Below, piece after piece: positions 1 through 64,000 of a DNA stretch of 64,000 nt. This DNA comes from Candidatus Blackburnbacteria bacterium (lineage in GTDB: Bacteria > Patescibacteriota > Microgenomatia > UBA8517 > UBA10165), in NCBI GenBank assembly GCA_016183565.1, contig JACPEJ010000001.1, forward strand, positions 358,479 through 422,478, in the 5' to 3' direction. The position numbers were made by a program, and so were the translations under genes. Under the pieces are notes generated by a model. It did not search any database. It was not told the DNA's origin and worked only from the letters and a program-made list of their open reading frames with translations. Positions within the stretch are counted from its first letter, which is position 1. Every line of letters begins with the position of its first letter.

Positions 1-3
1 GCG

Positions 4-906
4 TTGCATAATAAATTCATATGGTGGGGAGATGTTTTGTTGCGCAACTATTTTCAACCATACTCCACTCAATTTCTTTTTATAAATGGTGATCTTAACC
101 CCAGGCACTCTCCTTCCGGAATTGGTCAGCTTTATAAATATGAAGCGCCTTTCCTTTTGCTAGGCGTGGCTTTCTTTCTCACTCGTCCTTTTGATAAAAA
201 AGTTAAATTATTTTTTGCATTTTGGTTATTAGCGTCTCCGATTCCTGCGGCTTTGACTCGCGATGGGGGTATGCATGCTACTCGGCTATTTTTTTGGGTA
301 GCTCCCCTGCTGTTTTTAGTTGCGTTGGGAATTTATTATTCTTTTGAGTTATTTAAAGGTTTAGGGCGCAAGATTTTTATATTGGCAACAGTGGGTGTTT
401 TTGTGATAAGTTTTCTTTTCTACCAACATAAGTTTTGGGTTCATTATCCATGGGATTCGGAGCGTTGGTGGCATGCTGGATACGAAGATGCAATAAAAAC
501 AGCAGTTGCCGAAAGTGGCAAATACGACAGGGTGATTATAAGTATGTCTTCAGAGCCTGCATACATATTCTTTTTGGGGTGGTCCCAGTTTGACCCAAAT
601 ATATTTCACCAAAATTATCAGGAAAGAGGTAAGGGAAAGTGGCTTCCTTTAGAAACCCTTCCCGGTTTTGGACAAATATCAAAACTAGAAAAGTATTATT
701 TCGGCTCAGCTGGAGTAGATCTTTACAGTCTTGCGCAAGTGCTACCTGATAGTAGTCTTTATCTTGCAACAGCAAAAGACGTAAATGTAAATTTGATTTT
801 GGAACCCGAACGGTTGCCGAAAGATTTAAAACTTATAAAGTCGTCGCCGTTCCCCTCAGGTGAACCAGCGTACTACCTCTTGACCAAAAACACTTTGACA
901 CAATGA
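4..906 (+). CDS. C-terminal part of a PMT/ArnT-like (GT39-type) GT-C membrane glycosyltransferase paralog, truncated at the 5' end by the window edge
   Basis: The frame is open from the window start. 'ASPIPAALTRDGGMHATRLFF' aligns with 'LAPIPAALTKGAGFAANR' (3813 gene), 'APLPAALSRDSVHAIR' (8900 gene) and 'APVAAALTFQSPHALR' (10589 gene). The C-terminal 'YEDAIK..YDRVII..EPAYIFFLGW..FDP' domain is shared with the tandem paralogs. The TGA stop overlaps the next gene's ATG (ATGA). Confidence 0.6.
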   Translation: MHNKFIWWGDVLLRNYFQPYSTQFLFINGDLNPRHSPSGIGQLYKYEAPFLLLGVAFFLTRPFDKKVKLFFAFWLLASPIPAALTRDGGMHATRLFFWVAPLLFLVALGIYYSFELFKGLGRKIFILATVGVFVISFLFYQHKFWVHYPWDSERWWHAGYEDAIKTAVAESGKYDRVIISMSSEPAYIFFLGWSQFDPNIFHQNYQERGKGKWLPLETLPGFGQISKLEKYYFGSAGVDLYSLAQVLPDSSLYLATAKDVNVNLILEPERLPKDLKLIKSSPFPSGEPAYYLLTKNTLTQ

Positions 907-2180
907 AATCCATAACAAAAATACTCTTGATGGCTTTTCTCCTTCGAGTTGTCTTCTCATTTGTAACTTGGCATCCTGATTTGAATAACCATGTAGATTG
1001 GGGGATTAGGTTTTGGCAATATGGACCGGCAAAGTTTTACAGTCCGCAAGCAAATGTTTGGAGTTTTACATGGCCTAATCAGCCTCCAGGAACTATTTAT
1101 ATGTTTGCAGGAGTAAGGAAGGTTTTTGAAGCTGTTTTTGCATTCTTTTGGTTTATAAATGTAAAAGTGCCACTTTTTCCTTCTGGTATTATGTTGTTTT
1201 TTGAAAGAACACTTTATCAGGCACTTTTGAAATTACCAGCTATACTTGCTGATGTGGGAATGGCCTATCTGATATATCGAATCTTTGCAAAAGTTGGCAA
1301 GGAACGTATTGGCATTTTGGGGAGTATCTTGTTCTTGGCAAATCCGGTTGTTTGGTATAACTCAACAATTTGGGGACAGACAGATGCAACTATAAACTTT
1401 TTTGGCCTCTTGGCTTTTGTTTTGCTTTTAGAAAGAAGGCTTACTTTAGCAGTTGCTAGCCTTCTATTGTCTTTTTACATAAAAGTGTCACTTTTGGTGT
1501 TTTTGCCGATTTTTGCCATTGTTGTGTGGAGGCAGAGATACTCAGTGAAGAATATTCTTACGTCTATTGTCGTGCCTGTGTTTCTTGTTGGGTTGGTTAC
1601 CATTCCCTTTTCGCGAGGGGAACCGTATGGTTGGTTGTATGAGATTTACAAAAGCAAAGTTTTTACACAACAGCTACAGGTAATTACTGCTAATGCATTT
1701 AATATCTGGGCAGCATTAACAGGCATCCACGAGCGACCTCACACGCTAATGCTTGGACCGCTCTCTTATCAAATGTGGGGCTTGATTTTGTTTTTGGGAG
1801 CTATGGTTTCGATATTCAAAATGGTTTATAGAAAACAAGATGCAACCTTGGTTTTCTGGGCGCTGTCTATTACTGCCTTTGCGTCATTTATGTTCTTAAC
1901 GAATATGCATGAGCGTTATATATACCCGTTGTTTCCCATGCTTACTATATTGGTAGCGCAGAGCAAGAAATTATTGCCATTGTATCTTGGTATTTCAGCA
2001 ATCAGTCTTCTTAACTTGTACAATTTTTGGTGGTATCCGAGGATAGAGGTGTTGATTTATGCAATGTCTGCTTTTGATAGGTTAGCTCCTCGAGTTTTGG
2101 GATTAGTAAGTTTTGTGCTCTTTGTGTTTTTATATCTCCGCTTTGTTAAAAATTCCCAAGCGGAAGGAAAGCATATTTAA
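903..2180 (+). CDS. polytopic membrane protein, GT-C-fold glycosyl/mannosyltransferase-like
   Basis: 425 aa with about 10 hydrophobic helices. The conserved first loop reads 'WHPDLNNHVDWGIRFW'. ATGA overlap with the upstream gene. Family assignment is uncertain. Confidence 0.45.
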   Translation: MKSITKILLMAFLLRVVFSFVTWHPDLNNHVDWGIRFWQYGPAKFYSPQANVWSFTWPNQPPGTIYMFAGVRKVFEAVFAFFWFINVKVPLFPSGIMLFFERTLYQALLKLPAILADVGMAYLIYRIFAKVGKERIGILGSILFLANPVVWYNSTIWGQTDATINFFGLLAFVLLLERRLTLAVASLLLSFYIKVSLLVFLPIFAIVVWRQRYSVKNILTSIVVPVFLVGLVTIPFSRGEPYGWLYEIYKSKVFTQQLQVITANAFNIWAALTGIHERPHTLMLGPLSYQMWGLILFLGAMVSIFKMVYRKQDATLVFWALSITAFASFMFLTNMHERYIYPLFPMLTILVAQSKKLLPLYLGISAISLLNLYNFWWYPRIEVLIYAMSAFDRLAPRVLGLVSFVLFVFLYLRFVKNSQAEGKHI

Positions 2181-2200
2181 GCAATAACTTCAATTATTAT

Positions 2201-3757
2201 ATGAAAAAAACTATTGTTTACTCTGGTTTTGTGTTGTTTTTTGCTCTTACTGCTATTGTTTATGGAGCTTTATTAAGCCGGACTCCTGTTTATCTTAATC
2301 AAGATGAATTGGGGTTTGCACTAAATGCTTATTCAATTGCACAAACGGGGTTTGATGATAATAATCGTTTTTTCCCTTTGTATTTTTGGCACCTGGGTGT
2401 TATGTGGGCAACTCCGATAATTGTCTACGCAACAGCATTAGTTCTTAGGTTTTTACCCTTAACAGAGGGGATGATAAGATTGCCAAGTGTTTTTGTAGGG
2501 CTTTTGGATATTTTCTTAGTGTGGATTCTGGCAGGTAAGATTTTTAAGGAGAAAATATATGTTTTTCTTGCTGGATTTTTGCTAGCCACAACCCCTGTGC
2601 ATTTTATCCATAGCAGAATTCTTTTGGATAATCTTTTTGTGATTCCATTCGTGATTTTGTGGCTTATCTTATTGTCACTGTTTATCAAGGAAGGGCGAAT
2701 TGTTGATCTTGGGCTTGGGTTTTTTGTGCTCGGAGTAGGGGTCCATAGTTATCATGCAGCAAAGATTATGATGCCTTTGTATATTTTTCTTACAATTTGG
2801 GTTTTATGGTCGCAGGTAAAAAACAACAAGAAGCTTCTTGGAGTTGTTTTGGTTTCTTTTTTACTTCCTCTTCTGCCTTTTATTCCTTGGCTTTCTAAGT
2901 ATCCCGATACGCTTATTGACCAAGTTAAGTATACACAGCTTTATGATGCAAAGTTAAATCCCTTGGTTGGAGTTTTGAGTCTTTTGACTCCAAGAAGTTT
3001 GTTGCACAGAGTAGACGTATATGTGAATTACTTTAATCCGAAGTTTCTTTTCTTGAGGGGTGATGCTAGTTTGATTCATTCAACACAGAAGACTGGAGTA
3101 TTGTTATTCCCATTGGCTATATTTGTTCCTCTTGGAATTTTTAGTGCCTTAAGGAAATGGGAACCACTTGAGAAAATTTTGGTTGCTGGTTTCTTTACTG
3201 CGCCAATAGCTGCAACGATTGCTGGAGATCATTATAGAATTTCGAGGGCTCTTTTTATTTTACCTTTTGCTGTAATCTTAGCTACTTATGGAGTTAAATT
3301 CTTGTTTTCCTTGCGAAGTAGAAAGTGTCAAGTACTTGGGCTAGTTTTACTTTTCGCAATTCCTCTGCAAGGTTTTTATTTCCTATATGATTATTTTACT
3401 GATTACAGGTTGCGTTCGTATTCGTGGTTTAATAACAATGTTCCTGGTGCACTTGAATCGATTATTAAATATGATAGGCAACAATCATTGGTTCATGTAT
3501 ATTTCGATAAAACAATAGACTTCTTACCTAGTTATTGGAAGTTTTATTTAATAAAACATGACAGGCGAGATCTTCTTTGGAAAACAGAGTTTTTTGACCC
3601 GAAGTTTGTTGATACAGAATTGCTTCCTCAAAACACCCTTTTACTATACAGTCACCATAATGTTGATGGGCAAAAGCAAAGCATAGGTCAATTTAATAAG
3701 CTGGATCCAATATTTGAGCCAGACGGAGTCCAAAAGCTATACCTCTACAAAAACTAG
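2201..3757 (+). CDS. divergent PMT/ArnT-like GT-C membrane glycosyltransferase paralog
   Basis: 'LNQDELGFALNAYSIAQTGFDDNNRFFPLYF' parallels the 'DE..GYNAYS..TGRDEWG' loop-1 motif of the tandem paralogs. 'FFTAPIAATIAGDHYRISRALFILPF' parallels the 'APIPAALT' motif. About 12 TM helices. Confidence 0.5.
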   Translation: MKKTIVYSGFVLFFALTAIVYGALLSRTPVYLNQDELGFALNAYSIAQTGFDDNNRFFPLYFWHLGVMWATPIIVYATALVLRFLPLTEGMIRLPSVFVGLLDIFLVWILAGKIFKEKIYVFLAGFLLATTPVHFIHSRILLDNLFVIPFVILWLILLSLFIKEGRIVDLGLGFFVLGVGVHSYHAAKIMMPLYIFLTIWVLWSQVKNNKKLLGVVLVSFLLPLLPFIPWLSKYPDTLIDQVKYTQLYDAKLNPLVGVLSLLTPRSLLHRVDVYVNYFNPKFLFLRGDASLIHSTQKTGVLLFPLAIFVPLGIFSALRKWEPLEKILVAGFFTAPIAATIAGDHYRISRALFILPFAVILATYGVKFLFSLRSRKCQVLGLVLLFAIPLQGFYFLYDYFTDYRLRSYSWFNNNVPGALESIIKYDRQQSLVHVYFDKTIDFLPSYWKFYLIKHDRRDLLWKTEFFDPKFVDTELLPQNTLLLYSHHNVDGQKQSIGQFNKLDPIFEPDGVQKLYLYKN

Positions 3758-3812
3758 TTTCTTTGCCCCTTTTTCTTAATTGAATGTATAATCGTAGTAG
3801 TAGAGTTGCTAC

Positions 3813-5549
3813 TTGTATACCATGCTTTGTAACCTACGCAAGTATAATGTCTCGCACATACTGCTTTTAAGCAGCATTGTCTTGCTGGCATTTCTTTTGC
3901 GTTTTGTTGGAATTTCTTCTTACCCGGTTGGTTTTACACCGGATGAGGCTTCTTTTGGGTATGATGCTTATTCACTTTTGAAGACTGGGAGGGATCAGTG
4001 GGGGGAATCATGGCCTTTAACTTTTCGCTCGTTTGGAGATTTTAAACTTCCTCTTTATGGTTATTTGACCGTTCCCTCGATCGCTCTTTTTGGCCTTAAT
4101 GAGTTTGCGGTTAGGTTGCCCAATGCTATTTTTGGCACTCTAGCGATTTTGGCAACATACCTTATGGTTGGACAAATGTTCAGAGACAGAAAAATACAAT
4201 TGTTTTCTGCGTTTTTGTTAGCAATTTCTCCTTGGCATGTTTCACTATCAAGAGGGGCTTTCGAGGCAAACCTGACAACCTTTTTTATGCCTTTTGGTAT
4301 TTGGGCTTTTTTGAAAGGTGTAAAGAAACCGCATTGGATGGTTGTTTCGGCAATAGCGTTTGGGCTCAACCTGTTTTCTTATCATTCTGCCCGACTTATA
4401 ACACCTCTAATAGTTCTTTCATTGTTGTGGTTTAATACTACACTCCTACGAACAGATCATTCCCTTTGGGAATGGAGGAGTGTAGGAAAACACAAGTGGG
4501 GATTAAGTGTTTTCAGCGCTTTTTTGGTGATTGCGGTCTATACAGTGTTTTTTGGGGCTGGTGCAAGAGGAGCGGATATTGCAATATTTAATCCAACGGA
4601 CAAATGGTCTGCAGTTTCTGATAGGCGGTACGAAGCTTTTTTGCAAGGGCTTCCAGATGGCGTGGCACGAGTTTTTTCGAACAAAGTGGTTTATGTGATT
4701 GATAATTTTGTTAACAATTACTTTTCTTATTTATCGCCACAATTTCTTTTTACTCAAGGAGCAGGAGAGTGGACTTATGGAATGATTCCAGGGTGGGGGG
4801 TGCTTTATTTAATTGAACTACCGTTTTTGTTATTTGCTTTATGGGGTGTTTTTGCAAGGCGTCCCCTTGCAGGATTGTCAAGGGGACGCCTTATTAAGGT
4901 TATATTGATCTGGATTCTACTTGCACCAATCCCGGCAGCCTTAACTAAAGGAGCGGGGTTTGCGGCAAATCGTGTTTCAGTAATGATGCCGGCGGTTCAA
5001 GTGTTATCAGCATACGGCGCAGTGGTATTGTGGGATGTTATGCAAAAGAGATGGCCAAAGTATAAGCAAGCATTGCTAGCTTGTTACCTTGTTAGTGTCT
5101 TAGTAAGTTTAGGTTTCTTTTTGGAAGACTATCGTTATCACGCACCTAAAAGTGCTGCTGGCGCTATGCTTTATGGAAGACGTGATGCTGTTGATTTTGC
5201 CGAGAGTTTGCAGGATCGATATGGGCGGATTGTTTTTTCAAAGAGTTTGTCTGAGCCCCAAATTTATGTTGCTTTTTATGGAGCTTGGGATCCCAAAGAC
5301 TATCAGGAGCAAGCACAAGGTTGGTTGCGATACGAGAAAGAATGGCTTCTTTTTGTTGATCAACTTGGTGAATATGGCCTAGGTAAGTACGTTTTTAGTG
5401 GTGTAAACAATATTAGAGAGAAGAATGAAAGCAACATTGTTTTGGTTGGTAAGCCCGAGGAATTTCGAAAAGAAGATAATATTTTGAAGGCAATATATTA
5501 TCCTGGCGGTAAGCCGGCAATTTTATTAACAGAATTTAATCCAAATTAA
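3813..5549 (+). CDS. PMT/ArnT-like (GT39/PMT_2-type) GT-C membrane glycosyltransferase, paralog 1 of the tandem array
   Basis: Motifs 'GFTPDEASFGYDAYSLLKTGRDQWGESWPLTFRSFGDFKLPLYGY' and 'LLAPIPAALTKGAGFAANR'. The first in-frame ATG is at 3822; 3813 is a TTG. Confidence 0.65.
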   Translation: MYTMLCNLRKYNVSHILLLSSIVLLAFLLRFVGISSYPVGFTPDEASFGYDAYSLLKTGRDQWGESWPLTFRSFGDFKLPLYGYLTVPSIALFGLNEFAVRLPNAIFGTLAILATYLMVGQMFRDRKIQLFSAFLLAISPWHVSLSRGAFEANLTTFFMPFGIWAFLKGVKKPHWMVVSAIAFGLNLFSYHSARLITPLIVLSLLWFNTTLLRTDHSLWEWRSVGKHKWGLSVFSAFLVIAVYTVFFGAGARGADIAIFNPTDKWSAVSDRRYEAFLQGLPDGVARVFSNKVVYVIDNFVNNYFSYLSPQFLFTQGAGEWTYGMIPGWGVLYLIELPFLLFALWGVFARRPLAGLSRGRLIKVILIWILLAPIPAALTKGAGFAANRVSVMMPAVQVLSAYGAVVLWDVMQKRWPKYKQALLACYLVSVLVSLGFFLEDYRYHAPKSAAGAMLYGRRDAVDFAESLQDRYGRIVFSKSLSEPQIYVAFYGAWDPKDYQEQAQGWLRYEKEWLLFVDQLGEYGLGKYVFSGVNNIREKNESNIVLVGKPEEFRKEDNILKAIYYPGGKPAILLTEFNPN

Positions 5550-5563
5550 TTCTTCTTGCTTTA

Positions 5564-7201
5564 ATGTTTAAAAAGTCAACTTTATTAATAATTGCTTTGT
5601 TGATAGTTGTTGTTGCTCCGACCTTCGCAAGAATGCTTAGGCCTGGTATTTATTCGATGCAGGACTATCACTTTTTTAGACTTTACGAATTTGACCGTTG
5701 TGTTCGGGATTTACAAATTCCTTGCCGGTGGTCTCCGGATGCAGGACTTGGTTTTGGTGAACCATTGTTTAATTTCTATGGACAGTTGGCCTATGTGCCA
5801 GGAGCAGTACTTCATTTGTTGGGTGTTTCGCTTACTGATTCTTTGAAATTACTTTTTATTTTTTCTCTTTTCGGTTCGGCTTTAACTATGTTTTTTTTGG
5901 CACGACAAATTTGGGGGAATAATTCTGCTGCATTCCTATCGTCTGTGCTGTATGTTTGGGCGCCTTACAGAGCAATTGATGTTTGGGTGCGAGGTGCCCT
6001 TCCAGAGGCTTTGAGTTTTGTGATATTTCCGCTTGTTGTATATAGGTTTAACTTACTTGTTAAAAGAGGGAAAGCTTTTGATTTGTTATTGTTTAGTGTT
6101 GTTTTTGCCCTTCTTATACTGACTCACAATCTTTCCACATTTATGTTTGGCTTTTTTCTATTGGGTTGGATTTTTTACAAATTAATATCTTTGAAAAAAT
6201 TTAGAGTTTTACCAAAGATTTTGGGAGGATTTATTCTTTCAGGGCTTTTGTCTGCTTTTTACCTCTTGCCTGTTGTTTTTGAATCGCAGTTTGTGCGTCT
6301 TGAAAATATGACTCAAGGATATTTTGATTTCAGAGGACATTTTGCTGGTATTTGGCAACTTTTGTTTTCAAGATTTTGGGGATATGGTGCTTCGCTTTTT
6401 GGGCCGAATGATGATTTAAATATTTCAATTGGACACCTTCAATGGATTATTCCTCTTTTAGCTTTGGTTGTTTGTGTTGTAAGAAGTAGAAAAAATTTGG
6501 GTAGACTTGTGATGTTGGTTGGTATGGGTTGGTTCTTACTGTTTTTGACACATAACAAGTCTTCTTTTATTTGGGAGAGTTTTCCACAAATGGCCTTTAT
6601 TCAGTTTCCTTGGAGATTTTTAGCTGTTGCTGTTTTTGCTTTTTCGTTAGCTGGAGGAGCTTTTGTGATAACTTTTGGCAGGTATGCTAAGTTTATGGTT
6701 TTAGGTCTTAGCGTGTTTGCAGTTTTTTTAAATTATTCGTTTTTCAAAGAAGATATTTGGAGGAATGTGGGTGATAAAGACATTACTAGTGGAATTTATT
6801 GGGAGGAGCAAACTAGGGCTTCTATACAAGATTATTGGCCTCGGTATGGAAATATTCCTCCTGAGTCTGTGCCCTCTGACTTTGATAACGCCAAGTTAGT
6901 GGATAAGAAAAGTAACGTTGTTTCGTACTATGTTACTACTCAAGAAAAACAAGAGGTCCAATTTCCTGTTACTTATTTTCCGGGATGGGTTGCTAGAATA
7001 GAAAGTACAAAATATGAAACACATCCAACGGGGGAGTATGGTTTGGTAACAAGCACGTTGCCGCAGCTTAACAATACTCTTGTTACTTTGGAATTTAGGG
7101 ATACGTTTGTAAGATTGATTGGTAATGTGGTTAGCATGGTGTCGTTTGTAGCTTTAGTGGTGGTGTTCGGCATTTTTAGAAAAAGAACACATGCAACGTA
7201 A
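5564..7201 (+). CDS. YfhO/PTPS-related-like GT-C-fold membrane protein
   Basis: The N-terminal motif 'DYHFFRLYEFDRCVRDLQIPCRWSPDAGLGFGEPLFNFYGQLAY' follows the D..Q/H..lP.W..G.P pattern of YfhO / 6-pyruvoyl-tetrahydropterin-synthase-related membrane proteins. About 13 TM helices, then a C-terminal extracytoplasmic domain and a terminal TM. Confidence 0.45.
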   Translation: MFKKSTLLIIALLIVVVAPTFARMLRPGIYSMQDYHFFRLYEFDRCVRDLQIPCRWSPDAGLGFGEPLFNFYGQLAYVPGAVLHLLGVSLTDSLKLLFIFSLFGSALTMFFLARQIWGNNSAAFLSSVLYVWAPYRAIDVWVRGALPEALSFVIFPLVVYRFNLLVKRGKAFDLLLFSVVFALLILTHNLSTFMFGFFLLGWIFYKLISLKKFRVLPKILGGFILSGLLSAFYLLPVVFESQFVRLENMTQGYFDFRGHFAGIWQLLFSRFWGYGASLFGPNDDLNISIGHLQWIIPLLALVVCVVRSRKNLGRLVMLVGMGWFLLFLTHNKSSFIWESFPQMAFIQFPWRFLAVAVFAFSLAGGAFVITFGRYAKFMVLGLSVFAVFLNYSFFKEDIWRNVGDKDITSGIYWEEQTRASIQDYWPRYGNIPPESVPSDFDNAKLVDKKSNVVSYYVTTQEKQEVQFPVTYFPGWVARIESTKYETHPTGEYGLVTSTLPQLNNTLVTLEFRDTFVRLIGNVVSMVSFVALVVVFGIFRKRTHAT

Positions 7202-8903
7202 TTCTTTTGCTCTTTTGTTCCTGATTGTTATTTTTGGATTGGGGTTGCGCCTTTATAATATTTCCGATGTGCCCCCTAGTCTTAATTGGGATGAGGTAAG
7301 TCATGGTTATAATGCTTATTCTATTCTTAGGACAGGAAGAGATGAGTGGGGGAAGCAGTTTCCGGTGACTAATTTTCGAGCGTATGGTGATTACCCTTTA
7401 CCGTTAAATTTGTATTTTCTTATTCCGTCTGTTGCGGTTTTTGGTTTAACTGAGTTTGGAATTCGGTTTCCTCATGTTATTTTAGGCACACTCACAATTA
7501 TCAGCTCGTTTTTTCTTGCTTACGGGGTAGCTAGGAGGCGGGTAGTAGGTTTTCTAGTTGCTCTTTTGGTAGCTATTGAGCCTTGGTATGTTTTTCCCTC
7601 GCGCTTTGTTCTTCAGTCTAACATGTCGGTGTTTTTAATCATCACGAGTATGGCTTTGTTTTTTAATCGTGAGAAACACAGGATTTTTTTACCATTAGCA
7701 GCCTTTTTGTTGGGGCTGACCTTATTTGCTTATCACAGTACCAGAATTTTCTCACCACTTCTTTTATTAGCAGTTATTTTTATATACAGACCTGACTTGT
7801 TTAAATGCTTGAAGAAGGAGAGCGTATTGTCGATGATCTTGTGGGGTGTGGCTTCTGTATTTTTTTTATCCTTGCCTGTGATACTTTTGAATAATGAAGC
7901 GCGAGCAAGAGCAAATTGGGTTTTTTTAATTGATCAAGGAGCTGTCAATAAGATTATTGAGAGCAGGAGTAATTCTCACCTTCCTCCAATTCTTGTTAAA
8001 GCGGTTTATAATCGGCCTGTTTATTTTATTAAAGCGTTCTCACAGCGCTATGTTGAATACTTTTCTCCGGAATTTCTCTTCTATAAAGGGGGAACTCACT
8101 ATCAATTTAGTGTGCCGGACACAGGATTATTGTACAAAATAAATTTGCCGTTTTTCTACCTAGGCTTATTCTGTATTATATGTGCTGCTCTTAAGCGTAA
8201 AAAGGATTACATTTTTGTAACTGTGTGGTTTTTATTAGCTCCAATTCCAGCAAGTATAACCCAAGAACATTTTGCCGTGCTGCGTTCTACAACCTTCTTA
8301 CCTCTGCCGCAGCTTTCTGTAGCATTAGGATTTTTGTTTGGACTAGATTTAATAAAAAGAAAGTTTGGAAGGGGCGAGGTATCTGGAAAGGTTGCTGTTA
8401 CACTTTATGTTGCACTCCTTTTAATTGAGTTAGAAGGATATTTAACTGTATTGTTTACTGAGTATAATCAAAAATATTCTTGGGCATGGCAGTATGGTTA
8501 TAAACAAGTAGCAGAGTATGCGAAGCAGAGATATGGAAATTATGACAAATTTATTGTTACTAAAAAGTATGGCGAACCACACGAGTTTTTCCTTTTCTAT
8601 TTGCATTATGATCCGCGAAAATATATGAACGACCTTGGTACTGTTCGATACTTTAAGTCGGATTGGTATTGGGTAGATGGGTTTGATAAGTTTTATTTTC
8701 TCAATGACTGGAATGTAGTAGGAGACACAGGTACAGATGGAGGTACAGAATTTGTGTTGGAGAGTGGTGGAACTGTGGATTGCAGGATGTTACGGTGTTT
8801 GATGATTACTAGTCCAGGGAATTATCCCTTGGGATGGCGATTGGTCGAAACTATTTATTTTCTTGACGGAAAGACTGCTTTTGAGATTTTGGAAAACATA
8901 TGA
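7191..8903 (+). CDS. PMT/ArnT-like GT-C membrane glycosyltransferase, tandem paralog 2
   Basis: Motifs 'LNWDEVSHGYNAYSILRTGRDEWGKQFPVTNFRAYGDYPLPLNLYF', 'LLAPIPASIT', and the C-terminal 'YGYKQVAEYAKQRYGNYDKFIVTKKYGEPHEFFLFYLHYDPRKY'. The start overlaps the upstream stop. Confidence 0.65.
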   Translation: MQRNSFALLFLIVIFGLGLRLYNISDVPPSLNWDEVSHGYNAYSILRTGRDEWGKQFPVTNFRAYGDYPLPLNLYFLIPSVAVFGLTEFGIRFPHVILGTLTIISSFFLAYGVARRRVVGFLVALLVAIEPWYVFPSRFVLQSNMSVFLIITSMALFFNREKHRIFLPLAAFLLGLTLFAYHSTRIFSPLLLLAVIFIYRPDLFKCLKKESVLSMILWGVASVFFLSLPVILLNNEARARANWVFLIDQGAVNKIIESRSNSHLPPILVKAVYNRPVYFIKAFSQRYVEYFSPEFLFYKGGTHYQFSVPDTGLLYKINLPFFYLGLFCIICAALKRKKDYIFVTVWFLLAPIPASITQEHFAVLRSTTFLPLPQLSVALGFLFGLDLIKRKFGRGEVSGKVAVTLYVALLLIELEGYLTVLFTEYNQKYSWAWQYGYKQVAEYAKQRYGNYDKFIVTKKYGEPHEFFLFYLHYDPRKYMNDLGTVRYFKSDWYWVDGFDKFYFLNDWNVVGDTGTDGGTEFVLESGGTVDCRMLRCLMITSPGNYPLGWRLVETIYFLDGKTAFEILENI

Positions 8904-10570
8904 AAATGAAATACATCCTTATTGTAATAGTTCTTCTTGGTTCAGTTTTTAGGTTGTGGGGTCTTTCCGAGAATCCTCCTCACTTGACGAGTGACGAAGC
9001 GGCGCTTGGCTATAACGCTTATTCTATTTTAAAAACTGGGCGGGATGAGCACGGTGAATTATTCCCAATAGTTTTTAAATCATTTGGGGACTGGAAACCG
9101 GGGCTTTATGTGTATCTTACAGTACCGTTTGTAGCGACCCTTGGTTTAACAGAACTTGCAGTAAGATTACCAGCGGCTATAGCTGGTGTCTCGGCAATAG
9201 TTCTTCTGTTTTTGATAACACACCAACTTTTTGATAACAAAAAGGTTGCTCTTTTTGCAAGTTTCTTTTTAGCTATTTCTCCTTGGCATATACAGTTTTC
9301 GCGGGGGGCATGGGAGGCTGGTATTGCTTTAACACTTACCCTTTTAGGAATTTACTTTTTCCTTCTAGTGGTTAAGGGCAGACCACGCATGCTTATTGTT
9401 GCGGGTTTATTTTTTGCCTTAACCCTTTGGACATATCAGGGTGCAAAGCTTGCAACTGCCGTAGTGGGGCTTGGACTTTTGATCTGTTTTTGGAAGGAAC
9501 TCTCGAAAGTTTCGCTAAAGATTTTAGGCAAAAGTTTAGCAATTGGTTTTTTGGTTGCCTTACCAGTTTTGGTGGGTTTTTGGCAGGGGAAAACAGGTAG
9601 GCTTGAGGTTTATAGTATTTTTTCGTACAGACGGCCTGAGGATTATGTGCAAGCTATTCTTGGCCAAGAACGTGTGAGCCGTGATTCTTGGCAATATATT
9701 CTTTACCACTCCGAATCTCTAAATTTTGTACGGGGCATATTGGGCAGGTGGTTTAATTACTATTCAGGACGATTTTTGTTTTTCGATGGTGATTGGACTA
9801 ATCCTCGTCATGCTGTCCCTAATTCAGGGAATTTATTGATAATAGATAGTATAATGCTCGTCCTTGGTCTCTTTGCCTTGTCACGGGTAGGTGCAAAGAA
9901 GGAAGCGCTTTTTGTTTGGTTTTGGATTATTTTTGCTCCATTGCCAGCAGCTTTGTCTCGAGACTCGGTTCATGCTATACGTACGTTAAATATGGTAATT
10001 CCGCTAACAATTTTATTGGCGTTGGGTGCAAATGCTGTCTGGGATCAAAGAAAGAGAGTTGGGAAATTGCTGCCTGTGTTGTTGGTAGTTTTCAGTGGGA
10101 TCTATATAGCAAACTATGTGTATTATCTTGATCAATACTGGATTCATGGGCCAAAGAGAAATTCCAAATATTGGCAGTATGGTTATAAGCAGATGGTTGA
10201 GAAACTCACTCCACTTCAACAAAAATATGATGAGATAGTTGTTATTCAGGATTATACGCAACCGTATATATTTTTCCTTTTCTACCAAAAGTACGATCCT
10301 GTAAAGTATCAAGGAATGGTCAGTCAAGTTTATATGCCTAACAAATATGGGGATGTTGGTCTTGTTTCGGGATTGGATAATATTACGTTTAGGGATATAA
10401 ACTGGCAAGATGATCGTGGTATGGTTGGGAAACTTTTTGTTGTAGATCCGATTCGTGTTCCTATTGTGGATTCAAGTAGCCCGGCGGAATTTAAATTAGT
10501 TGATCAGGTGAATTATTTAAATGGAGATGTGGCATTTCGTATTTTAGAAATCCTTGGGGAAAAGAGATAA
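8900..10570 (+). CDS. PMT/ArnT-like GT-C membrane glycosyltransferase, tandem paralog 3
   Basis: Motifs 'LTSDEAALGYNAYSILKTGRDEHGELFPIVFKSFGDWKPGLYVY', 'IFAPLPAALSRDSVHAIR', and the C-terminal 'YGYKQMVEKL..YDEIVVIQDYTQPYIFFLFYQKYDPVKY'. ATGA overlap with the upstream gene. Confidence 0.65.
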   Translation: MKMKYILIVIVLLGSVFRLWGLSENPPHLTSDEAALGYNAYSILKTGRDEHGELFPIVFKSFGDWKPGLYVYLTVPFVATLGLTELAVRLPAAIAGVSAIVLLFLITHQLFDNKKVALFASFFLAISPWHIQFSRGAWEAGIALTLTLLGIYFFLLVVKGRPRMLIVAGLFFALTLWTYQGAKLATAVVGLGLLICFWKELSKVSLKILGKSLAIGFLVALPVLVGFWQGKTGRLEVYSIFSYRRPEDYVQAILGQERVSRDSWQYILYHSESLNFVRGILGRWFNYYSGRFLFFDGDWTNPRHAVPNSGNLLIIDSIMLVLGLFALSRVGAKKEALFVWFWIIFAPLPAALSRDSVHAIRTLNMVIPLTILLALGANAVWDQRKRVGKLLPVLLVVFSGIYIANYVYYLDQYWIHGPKRNSKYWQYGYKQMVEKLTPLQQKYDEIVVIQDYTQPYIFFLFYQKYDPVKYQGMVSQVYMPNKYGDVGLVSGLDNITFRDINWQDDRGMVGKLFVVDPIRVPIVDSSSPAEFKLVDQVNYLNGDVAFRILEILGEKR

Positions 10571-10588
10571 ATTAGAATTTAAAAACAA

Positions 10589-12277
10589 ATGAGAATTTGT
10601 CTTCAACTATATATGAAACGTTTAATTTGGCTAATTATAATTCTTGCTGCAATACTGCGTTTTTATCGTTTGGATGTTTTGCCTGCGTTGAATGCTGATG
10701 AGGCAGCGATAGGATATAATAGTTATTCACTTATTAAAACAGGTAATGATGAGCATGGGAACTTATGGCCAGTTCATTTTCAGTCTTTTAATGACTATAA
10801 ACCGGGATTGTATTTTTACTTGGTTTTACCTTTTGTCGCGTTTTTTGGTTTGAATGAGTGGGCAGTAAGAATACCTGGGGCTTTTCTTGGGGTTTCTACG
10901 GTTTTTGTAGTTTGGCTTCTTGTGAAAGAGTTGTTTCCAGATAGAAAGTGGCTGCCAGAGTTATCAGCATTTTTTCTTACTATTTCTCCTTGGCATATTC
11001 ATTTTTCTCGAGGGGGATGGGAAGTGAATGTGGCGACATTTTTTATAACCGTGGGGGTTTGGGGATTTATTAAAGGGGTTAGAGATAACAGATGGTTTTG
11101 GCTTTCGAGTTTAGCTTTTGTTGCCTCACTGTATACTTATCATACTGCGAGGATTGTTGTTCCATTATTGATATTGGGTTTTTTGTTTATTTTTAAAAAA
11201 GCTCTTTTTTGGGATAGTAAGGATGCTGTTTTTAAATTCTTGAAAGTTGGTGTACCCAAGCATTTTTTCTTGAGTGTTGTGGTAGGGGTATTGTTTTTAG
11301 TGCCTTTAGTAAGAGGTCTTTTAGGACCGGCAGGTGTTTCTCGTGTTGCGGGTGTTGGGCTTTTTGCTGATACTGGTCCTTTTTGGCTAACAAATCAGCA
11401 ACGTGGGGAACATGAAGATTTTCAGGGTAAATTTGCTTTACTTTTACACAATAAACCAATCAACTATGGTATTGCTTTTTTGGAAAATTATGCTGGGCAT
11501 TTTTGGGGAGAATTTCTTTTCTTGTCAGGTGATGAAATTCAGCGAAACAAGGTTCCAGAAATTGGCCAAATGTACTTGTTTGATCTTTTGTTTTTGGCTC
11601 TGGGTTTAATAGTTATTGCAAGAAGTCCTAAAAACTGGGGAGTTGTAATCTTGTGGATTATGGTTGCTCCTGTTGCAGCGGCCCTTACGTTTCAGTCCCC
11701 CCATGCCTTAAGAGCTGAGAATATGGTAGTCCCTTTGACGATGATTAGTGCGTATGGTGGATATTGGTTATGGGGGAAGTGCAGACCCTCGGACAGAGGG
11801 AAGTTAGGCAGGTTAGGGAAGTTATGTGAGATACTGCTTGTAGTTTGGGTATTATGGGATTTTTCTCGATATTTACACCAGTATTATTTTCATATGGCGA
11901 AGACTTATGATTACTCTTCCCAGTATGGAATGAAGGAATTAGTACAATATATTACTCACAATAATAGCGAGAATAGGAGAGTGGTGGTAACTAATAGGTA
12001 TGATCAGCCGTATATTCTTTTCTTGTTCTATTTAAAATATCCGCCGGAGCAGTTTCAAAAGGAGCATGTTTTGACCCCAAGAGATAAATTTGGTTTTTCC
12101 ACAGTGGAGGGGTTTGGGAATTACACTTTTCGAGAGATTGGAAATTGGGATGAGATAAGGCGAGATTATCCGGGTGCTTTAATAGCTGGGACAGAGGACG
12201 AGATCCCGGGTGGAAATATACTTAGCACTATTACCTTTCCAAGTGGGAGAACGGTGTTTAAGATTGTAGCTAACTAG
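10589..12277 (+). CDS. PMT/ArnT-like GT-C membrane glycosyltransferase, tandem paralog 4
   Basis: Motifs 'LNADEAAIGYNSYSLIKTGNDEHGNLWPVHFQSFNDYKPGLYFY', 'IMVAPVAAALTFQSPHALR', and the C-terminal 'QYGMKELVQYI..RRVVVTNRYDQPYILFLFYLKYPPEQF'. Confidence 0.65.
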   Translation: MRICLQLYMKRLIWLIIILAAILRFYRLDVLPALNADEAAIGYNSYSLIKTGNDEHGNLWPVHFQSFNDYKPGLYFYLVLPFVAFFGLNEWAVRIPGAFLGVSTVFVVWLLVKELFPDRKWLPELSAFFLTISPWHIHFSRGGWEVNVATFFITVGVWGFIKGVRDNRWFWLSSLAFVASLYTYHTARIVVPLLILGFLFIFKKALFWDSKDAVFKFLKVGVPKHFFLSVVVGVLFLVPLVRGLLGPAGVSRVAGVGLFADTGPFWLTNQQRGEHEDFQGKFALLLHNKPINYGIAFLENYAGHFWGEFLFLSGDEIQRNKVPEIGQMYLFDLLFLALGLIVIARSPKNWGVVILWIMVAPVAAALTFQSPHALRAENMVVPLTMISAYGGYWLWGKCRPSDRGKLGRLGKLCEILLVVWVLWDFSRYLHQYYFHMAKTYDYSSQYGMKELVQYITHNNSENRRVVVTNRYDQPYILFLFYLKYPPEQFQKEHVLTPRDKFGFSTVEGFGNYTFREIGNWDEIRRDYPGALIAGTEDEIPGGNILSTITFPSGRTVFKIVAN

Positions 12278-12279
12278 AT

Positions 12280-13155
12280 ATGAAAAAAAGTCGAGCGAAG
12301 ATATCAGTAGTTTTAGCAACATTCAATGAAGAAAAAAACATAGGTGTTTGTCTTGAATCGATTCGACAACTGGCAGATGAGATAGTAGTGGTTGATGGTT
12401 CTTCAACTGATAGAACAAGAGAGATAGCTAAGTCATATGGCGCTCATGTTATAAAAGTAAAGAACTATCCTATTTTTCATATTAATAAACAGAGGGCGTT
12501 AGAGAGTGCAACTAGTGAGTGGATACTTCAGCTTGATGCTGATGAACGTGTGACAAAAGAACTGGCAGACGAAATATTGAAGGTAGTGAATATGAGTAAT
12601 GATGAGATAGAGGCTTATCAGAAACAGTTAGAGAATCGAGCACTATTTTTAAGACATCAGCAAATACTTACAGAGAGAGATGGTACTATTGGTGCAAAAG
12701 ACGGAGAATATGCAGCGTTTTTCCTTCCACGGTTGAATTATTTTCTTGGTGGTTACTTAAGACATGGAGGGACTTATCCTGATGGGGTGATTAGGTTGGT
12801 TAAGCGGGGGAAAGCACATTTTCCTGCGAAGAGTGTTCATGAGCAGATTGTTGTTGATGGTAAGGTTGGTTGGCTAGGGAACGATCTTTTACATTTGGAT
12901 TCCCCGAATTTTAAACGATATTTAGAGAGAAACAGTCGTTACGTAGACTTAATTAGAGATGAAATGAAGCAAGAAAAAGTAGGTAAGAACTTTCTTCAGT
13001 TTGTAAATTACTTTTTAGTTAAACCGTTTGGGTGGTTTTTTCTGACGCAGTTTAGACATAAGGGAATTTTGGATGGTTACCGGGGAGTTGTTTTCTCGTT
13101 TTTTTCTGCCCTGAGATTCCCTAGGGCATATTGGAGGTACATAAAGGAAAGTTAA
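12280..13155 (+). CDS. GT2-family (GT-A fold) glycosyltransferase
   Basis: 'ISVVLATFNEEKNIGVCLESI...EIVVVDGSSTDRTREIA...LQLDADE' is the classic GT2 signature with DxD. Confidence 0.7.
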   Translation: MKKSRAKISVVLATFNEEKNIGVCLESIRQLADEIVVVDGSSTDRTREIAKSYGAHVIKVKNYPIFHINKQRALESATSEWILQLDADERVTKELADEILKVVNMSNDEIEAYQKQLENRALFLRHQQILTERDGTIGAKDGEYAAFFLPRLNYFLGGYLRHGGTYPDGVIRLVKRGKAHFPAKSVHEQIVVDGKVGWLGNDLLHLDSPNFKRYLERNSRYVDLIRDEMKQEKVGKNFLQFVNYFLVKPFGWFFLTQFRHKGILDGYRGVVFSFFSALRFPRAYWRYIKES

Positions 13156-13171
13156 AAATGAAAAGTCAAAA

Positions 13172-14209
13172 ATGAAAGTTTTTATTGACGAACAAGTGTT
13201 AAATATCAGACACACGATTCGGGGTATTGGGGTGTATACTAGAAATCTTGTTGATGCTTTAAAAAAGCAGAAAGACATAGTTTTAGTTTCTGACGGGAGA
13301 GCGGCAGATATAATCCACTATCCATATTTTGACTTGTTTTTTAGTACTTTAAAAGTTCAGGGTGGGGAAAAGACTATAGTTACTATCTACGATACCATTC
13401 CGCTTATTTATCCGCAACATTATCCATCGGGAATTAAAGGAAAATTAAACTTTATTAGGCAAAAGAAAGCACTTCAGAAGATAGATGCTGTAGTTACAAT
13501 ATCGGAGACATCTAAGAAGGATATTGTACGATTTTTAGATGTACCGCAAGAAAAGATCTATACGGTTTATCTAGCACCTGGTGCAATTTTCAGGAAAGTG
13601 GAAGGTGGAAAGTGGAAAGTGGAAGTTGCAAAACGTTATGCTCTTCCAGAGCGTTTTGTCCTATATGTTGGTGATGTAAACTACAATAAAAATTTGAGTG
13701 GATTGGCCCAAGCATGTGTGCTGGCAAAGCTGCCTTTGGTTATTGTAGGTAAGCAAGCGGCCACTGCTGAATTTGATAAGCAACACCTGGAAAACAGACC
13801 GTTTGCCTCTTTCTTAGAGAAGTATGGAGGTAATTCGAATATTAGGCGTTTGGGTTTTGTGCCAGATGAGGATTTGGTGTTAATTTATAATTTGGCGACA
13901 GTGTATTGCCAACCATCTTTTTACGAAGGGTTTGGGCTTCCTGTTTTAGAGGCGATGGCTTGTGGTTGTCCTGTTGTTGCTTCTCGGACACAAGCGTTGG
14001 TAGAAATATGTGGTGACAGTGCGCTTTTTGCTGATCCGAAGGATCCTCGGGATATTGCTGTTAAGATTAAAACTGTGTCTGGAAACAGAAAATTGGCCAG
14101 TTCATTAGGTAGAAGTGGTATTGAGAAAGTAAAGCAGTTCTCATGGGAGAAACTTGCTTATGAAACAACTAAAGTATATACAACGATTCTTAAACAAAAT
14201 AGACACTAA
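13172..14209 (+). CDS. GT4-family (GT-B fold, group 1) glycosyltransferase
   Basis: Carries the C-terminal 'EGFGLPVLEAMACGCPVVASRT' E-x7-E-type GT4 motif. The N-terminal domain reads 'GIGVYTRNLVDAL'. Confidence 0.75.
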   Translation: MKVFIDEQVLNIRHTIRGIGVYTRNLVDALKKQKDIVLVSDGRAADIIHYPYFDLFFSTLKVQGGEKTIVTIYDTIPLIYPQHYPSGIKGKLNFIRQKKALQKIDAVVTISETSKKDIVRFLDVPQEKIYTVYLAPGAIFRKVEGGKWKVEVAKRYALPERFVLYVGDVNYNKNLSGLAQACVLAKLPLVIVGKQAATAEFDKQHLENRPFASFLEKYGGNSNIRRLGFVPDEDLVLIYNLATVYCQPSFYEGFGLPVLEAMACGCPVVASRTQALVEICGDSALFADPKDPRDIAVKIKTVSGNRKLASSLGRSGIEKVKQFSWEKLAYETTKVYTTILKQNRH

Positions 14210-15347
14210 ACAAATTTTACTACTCTTTTTGGTTTGGAGAGTTTGGACTTTTGTCTTTGCCTTACTTGGGATAATTTTAGTTCCTTTATATAGTCGGGAC
14301 TTTTTTGGGGGTGGATTAGACCACTACCTTGAAAATCCTGTGTTTTGGAGTTGGGCTAATTTTGATGGTGAGCATTATATTTCCTTAGTCCAACATGGTT
14401 ATCAGAAATTAACTCATTCCTTTTTCCCGTTTTATCCGTTGGTTGTGAGGATTGCTTCTACGGAAAGTATTTCTAATATAACTGCGGTTGGAGTTTTGAT
14501 TTCAAGCGTATCTTTGTTTGTGGGTATTTGTTTATTTTGGAGACTTGTATGTGTTGATTTTTCACCAAAGGTGGCTTTGTATTCGCTTGTTTCTCTTCTT
14601 GTTTTTCCAACGTCTTTCTTTTTTGGGGCTTTTTATACAGAGTCTTTGTTTTTCTTGCTTGTTGTTGGTTCTTTTTTCGCTGCCAGGAAGTCTAACTGGT
14701 TCTTGAGTGGGATCTTGGGTGCTCTAGCGAGTTCTACGCGAATAATTGGGATTTTTCTTTTGCCGGCTCTTATTGTTGAGTGGTTATTACAAGGTAGAGA
14801 CGAGTCTTTAAAAAAGTCTCTAGGTAAGAGAATATTGCAGTTTCTGTGTATCTTCCTTGTACCTTTGGGCTTGGGGATATATATGTTTTATTTGTATAGA
14901 ACTACGGGTAATTGGCTGAGTTTTTATACGGACCTTTCCCCTTTTGGGGAGCAACGCGGGGGTGGTACAATCGTATTTCTTCCTCAAGTGTTGTGGCGAT
15001 ATGTAAGGATGATTTTTACTGTTGATAAGACAAGTTTGTTCTATCTAACACTTCTGATGGAGTTTTTGACTGGTATCGGTGTATTGTTTCTGGGGGTGTG
15101 GGGGTGGATGAAAAACGTGCGTTTGTCGTACTTGGTTTTTATGGGGTTGGGTTATATACTTCCTACTTTGACGGGAAGTTTTAGTTCCCTTCCGAGATAT
15201 GTTTTGGTATTGTTTCCTTTGTTTATTATCATGGGCATGTTTTTGTCTAAACAGAGAATGTTTGTGCGTATGGCAATTCTTTCTCTGTTGACTGTTTTAT
15301 TGATAATTGAAACAATGCTCTTTGTGCGCGGTTATTGGGTAGGATAG
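14160..15347 (+). CDS. PIG-V/Gpi18-like (Mannosyl_trans2, GT76-type) GT-C membrane mannosyltransferase-like protein
   Basis: 'WANFDGEHYISLVQHGYQKLTHSFFPFYPLVVR' matches the W-D..H/Y-F..IA..GY...AFFPLYP hallmark of GPI mannosyltransferase 2-like proteins. About 10 TM helices. ATG 14160 is given as the start; the ORF track begins at an upstream TTG (14154). Either way it overlaps the end of the GT4 gene by about 50 nt. Confidence 0.5.
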   Translation: MKQLKYIQRFLNKIDTKQILLLFLVWRVWTFVFALLGIILVPLYSRDFFGGGLDHYLENPVFWSWANFDGEHYISLVQHGYQKLTHSFFPFYPLVVRIASTESISNITAVGVLISSVSLFVGICLFWRLVCVDFSPKVALYSLVSLLVFPTSFFFGAFYTESLFFLLVVGSFFAARKSNWFLSGILGALASSTRIIGIFLLPALIVEWLLQGRDESLKKSLGKRILQFLCIFLVPLGLGIYMFYLYRTTGNWLSFYTDLSPFGEQRGGGTIVFLPQVLWRYVRMIFTVDKTSLFYLTLLMEFLTGIGVLFLGVWGWMKNVRLSYLVFMGLGYILPTLTGSFSSLPRYVLVLFPLFIIMGMFLSKQRMFVRMAILSLLTVLLIIETMLFVRGYWVG

Positions 15348-15348
15348 T

Positions 15349-16611
15349 ATGAAATTTACAAAGATATTATTCCTGTATTTTTTGTCTTTGGCCGGAAGCT
15401 CGTTTTTTGCGGGAAGTATTATTATGGTGCTTGGTACAAATTTTCATAACCTTGGCCAGTTGGTCTACCACTTTCTGGCCGGCAGACTTTTAGGCAAAGT
15501 TTTCTATGGAGACCTGGCGGCCCTAATTTCTATTTTTGGTCTTCTTGCAATAATTCAACAAGCTTTTGGTTTAACAATTATTAAGTTTGTTGCATCAGCA
15601 AAAAGTCCCGAGGAAGCTAATAACTTTACCAAGTGGGTGTGGTTCTGGAGTATTTGGGTAGGTGTTATAGTTTTTGTCTTGCTTTTGTTTTCCTCACCAT
15701 TTATAGTCCAATTTTTAAACATTAGTCAACCGCAGGTAATTTATATATTTATTCCCGTCGTTCTTGTTGGCTTTATCTCAAATACTGGTAGAGCGCTTTT
15801 ACAAGGTTTTACTAGATTTACCCAGTTTGTTGTTAGTATGGTTGCAGAAGTAGGAGCAAAGATTGTTGCTATGGTACTTCTTGTATATCTCGGCTACTCA
15901 CTTTTTGGGGCAGTAGCAGCACTTCCTGTGGGAGCTGTGGTTGGATTTGTTATTGTCTGGTTGGGGTTGAGGAAAAACCTTAAAGGACCAAGAGCCAAGA
16001 TGCCCAATCTCTCCCCTCTTTTTGCATATTCATTTCCCGTGTTTATTCAAAGTATTGCTCTTACTTCAATGTATTCATCAGATATTTTGCTTGCTAAGCA
16101 CTTTTTTACCGCAGAGCAGGCAGGACTTTATGCTGCCTTGGCAAAACTTGGAACGATTGCATTCTTCAGCTCTTCTCCGATAACGAGTGTGATGTTTCCA
16201 ATAATTGCGAGAAATCATACGCATGGTCAGCCCTATCACAGAATTTTTTACCTTAGTGTCGCTTTAGTTACACTGATTTCATTAGCCGTAATAATCTCCT
16301 ATATATTCCTTTCTGGTTTTATTATCGGGATTCTTTTTGGCAAAGATTTTGTTGAAGGCGCCCCGATTTTATGGTGGTTTAGTCTTTATATGTTCCTATT
16401 GGGGGTCGGAATGCTTTTTGTTCATTTTTATTTGTCGATTGGTAAAACAAAAGTCGTTTGGTTGTTTGCCGCAGCAGCACTTACTCAAATAGTTCTGATT
16501 CTGGTGTTTCACGCCACCTTATTAAGTGTTATTCAAATGTCAATAATTGCAGCAGCTTTACTCGTTCTGGGTCTTCTTCTATACTTTCCTTACCACCACA
16601 GACAAAGATGA
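15349..16611 (+). CDS. Wzx-like polysaccharide / lipid-linked oligosaccharide flippase (MOP superfamily)
   Basis: 420 aa with 12-14 TM helices and the typical 'polysaccharide biosynthesis protein' topology. Short positively charged loops ('GLRKNLKGPRAKMPN') lie between two 6-TM halves. Overlapping boundaries on both sides. Confidence 0.55.
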   Translation: MKFTKILFLYFLSLAGSSFFAGSIIMVLGTNFHNLGQLVYHFLAGRLLGKVFYGDLAALISIFGLLAIIQQAFGLTIIKFVASAKSPEEANNFTKWVWFWSIWVGVIVFVLLLFSSPFIVQFLNISQPQVIYIFIPVVLVGFISNTGRALLQGFTRFTQFVVSMVAEVGAKIVAMVLLVYLGYSLFGAVAALPVGAVVGFVIVWLGLRKNLKGPRAKMPNLSPLFAYSFPVFIQSIALTSMYSSDILLAKHFFTAEQAGLYAALAKLGTIAFFSSSPITSVMFPIIARNHTHGQPYHRIFYLSVALVTLISLAVIISYIFLSGFIIGILFGKDFVEGAPILWWFSLYMFLLGVGMLFVHFYLSIGKTKVVWLFAAAALTQIVLILVFHATLLSVIQMSIIAAALLVLGLLLYFPYHHRQR

Positions 16612-17396
16612 AAAACGGGCTGTTATCTATTGTTGTACCGGCGTACAAGCAAGAGCAAACGATTAAAAGAGATCTTGAGAATATAGATCAAACGTTGCGT
16701 GAGGGACTAAAAGGCTATATTTATGAAATTATATGTGTTGTGGATGGTAGGGTTGATCGAACTTGGGAAGAGGCTAAGAAAGTGAAGTCTAGAAGAGTTA
16801 AGGTTGTTGGCTATGATGCAAATCGTGGCAAGGGTTACGCAGTTAGATATGGTATGGCAACATCCAGGGGTGATTGGGTTTCGTTTTTGGATGCTGGTAT
16901 GGAAATAAGCCCAACTGGAATTATGATGCTGATGGCGCATATGGAGTGGTATGGTGCCGATATTATAGTTGGGTCCAAACGCCACCCTGCTTCCCGAGTA
17001 AACTATCCTTTCCTTCGTTATATTCTAAGTATTGGCTATCATGGTTTATCGATGTTTTTTTTTGGTTTACCACTTAGGGATACACAAAGCGGAATAAAAA
17101 TTTTCAAAAGAGAAGTACTTAAAAAGATTCTTCCTCGACTTCTGGTTAAAAGGTATGCAATGGACATAGAAATGTTAGCAGTAGCCAAATATCTTGGATT
17201 TGATAGAATTTTTGAGGCTCCTATAGAAGTAAGATTTGATCAAAGAACGAGTAGGGTTTCCTGGCGCAGTATTTTTAACATGGCATGGGACACACTGGCA
17301 GTGTTTTATCGCCTAAAAATCTTGCATTATTATGATGATAAAAACAGGAAAAACTGGCTTGTTGATCATGAATATTCTTATTCTTTCTTGGCGTGA
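16608..17396 (+). CDS. GT2 polyprenyl-phosphate sugar synthase-like glycosyltransferase (DPM1-like)
   Basis: 'LSIVVPAYKQEQTI', 'CVVDGRVDRT', 'VSFLDAG', 'GSKRHPASRVN' and 'RDTQSGIKIFKREVL' are DPM1/GtrB hallmarks. The real ATG is at 16608, overlapping the flippase stop (ATGA); the upstream part of tracked ORF 16458 lies inside the flippase. Contains a T9 homopolymer at 17055-17063. Confidence 0.7.
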   Translation: MKNGLLSIVVPAYKQEQTIKRDLENIDQTLREGLKGYIYEIICVVDGRVDRTWEEAKKVKSRRVKVVGYDANRGKGYAVRYGMATSRGDWVSFLDAGMEISPTGIMMLMAHMEWYGADIIVGSKRHPASRVNYPFLRYILSIGYHGLSMFFFGLPLRDTQSGIKIFKREVLKKILPRLLVKRYAMDIEMLAVAKYLGFDRIFEAPIEVRFDQRTSRVSWRSIFNMAWDTLAVFYRLKILHYYDDKNRKNWLVDHEYSYSFLA

Positions 17397-18486
17397 CCCC
17401 AAACATCCATTAGCTGGTGGTGCAGAGCAAGTTATGCATGAACATGCAAAGGGGTGGGTGGAGGCTGGCCATAATGTTACCCTTTTTGCCTCTCACTTTA
17501 AGTATGCACCCCGCTGTCAGGTGTTGGACGGTGTAACCGTAATAAGATATGGTTTTCAATATCTTGGTGTCCATTTGGCAGCCTTTTTCTGGTACTTGTT
17601 TGGCAAACACGCGCATTTTGATTTGGTTGTTGATCAGTTCCATGGCATTCCTTTTTTTACGCCCTTTTATGCAAGAGTGCCTAAACTTGCGGTACTTCAA
17701 GAAGTGGCACGCGAAGTTTGGCTGATTAACCACTTACCGTGGCCATTTAGTTGGATTGTAGGATGGATGGGGTATCTTAGCGAACCGTTGGTCTTTATTT
17801 TTTATAAACATGCTCCGTTCATGGTGGGTTCTGAATCGGCAAAACAAGACCTAATTAAATTGGGAATTGGTGATAATAATATTACAGTTGTACCTCATGG
17901 TGTGTTGATAAGAAAACCTAAGCCAGTGCCTCAAAAAGAAAAAGTTAAATCAATTGTCTTTTTGGGTGCTTTGGCAAAAGATAAGGGTGTTGAAGACGCA
18001 ATAAAGGCATTTGGCTTACTCACTAAATTTGGTAAGTTTGAGTTTTGGATAATTGGTAGAGGTTCTGTAAGTTATATAGCTAAACTTAAAAAACTTGCAA
18101 GTTGTGTTGGAGTAGAGAAAAGTACTATCTTTTGGGGTTTTGTATCTGATAAGAAAAAGTTTGAATTACTTGCAAGAGCGCATGTTATGGTTAATCCGTC
18201 TGTTCGAGAAGGATGGGGACTTGTTAATATTGAGGCAAATGCAATGGGTACACCAGTTGTGGCTTATAGGTCTCCAGGTTTGGTTGACTCGGTGAAAGAT
18301 GGGGTTAGTGGTGTTTTATGTTACCACAATACTCCTGAAGCCCTAGCAGAAGCTATTTTTGCTTTACTAAAAGATGCTAGTTATTTGGCGAGCATAAGTA
18401 AAACTTCAGTTGCGTGGAGTAAACAGTTTACTTGGGTAGAATCGCGCGCAAGGAGTTTAAAACTGATTGAGAAAATAGCTACTTGA
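17368..18486 (+). CDS. GT4-family glycosyltransferase
   Basis: The 'EGWGLVNIEANAMGTPVVAYRSPGLVDSVKDGVSGVL' GT4 C-terminal motif. The likely start is M13 (ATG 17368) of tracked ORF 17332, which reduces the overlap with the upstream gene. Confidence 0.75.
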   Translation: MNILILSWRDPKHPLAGGAEQVMHEHAKGWVEAGHNVTLFASHFKYAPRCQVLDGVTVIRYGFQYLGVHLAAFFWYLFGKHAHFDLVVDQFHGIPFFTPFYARVPKLAVLQEVAREVWLINHLPWPFSWIVGWMGYLSEPLVFIFYKHAPFMVGSESAKQDLIKLGIGDNNITVVPHGVLIRKPKPVPQKEKVKSIVFLGALAKDKGVEDAIKAFGLLTKFGKFEFWIIGRGSVSYIAKLKKLASCVGVEKSTIFWGFVSDKKKFELLARAHVMVNPSVREGWGLVNIEANAMGTPVVAYRSPGLVDSVKDGVSGVLCYHNTPEALAEAIFALLKDASYLASISKTSVAWSKQFTWVESRARSLKLIEKIAT

Positions 18487-18528
18487 TTTTATATAAGTAA
18501 GAGTGTAACAATATGTTATGCTAGGTGT

Positions 18529-19098
18529 ATGAACAAGGTTTTTGCGGTCGCAACAATTGTTTTGGGATTGTCACTTATTCTAGTAGCACCAGTATATGCT
18601 GTACAGAGGAGGTTGCCTACCTCCGCACCGACTCCAACTCCCACCCCTACCCCCACTGTTGTTCCTGTCAATTCGTTTGAGTTGTTTTGGCCACTTGTTG
18701 CAGGCAAAACAGAAGGTGATTCTTTTTATTCTTTGAAGCTTATTAAAGAACAGGTTCAAGGTTGGTTTATTTTTGACGGTTCAAAAAAAGCAGATTATCA
18801 AGTTTTCTTGGGTACAAAGCGTGTACTAGAATCAGAGAAGCTTATTAAAGAAAGTAAAGCCAAAAATGCTGAGAAAACACTTGAACGAGCAAGTAGTAAC
18901 TTTTCTCGAGCGTATGATTTTGCCAAGACCGCAGGAGACAAAGGTAACTTTGATGCAGGCAAAGTTAGAAAGGATAGGCTGTTTAACGTAAAAACCTTGA
19001 TTGACTCACTGAAGGTGTTTGCCCCGAGTGATCTGAACATAGGTCTTGATGTGGTTAGGGGTAAAGCAGATAGACTTCTAAGCGACTATTTACCCTAG
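18529..19098 (+). CDS. small secreted protein with a signal peptide and Pro/Thr-rich linker, a putative O-glycosylation acceptor
   Basis: N-terminal 'MNKVFAVATIVLGLSLILVAPVYA' is signal-peptide-like. It is followed by 'PTSAPTPTPTPTPTVVP' and then a charged, helix-rich domain. Paralogous to the 62546 gene. Confidence 0.5.
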   Translation: MNKVFAVATIVLGLSLILVAPVYAVQRRLPTSAPTPTPTPTPTVVPVNSFELFWPLVAGKTEGDSFYSLKLIKEQVQGWFIFDGSKKADYQVFLGTKRVLESEKLIKESKAKNAEKTLERASSNFSRAYDFAKTAGDKGNFDAGKVRKDRLFNVKTLIDSLKVFAPSDLNIGLDVVRGKADRLLSDYLP

Positions 19099-19115
19099 GA
19101 CTATTAAGGGTGGAC

Positions 19116-21233
19116 CTACTCCCCGAAAGTGAAGATCCGGAGACCAATACTTGATAGGTCACAAGGATAATTTACAGGAGAAACTAGTCTTATATACTGA
19201 GCGTTATCTCCTGGAAAAAGAAAAACAAAATCTGCATTATATCCGGCTATTTCCCTCACAGAGAAATTATTTACACTCTCGTCTTTTTGAAAGTACTGAT
19301 CTCCGTCCGTAGAAATGTACACAGTTGCGCCAATTAACTTATTTTTACACTCATCCGAAGGAAAAGAAAAAGTCAAAGCCTTAAGCTTTTTTATTCTATA
19401 AAGCGAAATAAAAATTTCTTTTTTACCATCATAGGCAGAGTATGTTCTCTTGAATTGCTCACTTGTTCCTTCTATATTAAGACCTTCTTTAAGGTATTGC
19501 TTGTCATTTTTCCATATTTTTAAAACTGGAACACCATCCACTCTTACGGCATATACCTCGTTGAGAAAGTTATCTAAGTATTTATGTCTAAAAGTATTAC
19601 TGAATATATCTTGTCCAACAACAAGCGCCATTTGGTATTCTCCCTCTTGGTTGTAGCCGCTTCTGGAACCATTAGAAAAATCGATATCTTCTCGAAGAGA
19701 TAGGCGAGATATATTTTGTGCATTTCCAGAAACTAGTGCAAGTTTTGCTCTTAGTTCTGCATTTTGGTTTATCCACTTTACGCCTTGTAAGTAAGCGTTA
19801 CCGTAAGTATTTCCATATCCAGGGAAATCTTTTTCCGCTGCACCTTTTAGCCCTCCTATGAGAAAGTTAAAATAAACATTTTGGTTTGGATGTATTTTCC
19901 AAAGAGTCGAGAGTGTGGGTATAAAACCAGCTAAGATTAGAAGAGATACAATTAAGCTGATAATTTTTTTCTTTGGTCGTTGAGACAGAAAATACTTTGT
20001 CAGGATTTTAGCAATAAAGTTTCGCAAAAAAAGTGCGCCAACACTCGCTATCATTGCCATGGGTGCAACAAATTCCATAATTTGTCTTAACCCCCCATAT
20101 ATATTAGTTATTGAAAAAGTTACCCTAAGAATTGTAAAGTAAAAGAAAGTAAGCCAAAGAATAGTGACAGAACCTTTTTCCTTAAAACGAAAAACGCCAA
20201 CGATAGAACCTACAAGAAGCAGAAAAAGGGTAAAGGGGGGAATTGTATACAGGAAATATTTGATGCTAATAAGTTGTGTGCACTCTGTGAACCAGAATTT
20301 CGTTAAGGGAGAATGGGGACATGTTGGTCCGCCAATGTCTTTATAGTACATAACGACTTGATAAATTTTTTCTGCGGGATTAGGCCACAAAGCTGGCCAA
20401 GTCAGAAAGAAAACCAAAAATATGATTATTGGATAGATGGCAAGAGCAAGAAGCATTCTTTTTGAGAAGATCTGTTTTAGGCGGTGGTAGTTTGTGAATA
20501 GGTAGGCTGCAAACCAAGGGAAAAGAATAAATGGAGCAAATACAAAATTAAACTTTGTGCCGAACGATGCTCCTCCTGCTAACGCAGAGAGAATAAGGTA
20601 TAAAATCCTCTTTTTTGTAAATGACAGCCAAAAGAAATATAGAGAAATAATAAAAAACGTTGCCATTGGAGGGTCTTTGATATTAAAATGTTGTTCTGCA
20701 AAAAGAAGCGGAAGGGTGTAAATTGTTAGTACGGATATAATGGAAGCAAAGGTTCCGAAAGTTCGTTTTGCCCAAATAGAGACGGTTAAAGCCAGCAAAA
20801 ATGTGGTAAACACACTGTAGAGGTGATAACTGTCTATATCTTCGACCCAACCCAGATATTTGAAAAAGACTGTGTTGCTTGCCGCAAGCATCAAGTCACT
20901 AAAAGCAGGATGTCCGTAGGTGCCTTTTGCAACCCAGCTATTAAAGTCAAGAAGATTGCTTTCGTATTCACTAACACGCACTTTGCGATGTCTGTCGCAG
21001 ACTTCGCCCGTAGCCGCGTCTACGTGGGAGTTTAAATTATATTCACTTTTACAAAGACTGGGTAAATCGGAATAGTCCGTTTTATGAGATAAAATATAGC
21101 GTAAATAAGCTTGGCCGCGTGCAAAGTGAACTGGTGAATCCCAATTCATTCCATAGTCATATTGTGTTGTAAGGGCAACAATAAAAAACAGTATTGGAAT
21201 TAAAAAGGAGGAAAAGCGTTGGATTAAGGTCAT
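19116..21233 (-). CDS. large GT-C-fold-like polytopic membrane protein with a C-terminal extracytoplasmic domain (paralog A of an inverted pair)
   Basis: The N-terminus 'MTLIQRFSSFLIPILFFIVALTTQYDYGMNWDSPVHFARGQAYLRYILSHKTDYSDL' parallels the 25672 gene. 'NIYGGLRQIMEFVAPMAMIASVG' and 'NVYFNFLIGGLKGAAEKDFPGYG' are shared with it. ATG at 21233; the track starts at an upstream alternative start codon (21278). Confidence 0.55.
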   Translation of the reverse strand: MTLIQRFSSFLIPILFFIVALTTQYDYGMNWDSPVHFARGQAYLRYILSHKTDYSDLPSLCKSEYNLNSHVDAATGEVCDRHRKVRVSEYESNLLDFNSWVAKGTYGHPAFSDLMLAASNTVFFKYLGWVEDIDSYHLYSVFTTFLLALTVSIWAKRTFGTFASIISVLTIYTLPLLFAEQHFNIKDPPMATFFIISLYFFWLSFTKKRILYLILSALAGGASFGTKFNFVFAPFILFPWFAAYLFTNYHRLKQIFSKRMLLALAIYPIIIFLVFFLTWPALWPNPAEKIYQVVMYYKDIGGPTCPHSPLTKFWFTECTQLISIKYFLYTIPPFTLFLLLVGSIVGVFRFKEKGSVTILWLTFFYFTILRVTFSITNIYGGLRQIMEFVAPMAMIASVGALFLRNFIAKILTKYFLSQRPKKKIISLIVSLLILAGFIPTLSTLWKIHPNQNVYFNFLIGGLKGAAEKDFPGYGNTYGNAYLQGVKWINQNAELRAKLALVSGNAQNISRLSLREDIDFSNGSRSGYNQEGEYQMALVVGQDIFSNTFRHKYLDNFLNEVYAVRVDGVPVLKIWKNDKQYLKEGLNIEGTSEQFKRTYSAYDGKKEIFISLYRIKKLKALTFSFPSDECKNKLIGATVYISTDGDQYFQKDESVNNFSVREIAGYNADFVFLFPGDNAQYIRLVSPVNYPCDLSSIGLRIFTFGE

Positions 21234-21257
21234 GCTTGTACAAATAGGGCTTCGTAG

Positions 21258-21290
21258 TACCCTTAGACGTGGTATCATTATATACTAGTT
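21258..21290. promoter_or_regulatory. compact divergent promoter region for the 21233(-) and 21309(+) genes, with overlapping -10 elements
   Basis: The 75-bp intergenic space contains 'CATTATATACT'. This reads TATACT on the + strand (21281-21286) and TATAAT on the - strand (21277-21282). The -35 elements are weak. Confidence 0.3.
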
Positions 21291-21308
21291 GCTCAGGGGT
21301 AAAAGATA

Positions 21309-22316
21309 ATGATTGTAGTAAGAGCGCCGCTACGAGTAAGTTTTGTTGGTGGAGGTACAGACCTTGCCGATTTTTATACACGCACACCGGGCCGCGTAAT
21401 TTCAACAGCTATCGACAAATGGGTGTATTTAGTTATCAACAAAACTCCAATGATTGATAAAATATCAGCCCGTTATTCTATTACTGAAACTGTAGATAAG
21501 CTCGATGAGCTACAACATACTCGTATTAAAGCAGCATTACTCGACTTAGGGATTGAAAAAGGAATTGAGATTGGCTCATTTGCTTCACTTCCAGCTAAGA
21601 CTGGTTTGGGGTCTTCCTCCAGCTTTTCGGTTGCATTGATGAAGGGCCTCCATGCTTCTTTTGGGAGAAGCCTAACACCATACCAGGCTGCAGAAGAAGC
21701 ATGCCGGCTTGAGATTACGCTGTTGGGAGAACCTATAGGCAAGCAAGACCAATATGCAGCGGCTTTTGGTGGCTTGAACCGCATTCAATTTAATCCAGAC
21801 CATAGTGTGGAAGTCAAACCAATACTGATAAACTACCGTGTCCAATCAAAAATTGAAGATCATTTGCTTATGTTTTTTACGGGTATCACACGTTTTGCCT
21901 CGGAAATTCTGACAGAACAAAAAAACAATATTTATCAAAAATTCGACACCCTCTGTGAAATGGCCGACTCAACCTTTGATTTTGAAAAGATGCTTCTTGG
22001 GGGAGATGTAGAAGGTATGGCAAAGATGCTCCACAGTGGGTGGCTTCTCAAACGCTCTCTCGCATCCTCTGTCTCCAATTCTGCCATTGACAATCTTTAC
22101 AGTATTGGAGTAGGGGCGGGTGCATTGGGTGGAAAGGTGCTTGGTGCTGGCGGGGGTGGTTGTATTCTTTTTATAGTGCCTCCTAAAAAATGGAGTGGAG
22201 TATCTAAGGAGCTTTTGAAAGAATCGGCAAGGAATAGTCTTTCTCAAGCAAGAGTTATCCCTTTCCGTTTTGCTAATTTTGGAACTGAAGTTGTATTTGA
22301 TGACCAAATAACATAA
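21309..22316 (+). CDS. GHMP-family sugar kinase (heptose-7-phosphate-kinase / fucokinase-like)
   Basis: 'IVVRAPLRVSFVGGGTDLADFY', the GHMP motif 'PAKTGLGSSSSFSVALMKGL', and C-terminal 'GKVLGAGGGGCILFIVP'. Confidence 0.75.
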   Translation: MIVVRAPLRVSFVGGGTDLADFYTRTPGRVISTAIDKWVYLVINKTPMIDKISARYSITETVDKLDELQHTRIKAALLDLGIEKGIEIGSFASLPAKTGLGSSSSFSVALMKGLHASFGRSLTPYQAAEEACRLEITLLGEPIGKQDQYAAAFGGLNRIQFNPDHSVEVKPILINYRVQSKIEDHLLMFFTGITRFASEILTEQKNNIYQKFDTLCEMADSTFDFEKMLLGGDVEGMAKMLHSGWLLKRSLASSVSNSAIDNLYSIGVGAGALGGKVLGAGGGGCILFIVPPKKWSGVSKELLKESARNSLSQARVIPFRFANFGTEVVFDDQIT

Positions 22317-22326
22317 ATTAATAGTA

Positions 22327-22353
22327 TCAGCCATACCCAGCGGCTAGGGCTGA
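22327..22353. terminator. putative bidirectional hairpin between convergent genes
   Basis: TCAGCC(22327-22332)...GGCTGA(22348-22353) forms a 6-bp perfect stem with a 15-nt loop. It sits in the 59-bp space between the GHMP kinase (+) and epimerase (-) stops. The flanking U-tract is weak. Confidence 0.25.
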
Positions 22354-22375
22354 CTGACAAAAGAGAAATTACCTT

Positions 22376-23500
22376 TTATGTTTTCTTTGTTTTTCGTATA
22401 ACTCCCAATGCCATCATTTTTTTAAAAGCCTCGTCAGATCTATCTTCAATAGGTCCTAAACTCTCAAGATACTCCTTATACTGCTGCATGGACTTTTCCA
22501 AACTTACTTTAGGTTTCCAACCTAACTTGCTTATTGCCTTAATACTCGAAACCGTTGAGCGAGTATCACCCAATCGGAAAATACCTGGAATTTCTGGCTC
22601 TAAAGAGGAATCGAACATTCTTAATATTATCTTTGCGAAACTTAAGTTTGTATAACCTCGGCCACTTCCAACAAAGAAAACTCTATTGTTTGCCCGATTA
22701 TCTTCTAAAACTAATAAATTAGCTGCAGCAACATCATATACACTCACATAATCCTTAAGTCCTAAACCGTCTTCAAACAGAACGGGGCGTTTATTGTTTA
22801 AAATTCTTTGAGCAAATACTCGGGCTATTCCTGAGTAAGCGTTGTAAATTGAATTCCTTGGACCCTGCACGTAGGTATATCGCATGCACACTGTTGGTAT
22901 ACCGTGCTTTTTACCCAGTACATCAGCCAGTAATTCAATTACATACTTAGAAACACCATAAGTAGTAGTTGGCCGGGCGATGTCCTCTGTCATTAGAACG
23001 TTCTTTGCTGGTTTGCCACAATTCGGGCATTTCAAATCCCACTCACCCCTTTCTAGTTGCACTAAAGGACGTTGTACAGCCCAAAACTTACCGTGCACAG
23101 AGCATTTCCATTTCCCATCTCCTGCAACTGCCTGAGAGGAAGCAAAAATTATTTTCTTAATGGGGAGTTTGTGTTGTAATATAAGTTCAAACATGAGCGC
23201 GGAACTTTCTGTGTTAGTGTGTATGAAATGCGAAAAGTCAGGAAGATAATCTTGGTAGGCAGCTAAATGATAAACTGCGTCAACTCCTTTTAATCCTTTT
23301 AATAGATCCTTTGGATTTGCCACATCTCCTTTAATAAATTCCACTTCGTTGGGAATATAGTCAGGCTTGCCTTTTGGATGTACTCTTTCTTGGAGATTAT
23401 CTAAAATCTTGACGGAATATCCTTTTTTCAGAAGTAAATCTATTGTGTGAGACCCGATGAATCCAGCTCCACCGGTGACTAAAACCTTGTGATATTTCAT
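22376..23500 (-). CDS. NAD-dependent sugar epimerase/dehydratase (extended SDR) with an inserted Cys/His zinc-ribbon
   Basis: 'KVLVTGGAGFIGSHTIDLLLKKGYSVKILDNL' is the Rossmann fold, and 'YGVSKYVIE' is the catalytic YxxxK. The insert 'CSVHGKFWAVQRPLVQLERGEWDLKCPNCGKP' (C-x3-H...C-x2-C) lies between the catalytic Ser and Tyr regions. Confidence 0.8.
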   Translation of the reverse strand: MKYHKVLVTGGAGFIGSHTIDLLLKKGYSVKILDNLQERVHPKGKPDYIPNEVEFIKGDVANPKDLLKGLKGVDAVYHLAAYQDYLPDFSHFIHTNTESSALMFELILQHKLPIKKIIFASSQAVAGDGKWKCSVHGKFWAVQRPLVQLERGEWDLKCPNCGKPAKNVLMTEDIARPTTTYGVSKYVIELLADVLGKKHGIPTVCMRYTYVQGPRNSIYNAYSGIARVFAQRILNNKRPVLFEDGLGLKDYVSVYDVAAANLLVLEDNRANNRVFFVGSGRGYTNLSFAKIILRMFDSSLEPEIPGIFRLGDTRSTVSSIKAISKLGWKPKVSLEKSMQQYKEYLESLGPIEDRSDEAFKKMMALGVIRKTKKT

Positions 23501-23536
23501 GAACTATTCTAACATTAGAGTGATTTTTGAGCAAAC

Positions 23537-24313
23537 ATGGTTAAGTCTTTAACAAAGGGAGCCTGGATACTATTTTCTGAAAAGTTTGGAACTAGTATTT
23601 TGCACCCACAGTTTATATTGCTAAGGTTTCAGAGAGAGGTACTCGAAGAGGCGAAAAAGTATGCAAAAGGTAAGTTGGTGGATATAGGGTGCGGCCGGAT
23701 GCCTTATAGGAAAGAATTCGAACCTCTTGTGGAATCTTATATAGGTGTGGATCACCCGGAGGTTTCGAAACTTTATGGTCCAGATAATTCGCCGGAAGTG
23801 TTAGCAGATGCGAAGAAACTTCCTTTTAAGACTAATTCTTTTGACACTGCTTTGTTGCTTCAGGTGTTAGAGCATGTTGATGATCCAGAGAGGGTAATTA
23901 AAGAAGCCTCAAGAGTTTTAAAGCCGAACGGAGTGCTGATTGTTTCGGTACCCTTTTTTTATCCACTTCATGATATGCCTTACGACTGGGGTAGGTATAC
24001 AAGTGTGGCCTTAAAAAGTTTAATGAAGGGTGCATCTCTTCGTCTTGTTAAGATAAAGACACAAGGAGGGTTTTTTGAATTTTGGTTGCAAATGTTGAAC
24101 ACATTTCTTGTCAAGCGTATAAACGACATACTCTTGACTAATTTTGGGTTTCATTCTATTGTTTTACTTGTCGTTATTGTGGCTTTTTCCCTACCTATGT
24201 TTTTGTTTAATAATTTATTAATAGTAATTATTAGTTCTATGTCACGCCTGTTTCCCAAGTACCCTGATTATTTCCCATTAGGTTATTTAGTAGTTGCGAG
24301 GAAAAAGCCATGA
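23537..24313 (+). CDS. class I SAM-dependent methyltransferase (Methyltransf_11-like) with C-terminal TM helices
   Basis: 'VDIGCGRMPY' is motif I; 'LLQVLEHVDDPERVIKEASRVLKPNGVLIVSVP' is the post-II region. The hydrophobic C-terminus is 'IVLLVVIVAFSLPMFLFNNLLIVIISS'. Confidence 0.7.
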   Translation: MVKSLTKGAWILFSEKFGTSILHPQFILLRFQREVLEEAKKYAKGKLVDIGCGRMPYRKEFEPLVESYIGVDHPEVSKLYGPDNSPEVLADAKKLPFKTNSFDTALLLQVLEHVDDPERVIKEASRVLKPNGVLIVSVPFFYPLHDMPYDWGRYTSVALKSLMKGASLRLVKIKTQGGFFEFWLQMLNTFLVKRINDILLTNFGFHSIVLLVVIVAFSLPMFLFNNLLIVIISSMSRLFPKYPDYFPLGYLVVARKKP

Positions 24314-25539
24314 ACCGTCGGAAGATTAAAGTACTTGTTTTAACAAGCTCATTCCCTAGGTATAAGAATGATTGGTGGCAACGTACAATTTTGAGTATTT
24401 ATAGTAATATGGATCTGAAAAAATATTCTGTCACTGTTGTCGCTCCGTCGGGTCCAGACTCATTGATTTCAGAAAAAATTGGCGGAATAAATATTAGAAG
24501 GTTTAACTATTTTTACCCAAGATCTCTACAAGTTCTTACGTCTGGGGAGGGCATACTATATAGCGGTAAGAAAAATAGAATATTGGGTAAGGTCCAGATG
24601 TTTACTTTTATTCTTGCTGAATTCTTTACAGCTTTAAAGTCATTAATGCAAGAAGATTTCGACATTATACACGCAAATTGGATTATTCCCCAAGGTTTTA
24701 CAGCAGTTCTTTTGGGATTCATTTTCCATAAGAAAGTAGTAGTCACAGTACACGGTACAGATGTTTTTGCTTTGAAAAAACTGAATTTTATTAAAGCCTT
24801 TATTCTTAAATATTGTGATCTGTGTACTGCAAACAGTTCTGTTACCAGAGATGCCGTAAAAGAAATATACCCGAAGGCAAAAGTGGAGATAGCATACATG
24901 GGAGTTGACGTAAGGTTATTCAATCCGCTTAAGCGCAACAAATCGTGGATAGAAGGATTTGGAAACAATCCAAAAATAATTTTGGGCGTAGGAAGGTTGA
25001 TTAAATGGAAAGGCTTTGAATATCTAATAAAAGCATATGCCCAAGTTTTAAAGTCTGTTCCTAATGTAAAACTAGTTTTAATTGGCAAGGGTCCTGAAGA
25101 AGATGCTCTAAAAAAGTTGGCAAGCAAACTTGGCCTTAAAGAAAATGAAGAAATATTTTTTATGGGAACATTTGGACCTGACAAATTACCAACGATTTAC
25201 GCATCAAGCAATTTAGTCGTTTCACCATCAATAACAATTGCTAAAACCGGCGAAAAAGAAGGCCAGGGAAATGTTGTGCTGGAAGCACGAGCCTCAGGAG
25301 TTCCTGTAATAGCAAGTAGGTCAGGCGGACTTGTTGATACAGTCGATGGGAAAACAAATGGGCTTTTATTTGAAGAAAGAGACTATAAAGAACTAGCCAA
25401 AAAAATTATACTTATTCTTTCTGACGAGGTGTTAAAGAAGAGACTATCAAAAAACGGATTAAAGTATGTAAGAGAGAACTTCTTCTGGAAAAAGGCAAGT
25501 GCGAGATTTTGTGAGCTGTATGAAAGTATTCTCTCTTGA
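24310..25539 (+). CDS. GT4-family glycosyltransferase
   Basis: 'EGQGNVVLEARASGVPVIASRSGGLVDTVDGKTNGLLFEE'. ATGA overlap with the upstream gene. Confidence 0.8.
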   Translation: MNRRKIKVLVLTSSFPRYKNDWWQRTILSIYSNMDLKKYSVTVVAPSGPDSLISEKIGGINIRRFNYFYPRSLQVLTSGEGILYSGKKNRILGKVQMFTFILAEFFTALKSLMQEDFDIIHANWIIPQGFTAVLLGFIFHKKVVVTVHGTDVFALKKLNFIKAFILKYCDLCTANSSVTRDAVKEIYPKAKVEIAYMGVDVRLFNPLKRNKSWIEGFGNNPKIILGVGRLIKWKGFEYLIKAYAQVLKSVPNVKLVLIGKGPEEDALKKLASKLGLKENEEIFFMGTFGPDKLPTIYASSNLVVSPSITIAKTGEKEGQGNVVLEARASGVPVIASRSGGLVDTVDGKTNGLLFEERDYKELAKKIILILSDEVLKKRLSKNGLKYVRENFFWKKASARFCELYESILS

Positions 25540-25671
25540 CCTAAAAGGTCTATTTCTAGTTCCTTTGGGCTCCCTCTTGTTTTTAGTGATGGTGTTATTT
25601 GCCCTAAGTGGTTATGGTATTGGTTGGGATGAACCCCAATATATTATTCAAGGTTGGGCATGGGGAGGCAA

Positions 25672-27741
25672 ATGTTGAGTAACAAAGTTGTAGCTCTGTT
25701 TCTATCTTTTTTGTTTTTTATTTTGGGTTTAGCCACCCTATCGCACTATGGGATTAACTGGGATGCACCGAGCCACCTTATCCGAGGTCAGGCATATTTG
25801 CATTATTATCTGACAGGAAAAAAAGACTACACAGATATTGATCAATGGAATTTATATAGAGAAAAAGAAGAGGAGATTCGAATAAAAACTGCGCATGATA
25901 GTGTGCCAAGGTACAGACTTTATTTTCAACAGGTTGACACTATTTTTTTTAACCCCGATGTACCTAAAGATCAAGTTCCTCGAATAAGTATATACCAGAA
26001 CACAGGTAAGGATCTTAATGATGTAGTGGCGCATTATGACTATGGCCATCCTCACATAAGCGATGTTTTGTCTTCTGTATTTAATCTTGTATTTTTCCAA
26101 AAACTTGGCTTTTTAAATGACATAGACTCATATCGCGTTTATGGAGTTTTGCTCTCGAGCCTGCTTGTGGGCTTAGTATTTTGGTGGACTGCAAACTCAT
26201 ATGGGAAATTTTCTGGACTTGTTGCCGCATTGTCACTTTCCCTTTATCCACTTTTCTGGTCAGAATCGCACTTTAACAACGAGAAGGATATTCCACAGAC
26301 TGTTTATTGGAGTTTCCTGCTGTTTTCCGTGTGGCGTGGTATTACAACTAAAAGTTGGAAATGGATATTGACATCTGGGGTATTTTTTGGTCTTGCTCTA
26401 GGTAGTAAATTTAATGCCCTTTTTTCGATATTTGTCATTGTTCCATGGCTTACTCTGTATCTTGCTTCTAAGCGCAAGAGGTCCTTCTCTGTTGTCGCTT
26501 TTCTAAAAAGACACACTAAGTCTATTTTGGCTTTGGCTACTGCGCCAGTTTTAGGCCTCACCATCTTTTTTGGTACTTGGCCATATTTTTGGGTGGATCC
26601 GGTAGGTAAGATTACAAAAATGATAAATTTTTATGTAACTATAGGTATGGCTGACAATGTTGACCACCGCTTTCTTGGCCTGTTGGGGGTAAACACATAC
26701 CCGCTTCAGTGGATTTTGTATACTACTCCACTCGTGATCTTGTTTCTGTTTTTTGTGGGAGTTGGAGTAGCTGTGTCGAGATTGTTTCGGGAAGATAAAA
26801 TGCAGTCTTTGCTTTTTTTGCTATGGTTGACTGTACCCATAGCAAGAGTTACGTGGCCAGGTACTAATATATATGGTGGAGTGAGACAGATTATGGAGTT
26901 TATACCGGCCATAGCTATAATTGCGGGAGTCGGAGGAGGGCAACTTTGTAAGTGGGTAGGGGGTGGTTTGGGGAGGTGGGGAATTGGGGTGTATGGGCAG
27001 ACTTTTGGTGCTTCTCTTTTGATACTGGTGCTTTTTGTGCCGTTAACGCTAAAGCTTGTTGAGATTCACCCTAATGAGAATGTCTATTTTAATCCTTTAA
27101 TAGGGGGACTTAGAGGTGCTGAGGAACGGGATTTTCCGAGCTGGGGTGTTTCGTTTGGCGCCCCGTACAGAGAGGCTATTGAGTGGATAAATAAAAATGC
27201 TGAGCCAGGGGCAAAATTGACTCTCCCTGAGATATTGAGTAATATTCCGGGTGTATTTATTCGACCGGATATAGATTACGATTACAAAGGTGACAGTGGG
27301 TATCTTCAGCAAGGAGAATATGTGATATCACTTAGATTTGACGGGACTGAGAATCGGTCCTATTTTGACATGTACCTAGACAGAATGATTGAGCCGTTGT
27401 ACGAGATAAAAGTTGATGATGTCGCGATCCTCAAAATCTGGAAAAATGATAAAAGATATCTTAAAAAGGAGTGGAAAATTGAGAGCGTTTTGGATAAAAT
27501 CAAAGTTGTAAATAAAGACTCAGTTATTCTTTTTGACTTAGGCAAAGAGGTAAAACTGTCAAGGTTGGAATTGGAGTACGTAGAAAATTCCGCCTGCTCA
27601 GAGCTTTCTTGGGCTTATTTGATAGTTTCAAAAAACGGTAGAGACTGGGAGAGAGTTCCTGGAGTTTTACCAGAGGAGGTCAGGATCAAAGCCTTAGGTA
27701 TTCAGCCATCAGGAGGAAAGTTTATTGAGCCTTTCGCCTGA
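25672..27741 (+). CDS. large GT-C-fold-like polytopic membrane protein (paralog B, inverted relative to the 19116-21233 gene)
   Basis: 'INWDAPSHLIRGQAYLHYYLTGKKDYTDI', 'NIYGGVRQIMEFIPAIAIIAGVGGG' and 'NVYFNPLIGGLRGAEERDFPSWG' are shared with paralog A. GGAGG lies at 25664-25668 just upstream of ATG 25672; the track starts at TTG 25654. Confidence 0.55.
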   Translation: MLSNKVVALFLSFLFFILGLATLSHYGINWDAPSHLIRGQAYLHYYLTGKKDYTDIDQWNLYREKEEEIRIKTAHDSVPRYRLYFQQVDTIFFNPDVPKDQVPRISIYQNTGKDLNDVVAHYDYGHPHISDVLSSVFNLVFFQKLGFLNDIDSYRVYGVLLSSLLVGLVFWWTANSYGKFSGLVAALSLSLYPLFWSESHFNNEKDIPQTVYWSFLLFSVWRGITTKSWKWILTSGVFFGLALGSKFNALFSIFVIVPWLTLYLASKRKRSFSVVAFLKRHTKSILALATAPVLGLTIFFGTWPYFWVDPVGKITKMINFYVTIGMADNVDHRFLGLLGVNTYPLQWILYTTPLVILFLFFVGVGVAVSRLFREDKMQSLLFLLWLTVPIARVTWPGTNIYGGVRQIMEFIPAIAIIAGVGGGQLCKWVGGGLGRWGIGVYGQTFGASLLILVLFVPLTLKLVEIHPNENVYFNPLIGGLRGAEERDFPSWGVSFGAPYREAIEWINKNAEPGAKLTLPEILSNIPGVFIRPDIDYDYKGDSGYLQQGEYVISLRFDGTENRSYFDMYLDRMIEPLYEIKVDDVAILKIWKNDKRYLKKEWKIESVLDKIKVVNKDSVILFDLGKEVKLSRLELEYVENSACSELSWAYLIVSKNGRDWERVPGVLPEEVRIKALGIQPSGGKFIEPFA

Positions 27742-27802
27742 CAAGTTGCCAAGTTTATTGAAATTAAACTTAATCCAGAAAACTCTTGCCTTAAAAATGT
27801 TA

Positions 27803-27832
27803 TTGACTCACGTTTGTATTACTTTGAATAAT
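27803..27832 (+). promoter_or_regulatory. candidate sigma70-like promoter for the 27845 methyltransferase gene
   Basis: TTGACT(27803-27808), an 18-nt spacer, AATAAT(27827-27832), and 12 nt to the ATG. Confidence 0.3.
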
Positions 27833-27844
27833 TAAACAAAAATA

Positions 27845-28585
27845 ATGATATTTACTGACGACACCATAAAAAGAATTAAGAAAGACCCCTTTAGAGTAAT
27901 ATTTAGAGCATTTAATAAATATATTTTTGGGACAATGCGTTACAAAAAAGGAAAAGGTTATGATGCCGCCTTGTATTGGCAGGATCGTTTTAGTAAATAC
28001 AAAGACTCAATAAAGGGACCTGGCGACGAAGGTTTAACGGAAAAGGAAAATTTAGAAATGTATAACCAAGCGAAAAAAACTTTCCTAAAATTTTGTAAGG
28101 CAGAGAAAATATCATTTACAAAGTCAAAAGTTTTAGAAATTGGACCGGGTACGGGTTTTTACACAGGGATTCTTAAAAACTCTGGGGTAAAAAATTACAC
28201 AGGTCTTGATATAACCGATGTGGCTTTTAGCAAACTAAAGAAAGAATACCCCTATTTTAGGTTTATTAAACGCGATATAACAAAATTTTCTCCCACAGAA
28301 AAATATGATGTTGTGGTTATGATTGACGTTATCGAGCATATAGTAGAGGAAGAGAAACTTAAAAAAGCCATGGAGAATATAAGCAGATCTCTTGGATCAA
28401 AAGGAGTTTTTATTCTTGCACCGATTATGAGGAACAGTAAAAAGAAGTTCTTTTATGTTAGGTATTGGACACTAGAAGAGCTTGAAGTAATTCTCAAAAA
28501 TCATAAGTTTAGCAAACCTATACGATTCCGGAATGGATATTTGGTATCTGTAAGGCATAGATACAACTCGTTTCAAAACTCATAA
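27845..28585 (+). CDS. class I SAM-dependent methyltransferase
   Basis: 'VLEIGPGTGFYTG' is motif I; 'YDVVVMIDVIEHIVEEE' and 'SKGVFILAP' follow. Confidence 0.65.
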   Translation: MIFTDDTIKRIKKDPFRVIFRAFNKYIFGTMRYKKGKGYDAALYWQDRFSKYKDSIKGPGDEGLTEKENLEMYNQAKKTFLKFCKAEKISFTKSKVLEIGPGTGFYTGILKNSGVKNYTGLDITDVAFSKLKKEYPYFRFIKRDITKFSPTEKYDVVVMIDVIEHIVEEEKLKKAMENISRSLGSKGVFILAPIMRNSKKKFFYVRYWTLEELEVILKNHKFSKPIRFRNGYLVSVRHRYNSFQNS

Positions 28586-28620
28586 ATTGGTCTTATTAAA
28601 TTTTTTGAGACGAGATTGGA

Positions 28621-28657
28621 GAAGTTGTTTTGAAACAGCTTCATAGTTCTTATTTTT
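28621..28657. terminator. putative bidirectional intrinsic terminator between convergent methyltransferase genes
   Basis: Stem GAAGTTGT(28621-28628), loop TTTGAA, stem ACAGCTTC(28635-28642), giving 8 bp with one G-U pair. A T-rich run TTATTTTTAC(28650-28659) follows. There is a 7-nt gap between stem and U-run, which is not ideal. Confidence 0.3.
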
Positions 28658-29396
28658 ACTTTGAAGGTTTTTGAGCAACTACTACAATACCAAGTCCAAA
28701 TGGTAGGTCGAAATAAGTAATTATTTTTGATTCCATAGACAAAAGTGATAATAAAATATCATTAAGTAGCTTGCTTTCAGAACTCACACCTGAAGAAATC
28801 TCTTCTTTGGGGGTAACGCTCTCTGCGAACTGTTTGATCACCGCTAGAGGTAAAAGAATCATATTTACATAGGAAATCCTTTTGACTTCAAAACCTGAGT
28901 TGATTATTTTTCTCTTAATTTCGTTGGTCGAGTACCGCTGTCTTGTGTGTACATGTTTATCATGATTGAGGTGCAACCATTTGTTTGCTGGTACTCTCAC
29001 GATGACAAGCCCGCCAGGTTTTAACACCCGATAAAATTCTTCTAGTGCTTTTGCGTCATTTACTTGTTTGTGGTAAAGAACATCGAGACTCACAATAAGG
29101 TTAAAGCTATCTTTTTTGAAAGGAAGTTTGTTTACCGATCCCTGCTTCACCCGCGCCCCTCTTTTTTTTGCATATTTGATCGCCTCAGTGTTTATGTCAA
29201 TTCCACAAACCTTCCCAAAGCGTCCCAATTTTTTAGCAAGAAGGCCTGTTCCACAGCCGGCATCAAGAATTTTTGCTTTAGATGGTGGAACTTTGAGATA
29301 TTTTTTGACAAGAGAAATTATTATATTGTGATTGCTTACATAGAAGAAATGGGAAGACTCGTTTTTATAGATGTTTTCGTATTCTGAGGTTTGCAT
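28656..29396 (-). CDS. class I SAM-dependent methyltransferase
   Basis: 'ILDAGCGTGLLAKKLGRFGKVCGIDINTEAIKYAKKRG', 'SFNLIVSLDVLYH' and 'VLKPGGLVIV'. Confidence 0.7.
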   Translation of the reverse strand: MQTSEYENIYKNESSHFFYVSNHNIIISLVKKYLKVPPSKAKILDAGCGTGLLAKKLGRFGKVCGIDINTEAIKYAKKRGARVKQGSVNKLPFKKDSFNLIVSLDVLYHKQVNDAKALEEFYRVLKPGGLVIVRVPANKWLHLNHDKHVHTRQRYSTNEIKRKIINSGFEVKRISYVNMILLPLAVIKQFAESVTPKEEISSGVSSESKLLNDILLSLLSMESKIITYFDLPFGLGIVVVAQKPSK

Positions 29397-29404
29397 GATT
29401 AAAC

Positions 29405-30127
29405 CTACCTAGAAGAATTATCAAATATCATCAGCTTAAGCCACAAAGCGCCAATATCTAAATAAGTTTTAATTATTTTTGACGGTCTAAAAAATTGCGA
29501 CTGTCCATATTTTCTGTCGTAATGATGTACAGAAACTTGGCGAAATACTGCCCCGGCCCTTTCTGCTTTCTTTGCAAGCTCTATACAGATTGAGCCACTA
29601 TTGGATTGAAGTTTTATTTTTTTGATGATATCTCGCCTGATTAATCTAAAATCGCAGTCTACGTCATATATTGGGAGCCAAAAAAGCCAGCGGTTTATGA
29701 ATCTATGCATATTACCGAAGAAAATTCGGTGTGGCACATCGCCTCTCCGCATCTTTATGCCATTTATAAAGCTAACGTCTGGAGTCATTAGGCTAAGAAG
29801 TATTGGCATTTCATTTACATCATATTGCCCGTCCCCGTCAGTATAAAAAACTAAATCCTTAGAAGCATTAGCGAAACCGCTTTTTAGTGCCCCACCGTAT
29901 CCGCGATTCTTTTTATGTGTTACTACTTTTAACTTCTTGTGTTTTTTGGCTAATTTCAATAGTACCTCTCCACTTTCATCACGTGATCCATCATTAACTA
30001 CAATAACCTCATGGTCTTTTGCAATTTTTGCTAGAGTATCGAATGCGTCTTTTACTAACCCTCCGATAGTTTTTGCGTCATTATAGCAGGGGAAAAATAC
30101 GGAGATACTTGTGGATTTTTTTGCCAT
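29405..30127 (-). CDS. GT2 polyprenyl-phosphate sugar synthase-like glycosyltransferase (GtrB/DPM1-like, soluble form)
   Basis: 'ISVFFPCYNDAKTIGGLVKDAFDTL', 'EVIVVNDGSRDESGEVL', 'VFYTDGDGQYD', 'GIKMRRGDVPHRIFFGN' and 'DVDCDFRLIRRDII'. The true ATG is at 30127 (M106 of the tracked ORF), overlapping the upstream gene's TGA by 1 nt. The first 105 codons of tracked ORF 29405-30442 lie inside the upstream gene. Confidence 0.65.
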   Translation of the reverse strand: MAKKSTSISVFFPCYNDAKTIGGLVKDAFDTLAKIAKDHEVIVVNDGSRDESGEVLLKLAKKHKKLKVVTHKKNRGYGGALKSGFANASKDLVFYTDGDGQYDVNEMPILLSLMTPDVSFINGIKMRRGDVPHRIFFGNMHRFINRWLFWLPIYDVDCDFRLIRRDIIKKIKLQSNSGSICIELAKKAERAGAVFRQVSVHHYDRKYGQSQFFRPSKIIKTYLDIGALWLKLMIFDNSSR

Positions 30128-31074
30128 CACTTGATAATTTCCTTGATGTTGGCAGAATAATCTATTTTGCCACGGGAGGCAAGCATCATTTCGGCAAGTA
30201 GCCCGGTTGATATAAGCTGAACTCCGACAATTATTAAGAGTATCCCTAAAATAAGGAGCGGTTGTCGACCTTGGACACCTCCTGTTGTTACCCTTAGATA
30301 AGTAATATAAAGACCAATCAGAAATCCAAAAAAGAAAGATATTAAGCCAAATGTGCCAAAGAAATGCCCAGGACGCCTGTTGTATCCGGTTAAGAAGAAT
30401 ATTGTTAAAAGATCCAAAAAGCCCTTGATATTTCTCTCCCAACCAAATTTAGAGATACCATGTTGTCTTGCTCTGTGTTCTACGGGGATCTCTGTTACGC
30501 GGAAAGCCTGTTTTACAGCAAAAACTGGGATGAAACGATACAGCTCTCCGTACAGGTTAAGGCTTTTTACAACTTCTTTTCGATATGCCTTAAATCCGCA
30601 ATTTATATCATGAAGCTTGACACCTGTCAGCAAGGGAGTTAAAAAATTATTCAAAATTCTTGAAGGAATTACTTTAACGGAAGGGTCAAACCTTCGCTTT
30701 TTCCAACCCGATACAAGATCATAACCCTGATCAAGCTTTGCAAGAAAATGTGGGATTTCGGAAGGATTATCTTGAAGATCTCCGTCAAGAGTAAGAACTA
30801 TTTCTCCTGAAGCTTTCTCAAAACCGACCTGAAGAGCTGCTGATTTACCAAAGTTTCCCCTAAAACGGATAACTTTTACATCTATGTCTTTTTTATGCAG
30901 CGCCTTCATTTTTTCAAACGTGCTGTCTGTCGATCCATCATCAATGAAAATTATTTCGTAGCTTTTCTTGAGCTTGCGAACAACAGACACGATTTCTTGG
31001 TATAAAGTAGGAATTGATTCTGCTTCATTTTTGGCGGGAATGATAAATGATAGGTCTGTAGATTTAAGTTTCAT
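30127..31074 (-). CDS. membrane-anchored GT2 polyprenyl-phosphate glycosyltransferase (ArnC/GtrB/CsbB-like)
   Basis: 'LSFIIPAKNEAESI', 'EIIFIDDGSTDST', 'VLTLDGDLQDNPSEIP' and 'DINCGFKAYRKEVV'. Two C-terminal TM helices: 'FFGTFGLISFFFGFLIGLYITYL' and 'LILGILLIIVGVQLISTGLLAEM'. Confidence 0.75.
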   Translation of the reverse strand: MKLKSTDLSFIIPAKNEAESIPTLYQEIVSVVRKLKKSYEIIFIDDGSTDSTFEKMKALHKKDIDVKVIRFRGNFGKSAALQVGFEKASGEIVLTLDGDLQDNPSEIPHFLAKLDQGYDLVSGWKKRRFDPSVKVIPSRILNNFLTPLLTGVKLHDINCGFKAYRKEVVKSLNLYGELYRFIPVFAVKQAFRVTEIPVEHRARQHGISKFGWERNIKGFLDLLTIFFLTGYNRRPGHFFGTFGLISFFFGFLIGLYITYLRVTTGGVQGRQPLLILGILLIIVGVQLISTGLLAEMMLASRGKIDYSANIKEIIK

Positions 31075-31125
31075 TCAAGCAAATTCTATCATTTCCTAAA
31101 GTGCGTTGCCAGCGTGATTATTTTT

Positions 31126-32376
31126 TTAGATAAACTTAATTTTTTTGGCTGCAACTGCGACCATTTTAAGAAGTAGCCAGCCATGGATAATACGATTGAT
31201 ATTGCTTTTACCATATTTTCTTTCTCTATATCTTACCGGTACTTCTATAATTTTTAAGTTTAATTTGGTGGCGCCAAACAAAAGGTCAAAGTCTCCGAAG
31301 GGGTCTAGTTCCCCAAATGTTTTTCTATTCTTTTCAATTTCTAAATAGTCTTTTCGAAAAAGAACTTTGGTGCCGCACAAAGTGTCTTTAATTTTTTGCC
31401 CTAAAAGGAAAGTGAAGGTGAGGCTAAATAATTTGTTGCCTAGATAGTTTAGAGATCTCATTGCTTGTTTGGGTACCGGATAAATAAGGCGCGAGCCATT
31501 TGCAAAATCGCAATGATTTTCTGAGAGTGCACGGTAGAACTTGATTAGATCAGAGGGAGGGACAGTTAGGTCTGCGTCAAGAATTATTAAAATATCATTC
31601 TTTGCTTTTTGGAAACCTAGGCGCACTGCGTCGGCTTTTCCTTTGTTTTTTTGTTTGCATAAAAGGGTCTTGAATTTTTTCGCGTTCATTATTTCTTTTT
31701 GTATTACGGCATAAGTATTGTCAGTTGAGTGTCCTTCTATAAATATAACTTCGGTTTTTTTCCCTAGATTTGGGATTTCTTTTAATAACTTTTTGATGTT
31801 ACCTGCTTCGTTGCGGGCTGGGATGATTATGGAGACCGAATAGTGTTTGGGTTGGGGTTTTAGACGGAATATTTGGTAGGTTACTAGACAAAGCTTGTTT
31901 ATTAGAGGTAGTTGTCCTATGAAGTTGTTTATTAGGGGTGAGAAGGATCCTAGGGGTATTGGTAGAAGAAGCCTTCTTCCTCTTTTTACCTCTTCGCACC
32001 CTTCTAGTTGGAAAATATTGTTAATGTCTTGTTGTGATAGCCAATTGGGTTCTCTTGGGTCTTTTTTTCGGAGACCAAAAAATGTAGCAAGGTCAAGAAT
32101 TGGTTTCCATAGAAAACTATAGCCAACTACCACGATGCGGCTGCGCGGTTTGCAGTATTTTTTTAGTTTTCCTACTGAGTTTTGTACATCTTCACTATAT
32201 GCCAAAGAATTTTGCAGTAGGAGGTAATCAGATTTTCCATTGGCTTTCTCTTCGCCGATTCTTGTTGAAGAATACCCTCGCGGAACGATTTGTTTAAAGA
32301 ACCTTTCCAGATCTTTCTGGTAATAATCTGCAAAGATATTCATCTTGTTGTTTTTGTGGTGATCCACTATTATCAT
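31126..32376 (-). CDS. GT2 polyprenyl-phosphate sugar synthase-like glycosyltransferase with a ~170-aa N-terminal extension of unknown function
   Basis: The C-terminal 245 aa read 'VSIIIPARNEAGNI', 'EVIFIEGHSTDNT', 'ILIILDADLTVPPSD', 'GSRLIYPVPKQAMRS' and 'KDTLCGTKVLFRKDY'. The N-terminal region 'MNIFADYYQKDLERFF...RIVVVGYSFLW' has no GT motif. Confidence 0.65.
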   Translation of the reverse strand: MIIVDHHKNNKMNIFADYYQKDLERFFKQIVPRGYSSTRIGEEKANGKSDYLLLQNSLAYSEDVQNSVGKLKKYCKPRSRIVVVGYSFLWKPILDLATFFGLRKKDPREPNWLSQQDINNIFQLEGCEEVKRGRRLLLPIPLGSFSPLINNFIGQLPLINKLCLVTYQIFRLKPQPKHYSVSIIIPARNEAGNIKKLLKEIPNLGKKTEVIFIEGHSTDNTYAVIQKEIMNAKKFKTLLCKQKNKGKADAVRLGFQKAKNDILIILDADLTVPPSDLIKFYRALSENHCDFANGSRLIYPVPKQAMRSLNYLGNKLFSLTFTFLLGQKIKDTLCGTKVLFRKDYLEIEKNRKTFGELDPFGDFDLLFGATKLNLKIIEVPVRYRERKYGKSNINRIIHGWLLLKMVAVAAKKIKFI

Positions 32377-32393
32377 ACGTAGTATACAAGTTC

Positions 32394-33239
32394 ATGCAAA
32401 AGGGTCTAGTGTCGGTAATTATTACAACCAAAAACGAGCAAGATGTTATTAGGGATTTGCTTTCGAGTATAAAAGAGCAAAGTTACGAAAAATTCGAAAT
32501 CATTGTGGTTGATAACAATTCTACGGATAAAACGCGGGAGATTGCTAGAAAATATACAAAAAAAGTTTACACAAAAGGGCCGGAGCGTTCAGCGCAGAGG
32601 AATTATGGAGTTGAGAACGCAAGTGGAGAATATGTGCTTATTTTAGATGCAGATCAACAGCTTGCGCCAACGATTCTGCAGGAATGTGTGGATCAGTTTG
32701 AAAAGGACTCTACACTTGGTGCTTTGGTGATACCGGAAAAATCTTTCGGTAAAGGATTCTGGACGCAATTTAAAGTGTTTGAAAGGGAATTTTATGTTGG
32801 CGAGGATGATATAGAAGCTGCACGATTTTTTCAAAAAAGTTTGTTTGATAAATTTGGTGGTTATGACCTTTCGATTACCGGACCCGAGGATTGGGATTTA
32901 CCACTGAGAATGAGGAAGGCAGGTGTAAAAATTGGCCGGATTAAAAGTTTTATTTTGCACAATGAGAGGGTTTTCAACCCCTGGAAATCCGCGAAAAAGA
33001 AGTTTTATTATGCCAAAGGTAGCCGTGAGTACCTGAGAAGGCATCCGGAGAAAGCTTTTACACAGGGTAACCTTCTTTTCAGGAATGTTTTTTTTAGAAA
33101 GTGGAGAAGGCTTGTAGCAAACCCATTTTTAGCGTTAGGTATGTTTAGTATTAGAGCGCTTGAGATGAGCGGTGCTCTGGTAGGTGTAATATATTCTGTC
33201 GTGTGTCCGTTAAGCAAAGTTAAGCATTACATTTTTTGA
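32394..33239 (+). CDS. GT2-family glycosyltransferase
   Basis: 'VSVIITTKNEQDVI', 'EIIVVDNNSTDKTREIA' and 'VLILDADQ'. Only 17 bp separate it from the divergent upstream gene. Confidence 0.65.
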   Translation: MQKGLVSVIITTKNEQDVIRDLLSSIKEQSYEKFEIIVVDNNSTDKTREIARKYTKKVYTKGPERSAQRNYGVENASGEYVLILDADQQLAPTILQECVDQFEKDSTLGALVIPEKSFGKGFWTQFKVFEREFYVGEDDIEAARFFQKSLFDKFGGYDLSITGPEDWDLPLRMRKAGVKIGRIKSFILHNERVFNPWKSAKKKFYYAKGSREYLRRHPEKAFTQGNLLFRNVFFRKWRRLVANPFLALGMFSIRALEMSGALVGVIYSVVCPLSKVKHYIF

Positions 33240-33253
33240 GAAATGGAGAGCGA

Positions 33254-34462
33254 ATGGAGAAAACAGCACTTCAAGATAAACTTAGTTCTATGAATGTAGT
33301 GATCGCGTCTCATGTGTTTGCATCAGGACCTTCTTTAGACTTGGAGGAATATTTAAAAGATAAAGTGAGATACCTTCTTTATATTGGGCACCCTTTTGCT
33401 GAAAGGACTGATGTGCGTTCTTTTTGTAGAGAGTACCGAAAGGGAACTTTGGTGAGGAAACACGAAGCATATCCAGTAAGATTATCGAGTTTTTTTGTTT
33501 ATTTTAAGGAGGCGTTTTATACAATGTTTTGGCTTCTGTTTACTAGGGAAAAAATTGACTTGTATATAGGCTCTGATAATTATATGGCGTATTTGGGTTT
33601 ATTGGCGAAAAAGACTGGAAGGGTTAGGAAGGTGGTTTTATATACGATTGATTTTGTTCCAAAGAGATTTAAAAATCCAGCGTTGAATTGGCTTTATCAT
33701 TTTTTTGATAGAGAATGCTTGAATAAATGCGATATGGTATGGAATGTTTCTTCTGCGATAACTCAAGCGCGAGAGGAGTATTACAGAGGTCTGAGAAGGT
33801 GTGCAAAACAGATTGTAGTGCCTTTAGGGATTTGGCACGACCGTATATCGAAGTTACCTTTTACCAAAAGGAGTGAGAATAAGATAATATTTCTTGGTCA
33901 TTTATTAGAAAAACAGGGATTGTCTTTAGTCATAGAAGCTTTGCCTTTGATAGCAAGAAAGTTGCCGAGTTTGAAACTTGTTATTATTGGTACAGGTCCG
34001 TTTGAGAGGCACCTGAAGTTGTTGGTAGCCAAACTGAGAGTTGGTAGACGTGTTGAGTTTAGAGGATATGTAGAAAATCACCGAGATGTAGAAGAGGAGC
34101 TTTCAGACAGTACGATTGCAGTGGCTATGTATAAGCCAGATCCGGAATCCTTTACTTATTTTGCTGATCCTGCGAAAATTAAAAATTATTTATCTGCTGG
34201 TTTACCGGTGATTCTTACTGATGTCCCGCCAATAGCAGAGGAAATTGCCCAAAAACGCTGTGCGTTGATTGCAAAATATGATGTTTATGATTTTGCTGAT
34301 AAGGTTGATGCTTTGTTAACTGATCGAAGAATGCTTAGCGAGTACAGTAAAAATGCTATAAAATTTGCAGAACAGTTTGATTGGGATAAGGTTTTTACAG
34401 AGGCTTTAGAAAAAACCCTTCAGCAACCTGCTTCATCATTGCTTCTTAAGCAAAAAAATTAA
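33254..34462 (+). CDS. GT4-family glycosyltransferase (member of a three-paralog family with 37640-38824 and 55454-56592)
   Basis: 'LYTIDFVPKRFKNPALNWLYHFFDRECLNKCDMVWNVSSAITQARE' and 'KIIFLGHLLEKQGLSLVIEALPLIARKLPSLKLVIIGTGP'. ATG at 33254 is preceded by GGAGAG; the track starts at TTG 33236. Confidence 0.65.
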   Translation: MEKTALQDKLSSMNVVIASHVFASGPSLDLEEYLKDKVRYLLYIGHPFAERTDVRSFCREYRKGTLVRKHEAYPVRLSSFFVYFKEAFYTMFWLLFTREKIDLYIGSDNYMAYLGLLAKKTGRVRKVVLYTIDFVPKRFKNPALNWLYHFFDRECLNKCDMVWNVSSAITQAREEYYRGLRRCAKQIVVPLGIWHDRISKLPFTKRSENKIIFLGHLLEKQGLSLVIEALPLIARKLPSLKLVIIGTGPFERHLKLLVAKLRVGRRVEFRGYVENHRDVEEELSDSTIAVAMYKPDPESFTYFADPAKIKNYLSAGLPVILTDVPPIAEEIAQKRCALIAKYDVYDFADKVDALLTDRRMLSEYSKNAIKFAEQFDWDKVFTEALEKTLQQPASSLLLKQKN

Positions 34463-35152
34463 ATTGTTGTGATTCTTATAGACTTTCTTATACCTTGCCT
34501 TAACCAACAACCTTTCCATGGCTTCATCTGTCAGTATATCAGCCTCGACACAAACTATCGTAGGTCTAAATTTCCCCCAATCGTTACTTTTTAAAACCTC
34601 AAGATCGTATCCCTCAACATCCACACTTAAAAAATCAATTTTTTTGTTTTTGCAATATTCTTTGAATATTTCACTTAGTCTTGAAACTTTTATTCTTGAA
34701 GTCTCAACTAGCTTAAATCCTTCCTTTTTATAATTCTCTGCGGCTTTTTTCGAAAAAGTTGAAAGTGTTTCCGGTTCAAACTTAAAATACTCAAGTTTTC
34801 CACTTTTGTTTGCAATCCCGAGGTTTAAGTTTGTGTCTCTGGGACGCGAGTTATAGAATTTCTTAATTTTTCGAGGATCTGGTTCAATATTTATTCCTGT
34901 CCAACCGCGTGCATAAAACCTCTTTGTGTTGCTGAGTCTTGTAGGATTGTATGCGCCCACATCAACGTAAAACCCAGATTTTCTATTTCCCAACAAGTTA
35001 TCGATCAAAATATCCTCTCCGTTTTGACTAAACGATTTTTGAAGAAACCCTCTTTTTAACATCAGAATCTCTCCGATTAAGTACTGAAATAGTCTCATTG
35101 GGCCGTACAGTTTTAAATAGTTGTAAGATTTTAGAATCATCGAGATTTTCAA
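34436..35152 (-). CDS. FkbM-family methyltransferase
   Basis: 'GFYVDVGAYNPTRLSNTKRFYARGWTGINIEPDP' and 'IDFLSVDVEGYDLEVL' are FkbM hallmarks. TTG start at 35152 with an internal ATG at 35140. Its 3' end overlaps the convergent GT4 gene by 27 nt. Confidence 0.7.
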   Translation of the reverse strand: MKISMILKSYNYLKLYGPMRLFQYLIGEILMLKRGFLQKSFSQNGEDILIDNLLGNRKSGFYVDVGAYNPTRLSNTKRFYARGWTGINIEPDPRKIKKFYNSRPRDTNLNLGIANKSGKLEYFKFEPETLSTFSKKAAENYKKEGFKLVETSRIKVSRLSEIFKEYCKNKKIDFLSVDVEGYDLEVLKSNDWGKFRPTIVCVEADILTDEAMERLLVKARYKKVYKNHNNLIFLLKKQ

Positions 35153-36222
35153 TAATGCGTATGCAACTGATAGTCTCTACATATTTGGCTAATTAGTTGG
35201 GGTCCTTCGAAGATAATACCTGTTATTAGTTGGATTAGGTCTGCGCCAGCGGAAAATTTCTCCAGGGCGTCTTTTGTATTAAACACGCCTCCGCAGCCAA
35301 TGATTGCGACATTGCCCCCAAACTTTTTACGTGTATGGGAAATGAGGTGGTTGGCACCTTTTGTAGTCGGTTTTCCACTGAAATTGCCTTTGAGGTTAGC
35401 GACATTTAAAATTTCGTTCTGATCGAAAGCCCGATTTTCTCTGTTTTTGACTAAGTTAGAAAATATGAAGCCACTGATTCCCTGGGTTAAAGCTGCCTCT
35501 ACTAACAAGTCGCTTTTTTTAGCGTCAATCTCATTGGGCATTTTTACAAAAATGGGCTTTTCCATACTAAGAGAGGTAACCTCTTTGACGAGATTTTTGA
35601 AATTTTGTACCTCGATAAACGACTCGGTCATGTTGGTATTTGGACAGCTTATATTTAGTTCGAAATATTTAATGTATTTTTTCTTTTTAAAGATATCAAA
35701 AGAAAATGTATAATCATCAATAGCTTTGTTGATTGTGTTGACTTTTGGACTGTTGGTACTGCCTATGCTTATTCCCACTGTGTGGCCCTGCAGGTCTTTT
35801 TTATCGAGCCTTTGAGCTACTGCAATGGCGCCTTCTGATTTGAAGCCCTTGTTAACTAATATTGACCTTGATTTAGGGAGTCTTACCAATCTTGGCTTAG
35901 GATTTCCTTCATAAGGTTTTGCTGTAACTGTACCAACTGTATTAAATCCAAAGCCTATGTACTTTAAGACTTTTGCCAGATGTCCATCGTAATCAAAACC
36001 TGCTGATAAACCGGTCGGGTTTTCAAAATCTATGCCAAGTACTTTCCTCTTTAAGGCTGGGTCTCTAAAGGCAAAGAGCCAAGATAGTAGACTGTTTTGG
36101 TTTTCTAGATTCTCTCCGAGCTTTGTGATTGTATCGTGTACAATTTCGGCATCTATCTGAAAGGCAATTGGTCTAAAGAGGTTTTTGTATAAAAGGGTTG
36201 CTATGTGACTTTTGTAATTCAT
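35149..36222 (-). CDS. pyrD: dihydroorotate dehydrogenase (class 2, quinone-type)-like flavoenzyme
   Basis: 'GIDFENPTGLSAGFDYDGH', 'NTVGTVTAKPYEGNPKPRLVRLPKSRSILVNKGFKSEG', 'ISCPNT' and 'IIGCGGVFNTKDALEKFSAGADLIQL'. ATG at 36222 overlaps the upstream TGA (ATGA). Confidence 0.65.
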   Translation of the reverse strand: MNYKSHIATLLYKNLFRPIAFQIDAEIVHDTITKLGENLENQNSLLSWLFAFRDPALKRKVLGIDFENPTGLSAGFDYDGHLAKVLKYIGFGFNTVGTVTAKPYEGNPKPRLVRLPKSRSILVNKGFKSEGAIAVAQRLDKKDLQGHTVGISIGSTNSPKVNTINKAIDDYTFSFDIFKKKKYIKYFELNISCPNTNMTESFIEVQNFKNLVKEVTSLSMEKPIFVKMPNEIDAKKSDLLVEAALTQGISGFIFSNLVKNRENRAFDQNEILNVANLKGNFSGKPTTKGANHLISHTRKKFGGNVAIIGCGGVFNTKDALEKFSAGADLIQLITGIIFEGPQLISQICRDYQLHTHY

Positions 36223-37628
36223 GGTTGAAATTTCTTGAGGACATTTTTCCCGACTCTTGCAGCATTGGCCATTATTGTTAATGTTGGTGGTTTTGCGGGC
36301 AATACTTTCCATGTTGAGGAATCGGCAATGTAAATTCTTTTGGCTTGGTGTAACCTCCCTTTTGAATCTGTTGACAGTTTACCTTGCTTAGATTGAAAAG
36401 AAACCCCGCCAGCGTAATGTGAAGTGACATTGCTTGTGATCGTTTTCATTGGAAGTAGCCCAAAAGACTGAATTTTTCTGTAGATCTTTTTCAGTTCCTC
36501 TTTGTGCTTTTTAATCTCCCTATCTGTTGTATGTGATGATACTTCTAAAACACCTATATCGCACTTTTCCTTTTTTAATCTACAGAAACTCTTATTTGAT
36601 TTAAATGTTGGAAAACGTACGTCTACTATTACCAGGTATGGTGCGATTATTGAAAAAAACAAAGAAGCAAGTGGCTTTGGTAAAGGAATATATTGAAGAG
36701 CCAAATCTTGCGCAAGAGGGTTACATCTATAAAACTGGACGAAAAAAGAATTTAAGTCTTGGTCAAGATCATTGCAAGTTAGTGAAACTTGGCCGAGGCT
36801 AGCTATATTATTCTGGCGTCTTTTTAGTAATGTTTGGGGGTGTAAGCATACAAGCATTGTGTGCCCTTTTGTCAAGAAAGGAACCTGGTAATTATAAAGC
36901 CTAAAGCTTTGCAAGAGAATTCTTGTGGTGTTAATGGCACCTGCTGCCAAAATTAAATAACGTGATTTAATATACGATTTTTCTTGACTCTCAATCGAAA
37001 TACTCTCGATTTCTACGTGTTTGTTTTTATCTTTTACTTTCAGAACCAATTGTTTGGGTATATAGGTAAAGTTTTTGTACTTTTTTAAATCTTCGATCAC
37101 ACTCTTAGTACGGTAAGGATATGCAATAGGTAGTCTATAAACTTGATTCTTTGCTTTTTTCAAGATTAGTTGTCCATGTAAATCAAGCTGTGGTTTAGTT
37201 TTAAGGTTTATGCGCTTTGCGATCTCTTTATATTCTTTTTGAATCTCTAGAGCTGGAAGACCAGTCTCAGCGAGCTCTGAATCTGTGAAATAGTCACAAA
37301 TGCCGTGCCAAATTTCTGACAAGCCACCCTTTGCCAAACTTTGGATGATCTCAATATTGCTTTGAACTTTCAGAAGTTGGTAAGTTTTGGTAAAAACATA
37401 ACCACTTTTTATTAAGAGATCATACGGGTTGCTTTTGTTGTGTAGTTTTTTGTTTATAGGTTGGTTATCTTGCTTTTTGCTGTCTAACCCGCCGTCTATA
37501 ATTGCAACTCGCAATCCTGCTTCAACTAGAGGGTATGCTGCGTGTACTCCCGCCGGGCCTGAACCCACAACGATCACATCATGGAGAGTGTTTGGCTTAG
37601 CTGTAGAATGGCCCGAATTGTGTAGCAT
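36219..37628 (-). CDS. GMC-family FAD-dependent oxidoreductase
   Basis: N-terminal 'VIVVGSGPAGVHAAYPLVEAGLRVAIIDGG' is the GxGxxG FAD site. The C-terminal 'HYAGGVSF...RIYIADSSTWKVLPAKPPTLTIMANAARVGKNV' is the GMC substrate-binding and active-site His region. Confidence 0.6.
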   Translation of the reverse strand: MLHNSGHSTAKPNTLHDVIVVGSGPAGVHAAYPLVEAGLRVAIIDGGLDSKKQDNQPINKKLHNKSNPYDLLIKSGYVFTKTYQLLKVQSNIEIIQSLAKGGLSEIWHGICDYFTDSELAETGLPALEIQKEYKEIAKRINLKTKPQLDLHGQLILKKAKNQVYRLPIAYPYRTKSVIEDLKKYKNFTYIPKQLVLKVKDKNKHVEIESISIESQEKSYIKSRYLILAAGAINTTRILLQSFRLYNYQVPFLTKGHTMLVCLHPQTLLKRRQNNIASLGQVSLTCNDLDQDLNSFFVQFYRCNPLAQDLALQYIPLPKPLASLFFSIIAPYLVIVDVRFPTFKSNKSFCRLKKEKCDIGVLEVSSHTTDREIKKHKEELKKIYRKIQSFGLLPMKTITSNVTSHYAGGVSFQSKQGKLSTDSKGRLHQAKRIYIADSSTWKVLPAKPPTLTIMANAARVGKNVLKKFQP

Positions 37629-37639
37629 TTTAATATTAT

Positions 37640-38824
37640 CTAGCCTAGCAGGCGAGATATATTTTTACTAAAAATAATATTCCAGTCAAATTGTTTTACA
37701 TACTGCAAAGCGTTCTTCCTATATTCTTTCCATAACTTACGGTTAGATAAAAGTTTAATTACAGCATCTGCGAATGATTCGGTACTAAAATTAACGACCA
37801 TGCTACACCTTGCTTTCTGGATTTCTTTGGCAATAGAAGGTGCCTTCGTTGTTATAACTGGTATGCCAAGGGAAAGATACTCCTTAATTTTAGCGGGATC
37901 AGCGTTTTTGGCAGGGGGGTTGTTTTTTGTGCGGTATGGGGCAAGTGCAATTGCTGAATTGGAAATAATATTCAATGCAGTTTTGTTGCTTTCAACAAAT
38001 CCATGAAATTTAATCATTTGATTTACTTGAAGTTTCTGCGCTAGCTGTTTTAGATATTCCAACTGTTCTCCTCCACCAACAATTTCCAGGGTAACGTCAG
38101 GAATGGTTTTTGCAATGATTGGCAGAGCTTTAATTGCCAAATCTACTCCTCGAAAAGCTACAAGGTGTCCAATAAATACGAGTTTTGTTTTTTTTATTCT
38201 ATTCAACGGGATTATATTTCTTTGGTTTAACCATACACCTATTGGAACTGTAAACTGTCTGGAATGACCTGTTTCCGGTATACCGTTTTCTGCTCTAAAC
38301 CTTTTCATAAATGGTGAGACGTTCCAAGTTTCATCACAGTTCGCAACGCATAATTTGTCAAGTTTGTGATATATCCAATTGATAAATGTATTGCTAAACC
38401 TCTCTGGGTACAAATCAATTGTGTAATATATGACCTTATTTACTTTCCCAAGTTTTTTGAGCACCAAGCCCGCTAGAGCATTTAGGTTGTTAATGCCAAA
38501 ATATAAATCGTAAGTATTTCTTGATTTGAGTATCCAATATGTTGTGTAGAGAAAATCTTTAATATAGTGGCCTGACTCAGGAAGTATGACCCGAGGTGCT
38601 TTTGAAGTTTTTACAGGAGAGTTTCCATTGTAATGTTCAACTTCAGAGTGGAGCTTGTAACTTTCTTTAAGCAAAAGAAGTGGATGCTTAATATACAATA
38701 GAGACTTGCAGTTGTGTGTTAGCAGAAACCTTTTTAAGTCATCTCCTGGTATACAAGGCATTATTGATCTGTGTGTAACGATAGCTATATTCTTGCTTCC
38801 CAGGTTTATCTTTGGTCTGCCCAT
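37640..38824 (-). CDS. GT4-family glycosyltransferase (paralog family member)
   Basis: 'YYTIDLYPERFSNTFINWIYHKLDKLCVANCDETWNVSPFM' and 'KLVFIGHLVAFRGVDLAIKALPIIAKTIPDVTLEIVGGG'. There is a 29-bp divergent gap to the 38854 gene. Confidence 0.65.
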   Translation of the reverse strand: MGRPKINLGSKNIAIVTHRSIMPCIPGDDLKRFLLTHNCKSLLYIKHPLLLLKESYKLHSEVEHYNGNSPVKTSKAPRVILPESGHYIKDFLYTTYWILKSRNTYDLYFGINNLNALAGLVLKKLGKVNKVIYYTIDLYPERFSNTFINWIYHKLDKLCVANCDETWNVSPFMKRFRAENGIPETGHSRQFTVPIGVWLNQRNIIPLNRIKKTKLVFIGHLVAFRGVDLAIKALPIIAKTIPDVTLEIVGGGEQLEYLKQLAQKLQVNQMIKFHGFVESNKTALNIISNSAIALAPYRTKNNPPAKNADPAKIKEYLSLGIPVITTKAPSIAKEIQKARCSMVVNFSTESFADAVIKLLSNRKLWKEYRKNALQYVKQFDWNIIFSKNISRLLG

Positions 38825-38853
38825 CTGTTAATTTTACCTAATATGCCGACAAA

Positions 38854-39699
38854 ATGTTAGAATTTGTTAATCGTACTAGCATGAACAGAATTAAAGTGTC
38901 GGTTTTGATGCCTGTCTACAATGCAGAAAAGTATGTAGATTTTGCAATCCAAAGCATACTTGGACAAACTTTTCGCAATTTCGAGTTTGTCATTGTCGAT
39001 GACTACTCGACTGACAAAAGCTGGGAGATTATTAAAAAATATGCCAAACTGGACAAGCGAATCATTGTACTTAGAAATAGAGAAAATTTGAGAACTACAA
39101 AGAGCCTTAATCGGGGATTGAAACTTGCCAGGGGTAAGTATGTTGCTCGTATGGACGCTGACGATTGGAGTTATCCTGATAGATTAGAAAAGCAATTTCA
39201 GTTTATGGAACAACATCTAATGGTTGGAGTTAGTGGAGGAACTATTGAGATCTGTGACAGAAACCTGAAAGTTTTGAATCTTCGGAGATATCCATTAAAT
39301 GATCAAGCGGCCAGAAAAATAATTTTTAGATACAGCCCTTTTGCACATCCTGTCACAATATGGAGAACAGAGGTTATAAAGAGGGTGGGTGGTTACAATG
39401 AAAATATACCATTAAGCCAAGATTACGAGTTGTACTTCAGGATAGGAAAAGTATCAAAATTTGCTAACCTTCCGGATGTGTTGTTAAAGTTGCGAACGCA
39501 TAATAATTCAAGTTCGATAGTGAGAGGAAAGTATCAAGAACAGTATGCGCTTTACTCGAGAATTAAGGCATTTTTAGAATATGGGTATGACATGACAACT
39601 GCTGATAAATTTTATTCCTTTTTTCAAATGTTGAGCATTGTAATAGTTCCACCAAAAATAAAGTTTTGGCTATTCAATTTCTTGAGGAGAGCAAGGTAA
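38854..39699 (+). CDS. GT2-family glycosyltransferase
   Basis: 'VSVLMPVYNAEKYVDFAIQSILGQTFRNFEFVIVDDYSTDKSWEII' and 'VARMDADD'. Confidence 0.7.
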   Translation: MLEFVNRTSMNRIKVSVLMPVYNAEKYVDFAIQSILGQTFRNFEFVIVDDYSTDKSWEIIKKYAKLDKRIIVLRNRENLRTTKSLNRGLKLARGKYVARMDADDWSYPDRLEKQFQFMEQHLMVGVSGGTIEICDRNLKVLNLRRYPLNDQAARKIIFRYSPFAHPVTIWRTEVIKRVGGYNENIPLSQDYELYFRIGKVSKFANLPDVLLKLRTHNNSSSIVRGKYQEQYALYSRIKAFLEYGYDMTTADKFYSFFQMLSIVIVPPKIKFWLFNFLRRAR

Positions 39700-41558
39700 T
39701 GTGTGCTATAGCTGGTTATTGTGGAGACGGAAATAAAGCATGCCTTGAGAAAATGCTTCAAATTCTCAAACATCGTGGTCCTGATGATAGCGGAATATTT
39801 ATAAATGGGTATGTTGGATTGGGCAGTAACAGACTTTCGATAATAGATCTATCCGCAAGAGGCCATCAACCTATATTCAACGAAGATAATTCAATTTGTA
39901 TTGTTTACAACGGTGAAGTCTACAACTTTCAAGCCCTAAGAAAGAAACTCGAGCGCAAACATAAATTTAGATCTCACACAGATACAGAAGTGATACTTCA
40001 TGCTTACGAAGAGTGGGGTATCGATTGTCTAAAGGTGTTAAACGGGATGTTCGCGTTTGTTATTTATGACAAAAACAAAGACTTGCTGTTTGGGGCAAGG
40101 GACAGGCTTGGAGAAAAACCCTTAAAATATTTCTGGGACGGCAAACTTTTTGCGTTTGCATCGGAGATAAAAGGGCTTTTGCCAATTGTAAAAAAGCGAG
40201 AAATACATTCAGAGGCGATTGACGACTACCTAACTCTTCAATATATTCCCTCTCCAAAAACTGGTTTTAAAAATATTTTCAAGGTTCCGGCTGGGCATTA
40301 TTTTATTTTCAAAAGTGGGAAACTGGTAGTTAAGAGATATTGGGGGCTAGATTATTCTCAAAAGTTGAAGCTAAAGGAGGAAGAGTGGGAGGAGATAATT
40401 TTTGAAAAGATTAATGAGTCAGTTGCAAGTCGAACGATATCCGATGTGCCAATTGGCGCTTTTTTGTCGGGGGGTGTTGATTCAAGCACTATAGTTGCTT
40501 TTCTTAGTCAGGACATAAACTCGAAACTTAAAACATTCAGTATCGGTTTTGAAGACCCTCGATTTGACGAAAGCAAATGTGCACTACAGATTGCAAAGCA
40601 ATATCACACCGAGCACTCCCTCTTGAAAGTTGGGTTAAAGGAGATGGAGGGTGTCTTTACCCATTTGGCTGACTATTATGATGAACCTTTTGCAGATAAC
40701 TCTAGTATTCCCACGATAATACTATCGCGATTTGCAAGGAAGGACGTAAAAGTTGCACTAAGCGGTGATGGAGGAGATGAGAATTTTGGAGGATACGAAC
40801 GGTACAGTGTTGTAAGGTTTTCAGAAAGTTACAAACGAGTTTTGAAAATGGCACGAGGTTTGGTTAAAAGCATAAGTGGCATTGGCGCAAAATTACACAA
40901 AAGCCAACTTTTGGATAGAATGAATATTTTTGCCTTAAGCTTTGATGACCCTTTCTATAAAAAGTATGTATATTACAACTGTTTTTTTAAACATAACGAC
41001 AAAAGAGCACTTTACTCAAGGGAATTTTTAAGCCGAATTTGCAAAAACGATACATTTAATATTTTTAGAAATTTCTATAATAGAAAATTGAGCGATTTGG
41101 ATAACGCTTTAAGCATAGACATCCAGTCTTATCTGCCTGAAGATCTTTTGTATAAAATGGACACGAGTTCTATGAGTGCTTCTTTAGAAGTGCGAGCACC
41201 GTTTCTTAATCACGAACTTTTCGAGTTAACTGCCAAAATGCCAGACAAACTAAAAGTACGGCTTTTTGAGAAAAAATACATTTTCAAAAAAATGCTTGGT
41301 AAAAAGCAGATACTCTTACCGGGGATATTAAACCGAAGAAAGCAAGGTTTTGTTGCTCCAATTGAGCAATGGATGAGGGGGGACCTTGGAAATTTTGTGA
41401 TAGATCAGACAACCTCTAAAAAAAACAAACAGATGAATATCTTTGATTCTTCAAAAATTGAGATATATTTGTCTGACTATTTAGCTGGCAAGCACAACGA
41501 AAACAATAATATCTTTGCTTTATTTTCTTTGTGTTCATGGATAAATAAATATTTTTAA
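39699..41558 (+). CDS. asnB: asparagine synthetase B-type glutamine amidotransferase (WbpS-like, sugar amidation)
   Basis: 'MCAIAGY' gives the N-terminal Cys nucleophile directly after the ATG at 39699 (TAATG overlap). 'SGGVDSS' is the PP-loop. 620 aa. Confidence 0.85.
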   Translation: MCAIAGYCGDGNKACLEKMLQILKHRGPDDSGIFINGYVGLGSNRLSIIDLSARGHQPIFNEDNSICIVYNGEVYNFQALRKKLERKHKFRSHTDTEVILHAYEEWGIDCLKVLNGMFAFVIYDKNKDLLFGARDRLGEKPLKYFWDGKLFAFASEIKGLLPIVKKREIHSEAIDDYLTLQYIPSPKTGFKNIFKVPAGHYFIFKSGKLVVKRYWGLDYSQKLKLKEEEWEEIIFEKINESVASRTISDVPIGAFLSGGVDSSTIVAFLSQDINSKLKTFSIGFEDPRFDESKCALQIAKQYHTEHSLLKVGLKEMEGVFTHLADYYDEPFADNSSIPTIILSRFARKDVKVALSGDGGDENFGGYERYSVVRFSESYKRVLKMARGLVKSISGIGAKLHKSQLLDRMNIFALSFDDPFYKKYVYYNCFFKHNDKRALYSREFLSRICKNDTFNIFRNFYNRKLSDLDNALSIDIQSYLPEDLLYKMDTSSMSASLEVRAPFLNHELFELTAKMPDKLKVRLFEKKYIFKKMLGKKQILLPGILNRRKQGFVAPIEQWMRGDLGNFVIDQTTSKKNKQMNIFDSSKIEIYLSDYLAGKHNENNNIFALFSLCSWINKYF

Positions 41559-42274
41559 TGGCCATCTTAAAAAAACTCTTCCCATTTTTAAGAAACGATG
41601 AAAGGAGAGAAATTTGGGTTTGCCAAAAACTGGCTTCAATTCCAAAGAGGGAAAAAATCTTAGATGTTGGTGCAGGAGAGTGTCGATATAAAAAATACTG
41701 CCAGCATTTGCTCTACAAAAGCCAAGACTTTGGACAGTATACAGGACAGGGCGACTATTCTGGTCTGCAGACTGGTACATGGGATACCTCAAAGATTGAT
41801 ATAATCTCTGATATAACAAATATTCCCGTTTCAAGTAGTTCTTATGACAATATATTGTGCACTGAGGTTCTTGAACACATACCATATCCCGATATGGCAA
41901 TAAAAGAGATATCAAGAATTTTGAAAAAAGGTGGTAGACTTATTTTGACGGCTCCATTTTGCTCGCTAACTCACATGTCGCCCTATTTTTACTGCACTGG
42001 ATTTAGTATTAGTTGGTATAATCGAATCTTAAAAGAAAATAAACTAGACATTGTTGAAATGGAGGCAAATGGGAATTTTTTTGATTTTGTATCTCAGGAA
42101 CTTGCTCGTTTGCCTCTTACGCTTAAAAAGTATTCCTTCTTGGGGCTTCTGGCGCTGATTTTATACATGCTTCTACTACCGATAATTCTATTGGTTTCTT
42201 TACTTTCCTACCTGGATAAAGGCTCAGAAAAGCAGCTTTGCTTCGGGTGGCATGTCTTAGCTAAAAAATGTTGA
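41558..42274 (+). CDS. class I SAM methyltransferase with a C-terminal TM anchor (paralog of the 23537 gene)
   Basis: 'ILDVGAGECRY', 'CTEVLEHIPYPDMAIKEISRILKKGGRLILTAPF', and the C-terminal 'LLALILYMLLLPIILLVSLLSYL'. TAATG overlap with the upstream gene. Confidence 0.65.
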   Translation: MAILKKLFPFLRNDERREIWVCQKLASIPKREKILDVGAGECRYKKYCQHLLYKSQDFGQYTGQGDYSGLQTGTWDTSKIDIISDITNIPVSSSSYDNILCTEVLEHIPYPDMAIKEISRILKKGGRLILTAPFCSLTHMSPYFYCTGFSISWYNRILKENKLDIVEMEANGNFFDFVSQELARLPLTLKKYSFLGLLALILYMLLLPIILLVSLLSYLDKGSEKQLCFGWHVLAKKC

Positions 42275-43899
42275 TTAATACTTTAAAAAAATTGCTACCT
42301 TTTCTATCACTCGCAGTGGTAGTAGTTTTTGTTTTTAAAGATTTGCCGCAAACTTTCTATCAGCAGGACGAGTGGAACGGGTTGGGGCTAGCCCTTGCTG
42401 AAGGGTCGAGATCCATTTTGAATGGTGTCCAAAGTGTTATCAGTATTTTCCTTGGTAAGGGACGGTTGATATCTAATGGGATTTTTTATTTATTCCTCTA
42501 CGGGTTCCCTTTTCAGAATTCTCAAATGGCAATTTTTGCTATTTTTTTGCACCTGATTGCAACATCTCTAGTATATTTTCTTGTAAATAGATTTCTCAAA
42601 AATTCCACTATTTCATTTTTAGGAGCGCTATTTTTTGCTGTGAACTCAGTCTCACATGGTGCTGTTACCTGGCCTTTTGTTGCAACAAGCGCTGTGGGGT
42701 CTAGTATTTTTGTTCTTTTAGCAACACTTTTTTTCTTTAGATATATAGATACCACTAAGACAAAGTGGTTATTTCTAGCAGGTCTGTTGCTTTATCTCTC
42801 TTTGTGGTTTAAAGAAACCGGACTCTACATGTTTATTTTCCTTCCATTTGCAACACTTATCTTTAAGAAGTACGAGCCCTTAATTTTTCTGAAAAAATTT
42901 TGGTTGTTTCTACTGCCATTCCTATTAATTGTTGGTTATAGAGTTTTGGAACTTCGCCTTAGAATAACAGGCTCAAACCTTTATATCACAGGTAACAACG
43001 ACAACTTCTTTTTAACCTTAATAATTCGCGCGATTTTATATCCTCTTACTTCTTTTTCGCTAATGTTTGTGCCAGGAAATCACTTTATAGAATTTGCCAG
43101 AGAAGTAGTGCATGATAACTACCCATTTTTTGCCGGTGCTCCCAACTTTGTATTAATCGCACAATCTGCAATTTTAGATATCCTTGCCGTAGTTCTGACA
43201 GGCTTCATTATTTTTGTAATCTTTTTATTTTTAAGGAAAGAGAAGTCTGAAAACATTAATATTGTTATATTCTGGTTAGCATTCTCGCTCTTTAGTTTTA
43301 TTCCTTACATTGTACTTGCTAAAGATTTTTCATACCTTGAGTCGAGATATTACTATGTTTCGGTCGCAGGCGGGTCTTTTTTGCTAGCATGGTTGCTTCA
43401 AAGGCTTAGACAAATTATTGGGAAGGTAGGATTTTTGGTTTTTGTTGCACCGCTTTATGTGTTTTTTCTCTGGTGGCATGTGAATACAGTAAGGGCCGCT
43501 ATCTCTGAGCAGGTGGTGTTAAGCAATATACGAAATAATTTTATTATCCAGTTAAGAGAACAGCTGCCCACGCTGAATGCTAAAAAAAATATCTTTTATG
43601 TTACTAGTGATAAAAATTACTGGGCGGATACAAATATGCTTCCTTTTCAGCAGGGTTCGGGATATACTCTTATGGTCTTATATTACTATTCCGGAAAAAT
43701 ACCAAGTGAGTTTTTAAAAAATGGGTATCTATTTGAGATCGGGAGTCAAGGATACAAGGAGTCGGGCGATTTAGGCTTTGGTTTCTTCTGGAATAAAGAA
43801 GAACTTACAAAAGCTATGGAAACCCACAAACTTCCTGAAAATAGTATAATTTACTTAAGTTACAATTCCAAAAAAGAAAGTGTGACTATATCTAAATGA
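42268..43899 (+). CDS. polytopic membrane protein, GT-C-like (first-loop 'QDEWNG' acidic motif)
   Basis: 543 aa with about 12 TM helices. 'FYQQDEWNGLGLALAEG' comes after TM1. C-terminal soluble domain. Confidence 0.4.
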   Translation: MLINTLKKLLPFLSLAVVVVFVFKDLPQTFYQQDEWNGLGLALAEGSRSILNGVQSVISIFLGKGRLISNGIFYLFLYGFPFQNSQMAIFAIFLHLIATSLVYFLVNRFLKNSTISFLGALFFAVNSVSHGAVTWPFVATSAVGSSIFVLLATLFFFRYIDTTKTKWLFLAGLLLYLSLWFKETGLYMFIFLPFATLIFKKYEPLIFLKKFWLFLLPFLLIVGYRVLELRLRITGSNLYITGNNDNFFLTLIIRAILYPLTSFSLMFVPGNHFIEFAREVVHDNYPFFAGAPNFVLIAQSAILDILAVVLTGFIIFVIFLFLRKEKSENINIVIFWLAFSLFSFIPYIVLAKDFSYLESRYYYVSVAGGSFLLAWLLQRLRQIIGKVGFLVFVAPLYVFFLWWHVNTVRAAISEQVVLSNIRNNFIIQLREQLPTLNAKKNIFYVTSDKNYWADTNMLPFQQGSGYTLMVLYYYSGKIPSEFLKNGYLFEIGSQGYKESGDLGFGFFWNKEELTKAMETHKLPENSIIYLSYNSKKESVTISK

Positions 43900-44507
43900 T
43901 TAAAGCGGTTATTTTTGATTTAGACGGTGTGCTTGTTGATGCTACTGAATGGCATTTTGAGGCTCTTAATGATGCTCTCAAGCTTTTTGGCTTTGAGATA
44001 ACTCGTGATGAGCATGTTGGTTTTTATAATGGCCTTCCTACTGCGGAGAAGTTAAGGGTTCTTTCAGAAAAAAAGGCATTGCCAGTGGGTTTACATGAGG
44101 TTATAAAATCAATGAAGAGAAAATATACTGACGAAAGAGTGGCTCGGTTATGCAGGCCAAGTTATGAAAAGCAGTTAATGCTTCGCCAATTAAAAGCAAA
44201 AGGTTATAAATTAGCATGTTGTAGTAATGCACAAAAATATTCTGTTGTGAATATGCTTACATTCGCGGGGATTATCGATTTTTTTGATCTGGTAATCGGT
44301 AACGACGAAGGTTTTAAACCTAAACCAGCACCTGATATTTATTTGGCAGCTTTTGAACGCTTGAGTATCTTGCCTTCCGAAGCGGTTATAATAGAAGATG
44401 CTCCCCACGGGATTCAGTCGGCAAAGGCCTCTGGGGCAAGGGTAATTGAGGTTAAAGGATATCATGATGTGGACTTGTCGCTTTTTGCCAACTCGAAGGT
44501 AATCTAA
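43896..44507 (+). CDS. HAD-superfamily phosphatase (beta-phosphoglucomutase-like subfamily IA)
   Basis: 'VIFDLDGVLVD' is motif I with nucleophile Asp. Also 'LACCSNA' and 'IIEDAPHGIQSAKASGARVIEV'. Confidence 0.75.
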   Translation: MIKAVIFDLDGVLVDATEWHFEALNDALKLFGFEITRDEHVGFYNGLPTAEKLRVLSEKKALPVGLHEVIKSMKRKYTDERVARLCRPSYEKQLMLRQLKAKGYKLACCSNAQKYSVVNMLTFAGIIDFFDLVIGNDEGFKPKPAPDIYLAAFERLSILPSEAVIIEDAPHGIQSAKASGARVIEVKGYHDVDLSLFANSKVI

Positions 44508-45239
44508 ATGCAAAAAACACTTAATATAGTAATTCCTTTGGCCGGAGCTGGTTCAAGTTTCGTTAAAGCTGGATATAGTTTTCCTAAACCTTTAATCGAT
44601 ATAAATGGCAAGCCGATGATTCAAGCAGTAATTGAAAACCTTATTCCCAAGTTTAGTCATAGGTTTATTCTTATTTGTAGAGAAGAACATTATGAAAAGT
44701 ACTCACTTTACCAAATTTTTGCCAATGCTACCCGTGATAACTATGAGTGTGTTCGCCTCTTGGCTCCAACGCAGGGGGCTGCCTGTACTGTTCTAACAGC
44801 CGTTGATTATATAAACAATGATGATGAGCTTGTTATTGCCAACGCCGATCAGTTGGTGGATGTGAGTTTGGAAGACTTTGTCAAATTTGCTCGAGAGAAC
44901 AAGCTTGATGGTGCCTTAATGACATTTAATTCAAGTCATCCTCGGTGGAGTTATGCTCTTTCGGACAAAAGGGGGAATGTTTTAGAGGTTGCTGAAAAAC
45001 GAGTAATTTCTGATAATGCAACTGTTGGTCTTTACTACTTCCGAAAAGGGAGTTTTTTTGTAGAGAGTGCGGCAAAGATGATAGGGAAGGATATTAGGGT
45101 TAATGGTGAGTTCTATGTAAGCCCGGTATATAATGAGATGATACTAGCGGATAAGAAGATTAAGATATTGCCGATTGATAAAACAAAAATGCATAGTTTG
45201 GGTACACCGGAGGATTTGCGCGAATATCTAAAAAAATGA
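44508..45239 (+). CDS. sugar-phosphate nucleotidyltransferase (LicC/IspD/MobA-like NTP_transferase fold)
   Basis: 'IVIPLAGAGSSFVKAGYSFPKPLIDINGKPMIQAVIENL' is the G-rich NTP-binding loop plus 'KPL..I.GKPMI'. C-terminal 'LGTPEDLREY'. Confidence 0.6.
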   Translation: MQKTLNIVIPLAGAGSSFVKAGYSFPKPLIDINGKPMIQAVIENLIPKFSHRFILICREEHYEKYSLYQIFANATRDNYECVRLLAPTQGAACTVLTAVDYINNDDELVIANADQLVDVSLEDFVKFARENKLDGALMTFNSSHPRWSYALSDKRGNVLEVAEKRVISDNATVGLYYFRKGSFFVESAAKMIGKDIRVNGEFYVSPVYNEMILADKKIKILPIDKTKMHSLGTPEDLREYLKK

Positions 45240-46042
45240 TTATTGTTGTTCCGATGGCAGGTAGAGGTTCCAGGTTTTTTGATGCTCAGCATCTCAATCC
45301 CGAGTATGCTAACCCTAAGCCATTGATTGCTATTCTTGGTAAACCTATGGTGTGTTGGGCTATTGAATCGCTTCCATTTATTGATTTGCCAAAAAGGCCA
45401 GCTAGTACAGAACTCAAGGTCCCAACTAGTAAACTTGTTTTTATTTGCAGGAGGGATCATGAAGATGAATTTGCAATTTCCTCCAAGCTTAAAGAAGTAT
45501 TCGCAGAGGATATAACAGTTCTCTTTGTCGATCAGATAACCCGAGGTGCTGCGGAGACTGTACTTATAGCAAAGGATTTGATAAACACAGATGAAGAAAT
45601 TATAATTTCTGACTCAGACCATTACTTTGACGGAACAAATCTTTACGAAGCAATACGTTCAAAAAATAGTGAAACCGTAGGCATAATTCCTGTTTTTCAG
45701 CCGCCTGACAACGAGCCTAAGTGGAGCTACACACTTTTTGACGAGAACAGAGTTGCTTCTGCTGTTGGAGAAAAAGACGCGGAGTTAGCTGCAAAAGGCG
45801 CTTGGGCGAATATTGGGGGGTATTACTTCTCAAAGGGGAAGATTTATGTTGAGGAGGCAGAGGAGATGATTGCAAATGGTGATATGTACGGAGCCGAGGG
45901 GAAGAAAGAGTTTTACCTTGCGCCGGTTTATGACAGACTTATTAAAAAAGGGCATAGGGTGGAGGTGGCACTTATTCCTCAAGTGTGGGGTTTGGGTACA
46001 CCTAAAGATGTAGAGTATTTTGAGAATAACTTCAAGCAATGA
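45236..46042 (+). CDS. sugar-phosphate nucleotidyltransferase, paralog of the 44508 gene, with a ~35-aa insertion
   Basis: 'IIVVPMAGRGSRFFDAQHLNPEYANPKPLIAILGKPMVCWAIESL' and C-terminal 'LGTPKDVEYF'. ATGA overlap with the upstream gene. Confidence 0.6.
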   Translation: MIIVVPMAGRGSRFFDAQHLNPEYANPKPLIAILGKPMVCWAIESLPFIDLPKRPASTELKVPTSKLVFICRRDHEDEFAISSKLKEVFAEDITVLFVDQITRGAAETVLIAKDLINTDEEIIISDSDHYFDGTNLYEAIRSKNSETVGIIPVFQPPDNEPKWSYTLFDENRVASAVGEKDAELAAKGAWANIGGYYFSKGKIYVEEAEEMIANGDMYGAEGKKEFYLAPVYDRLIKKGHRVEVALIPQVWGLGTPKDVEYFENNFKQ

Positions 46043-46380
46043 AAACTTATAGATTGAATGAGTTTAAAGGGGGTTGGTTTGTGGGTAATTTTTTACCAAC
46101 TATAATTGATACAAAGGAATGTGAGGTTGCTGTTAAAGTTTATAAGAAAGGTGACTTTGACGAAGCACACTATCACAAGTTAGCTGATGAGATAACTGTT
46201 GTGGTTTATGGAAAATGTAGTATTAATGGCCAAATTTATGGGCCGGGGGATATTATTTGGCTTGAGAGAAATGATGTTTCTAAATTTGAAGCATTGGAAG
46301 ATTCGGCAAATGTTATTGTAAAAATTCCCTCAGTAGTAGGTGATAAGTACGTGGTGGAATCAGAAGTTGCTGCGAAGTAA
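46039..46380 (+). CDS. small cupin-fold protein (possible sugar isomerase/epimerase-type)
   Basis: 113 aa. 'HYHKLADEITVVVYGKCSINGQIYGPGDIIWLE' shows a cupin His and a beta-strand pattern. Confidence 0.4.
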   Translation: MKTYRLNEFKGGWFVGNFLPTIIDTKECEVAVKVYKKGDFDEAHYHKLADEITVVVYGKCSINGQIYGPGDIIWLERNDVSKFEALEDSANVIVKIPSVVGDKYVVESEVAAK

Positions 46381-47061
46381 GTTGAGGGGAGATCCGGTTG
46401 ATGCTGCTCCAATTTCTAAAACCAGCGGTTCAGCAGAAATCTGGTGTCTGAGTTTAGCCATTCTTTGCCCATAAACCCTAAGCTTTTGTGCCTGATCCTC
46501 AGTTGGCAAACCGGTTATCCTGGCTGCACTAATGTGTAACATGTCTGTTATAAGAAGAGGCTTTAGCCCCTGACCTGTGTAGGCCTCGGCAAGTTCTTCC
46601 CTTGCTGCAAGTACCCATTCTGGTATTTCAAGAGCAGTTAAGAGTAAATTACCTTTATCAACCAGTAAATATTTGTATTCAATCGTTTTGCCAACTAGGC
46701 CGTTTAACAGTGCTCCAACAGATTGGCCATCTAGCACTTGTGCAAACTTCTGTTGCCTCTCGGCAACATCTGTGCCTTCGTATAGACCTTCTAGCAGAGT
46801 AGAGTGAAGTTTAAAGTCACGTCCAGCGAGAAAGAAGTCAACACCTAGCTCGTCTCCGATTGCAGTAATTTGGTTCCCAACTTTTTCTCTGAACCGAGCT
46901 TCGGAATCTGAAGTGAAGCATAGAGCGGTGTTGAATCGGTTATTTAGGCTTTCTGGAAAGCTGCTAAATTCCTGTATAGCTCCTTCTTGGTAGAGTGCTG
47001 CTGTTCCAGCACGATCTATTCCTGCGTATTTTCTACCGGTTCCACTGACACTTTCTGTCAT
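46360..47061 (-). CDS. 2H-phosphoesterase (LigT-like)-family protein
   Basis: Two H-x-[ST]-x motifs about 80 aa apart: 'KLHSTLLEG' and 'MLHISAARITG'. The GC content is visibly higher than in neighbouring genes. Confidence 0.4.
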   Translation of the reverse strand: MTESVSGTGRKYAGIDRAGTAALYQEGAIQEFSSFPESLNNRFNTALCFTSDSEARFREKVGNQITAIGDELGVDFFLAGRDFKLHSTLLEGLYEGTDVAERQQKFAQVLDGQSVGALLNGLVGKTIEYKYLLVDKGNLLLTALEIPEWVLAAREELAEAYTGQGLKPLLITDMLHISAARITGLPTEDQAQKLRVYGQRMAKLRHQISAEPLVLEIGAASTGSPLNLLRSNF

Positions 47062-47167
47062 GTGGGGATATTATAGTTGTTCGACAGAGATCAGTCAAGT
47101 TCTCGGTTTGGATTACGGAAAGCGCCTGGGTACCTAAAGGTGGGTGCCAAATTGAGGTGGTAAATAG

Positions 47168-48073
47168 CTACAAGCGGGAAACTTCCTCGGGATAGTCTGT
47201 GCAGAGATAGTCAGCTCCGGCTTGTTTGATTTGTTTGATTCTTGCCATAAGTGTAGGTAAATCTTTTGCATCTCTATGTGATTCTCCACCATAAAGTCCA
47301 GGAGAGGTTCCGTGCAGTTCGGGGGTTACAAGTGCTACGAAAAGTCCAGCGTTGTGGAGTTTTTCAAAAAATTCTGGGGTATATAGTTGCTTTGTTGTTC
47401 CATTCTCGCCTTGAGTATCCCACTCATCTCCCCATACCCCGTCAATTAGCCCTTTGGACCTTAATGCTAATGCTTCTTCCACAGATATCAGTGTGCCGCC
47501 TACAGAATCGTTGTAGCGGGCAATGTCGTAGGGGTGGGTAACAGAGGGAGCAAGCCTTATAGTTGGAAACTGTTTCTTTAGAGTTCTGGCAGTGTCTGGC
47601 TTTACATCAAAGATAATGAATTTACTAAATATGTCGGAATGTTTCGATAGTGCTTCCATAATTCTTTCGAGAGTCTCAGGGGTTTGGAAGCGTGCCTTAA
47701 GGTGCAAGGCGCTAATTGTGGAGTCGCTATTTCTTATTAAGTCCATTACTTCATCAAAGGTTGGGATTCTGCCGTTTGCAAGGGGGATTTGTGTAGTTTC
47801 GGCAGTTGTAACTTCTGCAACTGGGCGTTCATCTCTTCCACCAGTTGGCCTTTTAAGAGTGGCATCATGCATGACGATAATGCCGTCTTTTGTTGGATTT
47901 GGGTCGAATTCTATGCTGAAACCACGTTTCAGGTGGTTTTCGAAAGCCTCGAAACTGCTTTCTGAAAAAAAATTTGGCTTGCTTGGCTCAAGTCCTCTGT
48001 GGGTTATAACTCTTGCTTTGCCAATCGCTTCCTGTTCTTTTCTCTCCATGGATTTTCCTGATTCTGTGACCAC
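47168..48073 (-). CDS. glycerophosphodiester phosphodiesterase (GDPD family)
   Basis: 'VITHRGLEPSKPNFFSESSFEAFENHLKRGFSIEFDPNPTKDGIIVMHDATL' gives the GDPD HR..E..D..H signature. Elevated GC. Confidence 0.7.
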   Translation of the reverse strand: MVTESGKSMERKEQEAIGKARVITHRGLEPSKPNFFSESSFEAFENHLKRGFSIEFDPNPTKDGIIVMHDATLKRPTGGRDERPVAEVTTAETTQIPLANGRIPTFDEVMDLIRNSDSTISALHLKARFQTPETLERIMEALSKHSDIFSKFIIFDVKPDTARTLKKQFPTIRLAPSVTHPYDIARYNDSVGGTLISVEEALALRSKGLIDGVWGDEWDTQGENGTTKQLYTPEFFEKLHNAGLFVALVTPELHGTSPGLYGGESHRDAKDLPTLMARIKQIKQAGADYLCTDYPEEVSRL

Positions 48074-48234
48074 GAGGGTATTTTACCCTGTAACCATTAC
48101 TAAGTCTATCACAAACAAAGACACGTCTTTATAAGTCTTGATGGCAGCATCTTTGATTTTAAGGGTAGGTTGAAATTTCATGACATAAAATTTTAGAAAT
48201 TCATATTTATGATATTTTCGTCCACAGCAAAGGG

Positions 48235-48263
48235 TTGACAAAGTTTACGCATTGAATTAATAA
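48235..48263 (+). promoter_or_regulatory. candidate sigma70-like promoter for the 48294 membrane-protein gene, in the divergent intergenic region
   Basis: TTGACA(48235-48240), a 17-nt spacer, TAATAA(48258-48263). The 220-bp gap is AT-rich. Confidence 0.4.
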
Positions 48264-48293
48264 TGGGTTAATTTCTGAACTAATTTTTAATTT

Positions 48294-50252
48294 ATGAAAA
48301 TGGAAAAGGGCCTTCTGGCCATAATCGGGATATACACATTATTGATCCTGTTGATGTTGCCCTTAAGGGAGGTGGGCTATCATATGGACTTTGCCTATCA
48401 TCACGCTGTTGGAGATTTCCTTGAATCAGGCATTCTTAAAAACCACACAGCCGTTGTACCAAGTTTCATTTTACAAGAAGTGTGGGGAGCACTATTTAGT
48501 TATTTATTGGGATTTTCATATAAGACTCTTCATATATCAGTTATAGTTTTATTCTTCTTCGGCATAGTAGCCTTTTATAAAGCATTAAGAGAACTCAACT
48601 TAAGTGAGGTTAGGTCAGTAGTTTTTACCACCACATTGTTGGTTTTTCCACATCTTCTACGTTTTATATTCACTTTCATGACCAATATTCCTCATCTTTC
48701 TCTTCAACTGGTTTCTTTGCTTTTTGGAATTTGGGCGATAAAAAGGAACTCTTGGCGTTATGCCTTTAGCTCGAGCGCATTCGGCATGCTTGCGTTTTTA
48801 ATAAGAAATTTTAGTATCGTTTTTCCGATTTCTTTATTTATCGTGTTTGCCATAAAATCGTATTATGATAAAAAGTTTTATTTTAAACATTTACTTGCAA
48901 TTGCTATTCCTGCACTGTTTATTACTTCTGCCTATTATTACTGGCTGATTGTCGGTGACAACATTACCTCAGGGCAATATCACTTCGTATACAACAACCT
49001 AGAAGAAACTAAGCGCCATCTGTTCCCTCCAAATTTACGTGCAGTGGCAACATATTATCATTCATATATTGGCTATTACTACCGTGTTAGTCTTTTTGTT
49101 CTTCTACTCTTCACGATCCTACTACCGCTTGTCATGATGTTTAAAATTCCAAAGCTTGATACCATAAAAAGAAACAAAGGTTTTCTATTACGCACATTCT
49201 TCATAGGCTCTGTACTTTTCGCACTCATCTATATAAAGCTAATTGCAGATCATGGAATAAGACTTGAAGGAGCATACTGGCGAGTTTATCTACCATTAAT
49301 TGGACCAATCTCTTGGGGACATGCCCTCTATCGTTACGTCAGTGACAATATTTACTACGACGTGAACAATTGGGCTAGGGCGATTCTATTATTTTTATCC
49401 TACGCTACACTTCCATTGGCAATTTTTGCAGGAGGGGTAATGATTTATAAAACGCACTTGATGTTTTTCGAGTTTAAGAAAATTAGGAATTTTTTTAACA
49501 ACAAACTATTTATTGGCATTCTTGTGATTGCAGGTTTAATATTTCGAAAACAACTTGTTGAATTACTTTATGTTTATCACGAGTCTGCACGAGACGCTTT
49601 CGGGTTTTGGGTCTTCTGGACTATAATTCTTGCTGTTTTTATACATACGTTTGTATTTCGGCCTAGGAAAAAGTTAATCTCACCAGACGCTTTTTTTACT
49701 TTGTTCTTTTCATTATCTCTCGTTTTTCAATTATTTATGTTAATGATATACGACACTGGGTTAGATTTTGAGTATATGTTTCCGCTATTTCCACTTGCAA
49801 TCCTTATTTTTGCTATCGTCTTTAGAGAAGCGCCTCTCAGTCCCATACGCGCAACCATAATTACAATAGTGCTTGTTGTAATTGGATTACATTGGGCAAG
49901 GAGGGATTATCAAATACCGGGTATTTTTTGGGAAAAGTCTGTGCAAATTATTAATAACGGAATAGTTGAACCAAGAAATGTTGAGCAATTTACTTGGGCA
50001 TGGCTTCCATACTTTTATTATGAAGATGGATACAAGCTAGAATTAGCAAAAAGAGGTGGAGATAGAAAAAAAGTTTTGTTGCACACATGGAGGGAGGTGC
50101 CACATCTTGATCCAGACCTTAACAAACCATTCTTAGTTCATCAAGAGTGCAGGAAAGTTAATTGGTCTGAAGGAGATCCTAAAATTATCGATCGTACTTA
50201 CGAAAGAAGTTTATTTATAAACACGGAATTCTGCCACATAATGAAGAACTAG
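48294..50252 (+). CDS. large polytopic membrane protein of unknown function (GT-C-like candidate)
   Basis: 652 aa with about 14 hydrophobic helices and a C-terminal ~90-aa soluble tail. No recognisable soluble-enzyme motifs. Confidence 0.45.
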   Translation: MKMEKGLLAIIGIYTLLILLMLPLREVGYHMDFAYHHAVGDFLESGILKNHTAVVPSFILQEVWGALFSYLLGFSYKTLHISVIVLFFFGIVAFYKALRELNLSEVRSVVFTTTLLVFPHLLRFIFTFMTNIPHLSLQLVSLLFGIWAIKRNSWRYAFSSSAFGMLAFLIRNFSIVFPISLFIVFAIKSYYDKKFYFKHLLAIAIPALFITSAYYYWLIVGDNITSGQYHFVYNNLEETKRHLFPPNLRAVATYYHSYIGYYYRVSLFVLLLFTILLPLVMMFKIPKLDTIKRNKGFLLRTFFIGSVLFALIYIKLIADHGIRLEGAYWRVYLPLIGPISWGHALYRYVSDNIYYDVNNWARAILLFLSYATLPLAIFAGGVMIYKTHLMFFEFKKIRNFFNNKLFIGILVIAGLIFRKQLVELLYVYHESARDAFGFWVFWTIILAVFIHTFVFRPRKKLISPDAFFTLFFSLSLVFQLFMLMIYDTGLDFEYMFPLFPLAILIFAIVFREAPLSPIRATIITIVLVVIGLHWARRDYQIPGIFWEKSVQIINNGIVEPRNVEQFTWAWLPYFYYEDGYKLELAKRGGDRKKVLLHTWREVPHLDPDLNKPFLVHQECRKVNWSEGDPKIIDRTYERSLFINTEFCHIMKN

Positions 50253-50278
50253 AAACGATAGAAACCGCATTTGCAATA

Positions 50279-51085
50279 ATGAGATTAGCAAAACCCCCTA
50301 AGTTAGATGTTTCGGATTGGCAAGTACCACCTTATAAAATTAACCAATTCCGTCCCAAACGCACAGAATATTGTGTTTGTATTCCGGTCATAAATGAGGG
50401 TACGAGGTTAAAAAAACAACTGGATCGAATGCGCCCTTTTTCAAAAGATATTGACATCATAATTTCGGACAAAGGGAGTTCAGATGGCTCAACTGATCCT
50501 AAGTTTCTAAGATCTAAGAATGTGAGAGCATTAATAACCCTAACAGGGCAAGGGCGACAGGGGTCACAATTGAGAGCCGGTTCTTCATTCGCGATAAAGG
50601 ACGGTTATCAAGGCATTATTATTTTAGATGGAAATAATAAAGATGGAGTTGAGGCTATACCCAGTTTTATTAAAAAGCTAGAAGAAGGTTACGACTATAT
50701 CCAAGGGTCTCGCTTTGCCAGAGGAGGAAAACACGCGAATACCCCCATGTCACGGTTTTTAGGAATTCGATTTGTGGCATCACCATTATTAAGCCTTGCT
50801 GCAGGTTACTGGTATACAGATGTTACCAATGGCTTTCGGGGGGTAAGTAAAAAATACATACTTCACCCTCGACTTAAACCGTTTAGAGATGAGTTTGTTG
50901 GGTATGAGTTTTTGATGTATTTAACAGTCAGGGCTAAACGTTTAGGTCTTAAAACTTTGGAGATACCAGTAAACAGGGTTTACCCAAGAGGAATGACTCC
51001 TACAAAAATAGTTGGTATTAGAAACAAACTTGACATGCTTTTAAAATTATTTAAAGTAGTGCTTGGGCATTTTAATCCAAATTGA
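50279..51085 (+). CDS. GT2 polyprenyl-phosphate mannose/sugar synthase-like glycosyltransferase (DPM1-like)
   Basis: 'CVCIPVINEGTRL', 'IIISDKGSSDGS', 'IILDGNNKDG', 'IQGSRFARGG' and 'TDVTNGFRGVSKKYI' are DPM1 hallmarks. Confidence 0.7.
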   Translation: MRLAKPPKLDVSDWQVPPYKINQFRPKRTEYCVCIPVINEGTRLKKQLDRMRPFSKDIDIIISDKGSSDGSTDPKFLRSKNVRALITLTGQGRQGSQLRAGSSFAIKDGYQGIIILDGNNKDGVEAIPSFIKKLEEGYDYIQGSRFARGGKHANTPMSRFLGIRFVASPLLSLAAGYWYTDVTNGFRGVSKKYILHPRLKPFRDEFVGYEFLMYLTVRAKRLGLKTLEIPVNRVYPRGMTPTKIVGIRNKLDMLLKLFKVVLGHFNPN

Positions 51086-51086
51086 T

Positions 51087-51650
51087 ATGGCAAGAAACAT
51101 TCTGAGCTTTACTCAAAAATTCAGAAGTTCTTTGATAACAAGAACATACAAAAATTGGTTGAAAAGAAATGAGAAGGTTTTAGATGTCGGATGTGGAACT
51201 GGTGTGGTGTCAGAATATCTCGCTTCGCATTTTAACGTTACAATTACTGGTTGTGATATAAACAACCACTTGAGTAGAGATATAAAGTTTGTGAAGATGG
51301 CATATAAAGATAAGCTACCATTACCCAAAAACAGCTTTGATACTGCTATGCTTAATGATGTTTTACACCACGTAGAGTGGGATGATCAAGAAAGACTATT
51401 AAGAGAAGCGCTTCGGGTAAGCAAGAAAGTACTATTATTTGAAGTGCAACCAACTCTTGTGGGCAAGTTGTGTGATTATCTTCTCGGGAAAATTTACTAC
51501 AAGAATATGTTGATACCATTTACTTTTCGAACATCTGCGGAATGGAAAATCTTATTTAAAAAGTTACCTGTCAAGAGATTGAAAACCAAATACGTACATA
51601 GACCTTTTTTTTATCCTTTTTCACACATTGCGTTCTGTTTAGAGAAATAG
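51087..51650 (+). CDS. class I SAM-dependent methyltransferase
   Basis: 'VLDVGCGTGVVSEYLASHF' and 'AMLNDVLHHVEWDDQERLLREALRVSKKVLLFE'. ATG at 51087; the tracked ORF starts upstream at 51063 and overlaps the previous gene. Confidence 0.6.
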   Translation: MARNILSFTQKFRSSLITRTYKNWLKRNEKVLDVGCGTGVVSEYLASHFNVTITGCDINNHLSRDIKFVKMAYKDKLPLPKNSFDTAMLNDVLHHVEWDDQERLLREALRVSKKVLLFEVQPTLVGKLCDYLLGKIYYKNMLIPFTFRTSAEWKILFKKLPVKRLKTKYVHRPFFYPFSHIAFCLEK

Positions 51651-51674
51651 CCTAGCTAAGTTCAAAAGTCAAGG

Positions 51675-51704
51675 TTGCACACTTGGTGAAAATAGCCTTA
51701 TACT
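51675..51704 (+). promoter_or_regulatory. candidate sigma70-like promoter for the 51712 gene
   Basis: TTGCAC(51675-51680), a 17/18-nt spacer, TTATAC / TATACT(51698-51704). ATG at 51712, so the leader is short. Confidence 0.35.
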
Positions 51705-51711
51705 CATTCTC

Positions 51712-52971
51712 ATGTTAGATCTTTCAAGTAAACCTAGTGTTAATGGAGCAAAGCATTGGTGTGAAGAAATAAACCAGCTTTATCATCCGACAGGTGTTTT
51801 TGAACAGGATTCTCAGGACTTGGTTTATTCATTTGGAAATTTAAATTCTACGAAGTTTGTTCCTATTCTTCTTAAGGAGTGGTTTTATCTTCTTAAAAAG
51901 GATGGGTATTTAGTAGTTGATTATCTTCCAAACAAAACATGTAATTTTCAAAAACTGGAAGAACAGATGTGGTGGCTTTGGAAGATGAAGTATAACATTA
52001 TTTACCATGGGTATGTAAGTACAAAGGAACTGAAGAACAAAAAAACTGAAGGACTTATAAATTTTGTGAAGAACGCCCCGAGTCAAGCGAATCCTTCCGA
52101 GGAAGATGGCAGCTACTTTAGGTTTGTCTGCAAAAAGTTGGTGTCAACCAAGATACCAGGAGACGATATAAACAAATGGACGTTTGGTATGATAACCAAA
52201 GGCGAAAGGAATGAATGGATAGAGGAGATTATTCAGGCAATTCACAAACAAAAAGTTCCTCAGTATGAGATTATAGTATGCGGGACTTATCATGGTAGGA
52301 AAGAGAGGAATTTTATATATATTCCTTTTAAAGAAAGAGATGATAAAGGTTGGATTACAAAAAAGAAGAATTTAATTGTAAGACAAGCAAGATATGAGAA
52401 TCTTTGTATTCTGCATGACAGGATAGTCTTAGGAGATGATTGGTTTAAAGGAGTAAAAAAGTATGGCAATTGCTTTGAGCTTATGTGCGTTAAACAAACT
52501 CTTCGTGGTAGCAGCCTAAGAACAGGCGATTGGATTACTTATGGCGGGAGTACGTTAGACATGCCTTACGGGATTTCAAAGTTAGATTACGAGGATTGGG
52601 ACGAATATGTATATGTTGGGGGGATGCTTACAATTCTTAAAAAGCATATCGCTCTTGAGGCTCCTTGGGATGAAACACGTTATTGGGGAGAGTTCGAAGA
52701 TGTTGAATTAACCTTTAGACAAAGGGATTTGGGATTCCTTGCCCGATTTAATCCTTACTCATCTGTCGAGGCGTTGTCATGGAGGTTTGGCGATCTGCCT
52801 TTAAAGTATTACCCCTCAGAGGGTTTTTTGCCGAAAGACATGTTAATGCGTCGCTTAATGCGGCAGTTAAATAAGGCTCTTTTTTCTGTGTCTATCTTAA
52901 AGATGATATTTTTTCCTCTGATTAATCGACTTGTACGGTCTCGGATTTACAACTTTTTGACACAACATTAG
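51712..52971 (+). CDS. two-domain hypothetical protein: a degenerate methyltransferase-like N-terminus plus a GT-A-like C-terminal domain lacking canonical DxD
   Basis: N-terminal 'ILLKEWFYLLKKDGYLVVDY' looks like a methyltransferase post-II region but has no GxG motif I. The middle 'WTFGMITKGERNEWIEEIIQAIHKQKVPQYEIIVCGTYHG' resembles the start of a GT2 domain. Confidence 0.35.
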   Translation: MLDLSSKPSVNGAKHWCEEINQLYHPTGVFEQDSQDLVYSFGNLNSTKFVPILLKEWFYLLKKDGYLVVDYLPNKTCNFQKLEEQMWWLWKMKYNIIYHGYVSTKELKNKKTEGLINFVKNAPSQANPSEEDGSYFRFVCKKLVSTKIPGDDINKWTFGMITKGERNEWIEEIIQAIHKQKVPQYEIIVCGTYHGRKERNFIYIPFKERDDKGWITKKKNLIVRQARYENLCILHDRIVLGDDWFKGVKKYGNCFELMCVKQTLRGSSLRTGDWITYGGSTLDMPYGISKLDYEDWDEYVYVGGMLTILKKHIALEAPWDETRYWGEFEDVELTFRQRDLGFLARFNPYSSVEALSWRFGDLPLKYYPSEGFLPKDMLMRRLMRQLNKALFSVSILKMIFFPLINRLVRSRIYNFLTQH

Positions 52972-52972
52972 T

Positions 52973-53854
52973 ATGGGTGAAAAATTTGACTACGACAAGG
53001 TTTTTATGGGAGTTACCCCTGGAAAGAGAAAAGATTACCACCTTTCCGTCAAAGATGATTACCGGCTTGAGCATTTAACAGAAGCTGTTAGGGGTAAATT
53101 TGGAAAGCTTATAGATTTAGGCTGCGGTGGAGGGCTCCTTACCGAAAGTCTTGTTTATTATTATCCCAAAACGAAGATATACGGTTGCGACGTCAGTAGG
53201 ACAGCAATTTCCTATGCAAAAAAGTTTGGAAGTGGAAAAGTGGTGTACAATGTTATAAAAAGTAAGAAACTTCCGTATAAAAACAATTTTTCTGACGTTT
53301 GCATATGCTTAGACGTGTTAGAGCACGTACCGGATGTTGATTTTTTTCTTAAGGAAGTTAAAAGAATTCTCAAAAAGGATGGTAGGTTTTTTTTGATTGT
53401 TCCTTGCGAGGGACAGCCTTTTACATACACGTGGCTTTTTCAGAAAATAAAAAGAGGAGATAAGTTAACACAAAAAAACTGGGGACATATCCATCCGGAG
53501 TTTACACACAAAAACATTGAAGACCTTTTGATAAAACATGAATTTTTTATCGAGAGAAAAACTTATGGTGATCACATTTTCTATCAACTTTTTAATCTTC
53601 TTCCTTACTTCCTCGTCAAAGAAATTATGGATCTAGTTTTGGGCAAGAATGCACAAAAGTATTATGACCGTGGTATCGTTGATAGGGTGGTTAAGCAAGA
53701 AAGAAATACTGATATATTCGATTTGATTCGGGGAACATGGCTCTTTTGGGGAGGCATTTTAAGCCGAGCCATAATAAGCACCGAAATGCACCTTCTAAAA
53801 AAAGTACCTTTTACCGCTTGGAAAATATTTATATATAGTGGTATAAGTAAATAA
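52973..53854 (+). CDS. class I SAM-dependent methyltransferase
   Basis: 'LIDLGCGGGLLTESL', 'CLDVLEHVPDVDFFLKEVKRILKKDGRFFLIVP'. Confidence 0.7.
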   Translation: MGEKFDYDKVFMGVTPGKRKDYHLSVKDDYRLEHLTEAVRGKFGKLIDLGCGGGLLTESLVYYYPKTKIYGCDVSRTAISYAKKFGSGKVVYNVIKSKKLPYKNNFSDVCICLDVLEHVPDVDFFLKEVKRILKKDGRFFLIVPCEGQPFTYTWLFQKIKRGDKLTQKNWGHIHPEFTHKNIEDLLIKHEFFIERKTYGDHIFYQLFNLLPYFLVKEIMDLVLGKNAQKYYDRGIVDRVVKQERNTDIFDLIRGTWLFWGGILSRAIISTEMHLLKKVPFTAWKIFIYSGISK

Positions 53855-53856
53855 CA

Positions 53857-55428
53857 ATGCTCAAAAAGTTGTCCTCAAATACCTATATTCACATTATTTT
53901 AGTTTTTGCGGTTGCGGTCCTTGCTTTTCTTCCGACACTTAAAATGTACTTTTATATGGATGAATGGGGGAATCTATATGAGTGGACTCATAACTATGAA
54001 TATAAATACTCCGTTTTTCCAGGAGAGGTTTTTCATTTTCTTTTTAAAACTTTTGGTCTTAACGCGACAGGGTATTATGCAACTGGGCTTTTGGTCTATG
54101 CCCTCTCGGTGGTCATTTTCTATCTCTTCGTAAGTCGGTTGTTGAGAAATAAATTGTTGGGGTTTATCGCAGGTTTGGTTTATGCAACCTGTCCTATTGG
54201 GATAAATACTGTACAAATGGTATGGACATATGTAGCAGAAGGTGGCTACCCACTTACAGTTGCACTTCTAACTCTGCTTTATTTAATTGTTGGGTACTTT
54301 CAAGAAAAAAAGATTTACTATTTTATTTTGGCTGCTGTATGTTTTTTGCTTTTCTTAGAATTTGAGCCAAGGCGTGTTTTTCTATTTCTACCGCTGCTGT
54401 TTCTTTTTGATTATTTTTACAATTACAAAAAAATTATTCCTAGCGTTGGATTCTTCCTGCGGCAAGCAACATTTTTCCTTATCTTTGTTGCTTATTACAG
54501 ATACAATGTTACGTTGTCTAACATAATACTTCATAGTGGTGTGGCATTTTGGTCTGGTGCATCGACTTTTGATTGGCAGACTAAAGCAAATTTCAGCAAG
54601 GTGGCGCTCACGAGCCCAGAGCCATTAATAAGCTTAACAAACATTCTTCTTGCGGGACCTTGGATATTCCTAAGCGAACGTCTGAAAGGACATGTCGACC
54701 TTGTGGATATAAAGCAAGTCTACCAGGTTGTAGTTATAACTCTTGCTGCTGTTGTCGCGATAATTGCAATAGCCTTAAAAACTAAAAAACAGTGGGGACT
54801 ACTTTTATTATTCTCGTTGGGATGGATATACGCAAATATTTTAGGTTTTTATATCTTTAGCTCGCCTGGTGTGAATGATGCACCGCATAGATATCTGTCT
54901 CTTGCTGCTCCAGGCTATGCCCTCTTTGTTACGCTTTCCATTACTTCTTTATATGCATTTTTTGTAAGGAGGAATAAAAAAGCCAAGCCAAAACTTAAAA
55001 AGGTGTTTGCAGCTTTATTGTTTGGCATTATAGCAGTAAACTTTTTGGCAACCAAGATCAATTTCGATAAATTTAATGATTTTCATGGAACCCCTGCACG
55101 TGCATTTTATAAAGATTTAAAGAATTTTTACCCGACATTCCCGTCTGATTCTCTTATTTATTTTGAAACACCACCAAGTGCAGCGATTAAGTATAAGTTG
55201 AGCAGAATCTACGGGGGAAATAACTATGGTATTGCTGCAACCATAGCTGTTTTTTATCCTGAGAGGAAGAAGGAAGAACTCCAAGTCGTTCGTGATTATG
55301 TATTGGTCGAAAAATTTATTGGTAATGATTCAACAAAAATTGACCGCGTTTTTGCATTCTACTATGACAAGACTGGCTTGCAAAATAAAACAGAAGAAAC
55401 AAGAGCAAAATTAAGAGAGAAGATTTAA
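53857..55428 (+). CDS. polytopic membrane protein, GT-C-like (first-loop 'YMDEWGN' acidic motif)
   Basis: 523 aa with about 11 TM helices. 'LKMYFYMDEWGNLYEW' comes after TM1. C-terminal ~140-aa soluble domain. Confidence 0.4.
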   Translation: MLKKLSSNTYIHIILVFAVAVLAFLPTLKMYFYMDEWGNLYEWTHNYEYKYSVFPGEVFHFLFKTFGLNATGYYATGLLVYALSVVIFYLFVSRLLRNKLLGFIAGLVYATCPIGINTVQMVWTYVAEGGYPLTVALLTLLYLIVGYFQEKKIYYFILAAVCFLLFLEFEPRRVFLFLPLLFLFDYFYNYKKIIPSVGFFLRQATFFLIFVAYYRYNVTLSNIILHSGVAFWSGASTFDWQTKANFSKVALTSPEPLISLTNILLAGPWIFLSERLKGHVDLVDIKQVYQVVVITLAAVVAIIAIALKTKKQWGLLLLFSLGWIYANILGFYIFSSPGVNDAPHRYLSLAAPGYALFVTLSITSLYAFFVRRNKKAKPKLKKVFAALLFGIIAVNFLATKINFDKFNDFHGTPARAFYKDLKNFYPTFPSDSLIYFETPPSAAIKYKLSRIYGGNNYGIAATIAVFYPERKKEELQVVRDYVLVEKFIGNDSTKIDRVFAFYYDKTGLQNKTEETRAKLREKI

Positions 55429-55453
55429 ACTCTCGGCTTGTACATTTCTCACA

Positions 55454-56592
55454 CTACAAACCCATTTTTTTCAAGGCCTGAGAGTAGGTATTTTCCCATG
55501 TGTTGTCTGTTGCTCGTTTTATTGCGTTTTTCCGCATTTTTAAATAGGTTTTCTTGTCTTTTAATAGTTTTAATACAGCTTCAGCTTGCTCTTGGGGATT
55601 ATCTTTTGCAATTACTCCAGCCTCGTCCCTTTCAATCTCTTTTCCCAAGGGCGGTACTTGGGTTGTGATAACCGGTACACCTGCGGCAAGGTAAAGCCTT
55701 ATCTTCGTAGCATCGGCCCACCATCTGGGAGAGCCAGGTACTGCAAGATAAGGTGCAAGTCCGATTGCATACATACTTGTCTCTTTTGAGAGTTTAACTT
55801 GGTTGGATATGAAACCATGAAATATAACTTTATTGTTCAGTTTGAGTTTTTCGGTTAACTTCTTTAATCTTGTCATGTCTGGTTCGCCACTCCCGTAAAT
55901 GTGGAGTGATGTGCTGGGAATAGATTTTAACACTATTTTTAATGCTTTAATTGCAAGGTCAGGTCCGTTTATTTTGCCTAGAGTTCCCACAAAAACTAAA
56001 CTGTTGGGAATTATGCGAGATGTAGGAAGGTAATTTATTTGTTTGGGGAATAATGCATTTGGCACATGGATAACCGGTGTTGCTTTTTGAGGGTCAAGAC
56101 CAACTTTTATTCTTGCGGGCATCATGGCAAGTGAGACGTCCCAAATAAAGTCCGAGTGTGTCGCGGCATACCGATCAAGCCAAAGATAGAGGTCGTTAAA
56201 CCATTTGGGCTTGTATCTTTCTGGTGAATAGTCCGACACGTAATAAACCACTCTCCTAACTTTTCTTAGTTTTCGCAGAACAATACCTGCAAGCGCGTTG
56301 ATGGATTCCAAACCTATGAACAAGTCATATTTTTTACCTTCTAATAAAACGTACTCTAATACGGAAAAAAAATCGCGGATCTTGAAGATAACTGATGTTT
56401 CCGGTGTGTTGATAAATTTTAAAAAAGGATATAGAAGATATGAGGTTATGAAGTTTCGGGATCGTTTAATTAATTTGTTGTGTTGGTAGACCTCGAGAAA
56501 TGGGATAACGGAATCGCTTCCTGGATGTGGCTGCTCAATTAAAACAAATTTTTTGCTTTCGGAGCAAAGAACAAACTGAGAGGTTCTATCAT
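55454..56592 (-). pseudogene. GT4-family glycosyltransferase (paralog of the 33254 and 37640 genes) interrupted by a frameshift in a T6/A6 homopolymer at 56549-56554
   Basis: Tracked ORF 55454-56323 starts at 'MFIGLESINALAG', which aligns to residue ~100 of the paralogs. The same frame stays open upstream for ~90 more codons ('...KKFVLIEQPHPGSDSVIPFLEVY...VLEYVLLEGKKYDLFIGLES') with no ATG/GTG/TTG. The only ATG (56592) is in the +1 frame ('MIEPLSLFFAPKAKNLF*'). Adding one A to the A6 run would fuse the two frames into a ~379-aa protein. Confidence 0.5.
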
Positions 56593-56663
56593 GCCGTTGG
56601 TGGCTGTCCTCTCACTATTTGTTCGTACTGAGAAAGTTGCGAAGAGTATTGAACTTATTTTTT

Positions 56664-56691
56664 TTGCCATTTAAACTTCAAAGAGTATACT
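56664..56691 (+). promoter_or_regulatory. strong candidate sigma70-like promoter for the giant membrane-protein gene
   Basis: TTGCCA(56664-56669), a 16-nt spacer, TATACT(56686-56691), with an upstream T8 tract. ATG 56703 lies 11 nt downstream, so the mRNA is leaderless or has a very short leader. Confidence 0.45.
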
Positions 56692-56702
56692 TCAAGTATA
56701 TT

Positions 56703-59700
56703 ATGTGGTTCAAGTCAAAAGACAGGTTTTTACTGATTGGGATTTTATATGTTCTTGTGGTTCTTGTGGCATTATTTATCTTGACACTTACGTGGTTACC
56801 TCCGGGTTACACCCTGGCGGGACACGATTCGGGTTTGCCACTTGACGCAAAGGAATTCTTACGAACGCGTCTTTATGCTTGGGATGATCGCTTGGGTTTT
56901 GGCTTAGACAATTCTGTTAACCTTGGAAGCTTAACGATCCATTTTTTTGACTGGCTTTCAGCTATCATTGCTGGGGTACCGTATTCGGGTAACTACATCT
57001 CCGTCTTTTTTTGGTTAAGTTTAATTTTTGTATCAGCATTCTTCTTTGCATATCAATTAAAAGATATTTTTGGAAAAACTTTCATTTTTATCTTGCCGCC
57101 TCTTGCAACATTTAACTTTTATATTTTTCAGTCAGTTTTTATGCTTGAGAGAGGCAAGTTTGGAGTTTTCTCAGCAATGCTTATTCTCCTGACGGTGTAT
57201 TTTAGAGTGCAGAGTAGGAAAATGCGTGTTTTTTCGGCAGCTCTAATCTCATCGGTGGTATTCTCGATATTTAACGGCGGAGGACTATTTGGAATTACAT
57301 TATTTGGCGGAGTAGTTCTTGTGTTGGGACTGATGTTTCTTTCCTCGTTGTTTGCTGCGATAAAAGAGGATCAGTACAAGGATTTTAAGAGAATCATTTC
57401 CTTTTTGCTTCTAACAATTGCCCTCTACGTCGCATTTAATGCGTATTCGCTTCTCCCTTTTTTTGCTCATTATATCAAAGACGATCCAACCGCTATTTTC
57501 AAAGAATCACTTGCCAGAGTCAATCAAGAATGGCTTGAGTATGTGAGTCGGTCTGCGTCATATTTAAATTTATTTAGATTTTATGGTGTTCCGGATTGGT
57601 ACGGAGGATGGGAGGTATTAGACAAAGCAGATCCTTCTCACCCATACGCTTCTTTTTATCTTAACAACAAAGCCCTGGTCTTTATCAGTTTCCTTTTTCC
57701 TGTGTTTTCTTTCTCCAGTTTGCTATTGGCAAGACGCGGATTGCAGAGAAGAATTCTGGCCACTTTTGGAATGATTGCACTTTTGGGTATTTTCTTGGCT
57801 GCTGGTTCCCATAGGCCATTAGGATTCATCTACGAATTTTTGATGGAAAAATTGCCAGGTTTTGTGCTGTTTCGCTCAGCTTTCTACAAATTTGGAATTT
57901 TTTATCTGTTCGGCATGCTTGTTATGCTTGCTTTTACGATCAGTTTTTTGCTCGAGAGGCTCTCGGGTTTTCTACCCCCAAGGTTGGCTAAGGTTTCACT
58001 TGTGGTAGGTGTCTTTTTGTTTCTGGGACTGTGGTTTGGCTACCATTGGGTGTTGTTTGATGGTGCCAAGGTTTTTGCTTGGAAGACCGATCAAGCGACA
58101 AAGGTTCATGTGCCTTCTTATGTCTATGATTTTTCAAGTTGGGTGGAAGGGAGTGACTTGGGTGAGAGGAGGATGCTTCTACTACCTCCTGTCAATAAAG
58201 ATTGGGAGGCCGATGCGTATAAATGGGGATATTGGAGTCTTTCGCCCTTACCGTATGCCTTAAGTTCCGTAAGTATTTTATCAAATTGGCATGCGCTGAC
58301 AAATGATGAGAGAGCTTTGGTTAATAATCTTTATAGCGCAGTAAGAGGAATGGATGAGGTTAGATTTTTAACATTAGTAGAAAAGCTTAATATTGGGTAT
58401 TTTCTAGTAAGACACGATGTGCTGGTTGATTCTAGCTGGTCTGCCGTCGAGCGGCCGGAGAACTATCAGAAAGCATTGGAGTCATTCACGAGTGTGGATA
58501 AAATTAAGAGCTTTGGAGAGTGGGACGTATACAAGCTTGTACTAGATAATGATACTGGAGTTTATGCAACCAGAGTGCTTAATATCGCTCCAGACAAATA
58601 TGTATCTTTGGCTAATGATTTTTTCGGACAAGGGCATTCAATTGATCTGTCTGCAACAAAGTTATACAAAGACATTGATTACATAGCTTCTAACAAGATG
58701 GAGGTTTATGACTGTTTATCCTGTCGCCTGGAACGAAAAGCAAGTTTACAGAGCCTTCCTGAGGTGAGTTTGCTTCCAAGCTCGATATTTTACCCCCTTA
58801 AAGAGAGGCAAGAAGAAGAGCTTTTGTCACAGTCTAAGGACCCTGGAAGTAAGTTGGCGGATTATCTTGGTTTGGTTTTGAGGAGAACTGCTGAGCAAAA
58901 AAGGATGATTGATATGGATGTGAAAGAAAAATATTTGATGCAAAATGCGAAAGTCATAAGGGGCTACTTGGACAAAGTTTACTCACAATTAGAATCTTCG
59001 CCGGAGATTTTCCAAGACTTTGAGACCGCAAGTCTATTTCGGGACTTCTTAGGCCCTGTTGAGCGTGTGCTTAACGATGATGTTAAAAGTAGTGCATTTA
59101 AAGCCTCTGACCGTAACTTTATTGATGAAACACTTGGTATTCTTTGGAGTATAAACAGGATTAACGATTTTTTTGCGCCTTTTTTAACAAATCCTGAAAG
59201 GTGGTCGAACCGGAAGGTTTATAAAATAGATCTGCCTGGGGATGGGGAATATAACTTGTTCTTTCCTGTATCCTCTTTCCCTCAACATAAGAATGGAGAG
59301 ACCATCCTTCCCAAATCTGTGGAGTTGAAAAAAAATAATTGGAAAAAGACATTAAAAGTTGAAGAGGAAAAAGATGGTTGGCTTAGAGCTCCTGTTGATT
59401 ATGAAATTAGAGGACAAGCGGAGCTTCTCTTGAATTTTGAAGAATTACCGAATTTGTTGACTATCGATAGTTCAGGGTTGGAGGAGTTTTCCTCTGGTAA
59501 GGCAGCATGTTTCCGGGGTAATATAGCAAACTTTGACAGGAAGCGAGTATACGAGATTAGGGTATGGAGGACCGATAGACTTAGGCCAGCAAGAGCTATT
59601 TTTAAAGATAGGTCTTTTGTTTATTCTGAAAAACATGGGTTTTTGCAAGGCGAAGATAGTTTTGAAATACCGGTGATCGCTGGTGGAGGGTTTGCTAGGT

Positions 59701-60197
59701 ATGTCTTCTTCCCTTCGGTTTCAGCAAATATCATCTCTTTGTATGTTTGTAGTGATAATGTAGATCTTCCGCAGATTGACAAAATTGAGGTTATAGAATC
59801 TTTTGCACCGCCGATTATTGGAGTGACTGGTTTTAATCTGCCTGCTAATTCACTTGTAAATGTTGACTATGTTCGCGCTAATCCTACAGGATACGAAGCT
59901 GAGGTGGGTGATGTACAGGTCCCGTATGTTTTAGTTTTGAACCAAAAGTTTAATCCCTCTTGGAGCTTGTCTGTTAAAAACAGGGATGGTAGTTCTACTC
60001 CACTTAAGGAGCATTTCAAAGTGGATGGTTATGCTAATGGTTGGCTTGTTAACCAGCCGGGTGCTAAGAAGTTCCAAATTGAATATACGCCGCAATCTGT
60101 GCTTCGTGCTTCTAGTATCTTTTCACTAATATCAGTGTTCGTTGGTATCTCTTGGCTTGTTGTTTTGCTGATTAGGAGCAAAAAGAATGGGAATTAG
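56703..60197 (+). CDS. giant (~1160 aa) membrane protein: N-terminal polytopic GT-C-like domain, long extracytoplasmic beta-rich region, C-terminal TM anchor (AftD/DUF3367-like architecture)
   Basis: 'LPPGYTLAGHDSGLPLDAKEFLRTRLYAWDDRLGFG' follows TM1. There are about 12 TM helices in the first 450 aa. A ~700-aa hydrophilic region is followed by the terminal 'IFSLISVFVGISWLVVLLI' TM helix. The first ATG is 56703; the track starts at TTG 56619. Confidence 0.5.
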   Translation: MWFKSKDRFLLIGILYVLVVLVALFILTLTWLPPGYTLAGHDSGLPLDAKEFLRTRLYAWDDRLGFGLDNSVNLGSLTIHFFDWLSAIIAGVPYSGNYISVFFWLSLIFVSAFFFAYQLKDIFGKTFIFILPPLATFNFYIFQSVFMLERGKFGVFSAMLILLTVYFRVQSRKMRVFSAALISSVVFSIFNGGGLFGITLFGGVVLVLGLMFLSSLFAAIKEDQYKDFKRIISFLLLTIALYVAFNAYSLLPFFAHYIKDDPTAIFKESLARVNQEWLEYVSRSASYLNLFRFYGVPDWYGGWEVLDKADPSHPYASFYLNNKALVFISFLFPVFSFSSLLLARRGLQRRILATFGMIALLGIFLAAGSHRPLGFIYEFLMEKLPGFVLFRSAFYKFGIFYLFGMLVMLAFTISFLLERLSGFLPPRLAKVSLVVGVFLFLGLWFGYHWVLFDGAKVFAWKTDQATKVHVPSYVYDFSSWVEGSDLGERRMLLLPPVNKDWEADAYKWGYWSLSPLPYALSSVSILSNWHALTNDERALVNNLYSAVRGMDEVRFLTLVEKLNIGYFLVRHDVLVDSSWSAVERPENYQKALESFTSVDKIKSFGEWDVYKLVLDNDTGVYATRVLNIAPDKYVSLANDFFGQGHSIDLSATKLYKDIDYIASNKMEVYDCLSCRLERKASLQSLPEVSLLPSSIFYPLKERQEEELLSQSKDPGSKLADYLGLVLRRTAEQKRMIDMDVKEKYLMQNAKVIRGYLDKVYSQLESSPEIFQDFETASLFRDFLGPVERVLNDDVKSSAFKASDRNFIDETLGILWSINRINDFFAPFLTNPERWSNRKVYKIDLPGDGEYNLFFPVSSFPQHKNGETILPKSVELKKNNWKKTLKVEEEKDGWLRAPVDYEIRGQAELLLNFEELPNLLTIDSSGLEEFSSGKAACFRGNIANFDRKRVYEIRVWRTDRLRPARAIFKDRSFVYSEKHGFLQGEDSFEIPVIAGGGFARYVFFPSVSANIISLYVCSDNVDLPQIDKIEVIESFAPPIIGVTGFNLPANSLVNVDYVRANPTGYEAEVGDVQVPYVLVLNQKFNPSWSLSVKNRDGSSTPLKEHFKVDGYANGWLVNQPGAKKFQIEYTPQSVLRASSIFSLISVFVGISWLVVLLIRSKKNGN

Positions 60198-60552
60198 AAA
60201 ATTCACTTTTGCAGATATAGAGAGGGTAGAAAAAACTCTTTTCCAATGGATTCTTCCAAAAAGGTATAGACTGGTACTTTTACTTTTTGTTATTTCTATG
60301 TTGACTGCCGCAGGGTTTGCCCCCTATTTTAATTTAATTCTAAATTTTTACATAATTGTGCTCGTTTCTCTTGTTCTTACACCCATTATTTTAAATGTGG
60401 ACTCTAAAATATTTTTTGTGGTAGGCATAGTGTGTTTTTTTCTTGCAGCACTTCTGTGGTTTATGGGTCAGACTGAAGAGGCAGAAGTTTTGACTGAATA
60501 TATTTTTATCATTCTACTGTCTGGTTCTTTTAAAGCTTTTCTGTCGTCTTGA
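60187..60552 (+). CDS. small 3-TM membrane protein of unknown function
   Basis: 121 aa with three hydrophobic helices. Its start overlaps the upstream stop. Its 3' end overlaps the convergent gene by 39 nt, so it could be spurious. Confidence 0.3.
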   Translation: MGIRKFTFADIERVEKTLFQWILPKRYRLVLLLFVISMLTAAGFAPYFNLILNFYIIVLVSLVLTPIILNVDSKIFFVVGIVCFFLAALLWFMGQTEEAEVLTEYIFIILLSGSFKAFLSS

Positions 60553-62481
60553 TATCCAAAGAGAATATGAAAGTATTGTAAGAAGCGTAAAAATACTGAT
60601 AGTTCTACCTAGTTGATAACTCTCAGGGTAATAATACAGTTCGACGGACTGTATTTCGTTTCCGAATGTAACTTTTATTAATTTGTTAGTTGTTTCAACT
60701 ACTCTGATTTTTTTGCCATCATTTGTTTTTGCTTTCCATCCAGGGCTCCAGGTTTCAGCAAGAACCATTTCTTTCGCTTTGTGTTTTGATGTGTCAATAA
60801 TGATTTTGTTAGGTGAGTAATACAGAATCGGGGCTTCGATTTCTGATTTATTGCCTTTAGCAACGAAATATGCTCTAGATTTGAATAGTGTATTCTCGAA
60901 AACAAAAAATTTATCGAACTGTTTGACTAACTTGAAATCTATTCCAGTGAGCTTGTGTGGGCTGATAACGTACTTAACATTATGGTCTGCAAGTATTGAG
61001 GCAATAGGTTGTATCTCGCGGAAGTTATATATAGAAGGAGGGGGAAGCATTGACGTATATTTATCCCAAAAAACTTGCGATAGTTGAATGAACTGATTGT
61101 AATAATTTTTTTGGTAAATCGTGCCATAACCTTCGATCGTCTCGAGATTGTACTTTGCTACATCTTGTTGGGACAAACAACGGTTGACACAAAAAACACG
61201 GAAACGTTCTGGATCCTTTTTGAGGAATTCATATAGGGCAACTGGAACTTTTTCTCTTTGGTGGGGTATTGGTCTTTCAAGTCGTATCCACGAAAGTATA
61301 AGCAATTCGCCTATCGTTAGTGCAGCGAGTACTCCCGCAAGTCTTTTTAGTTTTTTCTTTTGAAGAGTCTCAAAACCAGAACCGGCAAGGAAGACTAAGC
61401 TCAAGATTACGATGAACCAGTTTCTTGTTGATACACGGCTTAAGACATACCAATCAGATGACAACAACAAAGGTTGGATTGGCGAAACGTTGTTGAGACT
61501 GATAAGAAATATCCCAGAAACAAAAAGGATTAGTAAAATTTTGAATTTGTTTTGGAGTTTTAAGAATCCGATTAAGGCAAGAATAGATATAAAAAATCCG
61601 ATGGCGATCCATTTTTCGGAGTCGAGATCGTTAATTAAATTTTTTCCACCAAAAACGTGAGGGTATATTGCTTTTATAAACTCAGTTTTTCCATTCCATT
61701 TAGGATATACATCGCGGTCTTGGAGCAATATAAATCGAGTAGTTTGGGGTAGCCATTCTAATTGCGGGAAGAGTGTTATTGCAGTAAGGCCAATAGTAAT
61801 GGCGATACCAAAACCCAGAAATATTAAGGTTTTCAGGGAACGATTCTTGGAAAAAAAATAACTTCCTCCGACAAATAAGACTGTTGATGCGGCCGCTGTG
61901 ACAAAAGTTGTTGCAAACGTAAAAAAAAGTCCCGATAGACTGATTGCTAAAAGTATAGACCATTTAAAATTCGGAAATTTAATTAATTTTATGGCAGCAA
62001 GTAAGAGGTATGGCATCCATGCCGTTGTCGCTACAAATGGAAAATGGCCTGTTTCTAGAAAACCTGCGGTTCTAGGGAAAGTAATGTAAAATATGGCGGT
62101 AAAAATACTGGATGTTTTTGAAAAACGTAACCCCTTTTTGGCTACTAGATAAGTGCCTAAACCTCCAAAAAAGGTGTGAAGTATGAACGATGCGATGAAC
62201 GCATAGTCAATTGGCAAGACAAGAAAAATAATATTTGGAAGATAAAACAAGAATGATCCTGGATCGGAAATGAGTGGTGTGCCTGAAAAAAACATATTGT
62301 TCCATAAGGGTAGTGTATGATTTTGAAGAAGAGATTCTTTTGTAAAGTAGAAAATTGGCCAGTAGAATTCCTGAAGGTCATTTCCGCGATTTAGAATGAT
62401 TGCTGGATTTAGGATCGCTGGTAAGTATAATAGTAAAGTTATAGCTAAAATTACTAATAGACAGGTTGTATTTTGTCTCAT
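60514..62481 (-). CDS. YfhO-family-like GT-C membrane glycosyltransferase
   Basis: 'NRGNDLQEFYWPIFYFTKESLLQNHTLPLWNNMFFSGTPLISDP' is the YfhO N-terminal D..Q..P...G.lP.W...G.P signature. About 13 TM helices, then a C-terminal extracytoplasmic domain and a final TM. ATG 62481 is preferred; the alternative ATG 62565 would overlap the divergent gene's start. Confidence 0.5.
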   Translation of the reverse strand: MRQNTTCLLVILAITLLLYLPAILNPAIILNRGNDLQEFYWPIFYFTKESLLQNHTLPLWNNMFFSGTPLISDPGSFLFYLPNIIFLVLPIDYAFIASFILHTFFGGLGTYLVAKKGLRFSKTSSIFTAIFYITFPRTAGFLETGHFPFVATTAWMPYLLLAAIKLIKFPNFKWSILLAISLSGLFFTFATTFVTAAASTVLFVGGSYFFSKNRSLKTLIFLGFGIAITIGLTAITLFPQLEWLPQTTRFILLQDRDVYPKWNGKTEFIKAIYPHVFGGKNLINDLDSEKWIAIGFFISILALIGFLKLQNKFKILLILFVSGIFLISLNNVSPIQPLLLSSDWYVLSRVSTRNWFIVILSLVFLAGSGFETLQKKKLKRLAGVLAALTIGELLILSWIRLERPIPHQREKVPVALYEFLKKDPERFRVFCVNRCLSQQDVAKYNLETIEGYGTIYQKNYYNQFIQLSQVFWDKYTSMLPPPSIYNFREIQPIASILADHNVKYVISPHKLTGIDFKLVKQFDKFFVFENTLFKSRAYFVAKGNKSEIEAPILYYSPNKIIIDTSKHKAKEMVLAETWSPGWKAKTNDGKKIRVVETTNKLIKVTFGNEIQSVELYYYPESYQLGRTISIFTLLTILSYSLWISRRQKSFKRTRQ

Positions 62482-62545
62482 TTGTTTCCTTAGGATATCA
62501 TAAATGTTGTTTTTACCTGGCAGGTATGTTAATCTTTTTAACAGT

Positions 62546-63064
62546 ATGAAGGTTACAGGCGTCATATTTTTTAGTTTTCTATTTGGTATTTTATCCTTTT
62601 CTTTTCCATATAGTGCTTTAGCTCAAACTGATACTGCTCCTGTTGCGGCTGAGGAGGTAACTTATGAAAAAGTTAATCCAGATGGTGGGTTTGCGTACCT
62701 CCAGAAGAGATTTAGTGAAAAGGCGAAATTGTTCTTTCTTTCTTTTTCGACGGAGCGATCGGAGGATTATTATAGGCAATTAGCTAATAGGAGGTTGGCA
62801 GAGGTGAAGTACATAATAGATCAAAATAAGATGGCTTATTTTGAAAAAGCTACAGTTAGATACTCAACAGCAGTTGGAAATTGGGTTGAGTATATAAATA
62901 AAAAAGGTCTAAGTCGCGAAAAAGAACCTGCGGTTCAACTTCTTTCGCAGCATGTACCGGTTGTTCAAAAGTTGATGGAGAAATACGATCCGACTACGGC
63001 AGAATGGCGTTTTGTTAAACACGATTTAGATTATTTAAATATTTATATTTCCCAGCTTAAATAA
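62546..63064 (+). CDS. small secreted protein, paralog of the 18529 gene
   Basis: Signal-peptide-like 'MKVTGVIFFSFLFGILSFSFPYSALAQT' followed by 'DTAPVAAEE'. 'FAYLQKRFSEKAKLFFLSFSTERSEDYYRQLANRRLAEVKYII' aligns with 'FYSLKLIKEQVQGWFIFDGSKKADYQVFLGTKRVLESEKLI' in the 18529 protein. Confidence 0.45.
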   Translation: MKVTGVIFFSFLFGILSFSFPYSALAQTDTAPVAAEEVTYEKVNPDGGFAYLQKRFSEKAKLFFLSFSTERSEDYYRQLANRRLAEVKYIIDQNKMAYFEKATVRYSTAVGNWVEYINKKGLSREKEPAVQLLSQHVPVVQKLMEKYDPTTAEWRFVKHDLDYLNIYISQLK

Positions 63065-63092
63065 AGTTCAAAATCTTCTCTCCTCAAAATAA

Positions 63093-63121
63093 TTGTGCCA
63101 GTCTTGAGAAAAAGCTACAAT
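63093..63121 (+). promoter_or_regulatory. candidate sigma70-like promoter
   Basis: TTGTGC(63093-63098), a 17-nt spacer, TACAAT(63116-63121). ATG 63128 lies 7 nt downstream. Confidence 0.4.
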
Positions 63122-63127
63122 TAAAGC

Positions 63128-63295
63128 ATGTTTTTGCGCCTAGCTTTTTTGTGTATACTTTCTAGTTTTTTGCTCATTGCGCTTCTTCTTGCGACTGGGC
63201 ATCCTGGATTTGCTATTCGAATTGCTAATTATCTGTTTCTTCTAATTTTGGCTATAACGATAGTGGGCTTAATACATGGGAAAATTCAAAAATAG
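63128..63295 (+). CDS. possible 55-aa small hydrophobic protein / leader peptide
   Basis: 'MFLRLAFLCILSSFLLIALLLATGHPGFAIRIANYLFLLILAITIVGLIHGKIQK'. It sits immediately after a good promoter and overlaps the next ORF's start by 20 nt. It is not in the ORF track because it is under 60 aa. Confidence 0.25.
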   Translation: MFLRLAFLCILSSFLLIALLLATGHPGFAIRIANYLFLLILAITIVGLIHGKIQK

Positions 63296-64000
63296 TATCT
63301 TGCTTCTAGGTCTGGTTGTTATTCCAGTTATTTTGGTTTTTAGAGCATTTTTTTTGCTTGGTCCGGCGGTTTGGGGGGATGCTCCGTATTTTTACCCCGA
63401 AGCATTTAGGGATTTTTTCTCCGAGCCTCTTGTTTGGGAAAGCAGAGGCAGATTGGGAGTAGTGAATGATCTTTATTTTATTTATCCTTTGATGCTTATT
63501 TATCGGGGACTTGGTTTTTTGGGTTTAAGTAATGATTTGGTTATTCGGGCCCTTTTTTACTTTCCCGCAATATTTTTTGCTTTTTTATCGCCTTGGCTAC
63601 TCGCTCGATATCTTCGATTTTCGCCTATTGTGGTCATGTTTTCGAGTCTTGTTTATGTTCTTAATACTTACTTTATTCTTGTTGTTGACGGTGGCCAGGT
63701 GGGTGTTGCCTTGGCTTATGGTTTGTTTCCGTTTGCCCTTCTCGAGCTTTTTAAGTTAGTTGACAAAAGAGGAACTTCACAGTTTTTTACTAGCTTATGT
63801 GTGTTCATGTTACTTGTAATTGCTGATGTAAGGTTTGCGTTAATTGCAATTTTTACATTTTTTGTTTGGTTGGTTCTTAATCGGTTGAGTGTACAGCGGA
63901 GAAGGCTGATATTTTTTGGTATCGCTGTTTTGGCGCTTAGTTCGTATTGGTTGATTCCAAATTTGAGACTTGAACCGACTACTGGTTCTGGTACTAGATC
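63276..64000 (+). CDS. N-terminal part of a polytopic membrane protein, truncated at the 3' end by the window edge (GT-C-like candidate)
   Basis: The frame stays open from ATG 63276 to the window end ('MGKFKNSILLLGLVVIPVILVFRAFFLLGPAVWGDAPYFYPEAFRDFF...'). At least 6 hydrophobic helices. It is missing from the ORF track because no stop falls inside the window. Confidence 0.45.
   Translation, partial: MGKFKNSILLLGLVVIPVILVFRAFFLLGPAVWGDAPYFYPEAFRDFFSEPLVWESRGRLGVVNDLYFIYPLMLIYRGLGFLGLSNDLVIRALFYFPAIFFAFLSPWLLARYLRFSPIVVMFSSLVYVLNTYFILVVDGGQVGVALAYGLFPFALLELFKLVDKRGTSQFFTSLCVFMLLVIADVRFALIAIFTFFVWLVLNRLSVQRRRLIFFGIAVLALSSYWLIPNLRLEPTTGSGTR

Follow-up and report, generated by a model that had tools for sequence, protein, structure and literature searches.

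The stretch of DNA analysed here, referred to as the window, comprises 64,000 nucleotides of the genome of a Candidatus Blackburnbacteria bacterium, and Pfam scans revealed that it is densely packed with genes for GT2, GT4 and GT-C glycosyltransferases, methyltransferases, sugar-nucleotide enzymes and Wzx proteins. Its largest gene, as stated in the initial annotation, encodes a protein of 1,164 amino acids, the second-largest open reading frame (ORF) coding for only 720. The protein, termed AftD-like protein in the following, is identical to the hypothetical protein HYU80_02200 (NCBI) of a Candidatus Blackburnbacteria MAG. The gene, its parts and its neighbors are:

50279..51085, plus strand: GT2 gene (Pfam Glycos_transf_2), candidate polyprenyl-phosphate sugar synthase and thus a possible donor maker
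55454..56670, minus strand: divergent GT4 glycosyltransferase gene (Pfam Glycos_transf_1), 405 amino acids when intact
56664..56669, plus strand: TTGCCA, initially annotated as a -35 box, overlapping the GT4 start codon (CAT, 56668-56670)
56684..56691: palindromic -10 box AGTATACT, reading TATACT on both strands
56703..60197, plus strand: gene of the AftD-like protein, a probable GT-C glycosyltransferase; uninterrupted ORF of 1,164 codons plus stop
56703..58073, plus strand: membrane GT-C domain, residues 1-457, about 11 transmembrane (TM) helices according to hydropathy and the secondary structure of the model
58074..58712, plus strand: extracytoplasmic alpha/beta domain, residues 458-670, with a colinear HMM alignment to AftD residues 439-569
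58713..58724, plus strand: invariant CxxC (C671, C674)
58770..59210, plus strand: DUF5667-like helical insert, residues 690-836, long helices in the model
59211..60086, plus strand: all-beta region of the CBM-like beta-sandwich type, residues 837-1128 (separate model, pLDDT 88.7)
60087..60185, plus strand: single C-terminal TM anchor, residues 1129-1161 (hydropathy and model), followed by the basic tail RSKKNGN
60187..60552, plus strand: small membrane protein of 121 amino acids with a conserved PYxN motif (P46, Y47, N49)
63276..64000, plus strand: MmpA-like GT-C paralogue, 881 amino acids in full, cut by the end of the window

An alternative in-frame TTG at 56619 would extend the product to 1,192 amino acids. 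The ATG at 56703 is the correct start: about 70 related loci have an ATG 26 to 40 residues ahead of a G[HY]D motif, and in many of them a stop codon closely precedes it. Around 80 homologues of 1,100 to 1,190 amino acids are colinear with the AftD-like protein from end to end, and nearly all of the best 150 of 10,165 cluster representatives are full length. Since the homologues are full-length and colinear, a frameshift or a split into two genes, considered in the initial annotation, is ruled out. The same holds for a low-complexity outer region, as the amino-acid composition of the protein is ordinary and residues ~458-1128 are not of low complexity.

The sequence upstream of the AftD-like gene is not intergenic, but forms the 5' part of the GT4 gene, a close homologue of which is located near the AftD-like gene in many loci. 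In the window, the GT4 gene is frameshifted by a one-base difference, a run of six T at 56549-56554 as opposed to seven in two other assemblies; the gene is intact in the loci L001 and L002, and the true start-to-start gap is 32 nt. The plus-strand TATACT (56686-56691) lies 11 nt ahead of the ATG at 56703 and its minus-strand counterpart 13 nt ahead of the GT4 ATG at 56670. Both -10 boxes are kept at these distances in the orthologous loci L003, L005, L006 and L013, merged where the start codons are 31-32 nt apart and separate where the gap is 53-54 nt, and in L004, covered on the AftD-like side, TATACT is likewise found 10 nt ahead of the AftD-like ATG. That the box is conserved 10-11 nt ahead of the ATG argues for a transcript that is leaderless or has a very short leader, in agreement with the leaderless-like start proposed initially. 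Transcription would probably start a few bases ahead of the ATG, from a -10 box that is shared back-to-back with the divergent GT4 gene. Such a start without Shine-Dalgarno (SD) sequence is not special to this gene, as an SD-like motif was found for only 6 of 50 window genes and a -10-like box 4-13 nt before the start for 13 of 51. All elements of the promoter described previously are present, including a spacer of 16 nt between TTGCCA and TATACT; however, the "-35" hexamer lies inside the GT4 gene and is not conserved, its equivalent in L005 being CCTTCA. It also cannot be regarded as the best promoter in the window, where 23 sites reach a score of 10/12 or higher, three of them 11/12; between 50000 and 64000, 30 promoter-like sites were found versus 35 expected from shuffled sequence.

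The gene for the PYxN protein overlaps the stop codon of the AftD-like gene by 11 nt and is preceded by AGGAG at 60174-60178, 8 nt ahead of its ATG. In 54 of 61 loci, the AftD-like gene is followed by a homologue whose start lies at most 40 nt ahead of or 7 nt behind the end of the AftD-like gene, with overlaps of 4 or 11 nt being the most common. No Pfam or NCBIfam family, GtrA included, matches the PYxN protein. Of 58 loci, 44 have an MmpA-like gene downstream of the AftD-like one; in this genome, it is displaced to 63276 and two other genes lie in between. The order AftD-like gene, PYxN gene, MmpA-like gene appears to be a conserved operon order, and the independent expression suggested before is doubtful given the overlapping or abutting small gene and the MmpA-like gene that usually comes next. 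In the MmpA-like paralogue, the first outer loop (GDAPYFYPE) contains an invariant Asp, and an hhalign comparison of both families yielded a probability of 99.94 and an E-value of 1.4e-36 over 531 columns, with D42 of the AftD-like protein aligned with the invariant D35 of the MmpA-like family.

The AlphaFold model of the AftD-like protein (pLDDT 88, pTM 0.78) and hydropathy agree on a polytopic N-terminal domain up to about residue 457, a hydrophilic region at ~458-1128 and a single C-terminal TM helix, which corresponds well to the initially annotated domain of ~450 residues, extracytoplasmic region of ~700 residues and membrane anchor. The first outer loop (residues 32-97) contains short helices, again according to hydropathy and model, and the annotated motif GHDSGLPLD...YAWDDRLGFG is located there at residues 40-67, directly after TM1; the codon of D42 is 56826-56828. 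The membrane domain further contains the motif PGF..FR391..YK396F. The alpha/beta domain carries P471, Y473, P495, the W508-G-Y-W-S512 motif and D572 and is the counterpart of the soluble GT-C domain of AftD; the Pfam GT-C_AftD matches of relatives cover about residues 275-607. The protein has only four cysteines (C671, C674, C936, C1016), which are all invariant, belong to the outer region and may form disulfides or a metal site at the outer face. At residues 690-743, DUF5667 (Pfam PF18915) reaches 16.8 bits and stays under the 27-bit cut-off, which is passed in the relatives P0038 (31.2 bits) and P0052 (32.5 bits), and 19 of 43 members match at E-values up to 0.01. Foldseek searches with the beta region retrieved AftD (E 2e-4) as well as multidomain carbohydrate-active enzymes, a tandem CBM22, Cry/Vip3 toxins and neuropilin; the outer region thus indeed contains beta-sandwiches that are CBM-like. 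The last part of this region is a module common to AftD and the MmpA-like neighbor: residues 1061-1142 align with AftD 1197-1275 in a profile search and residues 1015-1159 with residues 763-880 of the neighbor.

Several lines of evidence link the protein to AftD. When a profile of 78 homologues was compared with the PDB, AftD (6w98, 6wbx) was the sole meaningful match, in three colinear stretches and with an E-value of 0.009, the best among solved structures; the sequence similarity to AftD is marginal, with E-values of about 0.001-0.01. Foldseek with the full model ranked AftD 6w98 first (E 1.5e-17), followed by STT3 (1.3e-6) and ArnT (1.5e-2), with global TM-scores of just 0.41-0.46. Pfam PF11847 (GT-C_AftD) is matched by 22 of 43 relatives (best E 5.5e-10), and five of eight members scanned individually (P0003, P0024, P0035, P0038, P0067) reach 26.3-38.3 bits at a cut-off of 26. 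The HMM searches proposed earlier thus succeeded with the relatives; however, the window protein itself matches no Pfam or NCBIfam family, and neither PF11847 nor YfhO (Pfam PF09586) was found at E-values up to 1. The initial guess of an AftD/DUF3367-type GT-C enzyme is nevertheless borne out by profile, fold and relatives. Invariant in 63 sequences, down to 25% identity, are G40, D42, W60, N138, N191, W277, G295 and W299 as well as G368, P385, F387, R391, K396, P471, P495 and D572; G40 and D42 are also invariant in the 78 sequences. The first outer loop and the K361-equivalent motif can be aligned with actinobacterial AftD. Of the essential AftD residues, K361 is aligned with K396 within an FR..(H/Y)KF motif, and D41 has D42 in the same loop, 2-3 residues out of register. 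Two of the five essential AftD residues appear not to be conserved: in a weak and provisional alignment of AftD TWGLTRDEPL with KWGYWSLSPL, L513/S514 stand opposite D474/E475, and the E251 region can be aligned by eye, again weakly, with non-conserved residues near K259. Taken together, the AftD-like protein likely belongs to the AftD branch of GT-C glycosyltransferases, though only distantly.

The observations are best explained as a whole by a gene of a CPR (Microgenomates) bacterium whose product is probably a GT-C glycosyltransferase of the AftD superfamily and is predicted to work like AftD. Both termini of the protein would face the cytoplasm, and about 11 TM helices would form the GT-C core. 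The sugar donor, presumably linked to a lipid as polyprenyl-phosphate, would bind on the outer side of the membrane. The invariant Asp42 loop, R391 and K396 may then jointly catalyze sugar transfer onto a growing surface or cell-wall glycan. The outer alpha/beta domain and the beta-sandwiches of CBM-like type would hold the acceptor, and the single C-terminal TM helix would tie these outer domains back to the membrane. The enzyme probably works together with the products of the two genes that come next in most relatives, the PYxN protein, which may be a flippase or a subunit, and the MmpA-like paralogue. The 64-kb glycan-biosynthesis island around it would supply the substrates.

An oligosaccharyltransferase- or ligase-like enzyme that transfers a whole Wzx-flipped lipid-diphosphate glycan onto protein (S-layer, pilin) or the cell wall is unlikely. 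STT3, PglB and AglB share the GT-C fold, STT3 is the second-best structural match, and in several loci the AftD-like/MmpA-like pair is followed by a Wzx/MOP flippase, a GT2 and a methyltransferase; however, the E-value of AftD is about eleven orders of magnitude better, and no STT3 or PglB family of Pfam matches the protein. Furthermore, both consensus and sequence lack WWDYG and instead have WGYWS (W508), which matches the TWG context of AftD.

AftD is the nearest solved structure and its family the nearest in Pfam, and the MmpA-like neighbor parallels the mycobacterial aftD locus, yet a true functional orthologue, an arabinofuranosyltransferase that builds arabinan from decaprenyl-phospho-arabinose, is very unlikely. 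The structural alignment with AftD shows about 11% identity, and Pfam scans of about 50 window ORFs revealed neither a UbiA-type phosphoribosyltransferase nor recognizable DprE1/DprE2 families. AftD possesses a C-terminal four-helix bundle (TM13-16), which binds acyl carrier protein (ACP) (10.1101/2019.12.22.885152) and is required for AftD function, whereas the window protein ends 3 residues past its single C-terminal TM helix. As the ACP-binding helices are absent, two of five essential residues are apparently not conserved and arabinose-donor genes are missing from the window, arabinofuranosyltransferase activity is not indicated.

It is also highly improbable that the protein is a non-catalytic scaffold or chain-length ruler that organizes other enzymes, as might be imagined from its long helical DUF5667-like insert, its large outer domains and the two missing catalytic candidates. 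A precedent comes from Mycobacteriales, where AftD and TmaT assemble into a functional complex (10.64898/2026.07.31.741936; 10.64898/2026.07.31.741767); however, catalytic-site mutants of mycobacterial AftD are non-functional despite complex formation. Acyl_transf_3, weakly matched by the candidate tmaT ORF of the Lawsonella aftD locus, was not found in Pfam scans of the window ORFs, and neither the first-loop Asp nor the R391/K396 motif varies at all among sequences that are just 25% identical. Roles as a ruler or in S-layer anchoring are speculation. Finally, an artefactual ORF, that is two fused genes, a frameshifted frame or low-complexity filler, has practically no probability left: the adjacent GT4 gene does have a homopolymer frameshift in the assembly, but nothing favors this reading for the AftD-like gene, and it is refuted by the homologues, the cluster representatives, the ordinary composition and a model that is confident along the whole protein.

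A wider reading can be considered tentatively: the AftD-like/PYxN/MmpA-like operon might be an ancient envelope-glycan assembly module common to CPR bacteria and Actinobacteria, whose two paralogous GT-C enzymes form a complex that works on one and the same polymer. What AftD and MmpA do in mycobacteria, in arabinogalactan ligation and trehalose-mycolate export, would in this case have arisen later as specializations of this glycan machine, and the DUF5667-like insert would be a CPR-specific spacer or oligomerization element. The pairing of aftD and mmpA was previously considered specific to the mycobacterial cell wall; the conserved operon in tiny uncultured CPR bacteria suggests that it is much older or more widespread.

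Among known systems, the locus can be compared with three-component systems of extracytoplasmic glycosylation such as GtrA/GtrB/GtrC, CsbB/GtcA/YfhO, ArnC/ArnT and the GT136 pentofuranose systems. In these, the polyprenyl-phosphate sugar produced by a GT2 enzyme is flipped by a small membrane protein and then added outside the membrane by a GT-C enzyme with or without CBM (PMC8035078, PMC11127046). The window likewise has a GT-C-coupled small membrane protein, CBM-like domains and a putative synthase-type GT2 (50279-51085), whose NCBIfam matches are weak, sub-threshold and mostly to AglJ, ArnC, PgfS and dolichyl-phosphate hexose transferase; the corresponding roles would follow by analogy. It differs in that two paralogous GT-C enzymes are coupled, that the GT-C protein matches neither YfhO nor another GT-C family of Pfam, and that the small protein has no Pfam or NCBIfam match, GtrA included.

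Another of the closest known systems is AftD (Rv0236c; M. abscessus 6W98, 6WBX, 6WBY; PF11847). The window protein has the general properties of GT-C enzymes, with about 11 TM helices (7-13 expected), an outer loop after TM1, an Asp in this loop and similarity to solved structures, and shares with AftD the architecture of an N-terminal 11-TM GT-C core, a soluble alpha/beta GT-C domain, CBM-like beta-sandwiches and a subsequent TM helix. Also common to both proteins are the first-loop Asp and the W..FG motif, an R...K-F motif, a Trp that is conserved in the long outer loop (by eye, AftD W272 seems to correspond to W299), a C-terminal module with N-P-x-W ... N-G-W and an MmpA-like gene at the same locus. 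In contrast to AftD, the window protein belongs to a CPR bacterium, lacks the ACP-binding bundle, carries the DUF5667-like insert and, in weak alignments, has non-acidic residues opposite E251 and D474/E475, and neither arabinose-donor nor TmaT-like genes were seen within the 64-kb window.

MmpA (NCgl2761 / Rv0226c; NCBIfam NF053599) is not a counterpart of the AftD-like protein, but among known proteins the one most closely related to the downstream paralogue. The known phenotype of MmpA relates to trehalose mycolates, a type of mycolic-acid glycolipid that is characteristic of Mycobacteriales. The paralogue matches NCBIfam MmpA with an E-value of 2.7e-13, and 40 of 42 family members also match this model; however, the CPR proteins score far below the equivalog cut-off (49 versus 210 bits), range from 430 to 1,030 amino acids, and some have an extra C-terminal beta module. 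MmpA has been reported to lack homologues beyond corynebacteria and mycobacteria (PMC8698533), and a mycobacterial locus with aftD and mmpA has been described (10.64898/2026.07.31.741767). In both cases an AftD-like TM core is encoded at an aftD locus, and 20 of the 42 CPR MmpA-like members match a Lawsonella aftD locus at the position where mmpA is expected; the CPR operon of AftD-like and MmpA-like genes echoes the mycobacterial aftD-mmpA locus.

The AftD-like gene is the largest gene of the window, as the initial annotation had noted. It forms an uninterrupted plus-strand open reading frame that ends at 60197 and encodes 1,164 amino acids from an ATG at 56703, against 720 amino acids for the next-longest open reading frame; the G+C content of the window is 38%. 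Translation from this ATG is identical to the NCBI entry 'hypothetical protein HYU80_02200' of a Candidatus Blackburnbacteria MAG. The earliest in-frame start, a TTG at 56619, is rejected by the position of the ATG across about 70 related loci, in which it lies 26 to 40 residues ahead of a conserved G[HY]D motif, in many cases behind a stop 1 to 5 codons further upstream; ATG 56703 is therefore the correct start. Hydropathy analysis and a confident AlphaFold2 model (pLDDT 88.1, pTM 0.78) reveal a membrane domain of about 11 TM helices that extends to residue 457, then around 670 hydrophilic residues of ordinary composition and finally a single C-terminal TM helix (residues 1129-1161), in agreement with the architecture proposed initially. 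Both termini are basic (MWFKSKDR... and ...RSKKNGN), and according to the positive-inside rule the two ends would be cytoplasmic and the middle extracytoplasmic. It had been considered that a frameshift might hide two genes or that the outer region might be low-complexity filler. Neither holds, since about 80 homologues of 1,100 to 1,190 amino acids are colinear with the protein and align end to end, and the composition of the outer region is ordinary.

The protein itself has no match in Pfam or NCBIfam. PF11847 (GT-C_AftD, formerly DUF3367) is matched by 22 of 43 relatives (best E 5.5e-10, roughly residues 275-607), and five of eight relatives scanned individually exceed Pfam's 26-bit cut-off for this family. 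In a comparison of a 78-homologue profile with the PDB, M. abscessus AftD (6w98, 6wbx) was the only meaningful match (E 0.009). It comprises three colinear stretches, namely the first outer loop, the outer alpha/beta domain, and the C-terminal beta module with its TM helix; a profile restricted to the N-terminal part gave an AftD alignment no better than that with the full profile. Foldseek, queried with the model of the AftD-like protein, ranked AftD (E 1.5e-17) before yeast STT3 (1.3e-6) and ArnT (1.5e-2). The core of the original guess, a GT-C protein of the AftD/DUF3367 type, was thus right. AftD-like proteins form a large, unstudied family: when 1.84 billion cluster representatives (50% identity clusters) were searched exhaustively with the profile, 10,165 proteins scored E ≤1e-3 and 1,650 of them ≤1e-30, and the best 150 of the 10,165 matches are nearly all full length. 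In the literature, DUF3367 was found only in one M. abscessus annotation study, and searches for work on GT-C enzymes of CPR bacteria retrieved no publication. Among GTDB species genomes with informative titles, AftD-like loci occur in Blackburn-, Davies-, Woese-, Gottesman-, Levy- and Roizmanbacteria and other Patescibacteria, and one locus each bears the title Candidatus Saccharimonadales or Candidatus Parcubacteria. Many MAG records with AftD-like loci are headed 'uncultured Gammaproteobacteria' or the like, which we take to be uninformative placeholder labels.

Residues G40, D42, W60, N138, N191, W277, G295, W299, G368, P385, F387, R391, K396, P471, P495 and D572 are invariant in 63 sequences down to 25% identity. 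Correspondences with AftD were drawn from AftD fragments in the PDB alignments and from two actinobacterial aftD loci, which come from frameshift-rich assemblies; a 131-amino acid AftD fragment used as a homology query returned only short fragments. Because the available aftD sequences are fragmentary or frameshift-rich, the following equivalences represent HMM-to-fragment alignments and motif inspection rather than profile-profile alignments.

Motifs of AftD and their counterparts in the AftD-like family
First loop: AftD DTKxDLxxNPLRF..W..LPFGQ, here GHDSGLPLDAKEF..W60..GFG67; D42 is two to three residues out of register with D41
AftD FRNVHK361F, here FR391SAFYK396F; aligned by HMMER
AftD LLRGTDSW272, here LFRFYGVPDW299; resemblance by eye
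AftD TWGLTRD474E475PL, here KWGYWSLSPL (L513/S514); acidic pair not conserved
AftD E251 region, here residues near K259; not conserved

Five AftD residues are essential (10.1101/2019.12.22.885152), which was confirmed in M. smegmatis (10.64898/2026.07.31.741936). Two of them have a clear counterpart in the AftD-like family, two have none, an assignment that is provisional because the alignments are weak, and the fifth, K39, could be placed in neither group. The TM13-16 bundle, which binds acyl carrier protein (ACP) and is required for function (10.1101/2019.12.22.885152), is a feature of AftD but not of the AftD-like protein, whose chain ends 3 residues past the single C-terminal TM helix.

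The alpha/beta domain and the beta region of the AftD-like protein are separated by a helical insert (residues 690-836), which passes the DUF5667 threshold in some relatives but not in the protein studied here; in a pairwise BLASTP comparison the insert did not resemble the neighbouring DUF5667 protein, and a literature search found no papers on DUF5667. The initial annotation had recommended looking for carbohydrate-binding or beta-sandwich folds in the outer region, and residues 837-1131, modelled separately (pLDDT 88.7), indeed match multidomain carbohydrate-active enzymes (GH101, a GH31-type glucosyltransferase), a tandem CBM22, Cry/Vip3 toxins and neuropilin domains as well as AftD (E 2e-4, probability 1.0). 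On the basis of these structural matches, the beta region belongs to the CBM-like beta-sandwich type. C671, C674, C936 and C1016, the only cysteines of the protein, are all invariant and located in the outer region, where they are likely to form disulfides or a metal site.

Directly after the AftD-like gene, with an 11-nt overlap with its stop, follows the open reading frame for the PYxN protein (60187-60552, plus strand), a small membrane protein of 121 amino acids with three to four TM helices that belongs to no known family. Its ATG is preceded at 8 nt by AGGAG, one of the few Shine-Dalgarno-like motifs of the window. Of the 61 loci with enough downstream sequence, 54 have a PYxN homologue directly behind the AftD-like gene; its start falls anywhere from 40 nt ahead of the end of that gene to 7 nt past it, most commonly with a 4- or 11-nt overlap. 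The homologues comprise 85-150 amino acids, in which the proline is invariant and the tyrosine and asparagine are nearly so; the PYxN protein is possibly a flippase or a subunit. The MmpA-like gene is the usual downstream operon partner in other Microgenomates: at most loci a homologue of it comes next on that strand. This gene lies within 1 kb downstream in 32 of the 58 loci with at least 2.5 kb of downstream sequence and within 8 kb in 12 more; in the Blackburnbacteria clade it is displaced by the insertion of a gene for a 655-amino acid protein on the minus strand and a DUF5667 gene.

60514-62481, minus strand: 655-amino acid polytopic membrane protein without Pfam, NCBIfam or PDB match
63276-64000, plus strand, running off the window (16574-19216 in L001, one of the compared loci): MmpA-like gene, 881 amino acids

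hhalign aligned the AftD-like and MmpA-like family profiles over 531 columns (probability 99.94%, E 1.4e-36), including the invariant first-loop aspartate (D42/D35) and the PGF..FR..KF motif of both families, and the C-terminal beta module with its TM helix is common to both proteins; the MmpA-like protein is thus a paralogue of the AftD-like protein. It has no sequence relative in the PDB and no Pfam match. Its specific affinity lies with MmpA, since NCBIfam NF053599 (MmpA) matches it with an E-value of 2.7e-13 and matches 40 of 42 family members (best 9.6e-19), all far below the equivalog cut-off. The 655-amino acid protein was rejected as a further AftD-like relative (hhalign probability 1.3%); its C-terminal end is reminiscent, when inspected by eye, of the 'W-S-P-G-W ... 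TM' ending seen in the neighbouring GT-C proteins.

A similar arrangement is found at the aftD locus of Lawsonella clevelandensis (Mycobacteriales; L086, CP140010.1), where the order in 8435-19631 is DUF2613, aftD, an open reading frame with a weak Acyl_transf_3 match (a candidate tmaT), PorA, an mmpA-like region and GT4. The locus appears as many short open reading frames, so the assembly is frameshift-rich. Beside the GT4 gene, some 5 kb downstream of aftD, lies a fragmented gene that is matched by 20 of 42 CPR MmpA-like queries and by only one AftD-like query; this is roughly the mmpA position expected from the published locus map (10.64898/2026.07.31.741767). Neither the CPR GT4 nor the CPR methyltransferase query, tried as equivalents of Rv0225 and MtrP, matched this locus in tblastn searches, and a wider correspondence is therefore unsupported.

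Upstream, the AftD-like gene is flanked by a divergent GT4 gene, which is intact in two Logan assemblies of the same population (405 amino acids, minus strand, ATG 56670) and broken in the window, where 56549-56554 reads T6 instead of the T7 of both Logan assemblies, a difference due to an error of assembly or to true variation in the homopolymer. The true spacing between the two start codons is 32 nt. The AftD-like gene had been credited with a near-consensus promoter, the best of the window, and a leaderless-like start. Both hexamers are present at the positions described; however, 'TTGCCA' overlaps the GT4 start codon and the -35 is not conserved (CCTTCA in L005), so a strong -35/-10 promoter is not supported. 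Nor is the site the best of the window, which contains 23 sites scoring at least 10/12, three of them 11/12; in 50000-64000, promoter-like sites are not enriched over shuffled sequence (30 found, 35 expected). The initial promoter claims were thus only partly right. The -10 box lies within the perfect palindrome AGTATACT (56684-56691), so that TATACT can be read on either strand; its distance is 11 nt from the ATG of the AftD-like gene and 13 nt from that of the GT4 gene. Orthologous loci, whose proteins are 52-61% identical across the N-terminal 630 residues, preserve the distances of both boxes, which are merged at gaps of 31-32 nt (L003, L005) and separate at gaps of 53-54 nt (L006, L013); in L004, TATACT lies 10 nt ahead of the AftD-like ATG. 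This conservation gives good comparative support for genuine -10 elements and, as we infer, for very short or absent leaders of both genes. An SD-free start is nothing special to this gene, as a Shine-Dalgarno-like motif precedes only 6 of 50 window genes and a -10-like box lies 4-13 nt before the start of 13 of 51, compared with 6% of random positions; this organism seems to initiate translation largely without SD motifs.

Divergent gene pairs with start codons 17-36 nt apart
19116-21278 (minus strand) and 21309 (plus strand)
22376-23500 (minus strand) and 23537 (plus strand)
31126-32376 (minus strand) and 32394 (plus strand)
37640-38824 (minus strand) and 38854 (plus strand)
55454-56670 (minus strand, GT4) and 56703 (plus strand, AftD-like)

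In most of these five pairs, one or both start codons are preceded at 4-13 nt by a -10-like box that scores at least 5/6, and several of the gaps hold a TATAC-type palindromic sequence. The pairs suggest compact bidirectional promoters that would give rise to leaderless or near-leaderless mRNAs. Compact divergent promoters and SD-free starts are a general habit of the window rather than a peculiarity of the AftD-like gene.

According to Pfam scans of its open reading frames, the entire window is a glycan-biosynthesis island with at least 11 GT-C-like membrane proteins (PMT_2, PMT, PTPS_related), about nine GT2 genes, seven GT4 genes and nine methyltransferases, in addition to nucleotidyl-transferases, an epimerase/dehydratase, a GHMP kinase, an AsnB-type amidotransferase, a Wzx-type flippase and two small DUF5667 proteins.

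2201-12277, plus strand: six consecutive PMT_2/PMT/PTPS_related GT-C genes (518-578 amino acids), a tandem array of putative glycosyltransferases
18529-19098 and 62504-63064, plus strand: small DUF5667 proteins, not pairwise similar in BLASTP
35149-37628, minus strand: dihydroorotate-dehydrogenase-family protein (E 9e-56) and FAD/GMC-type oxidoreductase
50279-51085: GT2 gene with weak sub-threshold NCBIfam matches, mostly to AglJ, ArnC, PgfS and dolichyl-phosphate hexose transferase

Each small DUF5667 gene adjoins a large polytopic membrane protein encoded on the opposite strand (19116-21278 and 60514-62481), and the redox pair at 35149-37628 could comprise sugar-modifying rather than pyrimidine-pathway enzymes. 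The GT2 at 50279-51085 is a candidate donor maker. Acyl_transf_3 was absent from the families reported by the Pfam scans of the window.

The AftD-like protein works like AftD, most likely as a GT-C enzyme. In this role it would accept a sugar linked to polyprenyl phosphate on the outer side of the membrane and transfer it to a glycan of the surface or wall, which would be held by its CBM-like domains; it would probably act together with the PYxN protein and the MmpA-like paralogue. Strict membership of the AftD family, that is, an arabinofuranosyltransferase with ACP regulation, is not supported. A true arabinofuranosyltransferase is less likely, as the Pfam scans of the window detected no UbiA-type phosphoribosyltransferase and no recognised DprE1/DprE2 family, leaving no donor pathway in view, and the ACP bundle is missing. 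An OST- or ligase-like enzyme transferring glycans en bloc would fit STT3 as second-best fold match and the nearby Wzx, but is likewise less likely given that the WWDYG motif is missing. The strict invariance of the GT-C residues also makes a non-catalytic scaffold less likely.

AftD is an essential enzyme of mycobacterial cell-wall synthesis and has been proposed as a drug target; mycolic acids and arabinogalactan are, as far as we know, confined to Mycobacteriales. AftD homologues have been reported only in Actinobacteria (10.1101/2019.12.22.885152), and MmpA was described as having no relatives beyond corynebacteria and mycobacteria (PMC8698533). The family described here is full length, occurs in CPR bacteria (Microgenomates) and is usually encoded beside an MmpA-like paralogue and a small membrane protein, which adds to the picture of reduced-genome bacteria that invest heavily in surface glycans. 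If the CPR hosts lack mycolic acids and arabinogalactan, they would offer a simpler comparative system for the role of the AftD/MmpA pair, and this would speak for MmpA being fundamentally a glycosyltransferase. The main point of interest is the conserved AftD-like/PYxN/MmpA-like operon of CPR bacteria, which is an unexpected counterpart of the aftD-mmpA association.
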